From Bacillota bacterium (GTDB lineage: Bacteria > Bacillota > Clostridia > Christensenellales > CAG-314), in NCBI GenBank assembly GCA_023458375.1, contig JAEWZT010000002.1, forward strand, positions 264,463 through 328,462: 64,000 bases of DNA, written 5' to 3'. How positions within the stretch are numbered: the stretch's first letter is position 1; each line of letters starts with the position of its first letter. Made by a program: the position numbers and the translations under genes. The notes beneath the pieces were generated by a model. That model was given only the letters and a program-made list of their open reading frames with translations. It did not search any database and was not told where the DNA came from. Of this stretch, positions 1-64,000 are shown piece after piece.

Positions 1-1857
1 ACGCAGCTTATCAAAGCTTTAACGGGCATTGAAACAGACCGCCACAAAGAGGAAAAAGAGCGGGGCATAACCATTGAGCTGGGCTTTGCCTACCTGACGC
101 TTCCAAACGGGCGGCGCTGCGGCATAATTGATGTGCCGGGGCACGAAAAGTTTATACGCAATATGCTTTCGGGCGCTGGAAGCGTTGATTTGGCGCTTTT
201 AGTAGTCGCCGCCGACGAGGGCGTCATGCCCCAAACGCGCGAACATATTGACATACTTAATTTATTAAATATCAAGCAGGGAGTCATCGCATTGACAAAA
301 TGCGACCTTGTTGACCAAGAATGGGCAGAACTGGTCGCGCAAGACGTCAAGCAAGAAGTAAAAGACACCTTTTTGCAGGACGCGCCCATAATTTCCCTTT
401 CGTCAAAAACGGGCTTTGGAATTGAGCGGTTAAAAAACACGCTTTTTGATATAATTATGAACGCCCCCGAGGGGGAGGATTTTTCCGACGCAAGGCTCCC
501 CGTTGACAGGGTTTTTTCCGTTGAGGGCTTTGGCACCGTCGTAACGGGCACCTTAATTGAAGGCAGGATTTTCACGGGCGACGACTTGACCCTTTATCCG
601 CAAATGCTGCCCGTCAAAGCGCGCAGCCTTCAAGTCCACGGCAAAAAGGTGGAAAGCGTGCAAAAAAGCCAGCGCGCCGCGGTAAATTTATCGGGCGTAA
701 AGGTTTCCGACGTAGAAAAAGGGGCGGTTTTGGCGGCAAAAAACTCTATGGAAAACTCGCTGCTTTTGGATGTTTTGCTTACCGCCGTAAAGGGCGCAAA
801 GAGAAAGATAGAAAACAATTCGCGGCTGCATTTTTATCACGGAGCAACGGATTTGCTGTGCCGCGCGGTGCTGCTTGACAAAGAGGAGCTTTGCGGCGGG
901 CAAAGCTGCTACGCTCAGCTTCACCTAGAAAACCCCTTGGCGGCAAAGGCGGGCGACAGGTTTGTGGCGCGCTTTTATTCCCCCCTTGAAACGGTGGGCG
1001 GGGGCGTGATTTTGGACGCAAACCCCCAAAGGCGCAAGCGCGGCGACGAAAAAACACTAAAAATCTTTAAAGGCAAGGACGAGGGCAGTTTAAAGCAGCG
1101 TTTAAGCGCCTTTATTCTTGATAAAAGCGCCTTTTTGCCAAACGCTGGGGAGTTAAAAAGAAGGGTGTTTTCAAATTCGCCTTCGTTTGACCATGAGCTT
1201 GACGAATTAATTAAAGACGGGGAAATATTTTCTTTAAAAAACGCTTTAATCCATAAAGATTTTTTTGCGGCGACTGCCAATAACTGCGAAAAAATTTTAC
1301 AAAGATACCACAAAGACAACCCCCTTTTAGAGGGAATGAGGCGCGACGAACTGAGGGCAAAGCTTATAACCGACGCGCCGCAGGGCGAACTTGACGCCTT
1401 AATCAATTTGCTTCAAGAAAAGGGTTTTGTAAATATTATTGGCAATTTTGTTTTCGCAAGCGGTTTTAAGGCAAAGATGAGCCAAAGCCACCAAAGGTTA
1501 AGCGGCGAAATCTGCGATTTATTTTTGCGCGCGGGCTTTAACACGCCCTCCCTTGACGAAGTTGCCGCGCAATATGTTAAGGAACAGAAAACCTTTAAGC
1601 AAACCTTTGACGCGCTGATTGCGTCGGGGGTTTTAGTGGCTTTAACGCCGCAGATTTTTATTCACGCCGATTTTTATAACAAGGCTTTTGCCGCGTTTAG
1701 CGCCCTTGCGGCTCAAAAAGGCGAAGTTGCCTTAGGGGATTTTCGCGACGCCATAGAAAGCTCTCGTAAATACGCCATGGCGATTTTAGAGTATTTTGAC
1801 AAAAAGGGACTTACAAAAAAAGAAGGGGAAGGAAGAAGGCTGCTGCCTCAAAAATAA
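1..1857 (+). CDS. selB: selenocysteine-specific translation elongation factor SelB (5' end lies outside the window)
   Basis: Frame 1 is open from nt 1; the track ORF 133..1857 merely starts at an internal GTG. Nt 1-132 translate to TQLIKALTGIETDRHKEEKERGITIELGFAY. GTPase motifs DVPGHEKF (G3) and TKCD (G4) follow, then EF-Tu-like barrel domains and a long C-terminal winged-helix-type tail typical of bacterial SelB. tRNA-Sec lies 500 bp downstream. Confidence 0.9.
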   Translation, partial: TQLIKALTGIETDRHKEEKERGITIELGFAYLTLPNGRRCGIIDVPGHEKFIRNMLSGAGSVDLALLVVAADEGVMPQTREHIDILNLLNIKQGVIALTKCDLVDQEWAELVAQDVKQEVKDTFLQDAPIISLSSKTGFGIERLKNTLFDIIMNAPEGEDFSDARLPVDRVFSVEGFGTVVTGTLIEGRIFTGDDLTLYPQMLPVKARSLQVHGKKVESVQKSQRAAVNLSGVKVSDVEKGAVLAAKNSMENSLLLDVLLTAVKGAKRKIENNSRLHFYHGATDLLCRAVLLDKEELCGGQSCYAQLHLENPLAAKAGDRFVARFYSPLETVGGGVILDANPQRRKRGDEKTLKIFKGKDEGSLKQRLSAFILDKSAFLPNAGELKRRVFSNSPSFDHELDELIKDGEIFSLKNALIHKDFFAATANNCEKILQRYHKDNPLLEGMRRDELRAKLITDAPQGELDALINLLQEKGFVNIIGNFVFASGFKAKMSQSHQRLSGEICDLFLRAGFNTPSLDEVAAQYVKEQKTFKQTFDALIASGVLVALTPQIFIHADFYNKAFAAFSALAAQKGEVALGDFRDAIESSRKYAMAILEYFDKKGLTKKEGEGRRLLPQK

Positions 1858-2313
1858 AATCGAGGCAAACATGCCCGCAACCCGAAAAAAATATCGCGCT
1901 TATTTAAAAATTACGGCGGAAAAACCATATAACCGCGCCAAAGATAGCAAAACAAGCAACAATTGAGCGCGTAAGAAAAGGGCAAGAATTAAGATGGGCG
2001 GGAGGGGCGTAAAATGTTTTTTTAAAAACAAGCTTAGCAAAATGGCGCCGTAAGTTTGCAGGCGGGCAAGTTTATAAAAGTTTTAGCGGTCAAGCATTTA
2101 AGTAAAAGCAAACTTATAAAACTCTAAATAAAAACAAGCTTAGCAAGAATTAGAAAGGATTTGCTAAATAACAATAAGTTTTTAAAAAAAGATTACGGCA
2201 AAGTTGGTTTAAGGGCAAAGTTTTAAGGTAACAAGCAAAATAAGTTTGCGAGCAATTTTTTTAAAGAATCTTTCCTTAAAAAAACAGCACAAAAATTAAG
2301 AGCACGAAAATAA

Positions 2314-2342
2314 TTGAAGCTTTTTAAAACTTGTGTTAAAAT
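2314..2342 (+). promoter_or_regulatory. sigma-A-type promoter for tRNA-Sec
   Basis: TTGAAG (2314-2319), 17-nt spacer, extended -10 TGT-TAAAAT (2334-2342). It ends about 11 nt before the tRNA 5' end. Confidence 0.5.
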
Positions 2343-2353
2343 CATATTTGCTT

Positions 2354-2449
2354 GGGAGTAGAGGGGCGCTGGTGTGTCCTGCGGTCTTCAAAACCGTTGT
2401 GAGCGGACAAAACCGCTTTGGTGGGTTCGATTCCCACATATTCCCGCCA
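2354..2449 (+). tRNA. selC: tRNA-Sec (anticodon UCA)
   Basis: About 96 nt. GGGAGTAG acceptor arm pairs with ATATTCCC, followed by discriminator G and encoded CCA. Anticodon loop is CUUCAAA (UCA). There is a long variable arm (TGAGCGGACAAAACCGCTTTG) and a T-arm GTGGG-TTCGATT-CCCAC. Located next to selB. Confidence 0.9.
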
Positions 2450-2451
2450 AA

Positions 2452-2480
2452 AAGCCGATACTGTGTCGGCTTTTATTTTT
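2452..2480 (+). terminator. intrinsic terminator after tRNA-Sec
   Basis: AGCCGA-tactgtg-TCGGCT hairpin followed by TTTTATTTTT. Confidence 0.7.
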
Positions 2481-2535
2481 GCCTTTATAAAACTTTGAAG
2501 CGTTTCCTTAAAACCGTTGTAAATATAAACTTTTA

Positions 2536-2566
2536 AATAAAATTAAAAGCCCTTTAATAAGGGCTT
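2536..2566 (-). terminator. intrinsic terminator downstream of the 2751..3194 gene
   Basis: AAGCCCTT-taat-AAGGGCTT hairpin (2547-2566), followed on the minus strand by TTAATTTTA. A second perfect hairpin ACCACCCGC/GCGGGTGGT lies at 2620-2640. Confidence 0.5.
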
Positions 2567-2750
2567 CATCGGGGCAATCTTGCTCTGCCTCACAATGCTC
2601 TAAGGGGGCTCTTGTGCAAACCACCCGCTAAGCGGGTGGTCTTAACGATTGATTTACTTGTATGATTTGTTTGACTTACTTGCTTAATTGGTCTGTTTAA
2701 TTGTCTGATTTAGCTTATTGTTAAAACAAGCCGCGTTTTTAAAAACCGCG

Positions 2751-3194
2751 TCAGTCCTGTTTTGCGCCGCAATGCTTGCAGTATTGTGCGTCCGAGTCAA
2801 TCTCTTTGCCGCAGCGGTGGCAGTATTTATAGTCCCTCAGTCCTTCTTTGATTGCGCGCGCCGTCTTTGTTACCGCGCCGCTGGCAATATCCGCCGTTGT
2901 GTTGGCTATATCGGTAAATTCTTCCTTATTTTCCCTTTGAATGTAACGGGCGCCGCTTGCCTGTAATTTTGATATTTCAGGCGTAAAGCCCGCCAACAAA
3001 AGCGCTACTGAAATTACACTTAAAAAACCGCCGGGAGCCAAAAGCGCGAAGTTGGGGGAAACTATGCCCATAAAATCGTCGCGAAATACGGTAACGCTTA
3101 AAATAATCAATAAAACGCCTAAACTGAGCGCCGCAAAGCCTAAAACTTTAAGCACTGTAAAATGCGCGGGTTTTTTATTATTGTTGTTATCCAT
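2751..3194 (-). CDS. two-TM membrane protein with C-terminal zinc ribbon
   Basis: 147 aa. Has an N-terminal hydrophobic pair (FTVLKVLGFAALSLGVLLIIL..; ..LAPGGFLSVISVALLLAGF) and a C-terminal CHRCGKEIDSDAQYCKHCG (CxxC-N10-CxxC). GGAAG RBS-like sequence upstream. Confidence 0.6.
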   Translation of the reverse strand: MDNNNNKKPAHFTVLKVLGFAALSLGVLLIILSVTVFRDDFMGIVSPNFALLAPGGFLSVISVALLLAGFTPEISKLQASGARYIQRENKEEFTDIANTTADIASGAVTKTARAIKEGLRDYKYCHRCGKEIDSDAQYCKHCGAKQD

Positions 3195-3222
3195 AAGCTC
3201 TTCCTTCTTTTGATTTTTTTAT

Positions 3223-3624
3223 TTATTGCCTTATGCCGCAGTCTTTGCAAAAAAGCGAGTCGCTTTCTATTTCTTTGCCGCAACGCCTGCAAGGTTTTGT
3301 TTTTTTAAGTCCCGTTTTTATTACGCGCACGGCTTTTTTTACCGCGCTGTTCGCCATGCCCGCGGCTGTATTTGCGATGTCGGCAAGTTCTTGCGCGCCG
3401 TTCTTTTGCGCGCCGTTATTTTTGCCTTTGGCGCTAAGCTTAAACTTATCGGGGAAAAACCCCGAAAGCAAAAGCGTTAAAGAAACTACCGCCAAAAACC
3501 CTCCCGCCGCAAGCGAGGGGAAATCGTGGTGCCTTGCCATGAGCGCCAGCCCTACGCAAAATCCCGCAAAACCCAAAACTTTAAACACCGTAAGACGCGC
3601 AGGTTTTCCCTTATTATTTCCCAT
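3223..3624 (-). CDS. two-TM membrane protein with C-terminal zinc ribbon (paralogue of 2751..3194)
   Basis: 133 aa with the same architecture and conserved blocks (LTVFKVLGFAGF; ADIANTAAGMANSAVKKAVRVIKTGL; CRRCGKEIESDSLFCKDCG). Confidence 0.6.
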   Translation of the reverse strand: MGNNKGKPARLTVFKVLGFAGFCVGLALMARHHDFPSLAAGGFLAVVSLTLLLSGFFPDKFKLSAKGKNNGAQKNGAQELADIANTAAGMANSAVKKAVRVIKTGLKKTKPCRRCGKEIESDSLFCKDCGIRQ

Positions 3625-3796
3625 ATCGCCCCCCTAATTATCTTTAATAAAAATTAAGAGAATATATGACAGGGGGAAGTCTTTAAGGCGCACAAAATTT
3701 TGTAAAATGCCGCCGAAGGTTTTAAAAAAAAGTCGGCGGCAAATACTATTTTGATTAGTTTTAAGCAATTAAGCAAGCGTTATACAGTATCGGTTT

Positions 3797-4261
3797 TTAA
3801 TTTCCCGTGCTGCCGAAACCGCCCAAACGTTTATCTTTGGGTCTTTGCTCTTTTGCCTTATAAAACTTTAAAAAAACCGCCTGCGCGTATGCCTGACCTT
3901 TGTCTATCGTCAAAGGTTTGTCGCCGTTAATCAGGTGAACAAGCAAGTGCCCCTCGTTTTTCGCGCCGTAATAGTCGCTGTCCACGACGCCTACGGTATT
4001 TGCAAGGCGCAGGTTATATTTTACGCCCAGCCCGCTTTTAGGCAGCACAAACATAACGAAGTTGCGCCTCATTTGGCAGCGCACGCCGCTTGCGACGGCT
4101 ATTTGCTGGTGCGGCGCAAATACGTATAAATCGGCGGCAAAAAGGTCGTAGCCCGCCGACCCGTCGGTAGCCCGTTTAGGGAGCGATATATTTTGATAGT
4201 CAACTCCCCCGTCGGCGGCGAACTGCTTTTCGCTTACTTTTTTCCAAAGCGCGACGCTCAC
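3797..4261 (-). CDS. dut: dUTP diphosphatase
   Basis: 154 aa with dUTPase motifs GSAGYDL, VVDSDYYG and RLGGFGSTG. Overlaps the stop of the upstream PEPCK gene by 4 nt. Confidence 0.85.
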   Translation of the reverse strand: MSVALWKKVSEKQFAADGGVDYQNISLPKRATDGSAGYDLFAADLYVFAPHQQIAVASGVRCQMRRNFVMFVLPKSGLGVKYNLRLANTVGVVDSDYYGAKNEGHLLVHLINGDKPLTIDKGQAYAQAVFLKFYKAKEQRPKDKRLGGFGSTGN

Positions 4262-6000
4262 TTTTTTATTTTTTCCTCTAATCGTTCAAGTTGGTTTAGA
4301 AGCTGCTTGGGCACCTTTTTGCCGATAAACGCGTAAAACTCCCTTATTTGGCGCGCTTCTTCCAACCATTTTTCCTTGTCGTAACCAAGCAGGGCATCCA
4401 TATCTTCTTGCTTTAACGAAGTGCCTTTTGTATTGATTTCGCTCTTTTTGGGCAGCAGTCCTATGTCGCTTTGAAGCCCCTTTGCCTTATTTTCGCAGCG
4501 GTCTAAAATCCAGTCAAGGGCGCGGATATTATCGCCGAAGCCGGGCCACAGGAACTTACCGTCCTTTTTAATAAACCAGTTGACAAAATACATTTTCGGA
4601 GGACGCTTTAAGCCGCCCAAAACATCAAGCCAGTGCGCGAAATAATCGCCGATATGGTAGCCGAAGAAGGGGAGCATCGCAAAGGGGTCGCGACGCAAAA
4701 CGCCCGTCTTGCCCGCCGCCGCCGCCGTAGTCTGGCTTGCCATAGCGCTTGCGAAAAACACGCCCTGCTCGTTGCTTTGCGCTTCTCTAATCAAAGGTAC
4801 GGTGTCGTCGCGCCTGCCTCCGAATACAAAGGCGGAGATTTTAACTCCCTTGGGGGAGTTGTAAGACTTTGATAAAGAGGGGCAGTTTAGTATGGGCGCC
4901 GTAAAGCGGCTGTTAGGGTGAGCCGCGTAGGGCATACCCTCTTTGTATTCTTCTCCCTGCCAGTCAAGCAGGTGAGGGGGTTTTTTGTCGGTCAGCCCTT
5001 CCCACCAGACGGTATTGTCGTCGGTGTTTAGCGCAACGTTTGTAAACAGGGAATTTTTTGAGCAGGAAAGCAGGGCGTTGAGGTTTGTTTTGTCGCTCGT
5101 GCCCGGCGCTACGCCGAAAAAGCCGTATTCGGGGTTGACGGCGTAAAGGCAACCGTCCTCACCCTTTCTAAGCCACGCGATATCGTCGCCCACCGTTTCC
5201 ACTTTATAGCCCTTGTCAATGTATTCTTGCGGGGGAATAAGCATTGCGAGGTTGGTTTTTCCGCAGGCGGAGGGGAACGCCGCCGCAATGTATTTTGTTT
5301 CTTCGCCGGGGCGGGTAATACCCACTATAAGCATGTGCTCGGCAAGCCAGCCCTCTTGGCGCGCGAGGTTGCTCGCAATTCTTAAAGCAAAGCATTTTTT
5401 GCCCAAAAGAACGTTTCCGCCGTAACCGCTGTTAACCGTCCAAATGGTGTTGTCTTGGGGGAAGTGGCAAATATATCTTTTTTCTTCCGAAAGTTCCGCC
5501 TTGGTGTGTATGCCGCGCACGAAACTGTCGTCCATTTTTGCTAAAACATGGTTTCCCACCCTTGTCATAATGGTCATAGAAATTACCACGTAAATGCTGT
5601 CTGTAAGCTCAATGCCGAACTTTGCAAAGGGGGAAGAGGGGTCGCCCATAGAATAGGGCAGAACATACATTGTGCGCCCCTTCATGGCGTCTTTGGAAAT
5701 TTCCGACAAAACCTTGTAGGCTTCTTTGGGCTCCATCCAGTGGTTTGTGGGACCTGCGTCTTCTTGCTTGTCGCAGCAAATAAAGGTGCGCCCCTCAACG
5801 CGCGCCACGTCGTTGCGCGCGCTTCTGTGCAAATAACAGCCGGGGTGTTTTTCCTTATTAAGGGGTAAAAACTCTCCCGTAGATAAAGCTTCCGCTTTAA
5901 GCGCTTCAAGCTGGGTTTCCTCGCCCGTAATCCAAACTACTTTGTCGGGATTCATAAGTTCTTTGAAATCGTCAACGAACTTCTGTACACTTTTTAACAT
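4258..6000 (-). CDS. pckG: phosphoenolpyruvate carboxykinase (GTP)
   Basis: 580 aa. Kinase-1a P-loop FPSACGKTN, and GDDIAW, WWEG and NWF motifs characteristic of GTP-dependent PEPCK. Confidence 0.9.
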   Translation of the reverse strand: MLKSVQKFVDDFKELMNPDKVVWITGEETQLEALKAEALSTGEFLPLNKEKHPGCYLHRSARNDVARVEGRTFICCDKQEDAGPTNHWMEPKEAYKVLSEISKDAMKGRTMYVLPYSMGDPSSPFAKFGIELTDSIYVVISMTIMTRVGNHVLAKMDDSFVRGIHTKAELSEEKRYICHFPQDNTIWTVNSGYGGNVLLGKKCFALRIASNLARQEGWLAEHMLIVGITRPGEETKYIAAAFPSACGKTNLAMLIPPQEYIDKGYKVETVGDDIAWLRKGEDGCLYAVNPEYGFFGVAPGTSDKTNLNALLSCSKNSLFTNVALNTDDNTVWWEGLTDKKPPHLLDWQGEEYKEGMPYAAHPNSRFTAPILNCPSLSKSYNSPKGVKISAFVFGGRRDDTVPLIREAQSNEQGVFFASAMASQTTAAAAGKTGVLRRDPFAMLPFFGYHIGDYFAHWLDVLGGLKRPPKMYFVNWFIKKDGKFLWPGFGDNIRALDWILDRCENKAKGLQSDIGLLPKKSEINTKGTSLKQEDMDALLGYDKEKWLEEARQIREFYAFIGKKVPKQLLNQLERLEEKIKK

Positions 6001-6482
6001 AGTTGCTCCTTTATGTTATTAGCCGCTTCCGCCGCGGTTATATTGGTCGTAATTATTATGAAAGATTTTTTGCTCTTTTGCATTTGGTCCTTACGTTCCA
6101 ACGCGCGCTTAACTTTGCTTAAATTGCCGCCGCTTGATAAAATCCGATTTTTCAGAGTTTTTTCATCGGAGTCTAAAATAAATTCGCTTACTCTCGCCCC
6201 AAAAGGAAGTTTACTTTTGATTTGCTCTACAATCGCGTTTAAATGCATAACCCATTCAAAAACTACATACTTTTCTCCATAGAGCGCGTTAAGTTTTAGG
6301 GCTATGTTTTCTAAAACCTTCTCTTTTTGGCGCGCCGAAGGTTTTTCGTTCCAAATCCAACAGTCGTCACCGCATACCGCGGGGCAGTTAAGCTCCTTTG
6401 CCAAACAAGCCGCTACGGCGCTTTTACCCGTTTCCATAGCACCGCGTATAAAAATATAGTGAGTTTCCATAGTTTTTTGCAT
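5994..6482 (-). CDS. small P-loop NTPase / kinase-like protein
   Basis: 162 aa with Walker A-like GAMETGKS near the N-terminus. Overlaps the pckG start by 7 nt, so probably co-transcribed. Confidence 0.5.
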   Translation of the reverse strand: MQKTMETHYIFIRGAMETGKSAVAACLAKELNCPAVCGDDCWIWNEKPSARQKEKVLENIALKLNALYGEKYVVFEWVMHLNAIVEQIKSKLPFGARVSEFILDSDEKTLKNRILSSGGNLSKVKRALERKDQMQKSKKSFIIITTNITAAEAANNIKEQLC

Positions 6483-6671
6483 TTTCGCGCAAATAATATT
6501 TCTTTTTTGCCCTTTTAATAAGCGTTTAAAATCAAAGAAGACAAAGCCCCTTAAAGCTATTTTATTTGCGGGATTAAACGCCTTAGAGCTTATCCATTAT
6601 ATCAACTATCGGGAACAAATGCAAGGGAGAAAGCATAAAGTATAGTATTTCCGTAAAGGGGGCGAAAGGGG

Positions 6672-7565
6672 TTGTTAAAGTATGAAGATTTACTTGAAGA
6701 AATGGATAAATTTTCCGCCTACGGCTGCGAAACGGGAGTTGTGGGCGAAAGCGAACTGGGTCAGCGCATACCCTACGTCTTTTTGGGAAAGAACAAACAA
6801 AACGCCCTAATCGCGCAGGGCGCAATTCACGGCAGAGAGCATATAACGGCGCTGCTTGTAATTTGCATGGCTAAGCATTTGCTTAAAAACACCTCGCTGC
6901 CCCTTTTGGGCGGAATATATTTCATACCTATGGTAAACCCCGACGGGGTAAGGCTGTGTCAGGAAGGGGTGGATTGGATTGCAAATAAAAAAATCCGCGA
7001 AGAGGTGCTAGCACTTAACAAAGAGGATTACGACTTTACTTTTTGGAAAGCCAACGCTCGGGGCGTTGACTTAAACGTCAACTTTGACGCGGGGTGGGGA
7101 AGCGGAAAGCAAAACGTGTTTTTTGCGGGGGGCGAAAACTTTGTGGGCAAAAAACCCGAAAGCGAAAGGGAGAGCCACGCCCTTGCCAACTTTACCCGCG
7201 CGGTAAAACCTTTATGCACCCTTTCTTACCACACTAAGGGGGAAGTAATATATTGGCGCTATAACCAAAGGGGGACAAAACTTTGGCAGCACTACCGCCT
7301 GGCAAAGGCGCTTTCGGAGCAGACGGGGTATGAACTGGTTGACAATATGGGAAGCGCGGGGGGCTACAAAGACTGGTGCATTTGCAAGCTTGACATACCT
7401 TCCTTTACCGTAGAAGTGGGCAGGGACGACATTGCCCACCCCTATCCCTATTCGCGCATAAGAGAGCTTGCGGCGCTTCACGAGGACATTCCCCGCCGCC
7501 TTGTAAATACTCTTGTCAGGCAAAAAGAAAAGAGGGACAAAAAACAACTCAAACAGTTTGATTGA
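6672..7565 (+). CDS. M14-family zinc carboxypeptidase (gamma-D-glutamyl-diamino-acid peptidase-like)
   Basis: 297 aa with HGREHIT (zinc ligands HxxE), NPDG, NARGVDLNVNF and a later SYH. TTG start as given by the track. Confidence 0.75.
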   Translation: MLKYEDLLEEMDKFSAYGCETGVVGESELGQRIPYVFLGKNKQNALIAQGAIHGREHITALLVICMAKHLLKNTSLPLLGGIYFIPMVNPDGVRLCQEGVDWIANKKIREEVLALNKEDYDFTFWKANARGVDLNVNFDAGWGSGKQNVFFAGGENFVGKKPESERESHALANFTRAVKPLCTLSYHTKGEVIYWRYNQRGTKLWQHYRLAKALSEQTGYELVDNMGSAGGYKDWCICKLDIPSFTVEVGRDDIAHPYPYSRIRELAALHEDIPRRLVNTLVRQKEKRDKKQLKQFD

Positions 7566-7599
7566 CAAAAACGCGCCCTGATACTACAATCTTAATGCT

Positions 7600-8358
7600 A
7601 TGATTAAGATTGATTTACACCTGCACACAAAACATTCGCCCGACGCAGACAAGCAGGGAGAAATGGAGCTTTACTGCGAGCAGGCGCTAAAAAGCGGAAC
7701 GCAGATAATTTGTTTTACAGACCATGTTGACGTTTACGGAATTGGAAATACCCTTTCTTTTATAAACTTTTCAAACAGATACGGCGACTATTTGAAGGCG
7801 GCAAAGCAATACGAAGGCCGTCTTTTGGTGCTTTTGGGCTTAGAATACGCCGAACCCAACCACGACTTTGAGCTTTATAAAAAAATTACGGGGCAGTTTC
7901 CCTACGACTTTATTTTAGGCTCCGTCCACTACCCTACCGAAATGTTTTTTGCGCGAAAGTATTCCGCCGTCAAAATGGTGGAGGACCATTACGCGAAAAC
8001 CATTGAAATGACAAAAGAGGGGGGCTTTGACAGCCTGGCGCATTTAGATTTTCCCAAAAAGTTTACTGACAAGTGGCAGGTTGACTTAGAAAAAACTGAA
8101 ATTATTTTAAAAAATATTATCAAAAACGACATTTCTTTGGAAATCAACACCTCTACTTTAAGGCGCGGTCAAAGCGAATGCAGCCCCTCGCGCGACATTG
8201 TTGAGCTTTACGCTTCTTTGGGCGGAAAATACGTTACCGTAGGGAGCGACAGCCACAGCTTTGACACATTGGGCGACGGTTTTGAAAGTGCGGCGTCAAC
8301 TCTGCCGCAGGGCGTAAAAATATGCTATTACAAAAACCGCAAAAGGGTGGTGCTGTAA
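7600..8358 (+). CDS. PHP-domain phosphatase (HisJ-type histidinol-phosphatase family)
   Basis: 252 aa. N-terminal IDLHLHTKHSPDA, then TDH, EY and GSVH blocks and a C-terminal GSDSH typical of PHP-fold phosphoesterases. Confidence 0.7.
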   Translation: MIKIDLHLHTKHSPDADKQGEMELYCEQALKSGTQIICFTDHVDVYGIGNTLSFINFSNRYGDYLKAAKQYEGRLLVLLGLEYAEPNHDFELYKKITGQFPYDFILGSVHYPTEMFFARKYSAVKMVEDHYAKTIEMTKEGGFDSLAHLDFPKKFTDKWQVDLEKTEIILKNIIKNDISLEINTSTLRRGQSECSPSRDIVELYASLGGKYVTVGSDSHSFDTLGDGFESAASTLPQGVKICYYKNRKRVVL

Positions 8359-8361
8359 AAA

Positions 8362-9201
8362 ATGAAACTTTTGCCCGTTACGGCAAAATCCCTGCCTGCA
8401 ATTTGGGCGCATTTAGAGGGCGCGCCAAATATCTGCGACTTTTCGGCGGGCACCATATACATGTGGAAAGACTTTTATAAGTTCAGCTACGGCGAAAAGG
8501 AAGGCAATTTATTTATTCACAGCGAAAGGGAAAACTCCTACTTCCCCTGCTGGCAGTGCGAAGCGGAGCGCCACGTGGAGTATCTGAAAAATATTACGGG
8601 CGAACAAAAGCTTATTATTTCCCCCGTTCCCGAAGTTTTGCTAGACGGTTATGCCAAGCTTGGTAAAGCCGTTGAACTGTGCGGGTGGGCGGACTACCTT
8701 TACGACGCGCAAGAGTTTATTGAACTTAAAGGCAAAAAATATCACGGCAAACGCAACCATATTAAAAATTTTGTAAGTACTTACGACTATACCTTTGAAC
8801 CGCTCAACGGCGACGAACGCGAGGTCATTGACTTTGTAAGCAAGCTGGGACAGACGGCTGAAAGCTGCCTTGCCAAATACGAAGTCGCCGCCACCATTTC
8901 GGCGCTTTTGTGTTACGACAAACTAAAATTGTTAAGCGGCGTGTTAAGGGTTGAGGGAAAAGTCGCCGGCATTACTTTGGGGGAAATTTGCGGCGATACT
9001 TTAATTGTGCACACCGAGCGCTGCGACAGAAACTATGACGGCATCTATGAAGCCGTCGCGCACTTTTTTGCCGACAAATACGCCAAAAATGTAAAATATA
9101 TCAACCGCGAGGAAGATTTGGGCGACGAGGGGCTGCGCCGCGCAAAGGAAAGTTGGCGCCCGATAACCCTGCTTAAAAAATACCGCGTTGAGATAGACTA
9201 A
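8362..9201 (+). CDS. DUF2156 / lysyl-PG-synthase-C-like (GNAT-fold) protein
   Basis: 279 aa. Blocks KGKKYHGKRNHIKNF and INREEDLGDEGLRRAKESWRP resemble the stand-alone DUF2156 family as I remember it. Not verified by search. Confidence 0.55.
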   Translation: MKLLPVTAKSLPAIWAHLEGAPNICDFSAGTIYMWKDFYKFSYGEKEGNLFIHSERENSYFPCWQCEAERHVEYLKNITGEQKLIISPVPEVLLDGYAKLGKAVELCGWADYLYDAQEFIELKGKKYHGKRNHIKNFVSTYDYTFEPLNGDEREVIDFVSKLGQTAESCLAKYEVAATISALLCYDKLKLLSGVLRVEGKVAGITLGEICGDTLIVHTERCDRNYDGIYEAVAHFFADKYAKNVKYINREEDLGDEGLRRAKESWRPITLLKKYRVEID

Positions 9202-9632
9202 AAGCGCATTTTACTGTATAATTATATAGCTTTGCTTAGAAAACCGCTTATAATAAACTGTTGCTGAAAAAGTTTTTCGCGGACAAGAAAAAAGATATTC
9301 CAGCTTTCGCAAAGCAGATTTAAAAGAGTTTGTATTAAATTAGTGACAAAAACTTTTAGTAGCTGCGGTTGGCGCGGGTAAATACAAAAGACTTGTAATA
9401 CCCCGCGAAAAGTTGAATAACAAATATTGCGCAATACTGCCAAACCTTTGTTTAAGTTATTGTTTGAGCGGTAGGAAAATAATATTTGTACTCTTAGCAA
9501 AGGATTTGAGTAACGATAAAACAGTGCGGCGGAATATTGCATATCCGTTAAGGGGATATGTCTGGGTGCTTGATTTGTTGGCAAAGCGCGTTGTTTCAAA
9601 GAGGCAAAGCGCGTTGGTTGTTTATTGAATAT

Positions 9633-9723
9633 GGAGAGGTATCGAAGCGGTCATAACGGGGCGCACTCGAAATGCGTTTGGGGGCTTGCTCCCACGTGGG
9701 TTCGAATCCCACCCTCTCCGCCA
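9633..9723 (+). tRNA. tRNA-Ser (anticodon CGA)
   Basis: 91 nt. GGAGAGG acceptor arm pairs with CCTCTCC, followed by G and CCA. Anticodon stem-loop is GCGCA-CUCGAAA-UGCGU. Long variable arm (GGGGGCTTGCTCCC) and T-arm GTGGG-TTCGAAT-CCCAC. Confidence 0.9.
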
Positions 9724-9780
9724 TAGTATTCCAAATATGAACTCTATAAAAGTAGTGTTTGCAAATGGAAAATAGGAATA

Positions 9781-9816
9781 ATAGTCAGTCGTTAGACTGA
9801 CTATTTCTTTTATTTT
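9781..9816 (+). terminator. bidirectional intrinsic terminator (tRNA-Ser / 9810..10394 gene)
   Basis: Perfect 10-bp stem ATAGTCAGTC-gtta-GACTGACTAT followed by TTCTTTTATTTT. Confidence 0.65.
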
Positions 9817-10394
9817 GAAAGTGCGCTTTCAAACCGTTTTTTCTTTGGGTAGAAAACGCAACCCTCTTTGCGGCATTGCTCGTTTTTAGGAAAATATTTG
9901 CATACGGGGGTTTTTGCGGGCAGATTAATATTTAATAGCTCTTTGATTTTATTAACGCCAGTAAGTACCGCGATATAAGTATCGCGCTTGCAACAGCGCG
10001 GACCGCCGTTTTTTCCTATTTCACTTCCGCACGCAGAAGATATTTCAATAACTTTGTTCCAGCTTTCCCCACTCAAAGGAGTATTCTCCGTAACGATACT
10101 TGCAAATACTCCAACCCCCAGTCCTGCGCCGCACGCACCACATTGAGCGCAATTCCCGCCAGGGATAATAATTGTTCTTTTTGCCGCTATATTTAACTGA
10201 GATTTAAGCTGTTCTTTACTGCCGTATAAATTATTATAGCAAGTGAGAATTGCGGCAGGAACAATAAAATGATGCACAGGACCGTGAATAGGTACTTTCG
10301 GCAAATCCATCAGTTCCGAAACCATTTTGGTGCAATCGACTTGCTTGCTGTCCAAACAAAACTTATATATTTTTTTATATTCTCTATGCATCAT
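9810..10394 (-). CDS. cysteine-rich protein of unknown function (possibly DUF5714-like; metal or Fe-S binding plausible)
   Basis: 194 aa with about 15 Cys, including GNCAQCGACGAGLG, GGPRCCKRD and CRKEGC. Lies 4 nt downstream of the ArsR gene on the same strand. The family name is from memory only. Confidence 0.6.
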   Translation of the reverse strand: MMHREYKKIYKFCLDSKQVDCTKMVSELMDLPKVPIHGPVHHFIVPAAILTCYNNLYGSKEQLKSQLNIAAKRTIIIPGGNCAQCGACGAGLGVGVFASIVTENTPLSGESWNKVIEISSACGSEIGKNGGPRCCKRDTYIAVLTGVNKIKELLNINLPAKTPVCKYFPKNEQCRKEGCVFYPKKKRFESALSK

Positions 10395-10398
10395 TTTT

Positions 10399-10707
10399 CT
10401 ACTCCTTGCAACAGTCTTTTGGGAAATTTTGTATAGTATTTAATTCGGTAATGAAGTTAGTTATGAGATTAAGCCTTTCTTGATTGATTGAATAATAAAC
10501 CCACTTTCCCTCTTTCTGCGCGTCCACTAATATGCTGTCGGTTAGCTGTTTCATATGATAGGATAAGGTCGGTTGCGTAAAATTAAATTCCTCTAAAATC
10601 TTGCAAGCGCAGGTTTTTCCATTTTTAAGCATTGTTATAATTCTAAGCCGCGTTTCGTCGCTCAATGCTTTAAAAATAACCGCATATTCTCCAAAGCCGT
10701 ATTGCAT
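10399..10707 (-). CDS. ArsR/SmtB-family metalloregulatory transcription factor
   Basis: 102 aa. FKALSDETRLRIITMLKNGKTCACKILEEFNFTQPTLSYHMKQL is the ArsR wHTH with a CxC sensing motif. Confidence 0.85.
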   Translation of the reverse strand: MQYGFGEYAVIFKALSDETRLRIITMLKNGKTCACKILEEFNFTQPTLSYHMKQLTDSILVDAQKEGKWVYYSINQERLNLITNFITELNTIQNFPKDCCKE

Positions 10708-10716
10708 AAGAACCTC

Positions 10717-10736
10717 ATATAGATAACTTTCTATAT
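10717..10736. promoter_or_regulatory. candidate ArsR operator
   Basis: Perfect inverted repeat ATATAGA-N6-TCTATAT, 10-30 nt upstream of the arsR-like start codon. Confidence 0.45.
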
Positions 10737-11160
10737 ATTATATGTGGAAAAACATTACTTGTCAAATGTTTTTCTGTATTTTAGAAGATTAAAACGTAAG
10801 TCCTCATTTTCAATAGAAACAAGGTCGGCTACTGTCCGTGGCTTTCTTAATTTGCGTTGCTTTGCCTACGGATATCTTTTGACTTGTCAAAGTTATAAAC
10901 TGTCTATATGTGTGCCTTAGAGATGCTTGCCAAGTTGAAGGGTATTAAGCTTGTATCTTTTTGTATTGCAAGCGACTTTGCTATTGCATTGGCAGCATAA
11001 GAGGTAGCCTTCTAATATTTAAATATATCTCTATCTTGAATTAACTGCGGAATTACTCAAAGGCAATTTTTACGTCTTGACCGTCGTAGCTGTTAAATGC
11101 GGTATTTGCATAAGCAGAATATTATTAGACACTTATATTTTTTCCCCTTTTTTTAAAATA

Positions 11161-11195
11161 ATACTATACAAATACAACTATTGGTTGTATAGTAT
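11161..11195. promoter_or_regulatory. nested palindrome; candidate operator of the LexA-like repressor
   Basis: Outer 11-bp perfect arms ATACTATACAA / TTGTATAGTAT with a 13-nt centre. Inner arms ATACAAC-N5-GTTGTAT. Ends 17 nt before the ATG at 11213 and just before the GAGGT RBS. Confidence 0.5.
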
Positions 11196-11212
11196 TGTAA
11201 GAGGTAAATGCT

Positions 11213-11809
11213 ATGCTGGCAAAAACGTTAAAACAGTTGCGAAAAGAAAAAGGGCTGACGCAGGGGGAACTTGCGGCGCGTTTTGGCGTAACGCAGCAGG
11301 CGATTGCGAAATGGGAAGCGGGCAAGGCTTTGCCCGAGCTTGAAACGGTTTCGCGCATCGCAGCTTTTTTTGGCGTTACAGTTGACTATTTGCTGGGCGG
11401 GGAGAGCTTAGCCGACGCCGCGGCGCCTCTTTCAAACGTGCGCATTATAGGCGCGGTAAGGGCGGGCTATAATGCTTTTGCCCTTGAAGAAGATTTGGGC
11501 AGCGCCTTTGCGCAAGTTAAAGACGGTTCCGCTTACCGCTATCTTTTGGTAAAGGGCGACTCTATGGCGCCCTATATCCGCGAGGGCGACCTTGCGCTCG
11601 TTCATATTCAGCCGCAGCTTAATAACGGCGATTTGGGCGTCGTTATTTACGGCGACAACGAGGCGACGCTTAAAAAATTTTATTATAACGACGGAAAAGT
11701 TACCTTAGTTCCCTTTAACGAAGCTTATGACACTTTAACGCTAAGCGGATGCGAATTGGAAAAGCTTGTAATCTTCGGAAAGGTTTTGGAAACCAAGACC
11801 AACTGGTAA
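11213..11809 (+). CDS. LexA-like repressor: XRE-type HTH + S24 self-cleaving peptidase domain
   Basis: 198 aa. N-terminal LKQLRKEKGLTQGELAARFGVTQQAIAKWEAG (HTH_3), a possible Ala-Gly cleavage site (VRAGYN), an S24 serine motif KGDSMAPYIREGD, and a downstream Lys (ATLKKF). Confidence 0.85.
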   Translation: MLAKTLKQLRKEKGLTQGELAARFGVTQQAIAKWEAGKALPELETVSRIAAFFGVTVDYLLGGESLADAAAPLSNVRIIGAVRAGYNAFALEEDLGSAFAQVKDGSAYRYLLVKGDSMAPYIREGDLALVHIQPQLNNGDLGVVIYGDNEATLKKFYYNDGKVTLVPFNEAYDTLTLSGCELEKLVIFGKVLETKTNW

Positions 11810-11820
11810 CGGTGCAGCGT

Positions 11821-13137
11821 ATGGAATTAATGGAAAAGCTTACAATCCTTGCCGACAGCGCCAAATACGACGCGGCTTGCACCTCGTCGGGGGCGGACCG
11901 GCAAGGCAAAACCGTCGCCGCAGGCTGCTGCCATTCTTTTTCCGCCGACGGCAGGTGCATAAGTCTGCTAAAAGTGCTGCTGACCAACTATTGCATTTAT
12001 GACTGTAAGTATTGCGTCAACAGGGCGAGCAACGACTGCAAACGAACCGCTTTTACTCCGCAGGAACTTGCCAAGCTTACGGTAGAGTTTTACAGACGCA
12101 ATTATATTGAAGGGCTGTTTTTGTCCAGCGGCATTATCCGCAGCCCCGACTACACAATGGAGCAGATGATTTCCGTTTTGCAACTTTTGCGCTACAATTA
12201 CAACTTCTGGGGCTATATCCACGCCAAGGCAATTCCCGGCGCAAGCCCCGAGCTTGTCCGCCGCATGGGGTTTTTGGCTGACCGGCTAAGCGTTAATGTG
12301 GAATTGCCCAGCGAGCAAAGCCTTAGCCTTCTCGCCCCCGACAAAAAGCGTGAGGCTATTTTTTCGCCCATGAACCAAATATGCAGGGAAGTCAAGGAAA
12401 ACCGCCAGGAGCTTGTGGTATATAAAAAGGCGCAGACCTTTGCGTCGGCGGGGCAGGCTACGCAAATGATTATAGGCGCAAGCCCCGAAACGGACTTTCA
12501 AATTATTACCCTTGCCTCGGCGCTTTATAGTAAATACGCTTTAAAGCGCGTCTTTTACTCGGCATATATTCCCGCGGTGGAAGACTCACTTTTACCTGCG
12601 CTTAACGTAAAGCCGCCCCTTTTGCGCGAGCACCGCCTTTACCAGGCGGACTGGCTGATGCGCCAATACGGCTTTAAGGCGGAAGAAATTTTAAGTCCCC
12701 AAACGCCCAACTTCAACCCTTACCTTGACCCTAAATGCAACTGGGCAATAAATAATTTGGGGAATTTTCCCGTTGACGTAAATTCCGCCTCCCTTGACGT
12801 TTTACTGCGCGTGCCCGGCATCGGACCCACAAGCGCAAGGCGTATCGTAGTCGCGCGCAGAAACGGCAAACTGGGGCTTGCCGAGCTTAAACGACTGGGG
12901 GTGGTGTTAAAGCGGGCGAAGTATTTTATTAGCGCTTCCGACCTGCTTTCAAACGCGGGGCTTAGCAAAGAAATGACGGTTCGCGCGCTGATAGACCCAA
13001 AGGTTTATTCTTTCGGCGTTGAGCAGTTATCTTTTTTTGAGTTTGGAAAAGGGTTGCGCCTGCCGACGGCGCAAGACGTAAAATCGGTAACGGAAGGGGT
13101 GGAGGAAGCGGTGTTATGCCTGACGTCAAGCATTTAG
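11821..13137 (+). CDS. putative DNA modification/repair radical-SAM protein (TIGR03916-like)
   Basis: Start moved to ATG 11821 (MELMEKLTILADSAKYDAACTSSG), 12 nt after the repressor stop. Radical-SAM CxxxCxxC is CIYDCKYCVN. C-terminal helix-hairpin-helix is LLRVPGIGPTSARRIV. Confidence 0.85.
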   Translation: MELMEKLTILADSAKYDAACTSSGADRQGKTVAAGCCHSFSADGRCISLLKVLLTNYCIYDCKYCVNRASNDCKRTAFTPQELAKLTVEFYRRNYIEGLFLSSGIIRSPDYTMEQMISVLQLLRYNYNFWGYIHAKAIPGASPELVRRMGFLADRLSVNVELPSEQSLSLLAPDKKREAIFSPMNQICREVKENRQELVVYKKAQTFASAGQATQMIIGASPETDFQIITLASALYSKYALKRVFYSAYIPAVEDSLLPALNVKPPLLREHRLYQADWLMRQYGFKAEEILSPQTPNFNPYLDPKCNWAINNLGNFPVDVNSASLDVLLRVPGIGPTSARRIVVARRNGKLGLAELKRLGVVLKRAKYFISASDLLSNAGLSKEMTVRALIDPKVYSFGVEQLSFFEFGKGLRLPTAQDVKSVTEGVEEAVLCLTSSI

Positions 13138-13901
13138 AAAAAGCCGCACACGTCGTTTATATTTATGACGGCAGCTTTGAGGGTTTTTTGTGCTGTGTGT
13201 TTGAAAGCGTTTATTTAAAGGAGTTTCCCTTTGACATTTTGCGCGAGGAAGAAGGGCAATTGACGCTTTTGGACGCAAGGCTTATTTTAACGGAGGGCAA
13301 AAAGGCTGAGCGCGTGCGTAAATCAATTCCTTTAAGAATTTCGCAGCGCGCCCTTGAACTTGCGGTAAGGGTGTTTTGCAGCGCTTTGGCAAGAAAAGAA
13401 ATGCTGCTTTTAGAGTTTCTTTTGCGCGGTTACAAAGAGGGGGGAAAGATTTGCTTTATGCTGGCGGACCCCCTTGTTTCGCCCCTTTTGAAAGCGGAAA
13501 AGCACCTTTTGGGCGAAGCCCACCTTTTAAAGGGGTTTGTGCGCTTTGCCGACGCAGGCGGCGCGCTTGTCGCGGCAATTTCTCCCAAAAACTTTATTCT
13601 GCCCTTTATAGCGCAGCATTTTGTTATGCGCTACGATAAAGAGCGGTTTATGATTTTTGATAAAACCAACAAGGCGGCGCTGCTTTATCAAGGGGGAAAT
13701 GCGGAAATTGTCCGCGTTGACGGTATGGAATTTCCAGATATTTCGCAGGAAGAGGAAAGATATCAGGCGCTTTGGAAGGGTTTTTACAATACCATTGCAA
13801 TTAAAAGCCGCGAAAATCCGCGTTGCAGAATGACGCATATGCCCAAAAGATATTGGGAGAATATGACGGAAGTAAGCGAGCTTGTGCGCCCGAAAAATTA
13901 A
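13116..13901 (+). CDS. DUF4130 / TIGR03915-like 'probable DNA metabolism protein' (partner of the radical-SAM protein)
   Basis: 261 aa, overlapping the radical-SAM gene by 22 nt. Blocks YIYDGSFEGFLCCVFES, GFVRF, FYNTIAIKSRENPRCRMTHMPKRYWENMTE match my memory of this family. Confidence 0.8.
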   Translation: MPDVKHLEKAAHVVYIYDGSFEGFLCCVFESVYLKEFPFDILREEEGQLTLLDARLILTEGKKAERVRKSIPLRISQRALELAVRVFCSALARKEMLLLEFLLRGYKEGGKICFMLADPLVSPLLKAEKHLLGEAHLLKGFVRFADAGGALVAAISPKNFILPFIAQHFVMRYDKERFMIFDKTNKAALLYQGGNAEIVRVDGMEFPDISQEEERYQALWKGFYNTIAIKSRENPRCRMTHMPKRYWENMTEVSELVRPKN

Positions 13902-13990
13902 GCGCGAACCTAAACATCAGCTTAAATGTTGTTTTTGTGGGGTTTTGTGCTATATTATATTTATAGCGGAAAATTATTGTGGAGGAATAA

Positions 13991-14278
13991 ATGCTATACT
14001 GCGAAAAATGCATGCGCTTTGCGGGGGATTGTTACTGCGGCGCAAGAAAATATAGAGAAATAAAAGAAAACGACCCCGTATTTTTGACGGTGAAGGACGC
14101 GCTTACCTCGGGTCAAATTGAACCCATACTTAACGAAAACAACATACCTTATATCAAAAGGGGCAGGCTGGGCGCGGGGCTTGTTACCAGGTTAGGACCC
14201 ATGCTTGAAACATACACCTTTTTCGTCCCCTACGGCGCTTATGAGAAGGCGAAAGACCTTATTGCCGTTTTTGAATAG
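13991..14278 (+). CDS. small hypothetical protein with N-terminal Cys cluster (DUF2007-like fold possible)
   Basis: 95 aa with CEKC..CYC at the N-terminus. GGAGGA RBS 7 nt upstream of the ATG. Confidence 0.5.
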   Translation: MLYCEKCMRFAGDCYCGARKYREIKENDPVFLTVKDALTSGQIEPILNENNIPYIKRGRLGAGLVTRLGPMLETYTFFVPYGAYEKAKDLIAVFE

Positions 14279-14575
14279 CGGTTTCTTTTAGGAGTTGAAG
14301 CCCTTATTAAGGCGCGGAACGCTTAAAATTGCGCCTTTATATTATTTCTTGCGTTTAATTTTCTAACCGATTGCATATTTCCGTTTTTATAAATAAGCAT
14401 ATCAAAATAAAATGGCTGCTGACGCGTTTTTAAGACGCGCCGCTATTTCTCAAAAGGTTTAAGCTTTGCAATAGTTCAAAAGTATTTGCTATACAAAAAC
14501 AATAAACTTGCGGCATTTTTCGTTGCCTTAGCTCATCAGGAGTTGCCGCTTCCCAAAGGGTTAAAACGCAAGTCG

Positions 14576-15586
14576 TTATCTTTTTAAAAGCTTTGGCGCA
14601 TTTGCAAGCGTTTGTGGGTTTGTTTTTTGGGGGCGCAAATGTGCGCTGTAATACTCTCCCTCTTCTTTATATACTGACGCCCTGTTGTGGGAAAGCAGCT
14701 TTGTAATGTTATTCATATCTATCCAGATTTCCTTAGGTCCCTGATACTGGCATTCGTCAAAAATAAGCTGCATTCCGATATGCAGGTGTGGCGAGCACTT
14801 CATATTTGTATTTTCCTTAGTGCTGTAACCCGTTACGCCCAAATACCCTATAACCTGCCCCGCAGTTATTGTAGCGCCCTTAATAAGCCCCGCGGCATAG
14901 GGTTTATTTTTTCTTAAATGCGCGTAGTAGTAGGAACGTTTTTTGTCAAAAGAGCGGATACTTATGCGCCAGCCGCCGTATTTGTTCCAACCCAGTTCGG
15001 TAACGGTGCCACCTTCAACGGCAACAATGGGGGTTCCTATTGAACCCATCATGTCGTGCCCTAAATGCCGCCTTTTGTAGCCGTAAGAGCGGCCGCTGCC
15101 GAAATCGTCGTAGTGCGAATACCAATACCCCGTGGGAAAAGGGTGGAAGTTTTTTAGCCCGTAAGTTTTTTCGCCGTTTGCAAGGGTATATTCCCCGATA
15201 AACTCGTTAAAAATCGCTCCGTAAGCTTCAACGTAATATTTGTAATACTTGTTTTCGCCGTAAAAATCGTCTATATTTTTCCCTTCTTTAAGCTTGTAAA
15301 CGAGATTCGAAAGCTCTTTTATATCTTTTTTGGCGGAAAAATTATTGCCGTTTTTAACGGCAAGATAGGCAAGAGCCTTTACGAAGTCAAAATGCGCAGT
15401 TTCCGAATCATAAAATTGCCTGTCGTATTCGTATGCCGACAAAAGCACCTCGTAGGGTATTTTATTGTCCACCCATTTTATAAAAGTTTTTTCTTCCGCC
15501 TTGGCGGCGCTGACGCAAAAGCCGCCGCAAAGCGCTGCAATCCATACCGCCAGCAAAATTATGCCGACTCTTTTCTTGAAATCCAT
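14576..15586 (-). CDS. secreted M23-family metallopeptidase
   Basis: 336 aa with a signal peptide (ILLAVWIAALCGGFCVSAAKA), HLGHDMM (HxxxD), and PHLHIGM (HxH). Confidence 0.85.
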   Translation of the reverse strand: MDFKKRVGIILLAVWIAALCGGFCVSAAKAEEKTFIKWVDNKIPYEVLLSAYEYDRQFYDSETAHFDFVKALAYLAVKNGNNFSAKKDIKELSNLVYKLKEGKNIDDFYGENKYYKYYVEAYGAIFNEFIGEYTLANGEKTYGLKNFHPFPTGYWYSHYDDFGSGRSYGYKRRHLGHDMMGSIGTPIVAVEGGTVTELGWNKYGGWRISIRSFDKKRSYYYAHLRKNKPYAAGLIKGATITAGQVIGYLGVTGYSTKENTNMKCSPHLHIGMQLIFDECQYQGPKEIWIDMNNITKLLSHNRASVYKEEGEYYSAHLRPQKTNPQTLANAPKLLKR

Positions 15587-15743
15587 AATCCTATTTTCTG
15601 CGCAACACGCGAAAAATATTTTAGCGGCGATAAGAACAAGTATCTTAAATTAAGCCGCGTTTAAGTTAACCGTAATTTTGGCAAACTTTTAATTAAATAT
15701 TTCTTTTTTTGCAAACACTATAAGCAAAAGGAAATAAAATGTT

Positions 15744-16505
15744 ATGGAATACTCTCTTTTTAATGCCGCGCATTTAATTACGCTTGGAATTTTCGCCTTA
15801 ATGGGCGTTGTATTTTTCTTTTTGGTTACTAAGCTTAAACAGTCGGAAGCTTGGAAAGAGCGTATTTTTCAGATTTTGGCGATATTTAACTTTATCGTGC
15901 ATATAAGCATTGTGTGGTATTTGTTTATTACAAAAGACTCAATTTTTGTAATTCCCTTTAATTTGCTGTGGCCCCTTGCGACGTGCAATATCGTGGTGTT
16001 TTTCAATCTCGTTATATGCGTTATGAATAAGCAGTCAAAAGTTTTTAAGTTTATCGCCGCCTTTTGCGTGTGGATGGGTATAATAGGCGGGGTGCTAAGC
16101 CTGCTTGCCGGAAAAACCGGTCCCGTTGACTTTGACAATGTGAGGTCGCTTTTCAGCCACTTTATAATGATTTTAACTTCAACTTATATTTTTATAGCGG
16201 GATACGTTAAAATATCGGTAAATAATCTGTTCCCCGTCGCCGCAGGCTTAGTTTTTAACGGATTGCTGGGGTTTGTAACCAACTGGATATTTTACCTTAA
16301 AGGGTGGGCGGACCAAAACGCCATGTGGCTGCACGACGGCTTAATACCGGGGGTCGCCGCCACAAGGGGCTACTATGTGGCTCTTTACGCGCTTGCGATT
16401 ATATTTATTTTTACGGCAATTTACGAACAAATAAAGTTAAAAAAAGGCAGCCGCTGGTATAACAGGCTGGCAAATTTTTTCAAGGCAAAAAGCGATAAAG
16501 GCTAA
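15744..16505 (+). CDS. polytopic integral membrane protein (possibly YwaF/TMEM164-like)
   Basis: 253 aa with about 7 hydrophobic segments. The family guess is from general resemblance only. Confidence 0.6.
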   Translation: MEYSLFNAAHLITLGIFALMGVVFFFLVTKLKQSEAWKERIFQILAIFNFIVHISIVWYLFITKDSIFVIPFNLLWPLATCNIVVFFNLVICVMNKQSKVFKFIAAFCVWMGIIGGVLSLLAGKTGPVDFDNVRSLFSHFIMILTSTYIFIAGYVKISVNNLFPVAAGLVFNGLLGFVTNWIFYLKGWADQNAMWLHDGLIPGVAATRGYYVALYALAIIFIFTAIYEQIKLKKGSRWYNRLANFFKAKSDKG

Positions 16506-16672
16506 TGTGAGTATTTATGGTTTGCCACAAATTATTATTATTACTATTGACAAATTAATTTTAAGGCATATCATTTGAATTAGACAATTTTAATTATTAC
16601 TATTTATTATTACTTTTAGCAGATAAGTCGTTTACAAAAGATGCCAATTTAATTTTTTAGGAGGATACTGTA

Positions 16673-16855
16673 TTGAAAACCAAGTGGCTGATTATCGTAG
16701 GAATAATCTTTTTAATTTGCGTATTTGTCGTCGCCTTTACGGCTTTTTCAGGTGATAATGAGTTTCAATACCCTTTCTTGGTCTTAGGGGGTATTCAGGG
16801 ATTTATTCTTATCGGCATAGGGGAAATAATAGACCATCTTAAAGGAGGGAAATAA
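16673..16855 (+). CDS. small two-TM membrane protein
   Basis: 60 aa. AGGAGG RBS 8 nt upstream of a TTG start. A TTGACA-N17-TATCAT promoter-like sequence lies at about 16549-16577, and a hairpin terminator at 16890-16925. Confidence 0.4.
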   Translation: MKTKWLIIVGIIFLICVFVVAFTAFSGDNEFQYPFLVLGGIQGFILIGIGEIIDHLKGGK

Positions 16856-16891
16856 ATAAAGCCGCAATTAACGTCCGCAGGGTTTAAAAAA

Positions 16892-17397
16892 TCAGCCCCT
16901 TGCATTAGAAAAGAGGCTGATTTTTAATTTAAACCGCTTACTGTTTTTAAGAATAAAATTGTATTTGTAGTCGTCACCTTCGTAGGCTTTGCGCTTGCGG
17001 GCAATTGTCTTTGTAAAGCCCGGTTCGTTATAGATATGCCTTGCAACCGCATTATTGGCTTTAAGCCCACGGTAAACTCGCTGTATCCGCTTGCCGAAAG
17101 TTCGTATATAACCCTCTTTAATAGCTTTTTTCCCAGCCCCTTATTTTGAAAACAGCTTGCGACGCGGAAAGCGTATAAATACGCGCGCCTGCCGTAAACC
17201 GCAAACTCATTGTCGCCGCTTACAAATTTTGCTCTGAGTTCGCCCGCTATTTTACCTTTAATATAGAGCGCCCAAACAGCATTTATTTGCTGTTTATATC
17301 GCGGCTGCTTTCTGAAATCATTTTGTCGGGGTCTTTATACTGATGCAGGCAAAGCAAGTTTGGGCAGTTTTGTCTCATTAAGTTTTTTTATAATCAT
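16892..17397 (-). pseudogene. GNAT-family N-acetyltransferase, disrupted by at least 3 frame changes
   Basis: No ORF of 60 aa or more across 600 bp, but the minus-strand translation gives these pieces: MIIKKLNETKLPKLALPASV*; ..NAVWALYIKGKIAGELRAKFVSGDNEFAVYGRRAYLYAFRVASCFQNKGLGKK (GNAT motif A); then, in another frame, AIKEGYIRTFGKRIQRVYRGLKANNAVARHIYNEPGFTK. One shift maps to the T6 run at 17126-17131. Confidence 0.6.
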
Positions 17398-17454
17398 AAC
17401 CCGATTACCTCTGCGCAGCTAAACATATTAAAAAGGTTACTTATAGTAAGGGTT

Positions 17455-18657
17455 TTACTTTTTCACTTTCTTTTCGTTGTAGGCGATGATGCCCAGCGCC
17501 AAAAGGTCAAGGGCGCGCACTAAGTCGCGCTGGCACAAAACGTAGGCGATGCGCACTTCCTGCTTTCCTTTGCCTTTGGTTGCGTAAAAGCCTTCGCCGG
17601 GGGCAAACATTACCGTTTCGTTGTTGTGCGAAAACTCCGACAGCATAAAGCTTTGGAAAGCGTCGGCGTCGTCAACGGGCAGTTTAGCCATAATATAAAA
17701 GGCGCCTTGCGGGGGGCGGCAGACTACGCCCTCAATGGATTTAAGTTTTTTGTAGCAGGCGTCGCGGCGCGCCTTGTATTCGCTGCGCGCGGCGTCAAAG
17801 TAGCCGCCCTGCATATTGTAAAGCGCCGCCGAAGCGATTTGGTCAAGCGTCGCCACCGAAAGCCTTGCCTGGCATAATTTTGTGATTTGCGTTTGCAACG
17901 CCCTGTGGCAGGTGATAACGCACCCTATCCTCGCGCCGCAGGCGGAAAACCGTTTGCTTACGGTATCCACAATTACCGCGTTTTCGCGTATATCTTCAAA
18001 CTCGCCAATGCACGCAAGCCTTTCGCCGCCGTAAACGAACTCCCTGTAAGCTTCGTCGCCTATAATAAAGAGGTTATATTCCTTTGCGATGTCCGCCAGC
18101 AGCCTCATTTCTTCCCTTGTTAAAACGTTCCCCGTGGGGTTGCCGGGATTGGTAAACATTATAGCGCGCGTTTTTTCGTTTATAAGCGGAACTATCCTTT
18201 CTCTTACGGCATATTTAAAACCTTCCTCAACGCTTGTCGCAAGGGGACGTATTACGCCGCCCGCAGCCTTAACGAAAGTGCTGTAATTAGGATAAAAAGG
18301 CTCGGGAATAATGATTTCGCTTCCCTCGTCCAAAATAGAAAGCATCACCATTTGAAGCGCTTCGCTTCCCCCCGTTGTAATAAATACTTCCTCGCGGCTG
18401 TAATTTAAGCCTAATTTGGAATAGTAGCCGCGCACCGCGTCAATAAGCAGCAAAATACCGTTGCTGGGCGCGTAGTCCAAAACGGGCTGTGAAAAGTTTT
18501 TTACAGCGTCAAAATAAGCCGCCGGCGTTGCTATGTCGGGCTGACCTATGTTAAGGTGATAAATTTTAATTCCCTTTTCCTTTGCTTTGACGGCGAGGGG
18601 GTGGTATTTTCTCATGGGCGACAAGTCGCATGAGTTGGCTTTGGCTGATATTTGCAT
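17455..18657 (-). CDS. class I/II pyridoxal-phosphate-dependent aminotransferase (aspartate/aromatic type)
   Basis: 400 aa with NPGNPTG, DEAY and SKRFSACGARIG (PLP lysine) motifs. Confidence 0.85.
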   Translation of the reverse strand: MQISAKANSCDLSPMRKYHPLAVKAKEKGIKIYHLNIGQPDIATPAAYFDAVKNFSQPVLDYAPSNGILLLIDAVRGYYSKLGLNYSREEVFITTGGSEALQMVMLSILDEGSEIIIPEPFYPNYSTFVKAAGGVIRPLATSVEEGFKYAVRERIVPLINEKTRAIMFTNPGNPTGNVLTREEMRLLADIAKEYNLFIIGDEAYREFVYGGERLACIGEFEDIRENAVIVDTVSKRFSACGARIGCVITCHRALQTQITKLCQARLSVATLDQIASAALYNMQGGYFDAARSEYKARRDACYKKLKSIEGVVCRPPQGAFYIMAKLPVDDADAFQSFMLSEFSHNNETVMFAPGEGFYATKGKGKQEVRIAYVLCQRDLVRALDLLALGIIAYNEKKVKK

Positions 18658-19038
18658 TTCTTCCTCCGTGAAAATTAATTATTACTTTATAGATTTATAA
18701 TAGCTTCTTAATACTTTTTAGTCAATATCCCGCATTCAATTACTTCTTAAATTAGTAAGGGGAAGGACACTTAAAATCCCACAAAGGTATAAAAGCTCAG
18801 GTGCCTAAGCCTCGCAAATACAGTTGTATATGTTCCATCGCCGTTGCTATGTAAGTAATAATAGCATTTGCTATTTATATTAAAATTTGTATTGAAAAAA
18901 TATCTCCATATTTCTAATAATGACAAGGGAAATATGATTTATTTTCGCTTTAAATCTTCAAGGTGCCTTGTTTGTTCTCTCAACAACTCCTCCTGTTTTG
19001 AATGTGCTCGGCTTGCGTCTCTTTGCGCTTTTTCCGCT

Positions 19039-19668
19039 TCATTTAAAGTTTTTTTCGGCATAAGACGCTTGTTGTTTGGCGTATTCTGCTTGCTTTTGAG
19101 CGTATTCTGTTTGTTTTTTAGCTTCGACAATCATTTTCTCACTCGCGACAACACTATCTGACAATAAAATCGCATCTTTCATTGTATCCGCTCTTCTTGA
19201 ATTAATTAATTCAAATAATAGATTACTCCTATCTAATAAATTTGTATCGGCAAGCGGAATAAAATCTTCATATTTATTTAAACTTTCTTCTAAATCCCAA
19301 AATGTTCCTTTTAATTTATTAAACTCCTCTTGTTTTTTTTCAAGTTTTTGCTCGTAATAAGGTGTTAGAGTTTTTGTATTGCCATTAAATGTCCTAGCAT
19401 TTTTAATAAATTTAACTAGAGGTATTATTGTAATAAGTGCGAAAACGATCATAATAAAAAACGCATCTTTTATTGTAGAAAGGATAATTGTCAAAACAAA
19501 CATAATAGCAAAAAAGATTAAATGTGTTTTGAATTTTTTGCTCGCCCTTTTACTTTCAAAGGTCAACGATGATATTTTCTTTTTTAGGTCATAAACCTCT
19601 CCGCCGCAATCGTAACAAATCGCTGACATTTTTAAGTATTCAAGAATTTGTTCACGTGATAGTTTCAT
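19039..19668 (-). CDS. two-TM, coiled-coil membrane protein of unknown function; C-terminus apparently truncated by a frameshift
   Basis: Start set at ATG 19668 (MKLSREQILEYL), with a GGAGGA RBS 8 nt upstream. Two TM helices, then a coiled coil. Removing one A from the A7 run (plus-strand T7, 19049-19055) extends the frame through ..AEKTLNEAEKAQRDASRAHSKQEELLREQTRHLEDLKRK*, ending at 18939. Confidence 0.55.
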   Translation of the reverse strand: MKLSREQILEYLKMSAICYDCGGEVYDLKKKISSLTFESKRASKKFKTHLIFFAIMFVLTIILSTIKDAFFIMIVFALITIIPLVKFIKNARTFNGNTKTLTPYYEQKLEKKQEEFNKLKGTFWDLEESLNKYEDFIPLADTNLLDRSNLLFELINSRRADTMKDAILLSDSVVASEKMIVEAKKQTEYAQKQAEYAKQQASYAEKNFK

Positions 19669-19815
19669 TTTACTTCCTCCTTTATTCTGAATTATGGGTT
19701 TATTTTTACAATATATCACAAAATATGATATATGATAATAATATATCAAATAAAATATGATATGTCAATAATAAAATCATAATTTATGAAATCCTTTTAA
19801 AAAAGGGCAAGTATT

Positions 19816-20151
19816 ATGAGATTAAGAGAGCTAAGGGAAGAAAAGGGCTTATATCAAAAAGACATAGGAAAACTTTTAGGAAAAGTATCTAATTGTATAT
19901 CAAACTGGGAAACAGGAACTACAGAACCTTCAATAAAAGATATTATTAAGCTTGCAGATTATTTTCAGGTTAGCACTGATTATTTGTTGGGACGAGAAAA
20001 TGATTATGGATTTGTAGAGGTTAAAGGCATTGAGCTTTCAAAAATTCAAAAAGTAATGATAAATATCTTTGATAAATTAAACGCTTCGGGGCAATTGAAA
20101 GCGGTTTCCTATGCGGAAGGGTTAGCAGAAAGCCCCGAATTCAAAAAATGA
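19816..20151 (+). CDS. XRE-family helix-turn-helix transcriptional regulator
   Basis: 111 aa. LRELREEKGLYQKDIGKLLGKVSNCISNWETGTTEPSIKDIIKLADYFQVSTDYLLGRE. Divergent from the 19668 gene. Confidence 0.8.
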   Translation: MRLRELREEKGLYQKDIGKLLGKVSNCISNWETGTTEPSIKDIIKLADYFQVSTDYLLGRENDYGFVEVKGIELSKIQKVMINIFDKLNASGQLKAVSYAEGLAESPEFKK

Positions 20152-20224
20152 AAATTTAAGCATCATTTTAAAAAGGAGCGGAAAAAATCTATGCAACTAT
20201 AAGAAGCTAAAGAGGGAAGATTAT

Positions 20225-20731
20225 TTAGTCTTCCTCTATTTTTATCACTTTTTTAATGGCGCGAACCAGTGGCTTATAAAGAATTAAAGCAGTAATAAAG
20301 TTTATTGAGGTGTTTATTATAAACACCGCCGCGCCCGTGCCGAAGCGCGCCCAAAAAGAGTAGCCGTAAAAAAGGTGTTCAACGTATGTAGACTGAAAGC
20401 AAAACATAACTGTCAAAAGGGCGGCGACGGCGGCGATAACGTAGTCGTTGGCTTTTAAGCGCTTTAAAAAATAACCCGCAACGCATACCAATGGAAAATG
20501 CAAAACATACATCAAAACCCAAGGCATAAACCCCCAGTAGGCTATATCCACCCCAAGCATTACAAAAAAAGCTATAAGCGCAGTGGGAAGCCCCAGCGCC
20601 GCCGCGTAAACCAACAGCAAAAGGGTGACGAGTTCAAAGCCCGCTATCGCCGAAAGGGCATATTTTACGGCGACTAAAAGCGCCGCCGCAACTGCCGCCA
20701 AAGCTATTTTTTTTGCTCCCGCATTTATCAC
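20225..20731 (-). CDS. ECF-transporter S-component-like membrane protein (probable cobalamin-specific, CbrT-like)
   Basis: 168 aa with 5-6 TM segments. Second gene of a B12-riboswitch-controlled operon. Confidence 0.5.
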   Translation of the reverse strand: MINAGAKKIALAAVAAALLVAVKYALSAIAGFELVTLLLLVYAAALGLPTALIAFFVMLGVDIAYWGFMPWVLMYVLHFPLVCVAGYFLKRLKANDYVIAAVAALLTVMFCFQSTYVEHLFYGYSFWARFGTGAAVFIINTSINFITALILYKPLVRAIKKVIKIEED

Positions 20732-20770
20732 TTATTTATCCTACGAAAGAACTTGCAAGCTACTGCTTAC

Positions 20771-21253
20771 TTAATACGGTATTACAATTATAACATAAAT
20801 TTCGCCGTGAATAAGGGGCAAAAAGCTAGCTCCAACAGTTGTAGTTATACAAAGAATGCCGTTTTTTGCAGTGTATTCGGTGTTATAAGAGCTACTCGTA
20901 TCATAATAATTCTCATCGCTTGAAAGCACACTTACCCAATACCCGATTGGAGCTTCGGTGTCATTTACACCCGTAAAAAACATACCAAATACAAGGTCTT
21001 CCGTGTATAATATTCCCCATTCCTCTTTATCTTTTATAAGGTCCGCCAAAGATGAAGCGTTTGTGCGCACGTTAAAGGTTTTGTCGTAGCCGTTTTCCTC
21101 GTCCACAATCTGAATTGTCACCGTTTTGTAGCTGTCGTCAAAGGGGCGGTAAAGGGTAAGCCACAGCGTTACGCCCGTTACGGCAATAACTGCCGCGGCA
21201 GCTATGACAATAATTTTAAATAGCAGGTCTTTACTGATACTTTTCTTTTCCAT
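20771..21253 (-). CDS. membrane-anchored DUF4430-like (transcobalamin-like) binding protein
   Basis: 160 aa with an N-terminal TM anchor and an extracytoplasmic domain. First gene downstream of the cobalamin riboswitch. The family assignment is tentative. Confidence 0.5.
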   Translation of the reverse strand: MEKKSISKDLLFKIIVIAAAAVIAVTGVTLWLTLYRPFDDSYKTVTIQIVDEENGYDKTFNVRTNASSLADLIKDKEEWGILYTEDLVFGMFFTGVNDTEAPIGYWVSVLSSDENYYDTSSSYNTEYTAKNGILCITTTVGASFLPLIHGEIYVIIVIPY

Positions 21254-21337
21254 ATTTTTTCCTCCCGATTTAAGCCTTTTTAGGCAAAAATTTTACTTTC
21301 AAAAGGTTATTTTTTCAAAAGCCGCCTTTACGCTTTT

Positions 21338-21376
21338 AAAATAAAAAACCTCTTTTTTATCCACGCAAAAAGAGGG
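21338..21376 (-). terminator. riboswitch expression-platform terminator
   Basis: Minus strand reads CCTCTTTTTGCGTGGATAAAAAAGAGG followed by TTTTTTATTTT. The upstream GGAGGGAG (about 21411-21420) could form an anti-terminator with the CCTCCCTC arm. Confidence 0.6.
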
Positions 21377-21419
21377 AGGAAAAGATGTTCCTTTTCCAAA
21401 AATTCCTACTTTGCTCCCT

Positions 21420-21600
21420 CCGAGCGCGGCATTTTGAGGCTTTTGCGGCAGGTCTCCTGACTTAAAGGCTTAACCTTGAAAAAAATCGCCTTCTCGCGCA
21501 AACGCAATGGCTTTAACCTTTTTTCTCGTATCCTTTTACAGTAGCGGGGGCTGCGGAGGCTTTTAACTTCCTTCCCTGTTAGTGCTTGTTTAAGCAACCG
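21420..21600 (-). promoter_or_regulatory. cobalamin (B12) riboswitch aptamer
   Basis: Minus strand reads AACAGGGAAGGAAGTTAAAAGCCTCCGCAGCCCCCGCTACTGTAA (GGGAA...GCAGCCCCCGC.ACTG core) and the B12 box AGTCAGGAGACCTGCC (21448-21462). Confidence 0.8.
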
Positions 21601-22149
21601 AAAAAGCTATTAAGTTAATCTTATTTTAACCTTTTTGAAAGGTAAAGTCAACCCCCGCCTAATAATCAGGGGCAAAAAATGTAGATTATAGCTTCAATTA
21701 TATCGGTAATTAAATTGATGGGCGGTAATGAAAATATTTCGTTTAAAGCCTTTAAATGGAGAGCATTATAAATTAATATTCAAAATGACGATTGAAGGCG
21801 TTTTAATTATTGTGTAAAGGCTTTTACGCTCGGTATAAAGGTTCTCAGCAATGATTTTGACGCAAGCTGTCAATAAACGTTTTAAAAAGCGCAAAGTAAT
21901 TTTAGCAAGAAAAAGGCCCCTGTGAAAGGGGCTTTATTTTGCTTTTTATGCTTTGTCTTCGGTTGCCGCTAAGCTTTCCTTTTGCGCTTCATACTGCTTA
22001 TTAAAAGCTTTTTGTACTTGCTTTTTCAAAAGTTAGTTTATCTGTCTTTTTGATTTTCTAGCCGTGCGCTATAATTTTTCAATTCGGGTTTTGTGTGCTT
22101 TTGCGCTTAGCTGTTGCTTGTTTATAACGCATTTGCGCAGTTTCCGCAT

Positions 22150-22290
22150 CGCTAATTATAATTTATTGCGAGTGGCTTTTACCCTTTTGCGCGTTAACTT
22201 TACTTTGCGGCTAACTTTTGCCCTTTGTCTTGTCGCGCTTTTCCCCATTATAGTTGCTTTGCCTATGCCAAGCGCAATAATTTTTTAATT
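22150..22290 (-). pseudogene. decayed duplicate of the Big_2-domain segment of the adjacent 22410..25169 gene
   Basis: 22221-22278 aligns with 24862-24920 at about 83% identity by eye (ccctttgTcttgtcgcgc-tttTccccAttatagtTGctttgcctaTgcCaagcgcAAt). The minus-strand translation IIALGIGKATIMGKS..KVKLT is comparable with ALSVGKVTITGET..SVTLN. There is no start codon, and stops are present. Confidence 0.5.
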
Positions 22291-22409
22291 AGGGTTTTGT
22301 CTTCTTGTCTTCTAGGTTTAACTACTTATTTAAAGCTTTTTTCTTTTGAGCATATAGCTTACCTTTGCCTTATACAACCTGCGCTTTGATTTAGAGCATT
22401 TGTGTCTTT

Positions 22410-25169
22410 TTAGTCGGTCAACATTTTGTGATACATTCCAAGCCAGAATGGGAGGGTATAGGTTGTGCCGCCTTCCATTTGATTGGGGCTGTATTCCTCT
22501 AAAACATAAGTTGAGTTGTTAAACTTGTGCAGCCCTCTTTCGTCGGGGGCGGCGACTTTCCAGTCAAGCTTGGCGCCCGAAAACATTATGTTTATAAGTT
22601 GGAGCGCTTCGGAATCTATTTTGCCCGTCTTTATTTTGCGCTTGCTTGTTTTGTCGTAGCTTAGCCCGCCGCGCGCGCCGTCTATGCCGTAGTCTGAAAA
22701 GTCAAAGGAAGCTATGTCGTCGCGCAGGCTGTTTGAGGCGGACAGCCTCCTTAAATCAAGAGGGTGGCGCGAAAGGGACCATGCGGCGGTTTCTAAAATA
22801 CTGTTGCCGTAGGCGTCCTTTATTTCTTTATTGGGGTAGGCAAGCTGATAAATATAATACCACAAAGGGTTTTCGCTGTATTGAATGGATATCCACCATT
22901 GGTCTATGGCTAGGCGGTAGTATTTTAGAAGTGCCTGGTCTTCCTCCATTTGGAAAAGCAGGTAAAAGGAAAGCATTGCCATTTCTTCGTCGGAATAATT
23001 CAAAAACATTCTGCAAAGCATTTCCGTTAAATCGCCGTTGAGGTTTAACTGCACTAAGGCTTTAAATATAGGCGAAAGGTCGTTTGCGTATATTAAAAGG
23101 TAAAGCTTCATCTGCCTTTCGTATTGCGCCGTAAGCTGGGCGTATTTGTAAGCGGGGTCAAGCGCCGCCATTCTGTATTCGTCCTCCCACTTTTGGTCGC
23201 CCGTAACGTATGCGGCAAGCTTAAATAAACTAAGCGCGACGGAAGAAGTTAAGGGTGCGCCCCCAAGCTGGCTGGCATTTAAAAAATACTCGCGGTTGAA
23301 CTTGCCCCAAGTGCTTGGCTGCCCAGTGCCGTCTACAAGCATATAGCCGTTGTCTGAAAGGTGCTGCGCAAGCCTGTCCATAGTGCTTGAAATAAGCCCC
23401 GCGATTTCGTCGTCGTCGCCCAAAAATACGTCGTAGGCGACCTTATACAAGAAAAGGTGCCCTATTATTTCGTCGGAACTGGTGTCGCCCTTGTAAACTA
23501 TGTCGCTTACCGAAGCGCCCGTTAATGCAAGCAGGTCGTTCCACAAGCGCGAAGGAATTTCGCCGCTTGCGTCAACAACGGCGCCGCCCCCCTCTTGGGG
23601 CGTGCCCGCTATTCTTTCACCGTTAATATGGTAGCCCTCGTTTTCTCTGCCCTTATCTTTATCGCTTTGGCTTTTATACTGCGCCTTGGTTGATACCGCC
23701 GTAGAGGTGCCGTCCTCGTTTACATACCAGTGCACGTTGCCCGAAGGATTGACGGCTTCCAACCCCTCAACGGAATAGGTGCGCGCAATCCAGCCCTCTA
23801 AGTTGCGCGTTCTGGTGGCGTAAAGCGCTTTGTTGTCGGCGGCGCGCACTGTTTTGTCGGCAAGCTCCTGCCACGCTATACTGTCGTACGGCGCTAAATA
23901 GCCGCTTGACAGAAAGTAGCTGTCTTTGCCCCAAAGATAATTTTTCCATACCAGTTCCACCACATCGCAAGGCGCAAGGCTTGTAACGTTGCGCGAATAG
24001 TCGCCCCCTTTAAGCAGCGCCTCTACTGAAACAAACTTTGAATTACCCGACAAAAATACGTCGCCGTTGTCGTTATACCGCACATAAGAGTCCACCGTGC
24101 CTTGGCGCATGCTTATATTTGCAAGCAGCAGCACCGCTTCGGTGGTAAGGAGCGCGCTTGCGCGCGCGGCGTCAATTTCCGCTTGGGTCGCGTTAGGGTC
24201 GGACTTTAAAACGCTGTAACGCATAACCTCGCCCACCGCATACATAGCCGTCCAAAGCCCGTCGTTATCCGTTTCGCGGGGGATCCAGCGGTATTCGTAA
24301 AGGGCTTCCTCCCCTTCGCCGCTTACCAAAACTTGGGTGTAAACCGCCTCGGAAACCATGCCCCTGCGCGAAACGTATTGCAAAGTATCTTCTTCAAGCT
24401 GCGTTGCTTTTGCGGTTCCGCTCATATCTACCAAAGCGATATGCGTTACGCCCGCCTCCATAACAGTCCAAATACCCCTTGCGCCGTCGGACACGATAGC
24501 TAAGGGGGCGGTTTCGTTTATTGTGTAAAAATACCTGTCTCCCATAAAGCGCTGCTGCCTGTCGCGCTCGTTTGAAGCGCTTTCATATAGGCGCAGCACG
24601 CCGTATTGGGTAATTGTCCACGTTGCGCCGTCGGAAGCGGAAACGTTTTTATAGTTTATGTAATTTTTACCCGCAATGACGGTATGCACGAAAGAGGGGA
24701 TTTGCGCGTCGTCAAGCTCATAGCGCGTAACGACCTTTTGGGGGTTGTCGCCGTATTGCTCTGCACTTCCCAAATAATTGACAATGTTGTTTGCCCGCGC
24801 CGATATTTTTGTGGCTTGCGCGACTGCGTTTAAAGTTACGCTGTGCGTTAAAAGAACGCCGCCCTTTGCCTTGTCGCGCGTTTCCCCCGTTATAGTAACT
24901 TTGCCTACGCTAAGCGCGGTTACGCGCCCCCATTCGTCAACGGAGGCAATTTCCTCGTTAGAAGAGTGCCAATAAACCATTCTGTTGGTTTCCCCTTGGG
25001 GAAAAACATAGTCAAGGGTTCGGCTGTCGCCGATGTCCATTTCCCAGTTCTGAGGCACAATTATCCTGAATACCTCGCTTTCGGTTGCGCTTTTGCAAGA
25101 ACCAAAGAGCGCCAGCGAAAGCATAACCAAAAGCAAAGCGATAACCCTTTTTGTTACAGACGTTTTCAT
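22410..25169 (-). CDS. large secreted lipoprotein with N-terminal Big_2 (Ig-like) domain; remainder uncharacterised
   Basis: Start set at ATG 25169 (MKTSVTKRVIALLLVMLSLALFGSCKS, a lipobox-like signal) with a GGAGGA RBS. The Big_2 block is DIGDSRTLDYVF..WHSSNEEIASVDEWGRVTALSVGKVTITGE. About 750 further residues carry no motif I recognise. Confidence 0.8.
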   Translation of the reverse strand: MKTSVTKRVIALLLVMLSLALFGSCKSATESEVFRIIVPQNWEMDIGDSRTLDYVFPQGETNRMVYWHSSNEEIASVDEWGRVTALSVGKVTITGETRDKAKGGVLLTHSVTLNAVAQATKISARANNIVNYLGSAEQYGDNPQKVVTRYELDDAQIPSFVHTVIAGKNYINYKNVSASDGATWTITQYGVLRLYESASNERDRQQRFMGDRYFYTINETAPLAIVSDGARGIWTVMEAGVTHIALVDMSGTAKATQLEEDTLQYVSRRGMVSEAVYTQVLVSGEGEEALYEYRWIPRETDNDGLWTAMYAVGEVMRYSVLKSDPNATQAEIDAARASALLTTEAVLLLANISMRQGTVDSYVRYNDNGDVFLSGNSKFVSVEALLKGGDYSRNVTSLAPCDVVELVWKNYLWGKDSYFLSSGYLAPYDSIAWQELADKTVRAADNKALYATRTRNLEGWIARTYSVEGLEAVNPSGNVHWYVNEDGTSTAVSTKAQYKSQSDKDKGRENEGYHINGERIAGTPQEGGGAVVDASGEIPSRLWNDLLALTGASVSDIVYKGDTSSDEIIGHLFLYKVAYDVFLGDDDEIAGLISSTMDRLAQHLSDNGYMLVDGTGQPSTWGKFNREYFLNASQLGGAPLTSSVALSLFKLAAYVTGDQKWEDEYRMAALDPAYKYAQLTAQYERQMKLYLLIYANDLSPIFKALVQLNLNGDLTEMLCRMFLNYSDEEMAMLSFYLLFQMEEDQALLKYYRLAIDQWWISIQYSENPLWYYIYQLAYPNKEIKDAYGNSILETAAWSLSRHPLDLRRLSASNSLRDDIASFDFSDYGIDGARGGLSYDKTSKRKIKTGKIDSEALQLINIMFSGAKLDWKVAAPDERGLHKFNNSTYVLEEYSPNQMEGGTTYTLPFWLGMYHKMLTD

Positions 25170-25399
25170 AATTTTCCTCCTTACATAAGGCTTTTGGAAA
25201 TTAGCCGTAATTATTATACCCCTTTTAGAAATTATATTCAATAGCCCTTTAAATTAAATATCTAAACTTAGCCAAATCTTTGCCCGCCTTTTAAAACCGC
25301 AAAAAGCTTATTAAGCGCAAGTATTTTAAAACGTAATAGACTAAAACGCGTTTTACTAGACAATGAAAAAGGCGCAAAATCAACTTTGCGCCTTTAAAA

Positions 25400-26404
25400 T
25401 TATTTTGTTTTATTTTTAAACCCTTTGGGATAGCAGGCGCGCATCGCTTCAATTATACCCTCTTTGACTCCCCCTCTGGCGTAGCCTAAAAGCGTTGCGT
25501 TTTCTTCAATTGTTTGAGGGGGTATATATAATTCCTCGCCCATAATATCAAGCATAAGCCGTTCCATATCCAGCCCCGACTCCAAACCCTTTTTAGCGTT
25601 GCTTTTGGCTATGGATTTCGCCCCCAACGCGCAAATTTTTTTAGAAGGCTGCAAAATGGGTTTTTTAATTTTCAATCCTTCCTGCATATAAAGCAGCATT
25701 TGCTTAAAGGTCATATTTTCGTCGCCTACGGGGTAGCGTTTTGCCCCCTCGCCCCTTTCAAGCGCGCCTACGCCCGCTTGCCCCACGCTTTTTGCGTGTA
25801 TCATCGTCGTGCCGCCGCGGGGGAAAAATACCATCGGGTAGCGGAAGAACCTTTCTATAAACACATCTTTCCAAATGGGCGTGCGCTTGGGCATCGCGCC
25901 GAAAATATAGGGCAGTTCAAGCACGCAAACCTGCATTTTGCCCTCGCTTTGCTCAATGATTTTTTGCGCCTGCTCAACCCGACAGGCGATATAGGGGTGG
26001 TGTTTTGCAAGTTCCTTTTGAGGGAAAAGCCTGTCAAAGGTTGCGAAATATGAGTTATAAAGGACGGCTTTTTGCACCCCCGCTTCTTGCGCCGCCAAAA
26101 AAACTTTTGCGCAGTCAACTACCAGCTTTTGATGAAAAAAATCGTAGGCGGGCGCTTTGGGCGTTACCCTGTCGTCGGGCCCTATGGAGTAGACAAGCGC
26201 GTCGTAGCCTTTAAAAATGTTCTTTAACTCATCTTTGCCCATCGCAAAAACGTCGCCGTAAACAACCTCAATTTGAGGGGGATACCAACCGTCCAGCGGG
26301 ACGTCTTTTACCGACAGAGAACTTACCGCGTAACCCTTTTCAAGGGCTGCAAGGGCGGTATAATAGCCCAAAAAGCCCGTTCCTCCCACAATCATTATTT
26401 TCAT
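25400..26404 (-). CDS. NAD(P)-dependent epimerase/dehydratase-family (extended SDR) protein
   Basis: 334 aa with an N-terminal Rossmann motif MKIMIVGGTGFLGYY. Confidence 0.8.
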   Translation of the reverse strand: MKIMIVGGTGFLGYYTALAALEKGYAVSSLSVKDVPLDGWYPPQIEVVYGDVFAMGKDELKNIFKGYDALVYSIGPDDRVTPKAPAYDFFHQKLVVDCAKVFLAAQEAGVQKAVLYNSYFATFDRLFPQKELAKHHPYIACRVEQAQKIIEQSEGKMQVCVLELPYIFGAMPKRTPIWKDVFIERFFRYPMVFFPRGGTTMIHAKSVGQAGVGALERGEGAKRYPVGDENMTFKQMLLYMQEGLKIKKPILQPSKKICALGAKSIAKSNAKKGLESGLDMERLMLDIMGEELYIPPQTIEENATLLGYARGGVKEGIIEAMRACYPKGFKNKTK

Positions 26405-26845
26405 ACGCTTATTTACCTCCTTAAAATATAATATATGCTTTTTTCTTTTTTCTTTCTGCCGAATGGTTTTTTATATTTTTATGTTCCTTATCGGCGTTTT
26501 GATTTTTTCAGTTTTTATAACGGCAGTGCGGATTTCGCTATTTATGTTTTGAAAAAAATATAGCTTTTTTCTTTAATCGCCGCGGCTTTTTAGTCGGTTT
26601 TTTTAAAATATTTTCAACTTCCTCTTTTTCTTTTTTCCGCTGCCGCCAATAGGAAATTATTGGCAGCGCCGCCCGCCGTAATTTTTATTATTTTTATAAC
26701 CGCAGAGAACAGCAAAGCGTTGCGCTGCATTATAGTTTTTTAAATTACGGTTTCTTTTGTTTAGCGCTTAATTCGTTTGTTTTTTCTTGCATTTTATTTT
26801 AGATTCGCTTAGTTTTTTGACGCGCGGATTTACCGTCATAATTTA

Positions 26846-28282
26846 TTAGGATTTTCTTCTTTTTTGCGCTCGGGACGCCCTTTCTTTTTCAACCGTGGCA
26901 AGTAAAAAATCCGCGGTATCGTTAAGCGTTTCTTCAATGGGGCGCGGATTAAAACCTAATTGCTCCGTAGCCCTTTGGTGACAGTATGCGGGCGCAATTT
27001 TCATAATGTTTAAAGCCGAAAGCGTAAACAGCGGTTCGCCCTTTTTGAAAAGGTAGAAAAACGAGGCGGCGGCGGCAAAGGGGTAAAGGATTTCTATGGG
27101 GAAGGTTTTGAGGGTGGGCTTTCGCCCCAAGCGGCGCGCGAAAGCGTCAAAAACCTCCGTTATGGAAAGATAGCCGTTGCTTAAAATGTAACTGCCGCAT
27201 TTGCCCTTTTGACAGGCGGCAACAGTCGCTTCCGCAACGTCCCTTACGTCCACAAAGTCGTATCCCGCCTTAACGCTAAGCCGCGGCAAACCGCCTTTGG
27301 TGTAGATTTTTAAAATATGCGTGATAAACCCTCCCTTGTAGTCGTTAGGACCTATGACGGCGGAGGGCAAAATCACGGCGCTTTCAAGCCCCTCTTTTTG
27401 GGCGGCAAGCACTAAGTTTGCACAGTGCGCCTTGCTTTTTGCGTAGTCGGTTTTAAGCAATTGAGGATAGTATTCCGACGGCTCTTTATGCATTTCGCCT
27501 TTTTTGACCGATATTCCGTCAACGCTGCCCAGATATACCAGCTTTTTTACCTTGTGCTTTATACAAAGGTCTATTATGTTTTTAGTGCCGCAGATGTTTG
27601 CGTCAAGGCAGGCTTTGCTTTTCTTTTTTACGGAAATTACCGCCGCCGAGTGAATTACCACGGTATTGCCATCCGCCCCTTCAAAAAATCTTTCAAGGGA
27701 AGCAATGTCAAGCAAGTCGCCTAGACAGATAGCCGCCTGCTGCGGAAAGGGAAGCTCGGCGCGGAGTTTTCTGACCAGCGCCCTTACGTTTTTGCCTGCG
27801 GCGCAAAGCGTTTCGCAAATTTCCCTGCCGATAAATCCCTGCGCGCCCGTAACAAGATAAAGGGTATTGTGCTCTATTTGGGTTTGCGCTTTATTTACCT
27901 TTTCATCGGACCTTTCGCTCTCTGTGCCCTTTTGAGAAGCCTCTCCCTGTTTTGGCTTATAAGCGCTGTCTTCCGATGCCTTACCTAGCGCAAGAGCATC
28001 TTCCCCGTCCTTTTGCGTTTCTTCAATGTTGTAAGCATTAATATTCTTTTCGCCCTTGCCCCCTGTTTCGTTTTGTCGGGCAGGGACAAGTATGAAGCCG
28101 TTTATTTCACTGCGGGAGGCGTCATCGCTTTTGCCGCCGCTAAGTTCTTGTTTGCAACAAACGTTAAACTGTTGTATACCGCAAGCAATCTTACCCCGCT
28201 CCTCTTTATTGTCGCCCCCGCTATCTTTTTTTACCCCGCCTGATTTTTGGTTTTGCGCCAAATCCTCTTTATTTGCCGTCAT
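26846..28282 (-). CDS. NAD(P)-dependent epimerase/reductase (extended SDR) with ~140-aa low-complexity N-terminal extension
   Basis: 478 aa. The Rossmann motif LVTGAQGFIGREI begins only at about residue 150, and YAKSK is the catalytic YxxxK. There is no in-frame ATG between 28282 and the Rossmann fold. TATAAT and AGGGG RBS elements lie upstream of ATG 28282. Confidence 0.75.
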   Translation of the reverse strand: MTANKEDLAQNQKSGGVKKDSGGDNKEERGKIACGIQQFNVCCKQELSGGKSDDASRSEINGFILVPARQNETGGKGEKNINAYNIEETQKDGEDALALGKASEDSAYKPKQGEASQKGTESERSDEKVNKAQTQIEHNTLYLVTGAQGFIGREICETLCAAGKNVRALVRKLRAELPFPQQAAICLGDLLDIASLERFFEGADGNTVVIHSAAVISVKKKSKACLDANICGTKNIIDLCIKHKVKKLVYLGSVDGISVKKGEMHKEPSEYYPQLLKTDYAKSKAHCANLVLAAQKEGLESAVILPSAVIGPNDYKGGFITHILKIYTKGGLPRLSVKAGYDFVDVRDVAEATVAACQKGKCGSYILSNGYLSITEVFDAFARRLGRKPTLKTFPIEILYPFAAAASFFYLFKKGEPLFTLSALNIMKIAPAYCHQRATEQLGFNPRPIEETLNDTADFLLATVEKERASRAQKRRKS

Positions 28283-28530
28283 ATGTAATACCCCTTTGAC
28301 TTAATTATACAGTATTTGCCGCCAAAACGGAATAGTCAAAATCAAAAAACCGCCGCAAGGCTTTTGAGGCGGATAAAATGAAACCGCGCTCAAAAATTAT
28401 TAGTCTTTCAGGCTATTTTTTCTTTGATATCCGTTAAAAAGCTAAACAAAAGAATTGGCATTCAGAGTGCCCTTTATTGCAAAATATTTGCCGTTATGTT
28501 ATGCTAAAACCACTGTGGAGGAAAACTTTT

Positions 28531-29298
28531 ATGCAAATCGCAAGAATAAAAACGCAAAACTCGAAGGGAAAATACGCTTTATACGAAAAGGGGGAATACT
28601 ATTTTTTGCAAGGTAATCCCTACGCGAAATGGACTAAGGGGCAAAAGGTTAACGAGCCCTTTAAACTGCTTTGCCCCGTTACGCCCACAAAGATTGTGGC
28701 TTTGGGCGTAAACTACGCTTCCCACAGGGAAGAAATGAAACACGACGAGAATATGAAACCTGTCATTTTCTTCAAGCCCCTTTCTTCGCTGCTTGCTCCC
28801 TTTGAAAAAATAGTGTATCCGCCCTCAGCTTCAACAGTTCATTACGAGGCGGAACTGACGATAGTAATTAAAAAGCGCTGCAAAAACGTCAAAAGTAAAA
28901 ACGCCAAAAAATACATTTTGGGCTATACCTGTGCTAACGACGTAAGCGAAAGGAATTTTCAAAAAATTGACGGGCAGTGGGCGCGCGCCAAAGGTTTTGA
29001 CACCTTTTGCCCCGTGGGACCTTACATAAGCGTAGATATAGACGCCTCTCAGCTTGACCTTAAAACGGTGCTAAACGGCGAAACGGTTCAAAGCGGAAAC
29101 ACCCGCGATTTAATTTGCAAAATTGACGACATCGTGGCTTATATTTCTTCGGTAATGACGCTTGAAAAGGGGGACATAATTTTGACCGGCACCCCTAAGG
29201 GCGTAGGGGAAATAAAAGTCGGCGATAAGGTGGAAATAGTAATAGAAAAAATCGGCGCCTTGACAAACTCTGTGGCGGCGGGTAAAGATAAAGCTTAG
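28531..29298 (+). CDS. fumarylacetoacetate hydrolase-family protein
   Basis: Start set at ATG 28531 (MQIARIK) behind a GGAGGA RBS. Motifs YEAELTIVI, NDVSER, KGFDTFCPVGP and GTPKGVG. Confidence 0.85.
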   Translation: MQIARIKTQNSKGKYALYEKGEYYFLQGNPYAKWTKGQKVNEPFKLLCPVTPTKIVALGVNYASHREEMKHDENMKPVIFFKPLSSLLAPFEKIVYPPSASTVHYEAELTIVIKKRCKNVKSKNAKKYILGYTCANDVSERNFQKIDGQWARAKGFDTFCPVGPYISVDIDASQLDLKTVLNGETVQSGNTRDLICKIDDIVAYISSVMTLEKGDIILTGTPKGVGEIKVGDKVEIVIEKIGALTNSVAAGKDKA

Positions 29299-29466
29299 GG
29301 AAACTTAAAGGGCACGCCTTTACCTAAAAAGAAACTTTCCCGTCCTATAAATAATCTTGTGAAAGATAGTCAATTTTGCGTAAAAGCAAAAGGATAAAGC
29401 TTATTTTAAAAGCGCGGTTAAGTTTTGCGCTTAAAAATTATATGCGGCAGGTAGTTGCGTAATTAA

Positions 29467-30213
29467 ATGAAAGATATAACGCTAAAAGAAAAAGAAAGGC
29501 TTGAAGACTTGCAGCTTCACGGTCTTAAAATAATTCAAAGCGACGACGGATACCGCTTTACTTCCGACGCCGTGCTTTTGGCAAACTGCGTCAAAAACGT
29601 CAAGGGGCAAAGAATAGTTGAGCTTTGCGGCGGCTGCGGCGTTATTTCTATTTTAATAGCCTATAAACAAAAGCCCAAAAGCGTTGCCTGTGTTGAAATT
29701 CAGCCCCGCCTTGCCGATATGGCGGCAAGAAGCGTGGAGATATGCGGTCTTGGCGGCACCGTTGAAGTAGTTTGCGCCGACTTAAAGGGCGTTGAAAAAA
29801 TAATCGGAAAGGACTTTGACGCCGTTGCGGTAAATCCGCCTTACAAAAAACTTAACAGCGGCGCGGCAAAAACTAACGAGGAGCAGTTTATCGCGCGGCA
29901 GGAAGTTAAGACGACGCTAGCCGGCATAGTTTGCCAAAGCGCGCTGCTGCTAAAAAGCAAGGGGTGGCTTTATATGGTTCACCAAGTTGACAGGCTTGCC
30001 GAGGTTTTAAGCGTTTTGAGGGAAAAAGGCTTAGAGCCCAAGGAACTTACCTTTATAAAAGCGCGGGAAAAAGAAAAGCCCAACCTTTTTATAGTGCGCG
30101 CTTTAAAGGACGGAAAAACGGGGCTTATTATAAAAGAAGATATAGTTATGTTTGACAATTTGGGCAATTATACTAAAAGCGTCAAAGATTTATACGGCGT
30201 CAAAGAGGATTAA
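29467..30213 (+). CDS. SAM-dependent methyltransferase, tRNA (adenine-N6)-methyltransferase-like (YabB/YfiC type)
   Basis: 248 aa with SAM motif VELCGGCG and NPPY tetrad (AVNPPYKK). Sits upstream of rsmI, as in the Bacillus yabB-yabC arrangement. Confidence 0.7.
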   Translation: MKDITLKEKERLEDLQLHGLKIIQSDDGYRFTSDAVLLANCVKNVKGQRIVELCGGCGVISILIAYKQKPKSVACVEIQPRLADMAARSVEICGLGGTVEVVCADLKGVEKIIGKDFDAVAVNPPYKKLNSGAAKTNEEQFIARQEVKTTLAGIVCQSALLLKSKGWLYMVHQVDRLAEVLSVLREKGLEPKELTFIKAREKEKPNLFIVRALKDGKTGLIIKEDIVMFDNLGNYTKSVKDLYGVKED

Positions 30214-30288
30214 GGCGCAAAAAGTAAAGCGGCAAAAAATATTAAAAGCTAAACAATAAAACAAAAAAGGAAAAAATCAGACGGTATT

Positions 30289-31095
30289 ATGGCGGAAATT
30301 GAAGTTTATTTTGTGGCGACCCCCATAGGCAACAGGGGGGAGATGACGGCGCGGGCAATAGAAATATTGAAGTCCGTTGATATAGTTTTATGCGAAGATA
30401 CTTCCCATTCTTTGCCGCTGTTAAAATATTTCCAAATTGAAAAACCCCTGCTCGCCTACCATAAGTTTAACGAAAAGGCGGCGGGCGGCAAAATCGCCGC
30501 TTTGCTTGACGAAGGCAAAAAGCTTGCCGTAATTACCGACGCGGGTTCGCCTTGCTTATCCGACCCCGGGCAGGAGCTAGTAAAACTTTTAAAGCAAAGG
30601 GGAACGCCCTATACTTTTATTTCGGGTGCCTGCGCGGCGGTAAACGCATTTGCGCTTTCGGGCTTTTCCGCGCCCTTTACGTTTGTCGGGTTTTTGCCGC
30701 AAAAAAACTCCGAACGCAAAAAACTTTTTGAAAAACTAGGTAAAAAGCTTTGTTTGGTTTTTTACAGCTCGGTGCACGACGTTATGGAAGATTTGGCATT
30801 TTTATATAAAGAGCTCGGCGCGCGCAACTGTTTAATGGCGCGCGAACTTACAAAACTGCACGAAACTTTAATTTTCGGCAAACTCGGCGAAATAAAGCCC
30901 GATGCCCTTAAAGGGGAGTTTGTGCTGGTTATTGAAGGGGAAGAAGGGGAAAACGACTTTTTAAAAATGACGGCGCAAGAGCATTTAAAACAAAATGTTG
31001 AAGCGGGTCTAAGCCAAAAAGAAGCGGTAAAACTTACCGCAAAACAGCGCAACGTCAACAAAAACGAAATCTATAAACTTACTTTAAAAAAATAG
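30289..31095 (+). CDS. rsmI: 16S rRNA (cytidine1402-2'-O)-methyltransferase
   Basis: 268 aa with VATPIGN, CEDT and TDAG(S)PCLSDPG blocks of the tetrapyrrole-methylase-fold RsmI. Confidence 0.85.
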   Translation: MAEIEVYFVATPIGNRGEMTARAIEILKSVDIVLCEDTSHSLPLLKYFQIEKPLLAYHKFNEKAAGGKIAALLDEGKKLAVITDAGSPCLSDPGQELVKLLKQRGTPYTFISGACAAVNAFALSGFSAPFTFVGFLPQKNSERKKLFEKLGKKLCLVFYSSVHDVMEDLAFLYKELGARNCLMARELTKLHETLIFGKLGEIKPDALKGEFVLVIEGEEGENDFLKMTAQEHLKQNVEAGLSQKEAVKLTAKQRNVNKNEIYKLTLKK

Positions 31096-31111
31096 CGTTA
31101 TTTTTACTTAT

Positions 31112-31462
31112 TTAATTTTTCAAATTTTTAACGGCTTCTTTTTCGTCTTTGACAAAGTAAATATGACCGCCTTTATTGCTCTCATAAATGAAATCTTTTA
31201 AAGGCTTGCTTGAATATTGTGAAAAGTCGCCCATAATTGCAAGCCTGACACGGTAGTTGACAAACTTTTGTAAAATTGCCCCTAAAAGCCCCGACGAAAG
31301 CTTAAAACACTCCTCGGCGACATTTTCTTTATGCAAGGCTATTAAATTGCTTCCCGTTTGATAAGATGCGTCGGCAATTATGTCCAAAGCCGATTGCTCG
31401 TCTTTAAGAATTATTCCCTGGCTACTTATAAACGCAATGCCCTCTAAGAGTGAGATTTCCAT
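31112..31462 (-). CDS. DUF4180-domain protein
   Basis: Start set at ATG 31462 (MEISLLEG) behind a GAGGA RBS. The block FKLSSGLLGAILQKFVNYRVRLAIMGDFSQYSSKPLKDFIYESNKGGHIYF resembles DUF4180. Confidence 0.6.
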   Translation of the reverse strand: MEISLLEGIAFISSQGIILKDEQSALDIIADASYQTGSNLIALHKENVAEECFKLSSGLLGAILQKFVNYRVRLAIMGDFSQYSSKPLKDFIYESNKGGHIYFVKDEKEAVKNLKN

Positions 31463-31526
31463 TGTTTTCCTCATTGTTTTAACCATATTAACAAAAAACA
31501 AGTTAAAAGTCCAATAAATAAAAACA

Positions 31527-31840
31527 CCGCCCGCAACGAGGGAATACCTTGCCGCGGGCGGGTTTAATACCCCGTTAAACTTTGTTTAACGGGGACCCCA
31601 CATTTTAGCTCCGAAAAAACTTTTGGAGACCCCATATTATAGTCTGTTAAACTTTTTTTGGGAACCCCCGAAAAGTTTATGAATTTTTGGGAAGCCCATA
31701 TTTTAGTCTCTATAAATTTTGTTTAATAGAGACCCCGAAAAATCCCAAAAGCCTTTTAAAAAGTAAATGGACTTTTCCAAAGAAGCTTAATTTTTTGGGG
31801 CGGTTTAATTTCCCGCTGAAACCGCGTTTTAGCGGGGCTT
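31527..31840. repeat. array of degenerate ~30-40-bp direct repeats bracketed by two related GGTTTAAT-hairpin units
   Basis: Repeat copies read: ggACCCCACATTTTAGCTCC (31594); ttttggAGACCCCATATTATAGTCT (31621); tttttggGAACCCCCGAAAAG (31656); ttttggGAAGCCCATATTTTAGTCTC (31685); gACCCCGAAAAAT (31730). Bracketing units are GCGGGTTTAATACCCCGTTAAAC-tttg-TTTAACGGGG (31557-31594) and GGCGGTTTAATTTCCCGCT..AGCGGGG (31798-31838). Confidence 0.5.
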
Positions 31841-31921
31841 TTTATCTTGCTCAAAGGCTTGGTCGAAAACTGTTTGCGCTTGCCATAAAAGGTTGTTACG
31901 TTAAATAGCGTTACAAGAAAA

Positions 31922-32524
31922 TTATTCCGCAAGCAGATTGCATAAAGCCTGAATTAAAAGCGGGGCCAGTTTTTCAATCGTTTCTTCGCTGAAAATGCCC
32001 CTCATCAGCGTTTTGAGGTTTTCCAGACGCTCTTCGTTTCCGCTTCCGCTTTGACAAATGTTTTTAGCGTTTGCCGCAAGAGTTTGCACCTGACCTATAA
32101 AATCCGTCAGTTTCATTTCCCCGCTTTTTAGTTTTGCCGCCGCGTCGGTGTATTCCATTAGTCCGTTGTAAAAGAGCGCGAAAAAACCGTCTTTTAGCAG
32201 CTGTTTAAGCGACTTGCCGTCAAGGGAAGAATAAAACTTATAAATGACGGTTGAAAGCGCGCCTATAATCAATCCTTCTTTTAAAATATCAAAGACAACG
32301 GCTGCCTCCTTTTTACCGCCTATCCATGCAAAAAGTGCGGAAAATACAAGCCCCGCGGCAAAGGGAAGCAGGGCGGAAGGGTCAAAACTGTTTTCCAAAT
32401 CAATTTTTATTTTGTTGAGCAAAAAACGTTTGACCAACGCCGTAACGACGCAGGCTAGCGCCGCCCCCGCCAAAATGTGGGCGTCGGCAGTTTCAAACAA
32501 GGCGAGAATGGTTTGAGTATCCAT
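31922..32524 (-). CDS. hypothetical membrane protein
   Basis: 200 aa with 3 hydrophobic segments followed by a helical C-terminal half. GGAG RBS upstream. No recognisable family. Confidence 0.5.
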   Translation of the reverse strand: MDTQTILALFETADAHILAGAALACVVTALVKRFLLNKIKIDLENSFDPSALLPFAAGLVFSALFAWIGGKKEAAVVFDILKEGLIIGALSTVIYKFYSSLDGKSLKQLLKDGFFALFYNGLMEYTDAAAKLKSGEMKLTDFIGQVQTLAANAKNICQSGSGNEERLENLKTLMRGIFSEETIEKLAPLLIQALCNLLAE

Positions 32525-32719
32525 ATTTTTCTCCTTTTAAGGAGGCTTAGCAACCCAATAAACCATCCTTATTTTTTACCGAAAGTATCAGGTTCCGGCA
32601 ACATAATTATAAAGCTTAAAGCGCTTTTCCCTTAGGATTGTTGCCGTATTTTTAACGCTTTTAAATGCACGTCAAAGCGTTTGACTTTTCTCAATTCCTT
32701 TGATAGTATTTGCTTAGAT

Positions 32720-33604
32720 ATGAAGCAGGAAATGAAACAAAAAATTTGGTATTTTATTTCGGGATACTTAAAGATGACGCTTGCGTCGCTTGCGGGCGCC
32801 TTTGCCATGCACATTTTTATAGTGCCCAATAAAGTAGTCCCCGGCGGGTTTACGGGCATAGCCGCAATTTTTCAATATGCCGTAGGCTTCCCCCTTCAAT
32901 ACGGAATTCTAGCGCTCAATATTCCATTTCTAATTCTAGCGGTAATATTTTTGAGCAAAGATTTTGCTATTAAAACGGTGTATGCGACGCTTACGACAAG
33001 CGGCTTCCTTTCGCTTTTTGAGATACTGCATATTCCCACCTTTACAACGGACATACTTTTGGCGGTGTTTTTTGGCGGCATTTTGGCGGGGCTTTCGCTG
33101 GTGTTCGCCTACAACGCAAAAGGCAGCAACGGCGGCACGGAGATTGTGGCTCGGCTCATTCAGCGCAAAAACCCCGAAGTTGACATAGGCAACGTGCTGT
33201 TTTTGTTTAACTTTGTAGTTATGGGCGCGGGGGGCTTTTTTACGGCGCAAAAAGGGTATAACTTATGGATAGTTGTATATTCCCTTATTTACAGCTATAT
33301 CGGCTCTTTTGTATTCAACAAATACAGCCGCTGGGCCGACCCCGTGGTAAAGTTTACAATCATTACTTCAAAAGCCGACGAAATGGCGGAGATTATAACC
33401 AAAACCTTAAAAAGGGGCGCCACCAACATTGAACTGGTAAAGGGCGAAGAAAAAGAAGAAAGAACGCTGCTTTCGGTAGTGGTGCAGGTAAGGCAGATTT
33501 ATACCGTAAAAAAGATTATAAACCAAATTGAACCGGAGTGTTTTTATTATATTACGGCGGTGGAAAACGTGGTATTCAGACCCGATTTCGCCAAGAGGTA
33601 TTAA
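32720..33604 (+). CDS. YitT-family membrane protein (DUF2179 C-terminal domain)
   Basis: Start set at ATG 32720 (MKQEMKQKIWYFISGY). Blocks FIVPNKVVPGGFTGIA and GSNGGTEI, plus a C-terminal soluble domain. Confidence 0.75.
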   Translation: MKQEMKQKIWYFISGYLKMTLASLAGAFAMHIFIVPNKVVPGGFTGIAAIFQYAVGFPLQYGILALNIPFLILAVIFLSKDFAIKTVYATLTTSGFLSLFEILHIPTFTTDILLAVFFGGILAGLSLVFAYNAKGSNGGTEIVARLIQRKNPEVDIGNVLFLFNFVVMGAGGFFTAQKGYNLWIVVYSLIYSYIGSFVFNKYSRWADPVVKFTIITSKADEMAEIITKTLKRGATNIELVKGEEKEERTLLSVVVQVRQIYTVKKIINQIEPECFYYITAVENVVFRPDFAKRY

Positions 33605-34804
33605 ATGGAAGAGAAGAAGACTGGACAAAAACTAGAAAATGAGGAAATTAACGCCGCGCTGGGGGAGCAATCTGCCGTTAAAGACGAAGTTTTGCAAAGC
33701 GCGCCCTTAATTGTTAAAGAAGAAGAAAACGTTGACAAGGCATTAGAAGAATACCGCATAAGCCACGCGGAAGAGGAAAGGGATAACGGGCGGCAAGTGC
33801 CGGAACAGCCCTTAAAAGAGCAAAAGGAAGGAAAGGCAGCGCAAGATACTTCGCTTTTAAGTAACGGGCAAAAATCTTCCCAAGCGGCAGCCCCCGTAAA
33901 AAAACATAAGCATGTTTTTAAAACAAAGAGCTTTTTGCAGACGGCGCTTTCGGCGCTGGCGCGCGCGGTGGGCGTGCAGTTGTTTTTAATTCCCAACAGC
34001 ATTATTTTGGGGGGCGCAATAGGCATTTCAAGCATTTTGGAAATTACCGTGGGGCAGGAGTTTTTTTCCGCCTGCTACTGGCTTGTAATTATCAACGCGC
34101 CGCTGTTAATTTTGGCATACTTTAAAATCGGCAAAAACTGGGCGATGCGCACGGCGGTAAACGTGCTTTTAACGGCGCTGTTTATGTGGGTTATACGCTT
34201 TACCAATTTAGCGGAGATTTTGGACACCACAAACTCGCAATACAAAGTTTTATACGCAATTATAGGCGGCGTGCTTTCGGGTATTGCTTTGCCCACAATG
34301 TTTAACGTCCACGGTTCAACGGGGGGCAGCGACATTATAGCGCTAATGATACGCGACAAGGCAAAGGGAAGTTCGCGCGTAATGAGAATGATACTTTATA
34401 TGGACATAGCGGTATCCGCCGCCGGCGCTACGATTTTGTGGAACTTTGAAGTGTTTGTATTTTCCATCATCGCGCTTTTGGCTTCGGAAGTGGCGGGCGA
34501 ACTCATTTACCGCGGTTATTCTTCCGCGCTGGTGCTTGAAATCGTTACGGAAAAACCCGAAGAAGTCAGCCGCGCTTTAATGGAACAGCTCAAACACGGC
34601 GTGTCAAACATCAGAATTAAGGGCGCATACACCAACACGGAAAAAACCATGGTGCTTTGCGTAATATTTAAGCGTCAAGTTGTTACCGCAAGGCGTATTA
34701 TACGCACCATTGACCAAACGGCGTTCGCATATATCCTTAACGTCAAAGAGGTCGTAGGGCGTGGCTTTAAAAATACCGAAGAGGAATTTGAGAAATATAA
34801 CTAA
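33605..34804 (+). CDS. YitT-family membrane protein with ~110-aa acidic N-terminal extension
   Basis: 399 aa. The start overlaps the previous stop (TAAATG). Residues 1-110 are E/K/Q-rich and low complexity. The YitT core follows (LFLIPNSIILGGAIGIS, GSTGGSDI). Confidence 0.75.
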   Translation: MEEKKTGQKLENEEINAALGEQSAVKDEVLQSAPLIVKEEENVDKALEEYRISHAEEERDNGRQVPEQPLKEQKEGKAAQDTSLLSNGQKSSQAAAPVKKHKHVFKTKSFLQTALSALARAVGVQLFLIPNSIILGGAIGISSILEITVGQEFFSACYWLVIINAPLLILAYFKIGKNWAMRTAVNVLLTALFMWVIRFTNLAEILDTTNSQYKVLYAIIGGVLSGIALPTMFNVHGSTGGSDIIALMIRDKAKGSSRVMRMILYMDIAVSAAGATILWNFEVFVFSIIALLASEVAGELIYRGYSSALVLEIVTEKPEEVSRALMEQLKHGVSNIRIKGAYTNTEKTMVLCVIFKRQVVTARRIIRTIDQTAFAYILNVKEVVGRGFKNTEEEFEKYN

Positions 34805-34807
34805 AAA

Positions 34808-35149
34808 ATGCGTCATTTCATGCACCTAAACCCATCCCCTTTTGAAAAAATTAAAAACGGCAGCAAAACGATTGAGCTAAGGCTTTATGACGAGAAGCGG
34901 CGTAAAGTCAAGAGAGGGGACGAAATAGAGTTTGCAAAAATTGATTGGGAAGAAAAGCTGCTTGTAAAGGTTGTAAACATTTACATATTTGACAGCTTTG
35001 AAAATCTTTACGACGTATTGCCCCTTGACAAATGCGGCTATACCAAAGAAAAATTGCCCTTTGCAAAAGCCGGCGACATGGAAAGCCTTTACGGCAAACA
35101 AGCGCAGCAAAAATGGGGCGTTGCGGGGATAGAAATAGAAGTAATTTAA
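34808..35149 (+). CDS. ASCH-domain protein
   Basis: 113 aa. MHLNPSPFEKIKNGSKTIELRLYDEKRRKVKRGDEIEF is typical of the ASCH N-terminus. Starts 3 nt after the YitT stop. Confidence 0.65.
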   Translation: MRHFMHLNPSPFEKIKNGSKTIELRLYDEKRRKVKRGDEIEFAKIDWEEKLLVKVVNIYIFDSFENLYDVLPLDKCGYTKEKLPFAKAGDMESLYGKQAQQKWGVAGIEIEVI

Positions 35150-35213
35150 AGTTTTAAGCACCATAAGCAGATTAGTTGAAACGCTTAACGAAAGGATAAA
35201 ATAATTTTAAAAC

Positions 35214-35244
35214 AAAAGGGGCGGAAAATTTCCGCCCCTTTTAG
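35214..35244 (+). terminator. intrinsic terminator of the YitT-YitT-ASCH unit
   Basis: AAAAGGGGCGGA-aaatt-TCCGCCCCTTTT. Confidence 0.75.
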
Positions 35245-35690
35245 TATGTTATGTAAAACATTTTCCGTTAATTTTCTTTGTACATTTTTAATCTTATAGT
35301 TTTAATATCGTTGACAGCGCAAGATATTTTTAAAGGTTTTCATAAAATAAAAAAAAGTTGTCGTGTCCGCAGTTCAAATAATATGTAATTAAAGGCTGCG
35401 CCCCAATGGCAGAACAATACGCCGCTATCTGCAACGCGCAAACTTAAAACGTCAAATGCGGCAGAATGGCTATTTTAACATAAGCAAACTGCCACTTGCC
35501 GTCAGCGATAAACGCAGAGTTAGAAAGTTTTGGATTTGCAATGATTTTGACAATAAAACCAAATCTTTGTTTTTGAGTTGCGCAACAAAAAATAAGCAAA
35601 CTTCCTTCTTTCTTTTATCTTTTGCCAAAAACAATTTAAGGAACAATAAAGGAGGCAAAAGCGCCTCCTTTATTTTTTAACTTATTTTTG

Positions 35691-35882
35691 TTATTTAGCT
35701 ACCGCGTTTAATTTTTTAAGCATTTCTTCAAGGTTAATGCCGTGGACGGCGGCGGCTTCCTCAACCGTTTCGCCCCTTGCCGCAAGGCAGCCTACGCAGC
35801 CCATTCCGTAAGAGGAAAAAACGGCGGCGGTAGCGCGGTTTACTTGCAAAACCTCTATAATTTTCATATCTTTGGTTATCAT
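35691..35882 (-). CDS. DUF1858-domain small redox-type protein (CxxC)
   Basis: 63 aa. MITKDMKIIEVLQ..YGMGCVGCLAARGETVEEAAAVHGINLEEMLKKLN. Confidence 0.7.
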   Translation of the reverse strand: MITKDMKIIEVLQVNRATAAVFSSYGMGCVGCLAARGETVEEAAAVHGINLEEMLKKLNAVAK

Positions 35883-35955
35883 AACAATCTGCTCCTTTTT
35901 ATATATTTTGTTTTATTTTGCGTTGTCGCTTTTATTTTATTTTCTGTTTACTTTT

Positions 35956-37005
35956 CTAATTAAGTTTACTGCCGCAGTCGGGGCAAAACTTTTGCTTATC
36001 CTTTACCGAAGCGCCGCAGTTGGGGCAGGCATTTTTTGATTTAAAAGGCAGACCGCAGTTGGCGCAAAACTTTGCCTCGGGGGCCGAGGCAAAACCGCAT
36101 TCGGTGCAAAAACGCTTTTTTTCTTGCTGCTCTTTGTCGGTGTCGGCGGCGTTGGCGATATTGGAAAACGCGGCGTTGACCGCGCCTCCCGCCTGCTGAC
36201 CCAAACCTATGCCCATAAAGGTGCCAACTGTTCCGGTGTTGCGCGCGGCGTCGCCCAAAGCATCGGCAGCTCTCTTTTGGGTGTATACGCCCATTTTGTC
36301 GGAAAGTATACCCAAAGACGCCCTTTCGTCCATAGCTTTTTCCACCGATTCGGGGAATGCTATATTTTCAATTACAAAGTTGGTTATGTCAAGCCCGATA
36401 TTGTTAAACTTTGTCCTTACGTTGCCCGCGCACATATCGCCGAACTCGTTTAAGTTGGCGTATATTTCAAGGGCGCTCACCTTGCTTTCGGCAATGGTAT
36501 CGGTAACGGTGGACACAAGCATGCTGCGCAAATAGTCGGCGATATCTTTTACGCCGAACTTGTTAACTGTTCCGAACAGCTCTTTCATAAAGGTTCTGGC
36601 CTCGTGCACCTTAAAGGAATAGGTGCCGAAAGCCCCCACGCGTATAATGCCGAAGTCTTTGTCTTTTACCACCAAAGGCCTGCTCGTGCCCCACTTTTGG
36701 TTTACAAATTGCTTTGTGCTGACAAAATAAACTTCCGCCTTAAAGCGTGATTCTTTACCTTGATAAAACAAAGCGCCAAGCCCCGAAAGTATGGGCAGGT
36801 TTTTTGTGGTCAAGGTATATTTGCCCGGTTCAAAAACGTCGGCGATTTTTCCCAAGTGGACGAATACGGCAAGCTGGCTTTCCCTTACCGTCAAAGAGGA
36901 GCCTGAAATAATTTCTTTGCCCCCGTGCGGAAACTGGTAGACAAGGGTATCGGCGGAAGGGTCTTTCCACTCAATCACCTGCCACATTTGGTCCTTAAAC
37001 GCCAT
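35956..37005 (-). CDS. SPFH/Band-7-domain protein (YdjI-like) with C-terminal double zinc ribbon
   Basis: 349 aa with an N-terminal MAFKDQMWQVIEWKDPS..LVYQFP block and an SPFH core. The tail carries CTECG..CANCG and CPNCG..CPDCG. Confidence 0.75.
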   Translation of the reverse strand: MAFKDQMWQVIEWKDPSADTLVYQFPHGGKEIISGSSLTVRESQLAVFVHLGKIADVFEPGKYTLTTKNLPILSGLGALFYQGKESRFKAEVYFVSTKQFVNQKWGTSRPLVVKDKDFGIIRVGAFGTYSFKVHEARTFMKELFGTVNKFGVKDIADYLRSMLVSTVTDTIAESKVSALEIYANLNEFGDMCAGNVRTKFNNIGLDITNFVIENIAFPESVEKAMDERASLGILSDKMGVYTQKRAADALGDAARNTGTVGTFMGIGLGQQAGGAVNAAFSNIANAADTDKEQQEKKRFCTECGFASAPEAKFCANCGLPFKSKNACPNCGASVKDKQKFCPDCGSKLN

Positions 37006-37150
37006 AGCGGTAACTCCTTTGCCATATATTTTGTATTTTTAATTATAGCATAACGGCAAAAAGGGCGCAATAGATTTGTTGGACTTGCATAGGCTTGTCC
37101 TTGCCATATTTTTTAAGTGCCCGCAATAGAATATAGCGAGGAAAAATATA

Positions 37151-37834
37151 ATGCTGTTAAGTCAACTTTTGGGTAAAAAAATTGTATGTTTAACTGATAC
37201 CGCCGACTTGGGAAACGTTGAAAGCCTGCTTTTTAACGAAAATTTGACGGCGGCAATTTATTTAAAGGCCGGCGCCCGCTTAATTCCCGTTGAGCAGATT
37301 TTTAAAATTTCCGACGCCGTTGTTATAAAAAGCTGCGGCGAAAAGGAAAATATCAAAGATATTAAGCTTGCGGGGGAAGCGCAAACTTGCGGCGATAAAA
37401 CTGTTCGGCCGGAACAGCCGCAAGTGGAACAGGCCTCGTTTTCTTTATACAAAACGCCGCTTTATTCTACGGCGGGAAAGTTTTTGGGCAGTTGCGAGGA
37501 TGTGCTTTTGACAAACGGTTTAAAGGTAAAAGGCATAATAACTGCGGAAAAAAACTATACGCCGCGCGCGGTGTTTTCTGCGGGACAAAGCGTTTTGATT
37601 AAAGCCGCTTTGCCAAAGGGCGAAAGTTTGTCTTATGCTGTAAAAACGCAAAACCACGAAATAGTTTACGGTGATTTTACCTTTTTAATAGGCAAAAAGC
37701 TGGGGTCGTCTTTACTCGACAGGCAGGGGTGCCTGCTTGCCGCAAGGGGGCAAAAGATAAGCGACCGCCTTTTAATGACGGCAAAAATCCACGGCAAACT
37801 CAAAGAGCTGGCGGTTAAGGCGAAAGAAATGTAA
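37151..37834 (+). CDS. hypothetical protein, probably two PRC-barrel-like repeats
   Basis: 227 aa. LLGKKIVCLTDTADLGNVESLLFN.. and PLYSTAGKFLGSCEDVLLTNG.. resemble YlmC/YmxH-type PRC barrels. Weak call. Confidence 0.5.
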   Translation: MLLSQLLGKKIVCLTDTADLGNVESLLFNENLTAAIYLKAGARLIPVEQIFKISDAVVIKSCGEKENIKDIKLAGEAQTCGDKTVRPEQPQVEQASFSLYKTPLYSTAGKFLGSCEDVLLTNGLKVKGIITAEKNYTPRAVFSAGQSVLIKAALPKGESLSYAVKTQNHEIVYGDFTFLIGKKLGSSLLDRQGCLLAARGQKISDRLLMTAKIHGKLKELAVKAKEM

Positions 37835-38179
37835 AATAGTGAGCAAAACTTCCTAAATAAACAAGAAATATCAGCGACATATGCCGCACATCATAATTTA
37901 TTTTTTTTATTAAAATATTTTACTCAGTTTGCAACATTTTTGAAAAATACCAAGACTGTATAATATAAAGTATTATAAAATGTGCAGAAAACCTATATCT
38001 TAACAAAAGGGAAGAATACTGTATGATAATACCGTATAATTCATAGACAAAGCCGCAGATACGCGGCAGATTTACTTTGTTTTATTAAAAGATTTTACAG
38101 CAAACCGATATTCTCTTAACGGTAAGGGAAAATTGTCTGTTTTAACGGCATGTAATATATAAAGGAGTGAAATGGAATT

Positions 38180-38670
38180 GTGAAAAAATCATTAGCAATT
38201 AAGCTGCTTTCGGCGTTACTCATAATCATACTCATTTTTTCGCTTGGTGGTTGCTGCAATGAAGATATAGACGAAGACAATTTTGCTTTAAGCGGAAAGA
38301 CCGAAATAAAAATCAGAGAAACCCTTTTAGCAAACTCTAAAAATGACAATATAACAATAAGCGATATAGTGATTAAGCACTATTTAGGCAACTACCAAGG
38401 GTAGCCTTGGCGGTAATGATTGAAGGTGATAAAAATAACCAGATTACTGTTTTAACAGGGGTTAATCTCGCAGGAGTTTTATTTCTTTTTCCTAATGAAA
38501 CAATCCGAATTTATCATAAAGGTAATATTTATCGGTTGCATGAGGCATATCAACGCAGACTTGTAAGGAAAGCTGACTTGAAAAGATTATTAGAAAGATA
38601 TATAGCTTTGTATCCCGAATTAGACCCCGATAAGAAAGACATAGCAGGATGGCTTATACAGTATTATTAA
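38180..38670 (+). pseudogene. lipoprotein gene split by a frameshift
   Basis: ORF 38180..38404 has a lipobox (LIFSLGGC) and ends ..HYLGNYQG*. ORF 38407..38670 continues (VA)LAVMIEGDKNN.. in another frame. Adding one G to the GGG run (38399-38401) joins them as ..GNYQGVALAVMIEGD... Confidence 0.5.
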
Positions 38671-38695
38671 AAATATAAAATAAGGGGGAAAACTA

Positions 38696-39263
38696 ATGAA
38701 AAAAAGTGTATTTGAAAAAATTGGCAATATCAATCCTGCCTATGGGTAGCATAAGCGCTAATGCCGCAGAAATTAACAACGTAAAAGAGTATGTCGAGCA
38801 AAAGATATTCTGCAACGCTACCATAGAAGACGATTTTTCAGACGACAGGGTGCTGATTGTGCTAAACAAGAATGAAAGCCAAAGTTTTAAGGCTTATCAA
38901 GCAAGTGATTTTTCCAATATTAACTGATCTGAAGTTAAAGATTTGACGGCGGCTACGGGAGAACTAGTAAAAAACAAGCTGCAAACGGGAAAAAGCACAA
39001 GCGAAAACTCCGCCTTTGAAATAAACACCGAAAAATTCAGAAGAATATTGTGTCTTATACTAGATGAAAAGAGTAAAGAAAATGTCCTGAAAGTTATCAA
39101 AAAACTTGAAAAAAGAGACGATATTTTATGTGCCGAACCCGACTATATAATGTCAATTTGCGAGACAACATCCGATGACCCTTATTATACAAGCGGAGAA
39201 CAATGGGCAATAAATAAAATTCCCAATGACCCATCCAAAGCTGAACCCGCCCGACGAATCTGA
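38696..39263 (+). pseudogene. N-terminal fragment (signal peptide + I9 propeptide) of a subtilisin-like S8 peptidase; catalytic domain missing
   Basis: ATG 38696 has a GGGGGA RBS but is out of frame with the signal peptide (LKKLAISILPMGSISANA) across an A7 run (38699-38705). There is an in-frame TGA at 38925-38927. The propeptide end LCAEPDYIMSI..DDPYYTSGEQWAINKI is followed by unrelated sequence and a stop where the Asp-His-Ser domain should begin. Confidence 0.65.
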
Positions 39264-39469
39264 GGAAATAATATTTGACGCGGTTGCCAAAAATGACGGT
39301 AATTTTTATATTTACGTTGACAAAATCTTTATTATAAAAACGGACGATATTATATAGAATAATTCATCAAGCGGTTAGTTTTATTTTCAAAACGATTAAA
39401 CGATTTTACAACGGCAATAAATGTAATTGTAAAATTAAAAGACGGTTATAAGCCGTCTTTTAATTTTTT

Positions 39470-39544
39470 TGGCTAGGGTAGCAGGATTTGAACCTGCGAA
39501 TGACGGAGTCAGAATCCGTTGCCTTACCGCTTGGCTATACCCCA
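39470..39544 (-). tRNA. tRNA-Gln (anticodon CUG)
   Basis: Minus strand reads TGGGGTATAGCCAAGCGGTAAGGCAACGGATTCTGACTCCGTCATTCGCAGGTTCAAATCCTGCTACCCTAGCCA. Anticodon loop is UUCUGAC, and CCA is encoded. Confidence 0.9.
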
Positions 39545-40096
39545 ATAAAAACTGCCCCCTCAAAACGGGTGGCTTAGAATAATAATAGACTAAAAGAGGC
39601 AAAAAGTCAATCGTTTAATGGGTTAAATAGACCCCTTAAAGTTTTGGGAAAGACCTTGACTAAGCCCGCCTCATTTGCTACAATTCCAAGTATTGTTTTT
39701 AAAAAAAAGCGTATGAAAAACAGAGCAAAAAATAAGAAATAGGGACAAAGATAGTTAGGTTTGCGCTCTTGGCAAAAATAGTGTAAACTGTTTTTTGGGC
39801 AGAGAAATAAAACAGGCTTGTTTGAGATTAAAAAAGAACTAAGCGCTTTAAGCGGAATAAAACGATTTTATAAATATGTAGTTGTCAAAATTAAAGTCTT
39901 TGAACTTAAAAGCGTTACAAAGTTAATTAAAAACAAGAGCATTCCTTTTTAAGAACAACCGCTTTTAAAAAAGAGGTAAGGGCGCGAATAACAAGCATAA
40001 CCGCTTATATAAAAAGCAGATGATAGTTCAAAAGCGACAAACCAAAAAAACTGTTCCTGCTAAATGCAAAGCCAAAGGAACAAAAAATAAAAAGAT

Positions 40097-40438
40097 ATGA
40101 GCAAAGATTTTTTTAAAAGAACATACGAATACCTTAAAAAAGTACCCAGTGGAAAAGTAGTAACTTACGGGCAAATTGCGCGCGCTATCGGCGCTGCGCG
40201 CTGCGCCAAGCAGGTGGGCTACGCGCTTCACTGCAACCCTTCGCCTTATGTTATCCCCTGCCATAGGGTGGTCAACAGGTTTGGGGGGCTTGCGCCCGCG
40301 TTTGCTTTCGGCGGACTGGAAATTCAGCAGAAGCTGCTTGAAGAAGAGGGCGTAGAAGTGGTTGACGGCGTTGTTGATTTGAAAAAATATCAGTTTAGTG
40401 AGACTGCGGAAGGGAAGGGCTATGAAAAAGGGGTTTGA
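40097..40438 (+). CDS. MGMT-family protein (O6-alkylguanine-DNA alkyltransferase DNA-binding domain only, active-site Cys present)
   Basis: 113 aa. VVTYGQIARAIG..IPCHRVVNRFGGL (PCHR motif). Confidence 0.75.
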   Translation: MSKDFFKRTYEYLKKVPSGKVVTYGQIARAIGAARCAKQVGYALHCNPSPYVIPCHRVVNRFGGLAPAFAFGGLEIQQKLLEEEGVEVVDGVVDLKKYQFSETAEGKGYEKGV

Positions 40439-41903
40439 CAACAATCTGTATATAAAAAGGCAGTCGGAATTTATTTTAAAACGCATTGAAAAGTTTGACA
40501 ACAAACTGTATTTGGAGTTTGGCGGAAAACTTTTTGACGACCTGCACGCCTCGCGCGTGCTTCCAGGTTTTGACGCAAACGCCAAAATCAAGCTGCTTAA
40601 AAAGCTCAAAGACAGCGCGGAAGTCATATTCTGCATCAGCAGCAAAGATATTTTGAGAAATAAAATGCGCGCCGATTTCGGCATAACATATTCCCTTGAA
40701 GCTATGCGCGTAATAGACAATCTGCGCAAAGAGGGCATTTTGGTTTCTGCAATAATAATAACCCTTTTTGAGGAAGAGCCCGCCGTAGAGCAATTTAAGC
40801 AAAAGCTGGAATTGCAGGGCGAAAAGGTATATATCCACAGGGCGACAAAGGGCTACCCCCTAGACGTCAATACCATTGTATCGGAAGAGGGTTACGGTCA
40901 AAACTCATATGTGCCTACCACACGCCCCTTAGTGGTGGTTACCGCGCCCGGTCCCGGCAGCGGCAAATTAGCCACTTGTTTGACTCAGCTTTACCACGAG
41001 CACAAAAAGGGCATTTTTGCGGGATACGCAAAATACGAAACTTTCCCCGTGTGGAATCTACCCCTTTCCCACCCCGTAAACGTTGCTTACGAGGCGGCGA
41101 CGGCGGATTTACAAGATATTAATATGATTGACTACTATCACCTGCAAGCCAACAACGAGCAGACGGTAAATTATAACCGCGACCTTGAAACTTTCCCCGT
41201 ATTAAATAACATTTTAACGCGCATAACGGGCAAGGATATTTACCGCTCCCCTACCGAAATGGGCGTAAATATGATTGCAAGCGCCATTACGGACGACGAA
41301 GTGTGCTGTTATGCGGCTAAGCAGGAAGTTTTGCGCCGCTATTACGCCGCGAGGGTATTTTACAAAGAGGGTGCCACGCAGCTTGACACTGTAAAGCGCC
41401 TTGAATTTTTGATGCGCCAGCTTGCCTTGGTTCCCTCCGACCGCCCCTGCGTCCCCCCCGCGCTTGATTACGAAAAACGCTGCGGAATGCCCACCTGCGC
41501 CATTGAGCTTGACGACGGCAGGATAGTTATGGGCAAGCAGAGCACCCTTTTGACGGCTACTTCCGCCGCCGTGTTAAACGCTTTAAAGGTATTAGCCGGC
41601 ATTAAAGACGAAATAAAACTGCTTCCGCCGCAAATTATCCAGCCTATAATCTATTTAAACAAGTCGGTATATAAGTCAAAGCGCTCTATGATGACGCTTG
41701 AACAGGTGCTGATTGCGCTCGCAATGTCGCAAACGTATAACGACGCGGCGGCGCTTGCGCTCAAATACCTGCCCTCCTTAAAGGGGGCGCAGGCGCACAC
41801 AACGAGAATACTAACAAGCGCCACCCAAACGGTTTTCAGAAAGCTGGAAATGTCGGTAACAAGCGAGGACATTTACGTCAGCAGCGACCTTTATACGGAA
41901 TAA
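40422..41903 (+). CDS. DUF1846 / UPF0371-family protein
   Basis: Start set at ATG 40422 (MKKGFDNNLYIKRQSEFILKRI..KLYLEFGGKLFDDLHASRVLPGF). Overlaps the MGMT-like gene by 17 nt. Confidence 0.8.
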   Translation: MKKGFDNNLYIKRQSEFILKRIEKFDNKLYLEFGGKLFDDLHASRVLPGFDANAKIKLLKKLKDSAEVIFCISSKDILRNKMRADFGITYSLEAMRVIDNLRKEGILVSAIIITLFEEEPAVEQFKQKLELQGEKVYIHRATKGYPLDVNTIVSEEGYGQNSYVPTTRPLVVVTAPGPGSGKLATCLTQLYHEHKKGIFAGYAKYETFPVWNLPLSHPVNVAYEAATADLQDINMIDYYHLQANNEQTVNYNRDLETFPVLNNILTRITGKDIYRSPTEMGVNMIASAITDDEVCCYAAKQEVLRRYYAARVFYKEGATQLDTVKRLEFLMRQLALVPSDRPCVPPALDYEKRCGMPTCAIELDDGRIVMGKQSTLLTATSAAVLNALKVLAGIKDEIKLLPPQIIQPIIYLNKSVYKSKRSMMTLEQVLIALAMSQTYNDAAALALKYLPSLKGAQAHTTRILTSATQTVFRKLEMSVTSEDIYVSSDLYTE

Positions 41904-42356
41904 GCCACAAAAATAAGCATACTGCTGGGATTTAATTTGTCAGACCTTAAAAGGGTAACCCGAATGAAGCGGTTCTTATTATTTTGAGATGACGTAGCCC
42001 ATTCCATTGATTTTTAAACTTATTATATCTTGTTTGCTGCTTGCCCAAATGCCCCCGCTTTATAACCTCGCTCAAATAGCTTTTGCTTTTATGCGGCGAC
42101 AATTAAACGTTTGGGTTTGCAAGGCAAGAAAACGCCGCGACTTGTGATTACAAAACTATAAATAAAGTTTTAAAAAAACAGAAAAACAGCTAAAATAAAG
42201 TTTGCGCTAGCAATTTTGTAATGCATTTTGTCTTAAAAAAACTTATTAAAAAAAGAAACGCTCTGCAATAAAAATCACGTTATAAATTCCGTAAATCTTT
42301 GCTTAATGAAACTTATGAAAGAATCAATAATAAAAATTAAATATTAAAATATAGTT

Positions 42357-42917
42357 TTGCGCGATTGTTTGAAATCGGACATTGCCGACGAAATTAGGTG
42401 GTTTAAAGAAGAAACCGCTTGGATAAAAGCCGACACCCCTTGGGAATCTGTTGTGCCCATAGACGAGCAAGAGCTAAAAAATCAAGTGCTTGACGTTATT
42501 TCTTCAACGCGCCCCGCCGACCTTCGCTCCCGATTAGAAATTGAAACGCAAGGGAAACATATCGGCTTTGTATGCTCTTATCCGCTTGATTATAATTTTG
42601 AGCCTATTCAATACGGCAAAGCAGAAGGAAACGCTAAAAAATATTGCGCTTTGGGCATAGAAATCTGCGAGCCCGCTTTTTGGGGCAAAGGCTTGGGAAG
42701 GCAGGTTCTTGCGGCGACAATAAGGTATTACCAAGACAACGGTTTCAACGATTTTTATTTGGAAACATGGTCTGGTAATACGCGCATGTTAAAGTGCGCG
42801 CAAAAGTTAGGCTTTTATATATGTAAACAAATACCGGCGTTTCGGCAGGCAAGCGGAATTGACTATGACGCCGTCATATTACTTTTGGACGGCAATAAGT
42901 TCAAGGAATATTATTAA
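42357..42917 (+). CDS. GNAT-family N-acetyltransferase
   Basis: 186 aa with motif A FWGKGLGRQVL. The TTG start given by the track is uncertain. Confidence 0.7.
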   Translation: MRDCLKSDIADEIRWFKEETAWIKADTPWESVVPIDEQELKNQVLDVISSTRPADLRSRLEIETQGKHIGFVCSYPLDYNFEPIQYGKAEGNAKKYCALGIEICEPAFWGKGLGRQVLAATIRYYQDNGFNDFYLETWSGNTRMLKCAQKLGFYICKQIPAFRQASGIDYDAVILLLDGNKFKEYY

Positions 42918-42999
42918 ATAATTAAAAAGACAGAGATTGCGCCTTTTGAAAACGCGTGTCGCAGCCTTAATAAAAATAAATATTATTAAAAGGGAACTT

Positions 43000-43485
43000 A
43001 TGACAGATTGGCAGAAACTAAACGAAATATATAAGCCTTTGCATGAAAAGGCAATTGAAATATTAAAGTCGCTTAAAGAAAAAGGATTTATGGCTAAACT
43101 GTCCTATTGCAATTTGCACGAAATTTTGGTTGAAGGACAATACAAGAAGGAATATTTTCCGTTGCCCGAAATAGAAATTGAAAATTTAACTAAAAGCGCC
43201 GATTTAGGCATAACGCTGAACGGCGGACTTTGGCTGGAAGTAACACTGCAAAAAGAACGCGCCGCCCAGCTTGATTTTTCTAATCTTTCAAAAAATTACA
43301 GCATTGAGGTTTACGGGGCAGAGGATTATCTTACCGACTTTTATCGCGCGGGCTTAGACGCAAGTTTAACGGCGGAAAAAATCGCGAAATCAAGCGAAAA
43401 AGAAATACATATTAACTTTGCAATTACCAACAGTCAGCCTAGGGATGTTGCACTAATAATAGAGAGTATAAAAGCCTTAGTATAA
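43000..43485 (+). CDS. hypothetical protein
   Basis: Start set at ATG 43000 (MTDWQKLNEIYKPL), behind an A/G-rich stretch (AAAAGGGAA). No recognisable family. Confidence 0.5.
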   Translation: MTDWQKLNEIYKPLHEKAIEILKSLKEKGFMAKLSYCNLHEILVEGQYKKEYFPLPEIEIENLTKSADLGITLNGGLWLEVTLQKERAAQLDFSNLSKNYSIEVYGAEDYLTDFYRAGLDASLTAEKIAKSSEKEIHINFAITNSQPRDVALIIESIKALV

Positions 43486-43512
43486 GGTAAATCAAAATAT
43501 AACCGCATGTTT

Positions 43513-44079
43513 TTATTTGTTTATTACTTTGCCTTGAAGATGCGAAAGGTCAAACTCGCCCCTTGAACGGCTGTCGGAAGATATAAGCCTGTTGTCGCCT
43601 ATTAAAAACACGCCTTGTTTTACGACGTATTCCCCCTCTGTCGGTATGCAGCCTAAAACTTCGTAAAAATTAAAATCTTTGGGAACTAAGGGTATCGCTA
43701 CCCCCTCGTATTCTTCGTCAATCCATTCATTTGTTCCCTTATATTTTATTTGTATGCGGTAGTTTTCTCCGTCTAGCGTTACGGCGCGCAGGCAATCTCC
43801 CTCAAAGGCTATAACCCTTTTTAGCAAATACTCGCCGCTCACGCTGTCAAGTATTACAATGACGTCGCCGCGCGCAATGTTGTCCGTCTTATGCACCCAT
43901 ACCCTTTGCCCGTTTTGATAGCTAGGCTCCATTGAAGCGCCTTGGGTAATAAAGCTTGTAAACACATAAATGCGCAAAAGAAAGGCTACAATGATAATAA
44001 CCACCGCAATAAAAACGGTAATTAATGTGCCTTTGTCTATTTTATTTGTTTGCGCGTTATCGCTGCTAGTTTTTTGCAT
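43513..44079 (-). CDS. lepB: signal peptidase I
   Basis: 188 aa with a TM anchor, GASMEPS (catalytic Ser), KRVIA (Lys) and GDNRLISSDSR. Confidence 0.85.
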   Translation of the reverse strand: MQKTSSDNAQTNKIDKGTLITVFIAVVIIIVAFLLRIYVFTSFITQGASMEPSYQNGQRVWVHKTDNIARGDVIVILDSVSGEYLLKRVIAFEGDCLRAVTLDGENYRIQIKYKGTNEWIDEEYEGVAIPLVPKDFNFYEVLGCIPTEGEYVVKQGVFLIGDNRLISSDSRSRGEFDLSHLQGKVINK

Positions 44080-44239
44080 TTTTCACCGCTTTGTTATATT
44101 CAAGAAGGCTTAGCATAATGATATGCCCGCATTTATCGCACTTTAATTTAATGTCGGCGCCCACCCTAATTACCGTAAAAAGGTCGTTTCCGCAGGGGTG
44201 AAGTTTTTTAAGTTTAACTTTTTCTCCCAAAACAGCCAT
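44066..44239 (-). CDS. DUF951-family small protein (not in the ORF track; 57 aa)
   Basis: Minus-strand ORF MAVLGEKVKLKKLHPCGNDLFTVIRVGADIKLKCDKCGHIIMLSLLEYNKAVKNAKN*. It has the HPCG..R.GADI.L.C..CG pattern of DUF951. Overlaps the lepB start by 14 nt. Confidence 0.6.
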   Translation of the reverse strand: MAVLGEKVKLKKLHPCGNDLFTVIRVGADIKLKCDKCGHIIMLSLLEYNKAVKNAKN

Positions 44240-44246
44240 TTATATT

Positions 44247-45926
44247 CTACCCGAAAATTACGTTATTTATAATTATTTCTTCCTTTGAAGAAAAACTTAA
44301 CAGGTTTATTTTTTCTTTTTTGGAAGAATCAAAGGCTTTTGAGCCTATCTGAACGCACTTAAAATCCTTAAAATCCCCTTTCACCTTTTGCCAAAGCTGT
44401 CCGCCCGTTAAATTAACGCGTTTTACAAAAATTTCCTGGTAGCTTTCGCCCCAATTAGTGAGCAGGTAACAGTCAAGCTCCCCCTCTTTTAAGCAAAAAA
44501 CGTCAAAGGACAAAAAACTGTCGCCCGAGCTGAAAGGGTATTCCGTTACGGCGAAAGTGCCTAGGCTTTTGCCCTTTACGCCTTTAATGCCAAAAGGTCC
44601 TTCCGCCCATTCCAAAGGCTTTGCGAGGGAGTGCACTTCGCCGCCTTCCACCGCAAGGGGTATAAATGAGCCTGTTTTTTCTTCCTGCTGATACAAAATC
44701 CTGCTTTTTTGGCTTTCTTTTGCGTCGTAGTATCGGGGGTAAACCGTTTCGGGGTCGCTGGAAATAAGCAAACCGTTGAGTTTTGCCGTGGCGTAAGCGG
44801 TAACGGGCGTTTCCTTGTCGTAAAAAACCACCCTTCCCTTAACGAAGTTTTCTTCCTTGACAATTTCGCATTGCCGCCAATTAAAGATTTTACTGTCGGT
44901 ATTTCCGTTTGTATAAAACAATCTTATTTCGCCTTTTTCGTCTTTTTTTACGGCGCAGTAAAGCTCGCCGCCCTTTGTCCTAAAACTTAAACGCGGCTCA
45001 ACGGGGATATTTTTAACTTCCTCAAAGCAAATGGTAAACCACCTGGCGACGTTTTGTAAGTCCTCGTCGCTTACGGTGTCTAAGGCATCTTTTATATAAA
45101 GGTGACGCGACCTCGCGTTTTTGCAGCGCTTCATGGCGGCGCGGTTTTCAATTATGCTTGTGTATCCGCTGTTTGCGCCGGTAATTAAGTAAAGGGGCTG
45201 AGTAATGTATTGAAGATATCCTTGCGGCGCCATTGCCGAAAGCCAGCGCTCCTCTTCGTCAAGCTCTTCCATGGACTTATTTAAGTCGCTTACCGAAAGC
45301 TGCTCTATGCGACTCATTTTTCTAATGGTTTCTTCCCATATATTGCCGAAAGCTACCGCCCCCGAAAGCACGCGTTTGTCGCTTGCCAAAACGTGAACGG
45401 CTACGCGCGAAGCAAACTGTCCCACCGAATAAAGCGCAAGCTTGTTGTCTTTTGCGTATTTTTTCTCAAAAACAAGGTCTATAAGGCGCAAAGTATTTAT
45501 GTCCCACTCAAACCATGTGGTGTCGCGCGCCGTCAAGTCGGCGTATTCCATATGCCTGCCCGCGCGCGGCAGGTTGGCATAGTCGGCGTCTTGGGGGTAA
45601 ATTGTGTGGGCGCCCCTTCCAGCGTCCCCCGAATAGTCTATCGCCAAAGTAAAAAAGTCCAGTTTAGCAAAGTAAATAAGGCCGTTTATGTCGTGTTTTT
45701 TGCCTATTTCGCCAATCCTTATTACGCAGGGGGCGGGGCGTTCTTTGTAGGCGCAAATGCAGTAAACGCGCGTTACGCCCATTTGTTTTTTGTTTCCGTT
45801 GAAATAGAAATGCTCGACGGTAACTCCTTCAACCTGTTCCTTTTTAATTACCGTTACGTCAAACTCTCCGCTTCGGTCGTAGTCTTCAAAAAGTGTTTTG
45901 GGCGTATAAATAGTCGCATTAACCAT
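44247..45926 (-). CDS. hypothetical 559-aa protein (N-terminal half faintly alpha/beta-hydrolase/acetyl-xylan-esterase-like, no clear GxSxG)
   Basis: Long uninterrupted ORF. I cannot assign a family. Confidence 0.6.
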   Translation of the reverse strand: MVNATIYTPKTLFEDYDRSGEFDVTVIKKEQVEGVTVEHFYFNGNKKQMGVTRVYCICAYKERPAPCVIRIGEIGKKHDINGLIYFAKLDFFTLAIDYSGDAGRGAHTIYPQDADYANLPRAGRHMEYADLTARDTTWFEWDINTLRLIDLVFEKKYAKDNKLALYSVGQFASRVAVHVLASDKRVLSGAVAFGNIWEETIRKMSRIEQLSVSDLNKSMEELDEEERWLSAMAPQGYLQYITQPLYLITGANSGYTSIIENRAAMKRCKNARSRHLYIKDALDTVSDEDLQNVARWFTICFEEVKNIPVEPRLSFRTKGGELYCAVKKDEKGEIRLFYTNGNTDSKIFNWRQCEIVKEENFVKGRVVFYDKETPVTAYATAKLNGLLISSDPETVYPRYYDAKESQKSRILYQQEEKTGSFIPLAVEGGEVHSLAKPLEWAEGPFGIKGVKGKSLGTFAVTEYPFSSGDSFLSFDVFCLKEGELDCYLLTNWGESYQEIFVKRVNLTGGQLWQKVKGDFKDFKCVQIGSKAFDSSKKEKINLLSFSSKEEIIINNVIFG

Positions 45927-45964
45927 AACTTTATAATACCCTATTATTCCCCCTTGCGCAAGTA

Positions 45965-46506
45965 ATTATTGCCGCCTCTTACTTTGCGAAATGAATTAAA
46001 AAAACCAATTTTTTTCAAACCCTTTTTTGGAAAACGGAAAGTTGCTTTGATTGCAATAAAGCACGCTGATTTAATCGCCGCTATGGTAATAATCTATTAG
46101 GGAGATAAGATTTTTTAATCAAAGTCCCGCCGCCTCTCTGCAAATAAAAAGGAATGCAAAGTTATATAGCGCTTCAAGCATAATAATGAAAAATCAAATT
46201 TTTTAACTTGCCTTGCCTATGTGTAAAAACGAAAAAATGTCGATAAAGCAATGTGTCTGATTTATTCTTGATTACAAGAGGAATGCTCCGCCGCTGTTTT
46301 TGAGCAAAAAACTTTTTTAAAAAAAACCAATTTTTTTCAAACCTGTCGAAAAACGGAAAGCTATGTTAGCTGAAATAAGGGCGTTTGACTTAATCGCCAC
46401 TGTGTAAATAAAATTACGGCATAGAAGGAATATGTTCAAAAACGTTGTGAAAAACAAAAAAGCTGTTTTGATTGCATTAAGGCGCGTCGAATGATGCTCG
46501 TGTTTT
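45965..46506. repeat. four degenerate copies of a ~50-nt core, two embedded in a ~95-nt longer repeat
   Basis: Long copies at 45996-46093 and 46316-46413 share TTAAAAAAACCAATTTTTTTCAAACC...GAAAACGGAAAG...TTAATCGCC. Core copies start at about 46027, 46221, 46344 and 46444 (for example ttgtgaaaaacaaaaaagctgttttgattgcattaaggcgcg). Confidence 0.5.
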
Positions 46507-46518
46507 GGCAAAAACGGC

Positions 46519-46550
46519 TTTAAAAAGAAAACGCGCGCCTATTTGCGCGC
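46519..46550 (-). terminator. intrinsic terminator downstream of rlmH
   Basis: Minus strand reads GCGCGC-aaatag-GCGCGC followed by GTTTTCTTTTT. Confidence 0.6.
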
Positions 46551-46668
46551 AAAGTCTTAGTTTATTTAATTTGCGGTAACTGCGGCTGGGCAAGAGCTGA
46601 TTTTTTGCCGCTGGCACAGGAACTTTATGTTTAATTTAAGTAAAAATATGCTGCCAAATAAGCTCTGT

Positions 46669-47112
46669 TTATTTATGGTATTTGCGGTTAGCGTTTATGG
46701 TAAGGGCGCGGTAAAGCTGTTCCGTTAAAACTACGTTTGCCAAAGAATGGGGAAGAGTGCAAAAGGAAAGCGACCAAAGCAGGCTTGCCTGTTTTTTAAT
46801 TTTTTCGCTTAAACCCTCGCTTCCCCCTATAATAACCGTTATGCTGCCTTTTGCCGACGCTTCTTTAATTTTTTGAGCCAGTTCTTCGCTTGAAAGGTTT
46901 TGCCCGCCCTTGTCTGCGACTATAACGTAACCTTCGCAAAACTTGCTTAAAGCGGCATATTCTTTTTCAAGTTTGTCCCTGCCTTCCTTTTCTTCCTCCA
47001 AAAAGTTTCGCGTCAATGAGGCGTAGCGACTTATGCGCTTGTCATATTCTTCCAAAGCCTGCTTGTAATAGCTTTCCTTAATACGTCCGACGGCGGCAAT
47101 GTTTATTTTCAT
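46669..47112 (-). CDS. rlmH: 23S rRNA (pseudouridine1915-N3)-methyltransferase
   Basis: Start set at ATG 47112 (MKINIAAVGRIKESYYKQALEEY). SPOUT C-terminus IIGGSEGLS..SLSFCTLPHSLANVVLTEQLYRA. Confidence 0.85.
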   Translation of the reverse strand: MKINIAAVGRIKESYYKQALEEYDKRISRYASLTRNFLEEEKEGRDKLEKEYAALSKFCEGYVIVADKGGQNLSSEELAQKIKEASAKGSITVIIGGSEGLSEKIKKQASLLWSLSFCTLPHSLANVVLTEQLYRALTINANRKYHK

Positions 47113-48110
47113 TACACAAAAAGCGCCGCAACCCACATTAAAGCGCATATAAGCAGCGCGACAATAAACAAAAACTTTTCAAGCGACCCCGACCTTGGCA
47201 GCGTAGCCGTAAGCTTTTCTTCTTCGTAAACTAAATCATGGCGCACGGGAAGAGAATCCAGTTGGATTTGGCGCTGCTTTATTTCGTAGTCTTTGTCAAA
47301 ACGGTTGGGGATTAATTTTATAAACATTACTATGCCCGCCGCCGCTACAACCGCGCCTGCGGCGACGCATATATACCAATTTTGCACAAATATTTTTTCT
47401 TGAATTTCGGCGCTTAAAAGCAAATCCATAATAATAGCTAAAACGTTGTTGTAAAAGTGCATCAAAATCGCCGTCCAGACGCTGCCTCCGCGCAGCATAT
47501 AAAAAGCCAAAACAACGCCCAAAACAAACTGGTAAATGGTTTGCGCGGGATTCATATGAAAGAGCATAAACACAAAGCCGCTTATAAGCGAGGCAAAAAT
47601 TATGCCGCGCCTGGCAAAACCTTTGGCGATTATTCCCCTCATCAGCACTTCCTCGCAAAAAGAGGGTAAGGCGCACACCACCAAAATATAGAAAATTACC
47701 GTTACCGCGTCGGGGTTTTCGGGGAAAATAGAGTCTGCCGAACCGCCCGTCAACAAGCCGTGTTCCGTCAAAAAGGTTATAAACGCAAAAACCAAAGGCA
47801 TAAGGGCAAAAATTAAGCCCGTTACCGTCAAAAACCCCAAAAAAGTCGCGCCCATATGGGGCTTTACGTTTAAAGTGGTGGCTTCAAAAAAGTTAATTTC
47901 CTTTTTAGAACAATAAATCGCGACAAGCACTAACAGAGAGGAAGTGGACACTGCCACCCCCACCCATGTAATCGCCGTAACGTCGCCCCCGGTTAAGTTT
48001 ACGGCGGCAATGGCTACTCCCGCAATTAAGTTTACGCCCAAAAAGAAGGCAAGCCCCAAAACAAAGGTCTGCATGGCGTCGGAGGGGGAAAGATATTTTC
48101 TTCCTTTCAT
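47112..48110 (-). CDS. CPBP-family intramembrane glutamic endopeptidase (CAAX-protease-like)
   Basis: 332 aa, polytopic, with motifs EEVLMRG, FMLFHM and HFYNN. TAATG overlaps with both neighbouring genes. Confidence 0.8.
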   Translation of the reverse strand: MKGRKYLSPSDAMQTFVLGLAFFLGVNLIAGVAIAAVNLTGGDVTAITWVGVAVSTSSLLVLVAIYCSKKEINFFEATTLNVKPHMGATFLGFLTVTGLIFALMPLVFAFITFLTEHGLLTGGSADSIFPENPDAVTVIFYILVVCALPSFCEEVLMRGIIAKGFARRGIIFASLISGFVFMLFHMNPAQTIYQFVLGVVLAFYMLRGGSVWTAILMHFYNNVLAIIMDLLLSAEIQEKIFVQNWYICVAAGAVVAAAGIVMFIKLIPNRFDKDYEIKQRQIQLDSLPVRHDLVYEEEKLTATLPRSGSLEKFLFIVALLICALMWVAALFV

Positions 48111-48865
48111 TAAATTACCTCGCTGATTTCGTTTTGTGAGGCGACAAAGATTTCTACCTTAACGCCCCTTTTTTCGGCAACGCCCCTTGCGCAGTTTAGC
48201 GCCAAAAGAGGTTTGTTATTATTTTCTGACAAATGCGCCAAAAGTATTTTGGTAGTGCCGTATCCTAGCACGGCGTCAAGCAGCGACGCCGTCTGTTCGT
48301 TTGAAAGATGCCCCGACGAACCCTCAATGCGTTTTTTTAAGTAATAAGGATAACTCCCCTGAACAAGCATTTTGCGGTCGTGGTTGCTTTCTATGACCAA
48401 ACTGTCGCAGCCCTTTACAAAGTCCACAAGCTTGTCGTTTACGCACCCCGTGTCGGTAATGTAACAAATGGATTTTGATTCCGCCTTAAAGCAGTAGCCC
48501 ACGCAGCAGCTTGCATCGTGGCTGCAACGGTAAAAATCAACTTGCAAATCCTTATACTTAAATCCCTGCTCAAAGGTGTCCGCTTCCCAAAATACTTTGC
48601 CGTATAGTTCGTTATAGCCCTCTTTATGCACAAAAACTTGCGCCGCCGCGTTATATTTTAAAAAATCAAACAGCCCCGATATGTGGTCTGAATGGGAATG
48701 GGTAATGAAAATAGCGTCAATTTGCCTTGGCGCAACGCCTGCGTTTTTTAACGCCCTCGTAAGCGCCGTGTAACTTGTGCCGCAGTCAATCAAAATCTTG
48801 GTGTTGTCGGTAGTAAGCAGGGCGCAGTTACCTTTGCTTCCCGAAAAAAGCGTCATAATTTGCAT
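48110..48865 (-). CDS. MBL-fold metallo-hydrolase, WalJ/YycJ-like
   Basis: HSHSDH motif and MTLFSGSKGNC N-terminus. The start is ambiguous (ATG 48865 or 48856, or TTG 48895), and none has a good RBS. Confidence 0.75.
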   Translation of the reverse strand: MQIMTLFSGSKGNCALLTTDNTKILIDCGTSYTALTRALKNAGVAPRQIDAIFITHSHSDHISGLFDFLKYNAAAQVFVHKEGYNELYGKVFWEADTFEQGFKYKDLQVDFYRCSHDASCCVGYCFKAESKSICYITDTGCVNDKLVDFVKGCDSLVIESNHDRKMLVQGSYPYYLKKRIEGSSGHLSNEQTASLLDAVLGYGTTKILLAHLSENNNKPLLALNCARGVAEKRGVKVEIFVASQNEISEVI

Positions 48866-49165
48866 AGTAAACAAATTATACAACAGCGCCGTCAAAAAAT
48901 CAATTATAAGAAAGGTTTAAGCTATACGCAAAGCGTTTTAGAAACTTTAAAAGCAAAGCATAATAATTTTTGTAAAGCGCAGAAAAACAGGCGCGCCGCA
49001 AATTCTGTTTTTCTTTTATTTTCTTCCTTTTTAATTTTTCCCGCACATACGTTATTTTTTAACGCCGTCCTTTCCCCCGCGCTAAAAGGCGTTATTGTCA
49101 TTGCAAAGGAGGGCAAAATATGTTATTATAACGTTACCAAAATTATTTAGCGCCAAGGAGCACAA

Positions 49166-50950
49166 ATGAGTTTTGAAAACAAAGAAGGCATAGCGCCCAA
49201 ACGCAAGAGTTGGAGCTACGTCAAAGATTTTATCCCCTATTACAAGCCTTACGGAAGGCTGTTATTTTTTGATATGTTTTGCAGTTTGCTGGCGGCGGGG
49301 GTTGACCTTGTTTTCCCGCTGTTTGTTGAGGTAATTACCGACCAAGCCATTGACGTAGGCTTTTTAGTAATGACCACGGTAATAAAATACGCCGCCATAC
49401 TGCTGGGGCTTAGGGTTATAGAGGTCTTTTGCCGCTTTTTCGTCAACAAATACGGGCATATCATGGGCGTAAAAATAGAAAGCGACTTGCGGCGCAATAT
49501 GTTCAACCATTTGCAGCAGCTTCCCCACTCTTTTTATGACAATCAAAAGGTGGGCACGCTAATGAGCCGCATTACCACCGACCTTTTTGACATTACGGAG
49601 TTTTCCCACCACTGCCCCGAAACGCTTTTAATCGCAAGCGTGCGCATTGTGGGTATTTTTTCCGTCTTAATGACTAAAAACATCTATATGACGCTGTGCT
49701 TTTTTGTGCTTTTGCCCTTTATGGGTTTTATGATAGTGCGTTTCAACAATAAATGGGACGACAACTACCAAAAAAACCGCTCCAATATGGCGGACATAAA
49801 CGCGCAGGTTGAGGACAGTCTGGCGGGCGTAAGGGTGGTAAAGTCCTTTGCCAACGAGCAGCTGGAAGAGGAAAAGTTTGAAAAAGGCAATAAAGCGTTT
49901 GTAAAAAGCAAGTCGCAGACATACCACTATATGGGCACTTTCTTTGCGGGCATACGCGCTATGGACGCCTTAATGTATATTACCATTTTAATTTTAGGCG
50001 CTGTGTTTAAAATAAGCGCGGGCGAGTTTATAGTTTACCTTTTATACGCGGGCAGTTTGCTCAACAGCTTGGTAGCTTTTGCAGACTATTCCGAGCAGTT
50101 TCAAAAGGGAATCACCGCCTTTATGCGCTACCAGCAGATTATGGACACGCCCGTTGACCTGCACGACAAAGAAAATCCCGTAGCCGTTGAAAGGCTTAAA
50201 GGGGACATTGTTTTTAAGGAAGTAACCTTTTCTTATAACGGAAGCGAAAAAAAGGTGCTTGACAAACTTGACTTTACGGTAGATTACGGTCAGACGGTGG
50301 CGATTGTAGGTCCTTCGGGGGGCGGAAAAACCACTGTGAGCAACCTTATCCCCCGCTTTTATGACGTAACGGAAGGGGCAATAATGATAGACGGAATTGA
50401 TGTGCGCGATATGGCGCTAAAACAGCTTCGCCAAAACATCGGCGTGGTGCAGCAGGACGTTTACCTCTTTTGGGGGACAATCGCCGAAAATATCGCCTAC
50501 GGAAAGCCCGACGCTACAACGGAAGAAATTGTCGCGGCTGCTAAGCTTGCGGGCGTTGACGAGTTTGTAGAAAGCCTGCCCGAAAGATATGATTCCTTTG
50601 TGGGCGAAAGGGGCGTAAAGCTGTCGGGGGGACAAAAACAGCGCGTATCTATCGCGAGGGTGTTTTTAAAAAACCCTCCCGTGCTTATACTTGACGAGGC
50701 TACAAGCGCGCTTGACAACGAAAGCGAGGTTAAAGTCCAAAAATCGCTTGACAAGCTTGCCAAGGGACGCACAAGCATAATTATCGCGCACCGGCTATCC
50801 ACCATAAGAAACGCCGACAAAATTATAGTGCTTACCGATAAGGGAATTATGGAAACAGGCACGCACCACGAGCTTATGAGCCAAAACGGTTTGTATAAAA
50901 AACTTTACGATTTATCACTTCGAACAGAAAATCTTCAAATGAATAAATAA
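49166..50950 (+). CDS. ABC transporter, fused permease/ATP-binding protein (MsbA-like exporter)
   Basis: 594 aa with 6 TM segments, Walker A GPSGGGKTT, signature LSGGQKQR and Walker B ILDEATSALD. Confidence 0.9.
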   Translation: MSFENKEGIAPKRKSWSYVKDFIPYYKPYGRLLFFDMFCSLLAAGVDLVFPLFVEVITDQAIDVGFLVMTTVIKYAAILLGLRVIEVFCRFFVNKYGHIMGVKIESDLRRNMFNHLQQLPHSFYDNQKVGTLMSRITTDLFDITEFSHHCPETLLIASVRIVGIFSVLMTKNIYMTLCFFVLLPFMGFMIVRFNNKWDDNYQKNRSNMADINAQVEDSLAGVRVVKSFANEQLEEEKFEKGNKAFVKSKSQTYHYMGTFFAGIRAMDALMYITILILGAVFKISAGEFIVYLLYAGSLLNSLVAFADYSEQFQKGITAFMRYQQIMDTPVDLHDKENPVAVERLKGDIVFKEVTFSYNGSEKKVLDKLDFTVDYGQTVAIVGPSGGGKTTVSNLIPRFYDVTEGAIMIDGIDVRDMALKQLRQNIGVVQQDVYLFWGTIAENIAYGKPDATTEEIVAAAKLAGVDEFVESLPERYDSFVGERGVKLSGGQKQRVSIARVFLKNPPVLILDEATSALDNESEVKVQKSLDKLAKGRTSIIIAHRLSTIRNADKIIVLTDKGIMETGTHHELMSQNGLYKKLYDLSLRTENLQMNK

Positions 50951-50965
50951 GGAGAAAGGGTAAAA

Positions 50966-51778
50966 ATGAAAACCCAAGACAGGGCAAAGGAAATCAGGGC
51001 AAACGCGCTGCTTTGCATTAACAGCATAGGCAACGGGCATATAGGGGGCAGTTTAAGTATCTGCGATATTTTGGCGGTGCTTTACGAAAAGCATTTAAAG
51101 TTTAACGCCGCTAATCCCCATACGGAAGGAAGAGACAGGGTAGTGCTAAGCAAGGGGCACGCGGGTCCCGCTTTATACGGCACGCTTTGCGCTTACGGTT
51201 TTTTCCCCAAAGAAGAATTGCTAACGCTCAATAAGCTGGGCACAAAACTTCCCAGCCACTGCAACAGCCTGCTTACCCCCGGCGTGGATATGACTGCGGG
51301 AAGCCTTGGTCAGGGCATTTCTTCGGCGGTCGGGCTTGCGCTTGCATCGAAGCTAAAAGGCGACGGCGCGCGCGTTTACGCCATTGTGGGCGACGGCGAG
51401 TGCCAGGAGGGTCAGGTTTGGGAGGCGGCGATGCTTGCGGGCAACAGAAAGCTTGACAACCTGACGGTATTTATAGACAACAATAAAATGCAAATAGACG
51501 ACGTTACCGACAAAATTAACAAGGTGGAAGACCTTGAAGCCAAATGGAAGGCTTTTAATTTTGAAACAATCCGCATTGACGGGCATAACCATGAGGCTTT
51601 GGACAAGGCGATATCCCTTGCAAAAGAAACCAAGGACAAGCCTTTTGCCGTTATTTGCGACACCGTAAAGGGCAAAGGGGTAAAGTTTTACGAAGAAATG
51701 GGGGTAAACAACCACAGCACAACGGTGGGCGACGAGCAGGTTAAACAGGCTTTTGAAGAGCTGGGCTTAAAACTTTAA
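50966..51778 (+). CDS. transketolase, N-terminal (TPP-binding) subunit
   Basis: 270 aa with GHIGGSLS, SKGHAGPALY and GDGECQEGQVWEA. Confidence 0.9.
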   Translation: MKTQDRAKEIRANALLCINSIGNGHIGGSLSICDILAVLYEKHLKFNAANPHTEGRDRVVLSKGHAGPALYGTLCAYGFFPKEELLTLNKLGTKLPSHCNSLLTPGVDMTAGSLGQGISSAVGLALASKLKGDGARVYAIVGDGECQEGQVWEAAMLAGNRKLDNLTVFIDNNKMQIDDVTDKINKVEDLEAKWKAFNFETIRIDGHNHEALDKAISLAKETKDKPFAVICDTVKGKGVKFYEEMGVNNHSTTVGDEQVKQAFEELGLKL

Positions 51779-51792
51779 GGAGGAAAAATAAA

Positions 51793-52710
51793 ATGGAAAT
51801 GAGAAAAGTTTACGCCCAAACAATGGCGGAGATAATGAGGCAAAACGACAAAGTCGTAATACTTGACGCCGACCTTGCAAAAGCGTGCGGCACAACCCCT
51901 TTATATAAAGAGTTCCCAAACAGATGCTTTGATGTGGGCATAGCGGAAAGTAATATGGTGTCCGTCGCCGTGGGCTTTTCCCACTACGGATATATTCCTT
52001 TTACACATACCTTTACGCCCTTTTCGGTGAGGCGCGCCTACGACCAAATAGCTGTGGGGCTAAGCTACGGTATGCAAAACGTAAAAATCGTGGGCACAGA
52101 CCCGGGGGTATGCGCAACGCTTAATGGTGGGACGCATATGTCTTTTGAAGACGTAGCGGCTATGCGCGCCCTTGCCAATATGCTTATATTTGAGCCTTGC
52201 GATTCACGGCAGTTGCAGCTTGCGCTTCCCCAAATTGTGGCTCACCAAGGGCCTTGCTATTTGCGCTTGATGAGAAAAGAGGACTATAATATTGTCCCCG
52301 AAAATTACGTTTTTGACCTTTATAAGGCCGACGTGCTTAAAGAGGGCAATTTGCTTACGGTGGTCGTAAGCGGCTTTTTGACGGCCGACTGCATGGATAT
52401 AGCAAAAAAGCTTTCGGGCGAAGGCAAAGAAATTGAAGTTATAAACGTCCATACCCTTAAACCGCTGGACGAGCAGACGGTTATTGCTTCGGCAAAAAAG
52501 ACCAACAAGGTGCTTGTGGTGGAAAACGCCAGCCGCATGGGCGGGCTTTTCGGAGCCGTCGCAGAAACCTTGGTAAAAAATTACCCCGTAAAATGCGACG
52601 TTGTCGCGATAGACGACCGTATAGGTCAAGTGGGCAAATTTGAAGAACTGCGCTTAGACTACGGCATAGACTATAAATCCATAGAAAGCAAAATCCTTTC
52701 TATGTTATAA
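51793..52710 (+). CDS. transketolase, C-terminal (pyrimidine-binding) subunit
   Basis: 305 aa with FDVGIAESNMV and GTHMSFEDVA. Adjacent to the N-terminal subunit gene. Confidence 0.9.
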   Translation: MEMRKVYAQTMAEIMRQNDKVVILDADLAKACGTTPLYKEFPNRCFDVGIAESNMVSVAVGFSHYGYIPFTHTFTPFSVRRAYDQIAVGLSYGMQNVKIVGTDPGVCATLNGGTHMSFEDVAAMRALANMLIFEPCDSRQLQLALPQIVAHQGPCYLRLMRKEDYNIVPENYVFDLYKADVLKEGNLLTVVVSGFLTADCMDIAKKLSGEGKEIEVINVHTLKPLDEQTVIASAKKTNKVLVVENASRMGGLFGAVAETLVKNYPVKCDVVAIDDRIGQVGKFEELRLDYGIDYKSIESKILSML

Positions 52711-52757
52711 TTCTTAAAAAAGTTAAATCTGAACTGTAAAATTTGGGAGGTAGAGGT

Positions 52758-53180
52758 ATGTTGGCATTATTTTTTGCTGACGCGCAACAGGGGTGGCTGT
52801 GGATTTCCTTAGGCATCGCGGTTTTGGTTATCATAGCGTTAATTTGGGTTTTAGTAGACAAAAAAATCAAAAAAGACAGAAGGGACAGGTTGAAGGTGCA
52901 GGAAGGGGACTTTGCAAAGCCTTTGCTTAGCGACAGGAACGAAATGTTCATCAACCTGCCGCGCAACGTTACCTACGCCGTGGGCGAAAAAAAGGGTAAC
53001 CCCATAAAACCGGGCAGATATATTCTTAAAAACTCAATTGAGAGCGAAAAGGCCGACGTCAACGTGCGCTATAACGGCTTGGTCAAAGAGTTTAAAAACG
53101 GCGGCAAAATCACTTTGGGCGAGGGGGACAGCATTTGCTGCGTATCCTCTTCCGCCGTCATAATTGCCGACCTTGACTAA
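52758..53180 (+). CDS. hypothetical single-TM protein
   Basis: Start set at ATG 52758 behind GGGAGGTAGAGG. Has an N-terminal TM helix and a small soluble domain. Confidence 0.5.
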   Translation: MLALFFADAQQGWLWISLGIAVLVIIALIWVLVDKKIKKDRRDRLKVQEGDFAKPLLSDRNEMFINLPRNVTYAVGEKKGNPIKPGRYILKNSIESEKADVNVRYNGLVKEFKNGGKITLGEGDSICCVSSSAVIIADLD

Positions 53181-53838
53181 CTTGCGCGACTACAACGGCT
53201 GGGAAAATATTTTTATTCCGCAGTTTGAGCAGGAGTATTTCAAAAAGCTCAAAGAGTTTTTGCTTGAAGAATACAAAAGCAAGAGAGTCTTCCCTCCCGC
53301 AAAAGATATTTTTCACGCCTTTGACGTTACGCACCTTTTTAACGTCAAAGTTGTCATTTTGGGGCAAGACCCTTACCCCAACGAGGGGCAGGCTATGGGG
53401 CTTGCCTTTTCGGTGCCCCAAACGCAGCCTGTTCCGCCAAGCCTATACAACATTAAAAAAGAAATATTGTCCGATACCGGCAAAGCCAGCATCATAGAAA
53501 AAGGCGACTTAACCCCTTGGGCAAAGCAGGGGGTGTTGCTTTTAAACACTGTTTTAACGGTTGTCAAGGGCGTGCCCAACTCACACAAGGGCAAGGGGTG
53601 GGAAACCTTTACCGACGCCGTAATAAAGGGTGTAAGCCAAGAAAAAGAGGGTGTGGCGTTTATGCTTTGGGGGGCTAACGCCGCCGCAAAAAAAGGTCTC
53701 ATTGACAAAAACAAGCATTTGATTTTAACCGCCGCACACCCAAGCCCCTTGTCGGCGTATAACGGCTTTTTCGGCTGCCGTCATTTTTCGCAGGCAAACG
53801 AGTTTTTGCAAAAACGCGGCGAGGAAATAGCCTGGTAA
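53164..53838 (+). CDS. ung: uracil-DNA glycosylase (family 1)
   Basis: 224 aa with GQDPYP and HPSPLSA motifs. TTG start as given by the track. Confidence 0.9.
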   Translation: MPTLTNLRDYNGWENIFIPQFEQEYFKKLKEFLLEEYKSKRVFPPAKDIFHAFDVTHLFNVKVVILGQDPYPNEGQAMGLAFSVPQTQPVPPSLYNIKKEILSDTGKASIIEKGDLTPWAKQGVLLLNTVLTVVKGVPNSHKGKGWETFTDAVIKGVSQEKEGVAFMLWGANAAAKKGLIDKNKHLILTAAHPSPLSAYNGFFGCRHFSQANEFLQKRGEEIAW

Positions 53839-53851
53839 TAAGTAGTTTTTT

Positions 53852-54610
53852 ATGAAAAAAGACAAAAAGACAAAAGCGATATTTTGCATTCACGGTTTTA
53901 TCACCGATTATACCGACTTTGATAAGCTGTCCCCTTTGTTTAAAAAAAAATACGACAGCGCCTACTTTTTTAACGTGCCGGGGCATTATCCCGCCGACTT
54001 CAAGCTTTTTGACAGCGACAAGACTTTTGAACTTTTGCTGAGCGAGTTTGACAATTTGCAGAAAAAATACGACAGTGTTGACGTGGCGGGCTTTTCAATG
54101 GGAGGGGCTCTGGGCAGTTATCTCGCCTGCGTAAGAAAGGTGCATAAGCTTATACTGCTTTCCCCCGCAAATAAGTATCTCAATACGGGCTATTCGTTCA
54201 GGTGGACGGCTTTTTACTTAAAAAGAGTGTTTGAAAACTTTACAAACAGCAACTTTGACCTTACAAAGGCGGTGTCTTTGAGCAAAAACGAGCTTTCCAA
54301 ATACGTTACCGACAACAAAGAGGCGGTAAATATGATGGTTACAAAGCTTTTGCCCAACTACAACGCCCACACTTTGGTTACCTTTGCAAAAACAATTAAA
54401 AAATGCAACGAGGGTTTAAAGAAAAACTATACCCCCTGCCTTATTCTTTACGGCGAGCTGGACGAACTTGTTCCCCTTTCGAGCGTAGAATATTTAAAGG
54501 AATATTTTTTAAATGCCAAAGTAATTATTTATGACGACGTGGGGCACTTGATGATTAAAGGCAGCAAGGCAGAAAAACTTGCCGATGACATTGAGCTGTT
54601 TATCTCTTAA
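53852..54610 (+). CDS. alpha/beta-fold hydrolase (esterase/lipase-like)
   Basis: 252 aa with nucleophile elbow GFSMGG, plus a C-terminal D and an H in DDVGHL. Confidence 0.7.
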   Translation: MKKDKKTKAIFCIHGFITDYTDFDKLSPLFKKKYDSAYFFNVPGHYPADFKLFDSDKTFELLLSEFDNLQKKYDSVDVAGFSMGGALGSYLACVRKVHKLILLSPANKYLNTGYSFRWTAFYLKRVFENFTNSNFDLTKAVSLSKNELSKYVTDNKEAVNMMVTKLLPNYNAHTLVTFAKTIKKCNEGLKKNYTPCLILYGELDELVPLSSVEYLKEYFLNAKVIIYDDVGHLMIKGSKAEKLADDIELFIS

Positions 54611-54684
54611 TAGTTTTGACTTTTTAGTTTTGCTTATTATCGGCAGCCGCAAGCGCGGGGCAAAAGTTTTAAGCGTCAATTCAG

Positions 54685-54714
54685 TTGCCAAATCAAGGCG
54701 GTTGTTGGTATAAT
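54685..54714 (+). promoter_or_regulatory. sigma-A promoter of rpsF-ssb-rpsR
   Basis: TTGCCA (54685-54690), 18-nt spacer, extended -10 TGGTATAAT (54706-54714). Confidence 0.6.
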
Positions 54715-54797
54715 AGATGTCGCCGCAGTTTTTAAGCGGCATCGCCTTGTTCCGCTGTTAAAAGCGGGACCTAATATTTAGACCGGGAGGTAGAAAA

Positions 54798-55079
54798 ATG
54801 AACAACTACGAATTACTGTTTTTTATGGACAGCGCTTTAACAAACGAAGTGCGCGAAGCGGTAATATCCAAATTTGTCGCCATAATTGAAAACGGGCAGG
54901 GCAAAGTGGATACTTTGGACAGATGGGGGCTTAAAAAACTGGCTTATCCCATTTCCAAAAAAACCGACGCTTATTACGTGTTAATCAATTTTCAGGGCAA
55001 AAGCGATTTGCCTATGGAAATAGAAAGAGTGATGAACATAACGGACGGCGTTTTGCGTCATATGATTATCGTTAAGTAA
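54798..55079 (+). CDS. rpsF: 30S ribosomal protein S6
   Basis: 93 aa. MNNYELLFFMD..RWGLKKLAYPI..AYYVLINF. Confidence 0.9.
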   Translation: MNNYELLFFMDSALTNEVREAVISKFVAIIENGQGKVDTLDRWGLKKLAYPISKKTDAYYVLINFQGKSDLPMEIERVMNITDGVLRHMIIVK

Positions 55080-55096
55080 CAAAACGGGGAGGAGAA

Positions 55097-55516
55097 ATGA
55101 ACAAAGCTATTTTGATAGGAAGGCTTACCGCAGACCCCGTTACCTCAACGACGCCCACGGGCGTTGCCGTCAGCAGGTTTTCCCTCGCGATAGACAGACC
55201 CTATAAGTCGGCAAACGGCGAAAAACAGACAGACTTTATAAACTGCATAGCGTGGCGCTCGCAAGCCGACTTTATGAGCAAGTATTTTCATAAGGGCGAC
55301 CCCTGTGTGGTGGTGGGTTCAATTCAAACGCGCAATTACGAAAAAGACGGGCAGAAAAGGTATATCACCGAGGTAGTAGCCGACAATATTGAGTTTGTTC
55401 CGAGAAACAGCGGAAACGTTTCGGCAACCCCTAACGCAAACGGCAGCAACGGGTTTGAGCGCAAGAGCATTGACGACTTAGAACCCCTAGACGACGGCAA
55501 CGAATTGCCCTTTTAA
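55097..55516 (+). CDS. ssb: single-stranded DNA-binding protein
   Basis: 139 aa with an OB fold ([23 protein letters not shown]) and an acidic tail DDGNELPF. Confidence 0.9.
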
Positions 55517-55539
55517 ATAAAAATAAGGAGATTTTAAAA

Positions 55540-55788
55540 ATGGAAGATAAAACTTTAACAAAGAAGCCTTTAAGGCGTCCCGCCCGCAGAAAAGTTTGCG
55601 CTTTCTGCGCCGACAAAACGGAATATATTGACTACAAAGACACCAACAAACTTCGCAAATTTATTTCGGAAAAGGGAAAGATTATCCCCCGCAGAATGAG
55701 CGGCGTTTGCTCGCTTCACCAAAGAGAGCTTACGATAGCGGTAAAAAGAGCCAGACAAATGGCGCTTCTTCCCTACGTTGGAGACTAA
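55540..55788 (+). CDS. rpsR: 30S ribosomal protein S18
   Basis: 82 aa. [58 protein letters not shown]. Confidence 0.9.
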
Positions 55789-55798
55789 AACCACAGCA

Positions 55799-55832
55799 CA
55801 AAGACTTGCTTAACCCGCAAGTCTTTTTTATT
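55799..55832 (+). terminator. intrinsic terminator after rpsR
   Basis: AAGACTTGC-ttaaccc-GCAAGTCTT followed by TTTTATTT. Confidence 0.8.
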
Positions 55833-56383
55833 TAAGGCAACGTAACTGGCGCTGGTTTATTTACCAGCGCCTAATTTTATAATTAAAGAACGTAAATCGT
55901 AAGGCAAAAAAATTGCTATATTTTTGTATTTTTATTTTCATAAGCGCGGCGATAAAATGTTGATTGTTAAAATGCGAATAATAATAAAGCCAAAAGTTCT
56001 TGCGATGGAAAATCGCTGGGCAAGTATTCGCACATTTCTAAGTTTGGCGCACACTTTGTTGAACGCCGACATTTTTTTGATTATATACTGCTTTGCGCTA
56101 ATAAAAAACATTAAAATCTTGTTCGCTTAAAAATGCTTCGACCCTGCGCATTTGCGGAGCGTATTTTTTGTCATGCATTTTCTTTTTGATAAAAATAAAA
56201 TGTAAACGTTTGTATTTTGTGTTTTGCCGCCTTTGCATTAAAAAATGTCTTTTTAAACATACTGAAATTGTATCGGAAAAGAGAAAAAAGTTTTTTAAAA
56301 AACCTTAACGGTAAAAAAGGGCTGCATTAAAAACACAAGCTCTTTCACACAACAAAAATACCCGGACGGGAAAGGCGGTCATT

Positions 56384-57994
56384 TTGCTTTTTGATTTTAT
56401 TATACGCAAATTGCGCTTTATAGGAAGAAACGTAAAAACGCACGGAATAAAGGGGGGAGGAAGCGCTGAAAACGACAACGAGAGCGCCGACAAGCTTTCC
56501 TCTAAACTTAAAGACAATTTAAAAGATATACAAGCCCGAATGGAAAACAGCACCGACTTTAAGGTGAACTCTTTTACTTTGGGCGACGGCGAAACTTCTG
56601 CGGCGCTTTTGTTTATTGACGGACTTGTGGATAATTTGCTTGTCACCAATTCCGTTCTGCGCCCCTTAAAGCAATGGCAGCCCAAGGAAGAACAAAGCGG
56701 CGGTAAACTTATAGACGCGCTTGACAAGCAGGTGATTTGCGTTGCCGGCGCGGAAAAAGCTAAAACACTTCAAGAAGTTTTAACGGGTTACCTCTCGGGC
56801 AACGTCGTTTTGCTTGTAGACGGCTACGCCCAAGCTTTAATTTTAGATACCAAGGGCTGGGAAAAGCGCAATATTACAGAGCCGCAGTCGGAAACGGTAG
56901 TGCGCGGACCGCGCGAGGGATTTACCGAGGATTTACGCACAAACACTTCGCTTATGCGCCGCAAAATACGCAACGAGAAATTGAAATCGGAAAATATGAA
57001 CATAGGGCGCAAAACGCAGACGGGCGTATGCTTGATGTATTTAGAGGGCGTAGTTAACGCAAACGCTTTAAAAGAAATTAAATGGCGCTTGAAAAATTTG
57101 GACGTGGAATCAATTTTGGAAACGGGGTATATAGAAGAATACATTGAGGACGCCCCCTTTTCCCCCTTTGCAACAATGGCTTACACAGAAAAACCCGACG
57201 TTGCCGCGGCAAAAATCTTAGAGGGCAGAATAGCCATTTTGGTAGACGGAACGCCTTTTGCGCTTACAGCCCCCATGCTGTTTATTGAAAGTTTTCAAAC
57301 CGCCGAAGACTACTACGAGCGCCCCCTTTACGCAAGCCTTTTGCGCATTATCCGCTATGCGGGCTATACGCTTACTATTTTAGCGCCCGCCATTTATGTC
57401 GCGCTGATGTCTTTCCACCACGAGCTTATTCCCACCACACTTTTGTTTACGGTGGCAAAGGCAAGGGAGGGGACGCCTTTCCCCGTCTTTTTTGAAGCGC
57501 TCATAATGATATTTGCCTTTGAGCTGCTGCGCGAGGCGGGAGTGCGCCTTCCCCGACCCGTAGGGCAGGCGATAAGTATTGTGGGCGCGCTGATTATGGG
57601 CGAAGCCGCGGTAAGCGCCGGTTTAATAGGCGCCCCTATGGTTATAGTCATTGCCGTTACTTCCGTCGCGGGGTTTTTAGTGCCAACGCAAAACGAATCG
57701 TCTTCGGTTTTGCGCGTTGTGGCGATGATTCCCGCCGCAGTTGTAGGTTTTTACGGCGTAGGGTTGATGTGCATAGGGACGCTGATACACTTAGCGACCC
57801 TTGAATCATTCGGCGTTCCATTTTTTGACAGCTTCGGTCAGTCGGGCGACTCTGAGGACGCCCTTATCCGCAAGCCCCTTTGGTCAATGGCGCACCGACC
57901 CCAGGAAATTGCCGAGGGCGATACCACGCGTATTAAGCCATATATTCCCCCCATGCGCCCCCATTCTAAAAACGACGAGGGAGGTCAGCCGTAA
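56384..57994 (+). CDS. spore germinant receptor, A subunit (GerA/GerKA family)
   Basis: 536 aa with typical blocks VVRGPREGFTEDLRTNTSLMRRK, GRKTQTGVCLMYLEGV and AILVDGTPFALTAPMLF. TTG start behind a GAAAGG RBS. Confidence 0.85.
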   Translation: MLFDFIIRKLRFIGRNVKTHGIKGGGSAENDNESADKLSSKLKDNLKDIQARMENSTDFKVNSFTLGDGETSAALLFIDGLVDNLLVTNSVLRPLKQWQPKEEQSGGKLIDALDKQVICVAGAEKAKTLQEVLTGYLSGNVVLLVDGYAQALILDTKGWEKRNITEPQSETVVRGPREGFTEDLRTNTSLMRRKIRNEKLKSENMNIGRKTQTGVCLMYLEGVVNANALKEIKWRLKNLDVESILETGYIEEYIEDAPFSPFATMAYTEKPDVAAAKILEGRIAILVDGTPFALTAPMLFIESFQTAEDYYERPLYASLLRIIRYAGYTLTILAPAIYVALMSFHHELIPTTLLFTVAKAREGTPFPVFFEALIMIFAFELLREAGVRLPRPVGQAISIVGALIMGEAAVSAGLIGAPMVIVIAVTSVAGFLVPTQNESSSVLRVVAMIPAAVVGFYGVGLMCIGTLIHLATLESFGVPFFDSFGQSGDSEDALIRKPLWSMAHRPQEIAEGDTTRIKPYIPPMRPHSKNDEGGQP

Positions 57995-59181
57995 TGCGCG
58001 CGCGATTAAAAATATTGTCCTTATTGTTTGCCGTGATGCTTGTTGTTTTAGCTTTAACCGGCTGTTGGGACAGCAGAGAACTTAACAATTGGTTTATATT
58101 AACGGGAACGGGGATTGACGTAATTGAAGACCCCGAGCAAATGCAGTTTACCTTTCAAGTGGCAAACATTAAGCAGGGGCAATCGGGTTCCGGCTCGGGA
58201 GGGGACTCGGGCGGCTCCGACGATTCAGTTGTTACCTTTGATATTATCAGCAAGTCGTTGGATAGAAGCATTTCCATGCTCAACAGGGACAACGACAACA
58301 AACTGCTTTTTCAGCACAACCAAATAAGGCTTTTTGGTATTGAGGCGGCGCAGTGCGGCATCAAAGAACATCTTGATTTGCTTTTAAGGGACTATCAGGC
58401 GCGTCTGGAAGTGCCTATGGCGGTAGTGGACGGCAGGGCGGAGGATATTTTGAAGCTTAAACTGCCCCACGAACCCAACAGCGGCATTTTTTTGGGGGGA
58501 TATTTTAAGGATTTAGGCAACTCCTCTGAAAAATATATCGTTCGCCTTATTGACTTTGTGCATGTGCTTTTAGACGGAAGCGCCGCCCCCGTAATGCCGC
58601 TGTTAAAAATAAATAAAAGCGAAAACGACGAAAGCGGCATTACCTTTGAGGGAATGGCGGTCTTTAAAGACGACAAGATGATAGGGCGGCTAAACAACGA
58701 CGAAACTTTGGGCTTTATGATGTCTTGCGGAAGTGTAAAAAGGCTTAATTTGGAAGTGGAGGAAGGTGAAAACAAAGCCGTGCTCCATATCGTAAGGCTT
58801 CAATGCAAACGCGATTTAACGGTAAACGACGACAACAGCGTTTTGGCAAAACTGGATATCAAAACTGTCATCAACCTTTCTGAGGTGGATGGGTTTAAAG
58901 ATAAAAAACCGCCCGAACTGATAAAGCATTTAGAAAAACTTGCCCAAGAAAAAATAAAGGAGCTGATTACCCTTTCCTTTTCAAAGGCAAAGGAACTGAA
59001 AGCCGACGTTTTTGGTTACAGCACTTTAATAAATCAAAAAGAACATAAAAAGTGGGAAAAAATGAAAGAGAATTGGGAGGAAATATTTGTAAACACGGAA
59101 ATGACCATTAAGGTTGACGCGATGCTGCGCGAGACGGGGCAAATTTCTGCGTCTTTGGAAATGGAGGAAAAAAACAAATGA
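57994..59181 (+). CDS. spore germinant receptor, C subunit lipoprotein (Ger(x)C family)
   Basis: 395 aa with lipobox LALTGCWDSRELN. ATG overlaps the A-subunit stop (TAATG). Confidence 0.8.
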   Translation: MRARLKILSLLFAVMLVVLALTGCWDSRELNNWFILTGTGIDVIEDPEQMQFTFQVANIKQGQSGSGSGGDSGGSDDSVVTFDIISKSLDRSISMLNRDNDNKLLFQHNQIRLFGIEAAQCGIKEHLDLLLRDYQARLEVPMAVVDGRAEDILKLKLPHEPNSGIFLGGYFKDLGNSSEKYIVRLIDFVHVLLDGSAAPVMPLLKINKSENDESGITFEGMAVFKDDKMIGRLNNDETLGFMMSCGSVKRLNLEVEEGENKAVLHIVRLQCKRDLTVNDDNSVLAKLDIKTVINLSEVDGFKDKKPPELIKHLEKLAQEKIKELITLSFSKAKELKADVFGYSTLINQKEHKKWEKMKENWEEIFVNTEMTIKVDAMLRETGQISASLEMEEKNK

Positions 59182-60302
59182 TAGTAGACAAGTCAAAAAT
59201 ATCAGGCAAACGGTTTATGTTTGCGGTGGCGTTTTATCTTCAATCTTCTGTGCTTTTGACCTCTTTTCTGGCGGGGGTAACGAAACATGAATCATGGATT
59301 CCCGTAGTAATAGGCGCTTTGATAAGCATTCCCATAATATATATGTTCCGCACCTTTATGGTAATGTTTCCCGATAAAAACCTTTTGCAGATATTTGAAG
59401 AGGTGTTCGGCAAGTTCGTGGGAAAATTTTTAAGCATAGCCATGCTTTGGTTTTATCTTACCGTTTCCGCCTTAAACGTATCTGATTTGGCAAACTTTGT
59501 CAAAATTACCTTTCTTCCCGAAACGCCCCGTCTTTTTACAACCCTTTGCTGCGTGCTGCTTTCGGTATGGGCGGTAAGGCACGGTTTCGGCGTGGTAAGC
59601 AGATACGGCTCTTTGTTTACGATAATAGAGTTTGGCATAGTGATAACATCTCTTATCTTTTTGGCAAACCAAATGAAATTCAGTAATTTTTTACCCATTT
59701 TCAGCCTGCCTTTTATGAAATATGTGCAAAGCACGCACATCATCACCGTTATACCTATCAGCGAAATAATGGTATTTTTGATGATTACGCCCTGCGTAAG
59801 GAAGTTGGAGCCCAAGCAGGTGACAAAATATTGGTTTTTAGGCGCGGCAATGGGCATTATAGTGCTTTTAGCGGTGCTGATGCGCGACATCGCGGTCCTT
59901 GGCAACGCGCTGCACTTTTTTAATCTTCCGGGGCTGGTGTCTTTGCGCCTTGTCAACCTTGGCGAAGCTTTAAGCCGTTTGGAAATTCTTTTTGCGGTGG
60001 GCATTATGCTTTTGCTGTTTTTCAAAATTACCGTGCTGGTTTATGCGTCAACGGTAGCTCTTGCCACTCTTTTCGGCACCGTGCAATATAAAAACCTTGC
60101 GCTTATAACAGGCGTTTTTATCGTGATTTATTCGCCTACCTTGTATGACAGCGGCATTGAGCACGTAACGTCGGCGCGCGCCTACGAAGCTTTTACAAAC
60201 GGGCTTTTTGAAGTTGTCATTCCTTTTATAACGTTGGTTTTGGCAAAATTCCGCAATCTTCCAAAACCCGTTAAAGAAGAGGCGGGCAACGAAGGGGGTT
60301 AA
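59178..60302 (+). CDS. spore germinant receptor, B subunit (APC-type permease-like)
   Basis: 374 aa with about 10 TM segments. Overlaps the C-subunit stop by 4 nt. Confidence 0.8.
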   Translation: MIVDKSKISGKRFMFAVAFYLQSSVLLTSFLAGVTKHESWIPVVIGALISIPIIYMFRTFMVMFPDKNLLQIFEEVFGKFVGKFLSIAMLWFYLTVSALNVSDLANFVKITFLPETPRLFTTLCCVLLSVWAVRHGFGVVSRYGSLFTIIEFGIVITSLIFLANQMKFSNFLPIFSLPFMKYVQSTHIITVIPISEIMVFLMITPCVRKLEPKQVTKYWFLGAAMGIIVLLAVLMRDIAVLGNALHFFNLPGLVSLRLVNLGEALSRLEILFAVGIMLLLFFKITVLVYASTVALATLFGTVQYKNLALITGVFIVIYSPTLYDSGIEHVTSARAYEAFTNGLFEVVIPFITLVLAKFRNLPKPVKEEAGNEGG

Positions 60303-60308
60303 TAAAAT

Positions 60309-60527
60309 ATGATTTGGCTTGTAACTCTTTCCTTTGCGCTTATTGCCGTAATAGATTTAATTCCTTTAATAAAACGCAAAAAACCCCATGCAATCGCCGC
60401 TTTTATCTGCTGCTTTGCCGTAGCGCTTACCATCGGCGTGCTGACAGCTATTGACATTAAAGTCCCAAGCGCCATGAAAGGGTGGCAGGCGCTGTACGAC
60501 TGGATTGGTATCGGCTATAAACCGTAA
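60309..60527 (+). CDS. small two-TM protein immediately downstream of the ger operon (candidate D-type accessory subunit)
   Basis: 72 aa with two hydrophobic helices. Starts 6 nt after the B-subunit stop. Confidence 0.5.
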   Translation: MIWLVTLSFALIAVIDLIPLIKRKKPHAIAAFICCFAVALTIGVLTAIDIKVPSAMKGWQALYDWIGIGYKP

Positions 60528-60682
60528 GCTTTTGTTTTTATACTCTTATTTTGAAGGGAAAAGGCAGCGGGTAAAGCGGACGTTAAAGGGTCTAGACTTT
60601 TATTTTTTGTTTTATAAAAAAGTTTTCCGCCCGTCTTTATTGTATGTTATTATATATTTAACAAATATTGTTTGGAGAAGCT

Positions 60683-61183
60683 ATGAAAAGGACGGACAGA
60701 GAAATTACCTCTTTTGAAGAAATAATAAAAGTTGCGGAAAAATGCGACGTAATACGCGTGGGGTTTTTTGACGGAGAATACCCTTATATCGTGCCCCTTT
60801 CTTTCGGCTATGCCATAAAAGAGGGTAAGGCGGTCTTTTATTTTCACGGCGCGAAAGAGGGCTTAAAGCACGATTTGTTAATTAAACATAACAATGTTTG
60901 CGTTGAAGGTGATATTTTTTACCGTTACGTGAATTTAAAGCGCAGCGTAACTGTGGAATACCAAAGCTTTATCGCAAAGGGCAAAGCCAGCGAAATTACG
61001 GGGCAAGAGGCGGTATTTGGCATTCAATGCATATTAAACCATTGCGGCTACCCGCGTTTTTCCGCTAAAAAATGCGTCGCACTCGATATTACGCGCGTTT
61101 ATAAAATAGAAGTTGAAAGCATAACGGGCAAGCAAAACCTCCTCCCTCCCGTTGCCCCTGCCGCCCAAAACCCCGCCCCTTAA
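60683..61183 (+). CDS. pyridoxamine-5'-phosphate-oxidase-fold (FMN-binding split barrel, NimA-like) protein
   Basis: Start set at ATG 60683 (MKRTDREITSFEEIIKVAEKCDVIRVGFFDGEYPYIVPLSFGY) behind a GGAGAAG RBS. Confidence 0.65.
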   Translation: MKRTDREITSFEEIIKVAEKCDVIRVGFFDGEYPYIVPLSFGYAIKEGKAVFYFHGAKEGLKHDLLIKHNNVCVEGDIFYRYVNLKRSVTVEYQSFIAKGKASEITGQEAVFGIQCILNHCGYPRFSAKKCVALDITRVYKIEVESITGKQNLLPPVAPAAQNPAP

Positions 61184-61469
61184 CCCTTTGCCACAACGCA
61201 TAGCTGTTACGGACAAATGAAGTTTAGTTTCTTGCGCCTGCTTAAACGCGATTTGGCTTTGCCGCGGAAACTATCCTAAATACAATTGAAACACCCAAAA
61301 CTGTTAAATGTATAAATTGATAAAAACGCCCCCTCCTTTAAACGGAAGGGGTTATTTTTGTATATCAATTTTTAAAGTTTATGTTAATTTAGCAGCAGTT
61401 AATTATTTAGTAATTGTAAACCGCTTTTTTGCGGAACGGGATAAACTTTGCTTTTTTGTCAAACAGGCG

Positions 61470-61922
61470 CTAATCCCTTTCTTCCTTTTGCTTTTGCGCC
61501 AAGATTTTGTTCATTCTTGCCGCTTCGCACTTGCTGTGAAAATAAAAACCCAGCCAAATTAAAGCGGAAGAAATTACTGCGATTGCGGCAAAAAGTATAA
61601 CGGCGCCCGCGCCCTCCTCAAAGGGAATCCAATTCGCAAAGTAAGCTATTATGCCGAAAATGACAAAACCGGCAGCCATATGGATAACTATCTGCAAAGG
61701 AAAGGCGATTTTTTTCGCGCGGTAAATCAGCGAAGGAAGAGTAAAACCCAAACTTACGCCGACGGCGCACAGAGACTGCTTGATAAAACCGTAGTTTCCT
61801 TCAAAGGGCAAAGGCGCTTTTGCGATAATTTCCCAAAAAATGTTTATCAGCACGAAAATTGTGCAGCCCATAGTTATTCCTACGACAAAAGCTTTTAAAA
61901 TTGAGCGTAAAACCTTGTTCAT
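61470..61922 (-). CDS. DUF3021-like four-TM membrane protein
   Basis: 150 aa with 4 hydrophobic helices. Lies 16 nt downstream of the LytTR gene, a pairing I recall as typical. Confidence 0.55.
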   Translation of the reverse strand: MNKVLRSILKAFVVGITMGCTIFVLINIFWEIIAKAPLPFEGNYGFIKQSLCAVGVSLGFTLPSLIYRAKKIAFPLQIVIHMAAGFVIFGIIAYFANWIPFEEGAGAVILFAAIAVISSALIWLGFYFHSKCEAARMNKILAQKQKEERD

Positions 61923-61938
61923 AATTTTTTCTCCTTTT

Positions 61939-62403
61939 TTATAACCCCAAATATTTTTTAAAAGGGGGTAAATAATTTCTTGAAATATAGTCGGACAAGC
62001 CGTTTTTGAGTTTAATTTTCATTAAGCCACCCAAAGAAGGCTCAACATACTTCACCTGCGCAAGATTGACCACTGTTCCCTTTGAAATCTGCAAAAAGGA
62101 GCCGCCCAAAAGCTCCGCCATTTCGTAAAGGCGCTTTTTACAGACATATTTTTTGTTTTGAGTATAAAGGGCAAGGACATCCTCTTCTACGCGCGCCATA
62201 AATATTTCCTGTGGCCGCAAAACAACTTTTTTTCCATCCGCCGAAGCGGTAATAACGGCGTCATGGCTTTGCAAAAACGAAACGGCGCTTTCAATTTCTT
62301 CCGTGAGTTTGCCCGTATAAATTACGGCGTAAGCCTCCGCTAAACCCTGTTTTATAACGACTTCAACTTTCAAAGCAACCTGCCTCCCATTTATTGTAAG
62401 CAA
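61939..62403 (-). CDS. stand-alone LytTR-domain DNA-binding protein
   Basis: 154 aa. RLYEMAELLGGSFLQISKGTVVNLAQVKYVEPSLGGLMKIKLKNGLSDYISRNYLPPFKKYLG. Confidence 0.75.
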   Translation of the reverse strand: MLTINGRQVALKVEVVIKQGLAEAYAVIYTGKLTEEIESAVSFLQSHDAVITASADGKKVVLRPQEIFMARVEEDVLALYTQNKKYVCKKRLYEMAELLGGSFLQISKGTVVNLAQVKYVEPSLGGLMKIKLKNGLSDYISRNYLPPFKKYLGL

Positions 62404-62895
62404 ATATTATCACATATTTTCTTCTTTGGGCGGCTTTTGGGCTAAGAGGCATATTTTTGGCGGTGAAATGCAGAACACAAAGAATAAAAACGTAAAACAC
62501 AGCGTTATGCGGACAAATATGTTACTGGCGCGTAAGGAAAAGCGCCGCTTAAAAGGCTCGCGGGGGATTGGGGATTGTTAAATTATCGGGTGGGCGGGGA
62601 TAGAGGAACAACCAATTTATTAAGGCAAAATTATAGACGCGCGCAGGGGGGAGGAAAGCTTATTAAAAATGTAAGTTCACCCGCCTTAAAGAAAACCCGA
62701 CGGGGGTTAGGCACTTAACAAGTAATACCTTATGGAGGTGTATAACAGCTAGTGAGCAAATGCGTTATGAACGCGCTGTCGCCAAAAAATGTTGTTTATT
62801 TGTCCCAAAAATGGTAAAATTGCTTTGAAAACTTATAAAAGCGCGCTGCGCGGCTAAAAAGAGCAACTGCGGCTTGATTAAAAGGAAAAGTAAAA

Positions 62896-63801
62896 ATGGA
62901 ATTAAAACAGCTTGAAGTATTTGTAAAGGTATATGAACTGCGGAGTTTTTCCAAGGCTGCGGAAGAGATATTTCTGTCGCAGCCCTCAATAAGTTCCTAT
63001 ATAAGTTCATTGGAAAAAGAGCTGCAAACGCAGTTGATTTACCGCTCAACCAAGGAAGTTCTTCCCACAAAATCGGGAAAACTGCTATACGGATACGCCA
63101 AAGAAATGCTTTCGCTGCGCGACGTTTCGGTGGACTGCCTTAAAAAATTTTCCGACGGCAAGTCGGGAAGCATTGACATTTTGGCTTCTTCTGTGCCCGC
63201 GCAAAACATTCTGCCTGAGATTTTAGGGGAATTTCATAAGAATTATCCTGATATTGTCTTTAACATTATGCAGGCGGACACGGCGGACGTAATCAAGGGC
63301 GTTGAACAGCGTCAAGGCGAAATAGGTTTTGTGGGCGCAAAAATTGAAAATCCCAAATGCGTTTACGAATATTTTATGTCGGAAAAGCTTATTTTAATCG
63401 CGCCGCGCGAAAAACGTTTTGAAAACTTGGGCGCAAAGGGCGCTTTGGAACTACTTAAAAGCCAACGCTTTGTAATGAGGGAAGCGGGTTCGGGCACAAG
63501 GCTTGAATACGAGGAATACCTAGGCAAAATCGGTATAAACGCAAGCGACTTGAAAGTCAGCGCCTATTTTAACAATACGCAAAGCATAATTTGCGCCGTC
63601 GCCAACGGGTTGGGGCTTTCCATTGTGTCGGAACTTGCGGCAAAGCAGTACATAAAGCAAAAAGCCGTTATACCCCTTTACGCCGATTTCTTGCCCCAAA
63701 GGTATTTTTACACGGTGCTGAAAAAGAACGCTTTGCTTTCCGCGCCTCTTGAAAACTTTATTAACTTTGTGCGCAAGCAAAAAACGACGGACGAAAAATA
63801 A
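62896..63801 (+). CDS. LysR-family transcriptional regulator
   Basis: 301 aa. N-terminal MELKQLEVFVKVYELRSFSKAAEEIFLSQPSISSYISSLEKEL wHTH plus a periplasmic-binding-fold effector domain. Confidence 0.9.
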   Translation: MELKQLEVFVKVYELRSFSKAAEEIFLSQPSISSYISSLEKELQTQLIYRSTKEVLPTKSGKLLYGYAKEMLSLRDVSVDCLKKFSDGKSGSIDILASSVPAQNILPEILGEFHKNYPDIVFNIMQADTADVIKGVEQRQGEIGFVGAKIENPKCVYEYFMSEKLILIAPREKRFENLGAKGALELLKSQRFVMREAGSGTRLEYEEYLGKIGINASDLKVSAYFNNTQSIICAVANGLGLSIVSELAAKQYIKQKAVIPLYADFLPQRYFYTVLKKNALLSAPLENFINFVRKQKTTDEK

Positions 63802-64000
63802 AGCTCAAAGGCAAAAATAAAGTAATTGCTCAACCGCCAAAACCAATTTGCCGCTTCTAAGCCGCATTTTACATAAAAATTACAATTCGCAAGCAAAATA
63901 GTATACATGGAGTGTCCAGTAGTCCGTAAGCAATTTTCATCGCCCAATTTTGTTTGCTTTTAATTTTTTGATTTTTCCTTAGGTTTTAACTTAATATTTT

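Follow-up and report, generated by a model that had tools for sequence, protein, structure and literature searches.

The 64-kb stretch of DNA analysed here (the window) contains a three-gene cassette that, judged from its sequence and those of its relatives, is likely to be a self-contained, autoregulated DNA-damage-response operon. The sequence-only reading of this DNA had proposed a self-contained, damage-inducible cassette, and comparison lends that idea strong support: the genes travel jointly, a predicted operator lies inside the promoter, and relatives devoid of the repressor carry LexA boxes. The features concerned are as follows.

11160 to 11196, no strand: extended palindrome AATACTATACAA-N13-TTGTATAGTATT with perfect 12-nt arms, enclosing promoter and operator
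11165 to 11193, + strand: sigma-70-type promoter from a consensus scan (-35 TATACA at 11165-11170, 17-nt spacer, -10 TATAGT at 11188-11193)
11174 to 11188, no strand: predicted operator dyad ACAAC-N5-GTTGT, inner and off-centre in the palindrome, conserved in the family
11198 to 11206, + strand: RBS AAGAGGTAA, 6 nt ahead of the start of gene 1, by inspection of the sequence
11213 to 11809, + strand: gene 1, CI-type repressor (XRE-HTH plus S24 autopeptidase), 198 aa (Pfam, NCBIfam)
11821 to 13137, + strand: gene 2, radical-SAM protein (TIGR03916) whose C-terminus holds a helix-hairpin-helix (HhH), 438 aa (Pfam, NCBIfam, AF2)
13116 to 13901, + strand: gene 3, standalone TIGR03915/DUF4130 partner, 261 aa (Pfam, NCBIfam)
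13991 to 14282, + strand: uncertain appendage, a Cys-rich 95-aa ORF (13991-14278) and then a hairpin (14264-14282)

The open reading frames confirm the layout given in the sequence-only reading, a palindrome followed by three tightly packed genes on the + strand (repressor, radical-SAM/HhH protein and DUF4130 protein), and all the motifs it quoted were found. Its 22-nt overlap between genes 2 and 3 also stands, and recurs in at least 20 other loci, but the gap that it gave as 12 nt between the gene 1 stop and gene 2 is 11 nt, since gene 2 starts at the ATG at 11821. The hairpin at 14264-14282 is the sole terminator-like hairpin 3' of the operon. The Cys-rich ORF before it matched no family in Pfam or NCBIfam, and a locus scan found it only in the source organism's own contigs and in none of the other cassettes; it therefore probably does not belong to the module, whether or not the source genome transcribes it together with the operon.

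Gene 1 joins a Cro/CI-type HTH (Pfam HTH_3, 4.7e-19) to a Peptidase_S24 domain (1.1e-20), and by this domain content it is a CI/HdiR-type XRE+S24 repressor, as the earlier view of it as a non-canonical, HdiR- or phage-repressor-like regulator had it. A canonical LexA was rejected: the N-terminus is HTH_3 with no winged helix, and TIGR00498 (lexA) scores 54.6 bits, below its equivalog cut-off of 110.95, aligning with residues 73-192 only, in the C-terminal half. In the PDB, the matches are LexA for the C-terminal domain and the 434 repressor for the N-terminal domain, while the best full-length family match is phrog_4, a CI-like 'transcriptional repressor' (1.6e-42, residues 2-194). The best 120 relatives are 54-79% identical and mostly 198 aa long. 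The Ala-Gly site and the S24 Ser and Lys picked out in the sequence-only reading hold up well: A84, G85, S117 and K154 do not vary across 22 members of the family and line up with the cleavage and catalytic residues of B. subtilis LexA. The predicted cleavage site is thus Ala84-Gly85 and the predicted catalytic residues are Ser117 and Lys154.

The palindrome upstream occurs once in the window, and none of 100 shuffles gave a match. It extends from 11160 to 11196, slightly further than first described, but its outer arms are specific to the source genome and are not conserved at orthologous loci; the conserved part is the inner dyad at 11174-11188. By this comparison the relevant operator is the predicted dyad ACAAC-N5-GTTGT, not the whole palindrome. 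The dyad takes up the promoter's spacer and runs on into the first base of the -10 box, so that gene 1 has, at the sequence level, the autoregulatory layout of a dyad operator over its own promoter. Orthologous promoters read TTTACA-17-TAT(A/T)AT at the same position, and other repressor lineages display the same architecture. Within 300 nt upstream, and allowing at most one mismatch, the operator is present in 27 of 30 repressor lineages (defined at 90% identity).

Exact copies of this dyad are confined to the repressor gene: we found 10 sites in about 950 kb of loci, each upstream of a gene 1 homologue, and throughout about 1.4 Mb of fetched loci all exact sites lie upstream of the repressor gene. 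The window itself has one exact copy, and its lone one-mismatch site is at chance level. Such a distribution speaks against gene 1 being a global non-canonical LexA that acts on recA, uvr and further SOS genes via ACAAC-N5-GTTGT sites elsewhere and is encoded beside one regulon member by chance. We hold this alternative to be unlikely, although in other phyla phage-type S24 repressors have come to run entire SOS regulons (PMC8565304) and the repressor, recognition helix included, shows unusually strong conservation. The 64-kb window has neither a canonical lexA gene nor a GAAC-N4-GTTC box, which would suit a global role for gene 1, but in a sample of that size neither lexA nor any SOS gene would be expected.

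Does the repressor belong with its cargo? Surveying gene neighbourhoods for an attached S24 repressor, as the sequence-only reading had suggested, we found the radical-SAM gene downstream of the repressor in 25 of 27 assessable lineages; among metagenome loci with at least 400 bp downstream of the repressor, gene 2 is there in 63 of 71. Two lineages (L140 and L160) have the repressor but no cargo, and gene 3 is missing from a Defluviitaleaceae MAG that has the other two genes. In a subgroup of about 50% identity, genes 1 and 2 stand 76-1300 nt apart, sometimes with terminator-like hairpins or an inserted gene between them, so co-transcription is not universal. The hosts are Oscillospiraceae, Christensenellales, Defluviitaleaceae and one termite-gut spirochaete; carriers include the source organism's contigs, Sporobacter termitidis, a Christensenellales MAG and the spirochaete Brucepastera parasyntrophica, and the flanking genes are unrelated. 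As far as these sequences tell, the cassette was passed to a spirochaete as a unit at least once. This transfer, and a repressor almost never found apart from its cargo, also weigh against a global LexA.

The same conservation, in which linkage, operator and promoter persist over 49-100% protein identity, largely refutes the highly improbable idea that gene 1 is a relic of a prophage or mobile element whose position beside the pair is accidental and without regulatory meaning. The phrog_4 match would fit such a relic, as would homologues of about 50% identity on IMG/VR viral contigs, a cassette GC content of about 50%, above that of the flanks (about 34-47%), and a tRNA-Ser gene 1.5 kb upstream. 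However, the viral-contig matches fall mostly at the extreme ends of predicted prophages, that is, in host flank, and genuine phage repressors are at most 41% identical to gene 1. In the window, as in the four further orthologous loci that we inspected, housekeeping genes surround the cassette, and no integrase, phage structural, lysis or transfer genes stand beside it.

Further evidence comes from relatives that lack the repressor. Scanning for the core of CGAAC-N4-GTTCG, which we take to be the Firmicutes LexA box consensus, and calling boxes by motif only, we found an exact GAAC-N4-GTTC at most 260 nt upstream of gene 2 in 45 of 74 repressor-less loci, with 51 boxes in those 19 kb versus 7 in 867 kb elsewhere. 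With at most one mismatch, boxes are present in 68 of the 74 (6.9 per kb, against 0.28 per kb elsewhere), whereas none of 11 repressor-linked loci has one. These boxes make the pair look like a member of the SOS regulon in Clostridia. Sister Oscillospiraceae and Lachnospiraceae bear canonical LexA boxes on the same operon, which argues against a global LexA role for gene 1, and boxes missing exactly where the repressor is present argue against a relic. In a rough NJ tree of gene 2, the repressor-linked sequences form essentially one clade nested among those with LexA boxes. A dedicated CI-type repressor has apparently replaced the LexA boxes in the source clade.

SOS control of the pair was published earlier for other phyla (PMC8565304, PMC12392091), and our finding is therefore less novel than the sequence-only reading implied. 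The UDG/radical-SAM operon COG1573-COG4277 is reported to be LexA-regulated in Verrucomicrobia, Alphaproteobacteria and Bacteroidetes (PMC8565304), and a ddaA knockout in Moraxellaceae lowers basal transcription of DNA-damage-response genes, including the radical-SAM gene and TIGR03915 (PMC12392091). Co-opted phage repressors running small damage-response units are likewise already known; the cassette adds a tidy new example.

The cargo was identified as the TIGR03916/TIGR03915 pair in the sequence-only reading, and HMM searches place both genes above the curated cut-offs. Gene 2 scores 618.7 bits against TIGR03916 (cut-off 343.5) and has an HHH_3 match (2.1e-07); its cluster motif, C58-x3-C62-x2-C65, has nearly invariant cysteines. 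Gene 3 scores 234.2 bits against TIGR03915 (cut-off 112.25), and its domain content is DUF4130 alone (2.3e-45). Homologues of gene 3 follow gene 2 in most of 80 surveyed loci, so the TIGR03916-TIGR03915 pairing is general there. Searches at E < 1e-30 returned 829 clusters of the pair at 50% identity; according to the TIGRFAMs description, it is present in about one-fifth of prokaryotic genomes. We know of no reaction assigned to it. The link to family-4 UDGs cited in the sequence-only reading breaks down in the source clade, where no UDG is fused or adjacent to the pair. The UDG-fused form (TIGR03914) was accordingly rejected, gene 3 being without a UDG domain. The UDG motif GE[AGQN]PG...HP[SA] appears neither in the window nor in the 160 loci scanned (L001-L168), and the window's only UDG-superfamily gene (53164-53838) is 39 kb from the cassette.

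The AF2 model of gene 2 (pLDDT 82.3) matches the radical-SAM barrel fold. Its best 50 Foldseek matches in the PDB include HydE, HydG, ThiH, PFL-AE, BioB, viperin and LipA, and nothing among these 50 ties the fold specifically to a radical-SAM enzyme known from DNA repair. Spore photoproduct lyase (SPL) was rejected as an identity for gene 2, with no SPL match in Pfam or NCBIfam and none in the same 50 structures. The viperins among these neighbours raise the question of whether the cassette, while inducible through an S24 repressor that senses RecA activation by phage or damage, serves nucleic acid or nucleotide modification, as in viperin-like anti-phage defence or damage-induced mutagenesis by way of modified bases, and not repair. 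This is quite unlikely: the viperin likeness is that of a generic radical-SAM core, HydE, HydG, ThiH, BioB and PFL-AE scoring equally well or better; genes 2 and 3 match no PADLOC defence model and no PHROG, and gene 1 only generic PADLOC HTH models; and the pair lies in ordinary chromosomal contexts, not in defence islands. One Moraxellaceae regulator does govern both DNA-damage and defence genes (PMC12392091), and a 2026 preprint leans towards 'modification' of single-stranded nucleic acid; in it, AlphaFold 3 confidently predicts that DUF4130 and the radical-SAM protein form a heterodimer whose nucleic-acid channel is narrow (bioRxiv 10.64898/2026.08.19.745780). However, membership of LexA regulons across at least four phyla best fits repair or damage tolerance.

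We therefore return to the self-contained damage-response operon, in which we infer from sequence that the repressor binds, that its cleavage depends on RecA, that damage induces the genes and that the cargo performs repair. A dimer of the gene 1 product would bind ACAAC-N5-GTTGT in the spacer of its own promoter and block the message for genes 1, 2 and 3. Upon DNA damage, RecA-ssDNA filaments would be expected to stimulate self-cleavage at Ala84-Gly85 via Ser117 and Lys154, parting the DNA-binding from the dimerisation domain and derepressing the operon. The gene 2 enzyme most likely combines with DUF4130, to which it is translationally coupled, in a complex that acts on damaged DNA by 5'-deoxyadenosyl-radical chemistry. 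As to evolution, the pair would ordinarily sit in the canonical LexA regulon of Clostridia; a captured phage-type repressor would have replaced the boxes in one clade, and the three genes would since have been inherited as one unit, with at least one transfer to a spirochaete.

To our knowledge, SplB is the sole well-characterised radical-SAM DNA-repair enzyme. It is conceivable, though we would stop short of calling it probable, that the pair carries out an undescribed radical-SAM DNA-repair reaction, the second after that of SPL, and that the cassette is a portable damage-inducible module independent of host SOS. Like the gene 2 product in this proposal, SplB works on DNA by radical-SAM chemistry, and its gene is under SOS control in several phyla (PMC8565304, PMC3765255); however, the enzyme has neither the HhH domain nor the obligatory DUF4130 partner of gene 2. 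The sequence-only reading had also suggested a lesion specific to spores or anaerobes. The distribution of the pair in the literature, which includes Alphaproteobacteria, Verrucomicrobia, Bacteroidetes and Acinetobacter, argues against this.

Several known systems resemble the cassette in part. LexA2 of Pseudomonas putida and its relatives heads a lexA2-imuA-imuB-dnaE2 cassette, regulates essentially its own operon and coexists with a separate global SOS system. As is proposed for gene 1, it is a dedicated self-cleaving repressor encoded first in a damage-inducible operon, but it is a true LexA paralogue with a winged helix, and the genes behind it form a mutagenic polymerase set. HdiR-type repressors of Lactococcus and Streptococcus form an SOS-like system with a umuC cassette. 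They share with gene 1 the XRE/CI-type HTH, the S24 autopeptidase, phage ancestry, a place beside the damage-tolerance genes that they control, and a small, transferable, self-contained format. Their cargo, however, is a Y-family polymerase instead of the radical-SAM/DUF4130 pair, and only in our cassette is the repressor the first gene of the same operon, with a family-specific operator ACAAC-N5-GTTGT, in a host lineage where this cargo otherwise stands behind canonical LexA boxes (PMC8565304 discusses HdiR).

FddR of Francisella (PMC13148647), a repressor co-opted from a lambdoid phage, retains its S24 residues, regulates itself via a palindrome in its own promoter and controls a minimal local DNA-damage unit, also proposed to spread as a self-contained module. 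It differs in being divergently transcribed, binding GTG-N11-CAC and regulating a gene of unknown function or dinB; moreover, Francisella has no working LexA regulon, whereas the source organism's relatives have LexA boxes on the same operon. The non-canonical LexA of Bacteroidetes (PMC8565304) combines a CI-like N-terminal domain with S24, recognises N5-spaced dyads (GGA-N5-TCC, CTAA-N5-TTAG) and includes the UDG/radical-SAM COG1573-COG4277 operon in its regulon, but this is a full, phylum-restricted SOS regulon, while the gene 1 family appears tied to a single operon. Finally, Alphaproteobacteria and Verrucomicrobia have a TIGR03914-03915-03916 'putative base-excision' operon (PMC8565304) with the same radical-SAM/HhH and DUF4130 proteins and a DNA-damage-response link; there a family-4 UDG-like domain typically accompanies DUF4130, either fused or as a partner, and the host LexA is in control, whereas in the cassette DUF4130 is standalone and under a predicted private repressor.

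In Clostridia the operon thus stands behind either LexA-box arrays or its own predicted self-cleaving repressor, and such regulation is independent evidence that the task of the pair involves damaged DNA. Should new repair chemistry be confirmed, the value of the pair would explain why its damage control evolved in at least four separate ways (canonical LexA, the non-canonical LexA of Bacteroidetes, the WYL regulator DdaA of Acinetobacter and a private CI-type repressor), and the cassette would be a plug-in repair module that works whatever the host SOS wiring. The cassette also appears to be a clear case of regulator replacement, in which a LexA site was swapped for a captured phage repressor and the module then spread, consistent with a model in which SOS networks arise from self-contained local units (PMC13148647). 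Practical handles are at hand in a cultivable carrier, Sporobacter termitidis DSM 10068, a defined 15-bp operator and a compact, movable three-gene unit.

The analysed cassette comprises three co-directional genes, as the sequence-only reading had described:

11213-11809, plus strand: gene 1, 198 aa, with Pfam HTH_3 (4.7e-19, residues 6-60) and Peptidase_S24 (1.1e-20, residues 78-191) domains
11821-13137, plus strand: gene 2, 438 aa, start ATG at 11821, matching the radical-SAM family TIGR03916 (618.7 bits, cut-off 343.5) and HHH_3
13116-13901, plus strand: gene 3, 261 aa, matching TIGR03915 (234.2 bits, cut-off 112.25) and DUF4130 (2.3e-45)

The ORF coordinates, the 22-nt overlap of genes 2 and 3 and every quoted peptide motif agree with that earlier description, and the expected profiles were recovered for all three genes. 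The observation is thus confirmed with small corrections, one being the gap between genes 1 and 2, which is 11 nt and not 12. The cluster motif of gene 2 reads C58-x3-C62-x2-C65. A 95-aa ORF downstream of gene 3 has no conserved counterpart in other cassettes, and Rfam and tRNA scans of the 505 nt upstream of the cassette found nothing.

Gene 1 had been described as something other than a canonical LexA, and this holds: it scores 54.6 bits against the NCBIfam LexA equivalog, below the cut-off of 110.95, with an alignment confined to the C-terminal half, and its N-terminus is of the HTH_3 type. Among solved structures, the closest in sequence are the 434 repressor for residues 4-66 (1.6e-6) and the LexA C-terminal domain, 3k2z, for residues 74-192 (6.5e-9), while the top full-length family match is phrog_4, a family of CI-like phage repressors (1.6e-42). 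Because of these matches we classify gene 1, on its sequence, as a CI/HdiR-type repressor and not a LexA orthologue, with a probable phage ancestry. Ala84-Gly85, Ser117 (in GDSM) and Lys154 are invariant in an alignment of 22 family members (49-100% identity), and line up with the cleavage site and catalytic dyad of B. subtilis LexA. Gene 1 is thus probably able to self-cleave; operator binding, self-cleavage and induction by damage are all properties that we infer.

Does gene 1 still belong to a phage? In IMG/VR viral contigs, most close homologues (about 50% identity) lie in host flank, at the extreme ends of predicted prophages, and genuine phage repressors share no more than 41% identity with gene 1. 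Genes 2 and 3 have no PHROG match. The 64-kb window contains no phage or transfer genes and is ordinary chromosome, with SelB/tRNA-Sec, PEPCK, transketolase and a GerA operon.

A protein search with gene 1 returned 417 relatives at E <1e-10, the top 120 being 54-79% identical and mostly 198 aa long; phage repressors are normally less conserved than this. Named sources include Oscillospiraceae, Sporobacter termitidis, Christensenellales, Defluviitaleaceae and Brucepastera parasyntrophica. We inspected five neighbourhoods (the source organism's own contigs, Brucepastera of the Spirochaetota, Sporobacter of the Oscillospiraceae, a Defluviitaleaceae MAG and a Christensenellales MAG). Gene 2 follows gene 1 by 3-56 nt in all five and gene 3 is present in four, with entirely different flanks. 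In the Defluviitaleaceae MAG the otherwise obligatory DUF4130 partner is missing, and genes 1 and 2 are followed by an Mrp/Mnh antiporter operon. A metagenome scan with the gene 1 alignment added 80 loci, and gene 2 lies downstream in 63 of the 71 that extend at least 400 bp beyond the repressor. At 90% identity, all repressor copies together fall into 30 lineages: 25 linked to gene 2, 3 on contigs that are too short and 2 unlinked. The coupling of S24 repressor and cargo seen in the window holds in 25 of the 27 assessable lineages. The real exceptions are the loci L140, where an HI0933-like flavoprotein follows, and L160. In both L123 (4650-5921) and L140 (4677-6002), a repressor homologue with the same type of operator precedes an HI0933-like FAD protein with no radical-SAM pair, which may represent cargo replacement.

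Co-transcription is well supported in the window's own subgroup, since most members have gaps of 3-25 nt between genes 1 and 2, but it is not universal across the family. In the subgroup at about 50% identity, gaps range from 76 to 1300 nt, and in some loci a histidine-phosphatase gene has been inserted there or hairpins resembling terminators are present. The spacers of L011, L122, L138 and L161 (76-350 nt) carry GC-rich hairpins followed by T-runs, resembling terminators or attenuators, and no operator; these hairpins hint at an additional layer of control by read-through. Two insertions were found in L012 (Gemmiger sp. An194, region 2581-6001):

2802-4010, minus strand: IS110-family transposase
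4970-5605: histidine-phosphatase-like gene, between the repressor and radical-SAM genes

A gap of about 878 nt like that of L012 is found again in 19 human-gut metagenome loci.

The large palindrome reported ahead of the genes, AATACTATACAA-N13-TTGTATAGTATT at 11160-11196, is real and has no second copy in the window (0 of 100 shuffles matched), but it is not the element conserved upstream of orthologues. Comparison of their upstream regions points instead to its inner dyad, ACAAC-N5-GTTGT (11174-11188), in the context cTTTACAaatACAAC-N5-GTTGTAtaAT. The promoter boxes flank this operator, which fills the 17-nt spacer: the -35 reads TTTACA in orthologues and TATACA in the window, the -10 is TATAAT-like in orthologues and TATAGT in the window, and the operator's right half-site overlaps the -10. 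Read from the sequence, such a layout is the classic one for a promoter under autorepression. The roughly 950 kb of fetched loci contain 10 exact copies, each of which precedes a gene 1 homologue; repressor-less loci have none. With at most one mismatch, the operator lies within 300 nt upstream of the repressor in 27 of 30 lineages; in L012, which belongs to the other three, the IS110 transposase separates operator and repressor gene. The subgroup at about 50% identity has an extra distal site, ACAAC-N5-GTTGTTGTCAA, about 70 nt upstream.

How is the pair controlled where the repressor is missing? We surveyed gene 2 in GTDB representative genomes, using 10 closer homologues as alignment, and took the best 80 from an arbitrary subset of the at least 600 matches; neither Sporobacter nor Brucepastera is among these 80, which are thus a sample and not a census. 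These loci (50-68% gene 2 identity) come mainly from Oscillospiraceae and Lachnospiraceae, and also from Desulfosporosinus, Paenibacillus and Enterococcus raffinosus. Only 6 of the 80 have a gene 1 homologue upstream. The Firmicutes LexA consensus, from B. subtilis, is CGAAC-N4-GTTCG, and we searched for its core, GAAC-N4-GTTC, in the 260 nt that precede gene 2. Among the 74 repressor-less loci, 45 have an exact core and 68 a core with at most one mismatch. Exact boxes number 51 in the 19.1 kb upstream of gene 2 in these loci versus 7 in 867 kb elsewhere in the surveyed loci, an enrichment of about 330-fold; with at most one mismatch the densities are 6.9 and 0.28 per kb. Repressor-linked loci have neither exact boxes (6 survey loci) nor boxes with one mismatch (11 loci). 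The key comparative finding is that, in these loci, LexA boxes and the private repressor exclude each other upstream of gene 2.

Eight of the fetched loci (L015, L022, L025, L027, L028, L035, L037 and L038), all from Oscillospiraceae, carry three LexA-box-like sites about 27-34 nt apart and well ahead of gene 2 (140-240 nt upstream); a spacing of about 28 nt was noted for several Oscillospiraceae loci. So dense an array of operators is unusual, and a short leader region may lie between the boxes and the gene.

The window itself contains no GAAC-N4-GTTC box, and a tblastn search there with B. subtilis LexA matched only the S24 domain of gene 1; the operator is present as one exact copy, a lone one-mismatch site at 61193 being at chance level. 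That gene 1 acts as a global, non-canonical LexA, and not as a repressor private to its own operon, we consider quite unlikely. A protein 1.2 kb upstream of gene 2 in L047, a candidate canonical LexA, proved to be another phage-type HTH-S24 protein. The window also encodes a second small XRE-HTH protein (19816-20151, 111 aa) without S24, whose HTH shares 38% identity with the HTH of gene 1.

In a rough NJ tree of gene 2, repressor-linked copies form essentially one clade nested among LexA-box copies; L010, with a LexA box, falls inside it and the repressor-linked L016 outside. The simplest reading of these sequences is a replacement of the LexA boxes, in three steps. In Clostridia, LexA would ordinarily control the radical-SAM/DUF4130 pair as part of its regulon; one lineage would then have captured a phage-type repressor that displaced the LexA boxes; the three genes would thereafter have moved jointly, at least once into a termite-gut spirochaete. 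The sequence-only interpretation of a damage-inducible cassette is supported: the LexA boxes of related operons and the apparent replacement of boxes by a repressor lend it indirect but strong support.

Like gene 1, HdiR is a phage-type S24 repressor, co-opted to run an SOS-like unit. The same likeness extends to the non-canonical LexA of Bacteroidetes (PMC8565304) and to FddR of Francisella (PMC13148647), both phage-type S24 repressors co-opted for SOS-like units; the FddR paper explicitly describes self-contained, transferable units of regulator plus cargo. The link of the pair to the DNA damage response is also already published. A COG1573-COG4277 (UDG/radical-SAM) operon is reported to be LexA-regulated in Verrucomicrobia, Alphaproteobacteria and Bacteroidetes (PMC8565304), and knockout of the WYL activator gene ddaA in Moraxellaceae lowered basal transcription of a set of damage-response genes that includes the radical-SAM and TIGR03915 genes (PMC12392091). 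Our literature search found no published account of this cassette or of its operator, nor any of the pair being controlled by LexA boxes in Clostridia. The novelty of the cassette is modest: it is a clean case of regulator replacement, though unsurprising to an SOS specialist, and a useful experimental entry to a widespread SOS-linked radical-SAM system.

PDB sequence searches matched only ComEA-type HhH in gene 2 and nothing in gene 3. Modelled with AlphaFold2 from 26 aligned sequences (mean pLDDT 82.3, pTM 0.80), gene 2 has a predicted radical-SAM barrel with helical and HhH domains after it. Foldseek matched this model in the PDB to generic radical-SAM enzymes, with HydE (2.1e-8, TM 0.40 by query length) alongside HydG, ThiH, PFL-AE, BioB, viperin and LipA. 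Neither family membership nor nearest fold supports the label 'SplB-like photolyase' (PMC3765255): spore photoproduct lyase is absent from the top 50 of these matches, and there is no SPL family match either, so we rejected this reading. A role as a defence system was likewise set aside, PADLOC having no match for genes 2 and 3. The 22-nt overlap recurs in at least 20 loci, consistent with a stoichiometric complex of the two products. A 2026 preprint reports an AlphaFold 3 prediction of such a complex, in which DUF4130 is DHH-like and non-catalytic and a narrow channel would fit single-stranded nucleic acid (bioRxiv 10.64898/2026.08.19.745780). In this clade DUF4130 stands alone, with no UDG fused or adjacent.

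In the N-terminus of gene 2 (residues ~13-50, 11857-11970), further conserved cysteines precede the CxxxCxxC motif. One is C20, part of an AACTSSG motif; C37 and C46 are shared by at least 90% of close relatives. Residues 19-33 are poorly modelled (pLDDT <50). These cysteines could form an auxiliary metal or cluster site.

The cassette has a GC content of about 50%, versus 34-47% in adjoining DNA, and a divergent pair encoding an ArsR-family regulator and a DUF5714 protein lies nearby, the latter weakly matching the NCBIfam model 'metal-binding double selenoprotein MbdU'. The source organism is a spore-former, given its germination operon. Other features of the window are:

133-1857, 2354-2449 and 9810-10707: selenocysteine machinery (SelB elongation factor, tRNA-Sec) and the divergent ArsR-family regulator/DUF5714 pair
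3797-4261, minus strand: dUTPase gene
9633-9723: tRNA-Ser(CGA), 1.5 kb upstream of the cassette
10765-10737, minus strand: perfect TTGACA-17-TATAAT promoter of the ArsR/DUF5714 divergent pair
53164-53838: unlinked UDG-superfamily gene (PF03167, 2.4e-16), 39 kb from the cassette, failing a simple family-4 motif regex
56384-60302: GerA/GerAC/spore-permease germination operon
21430-21617, minus strand: cobalamin riboswitch (Rfam RF00174, 105.9 bits), upstream of minus-strand ORFs without a Pfam match
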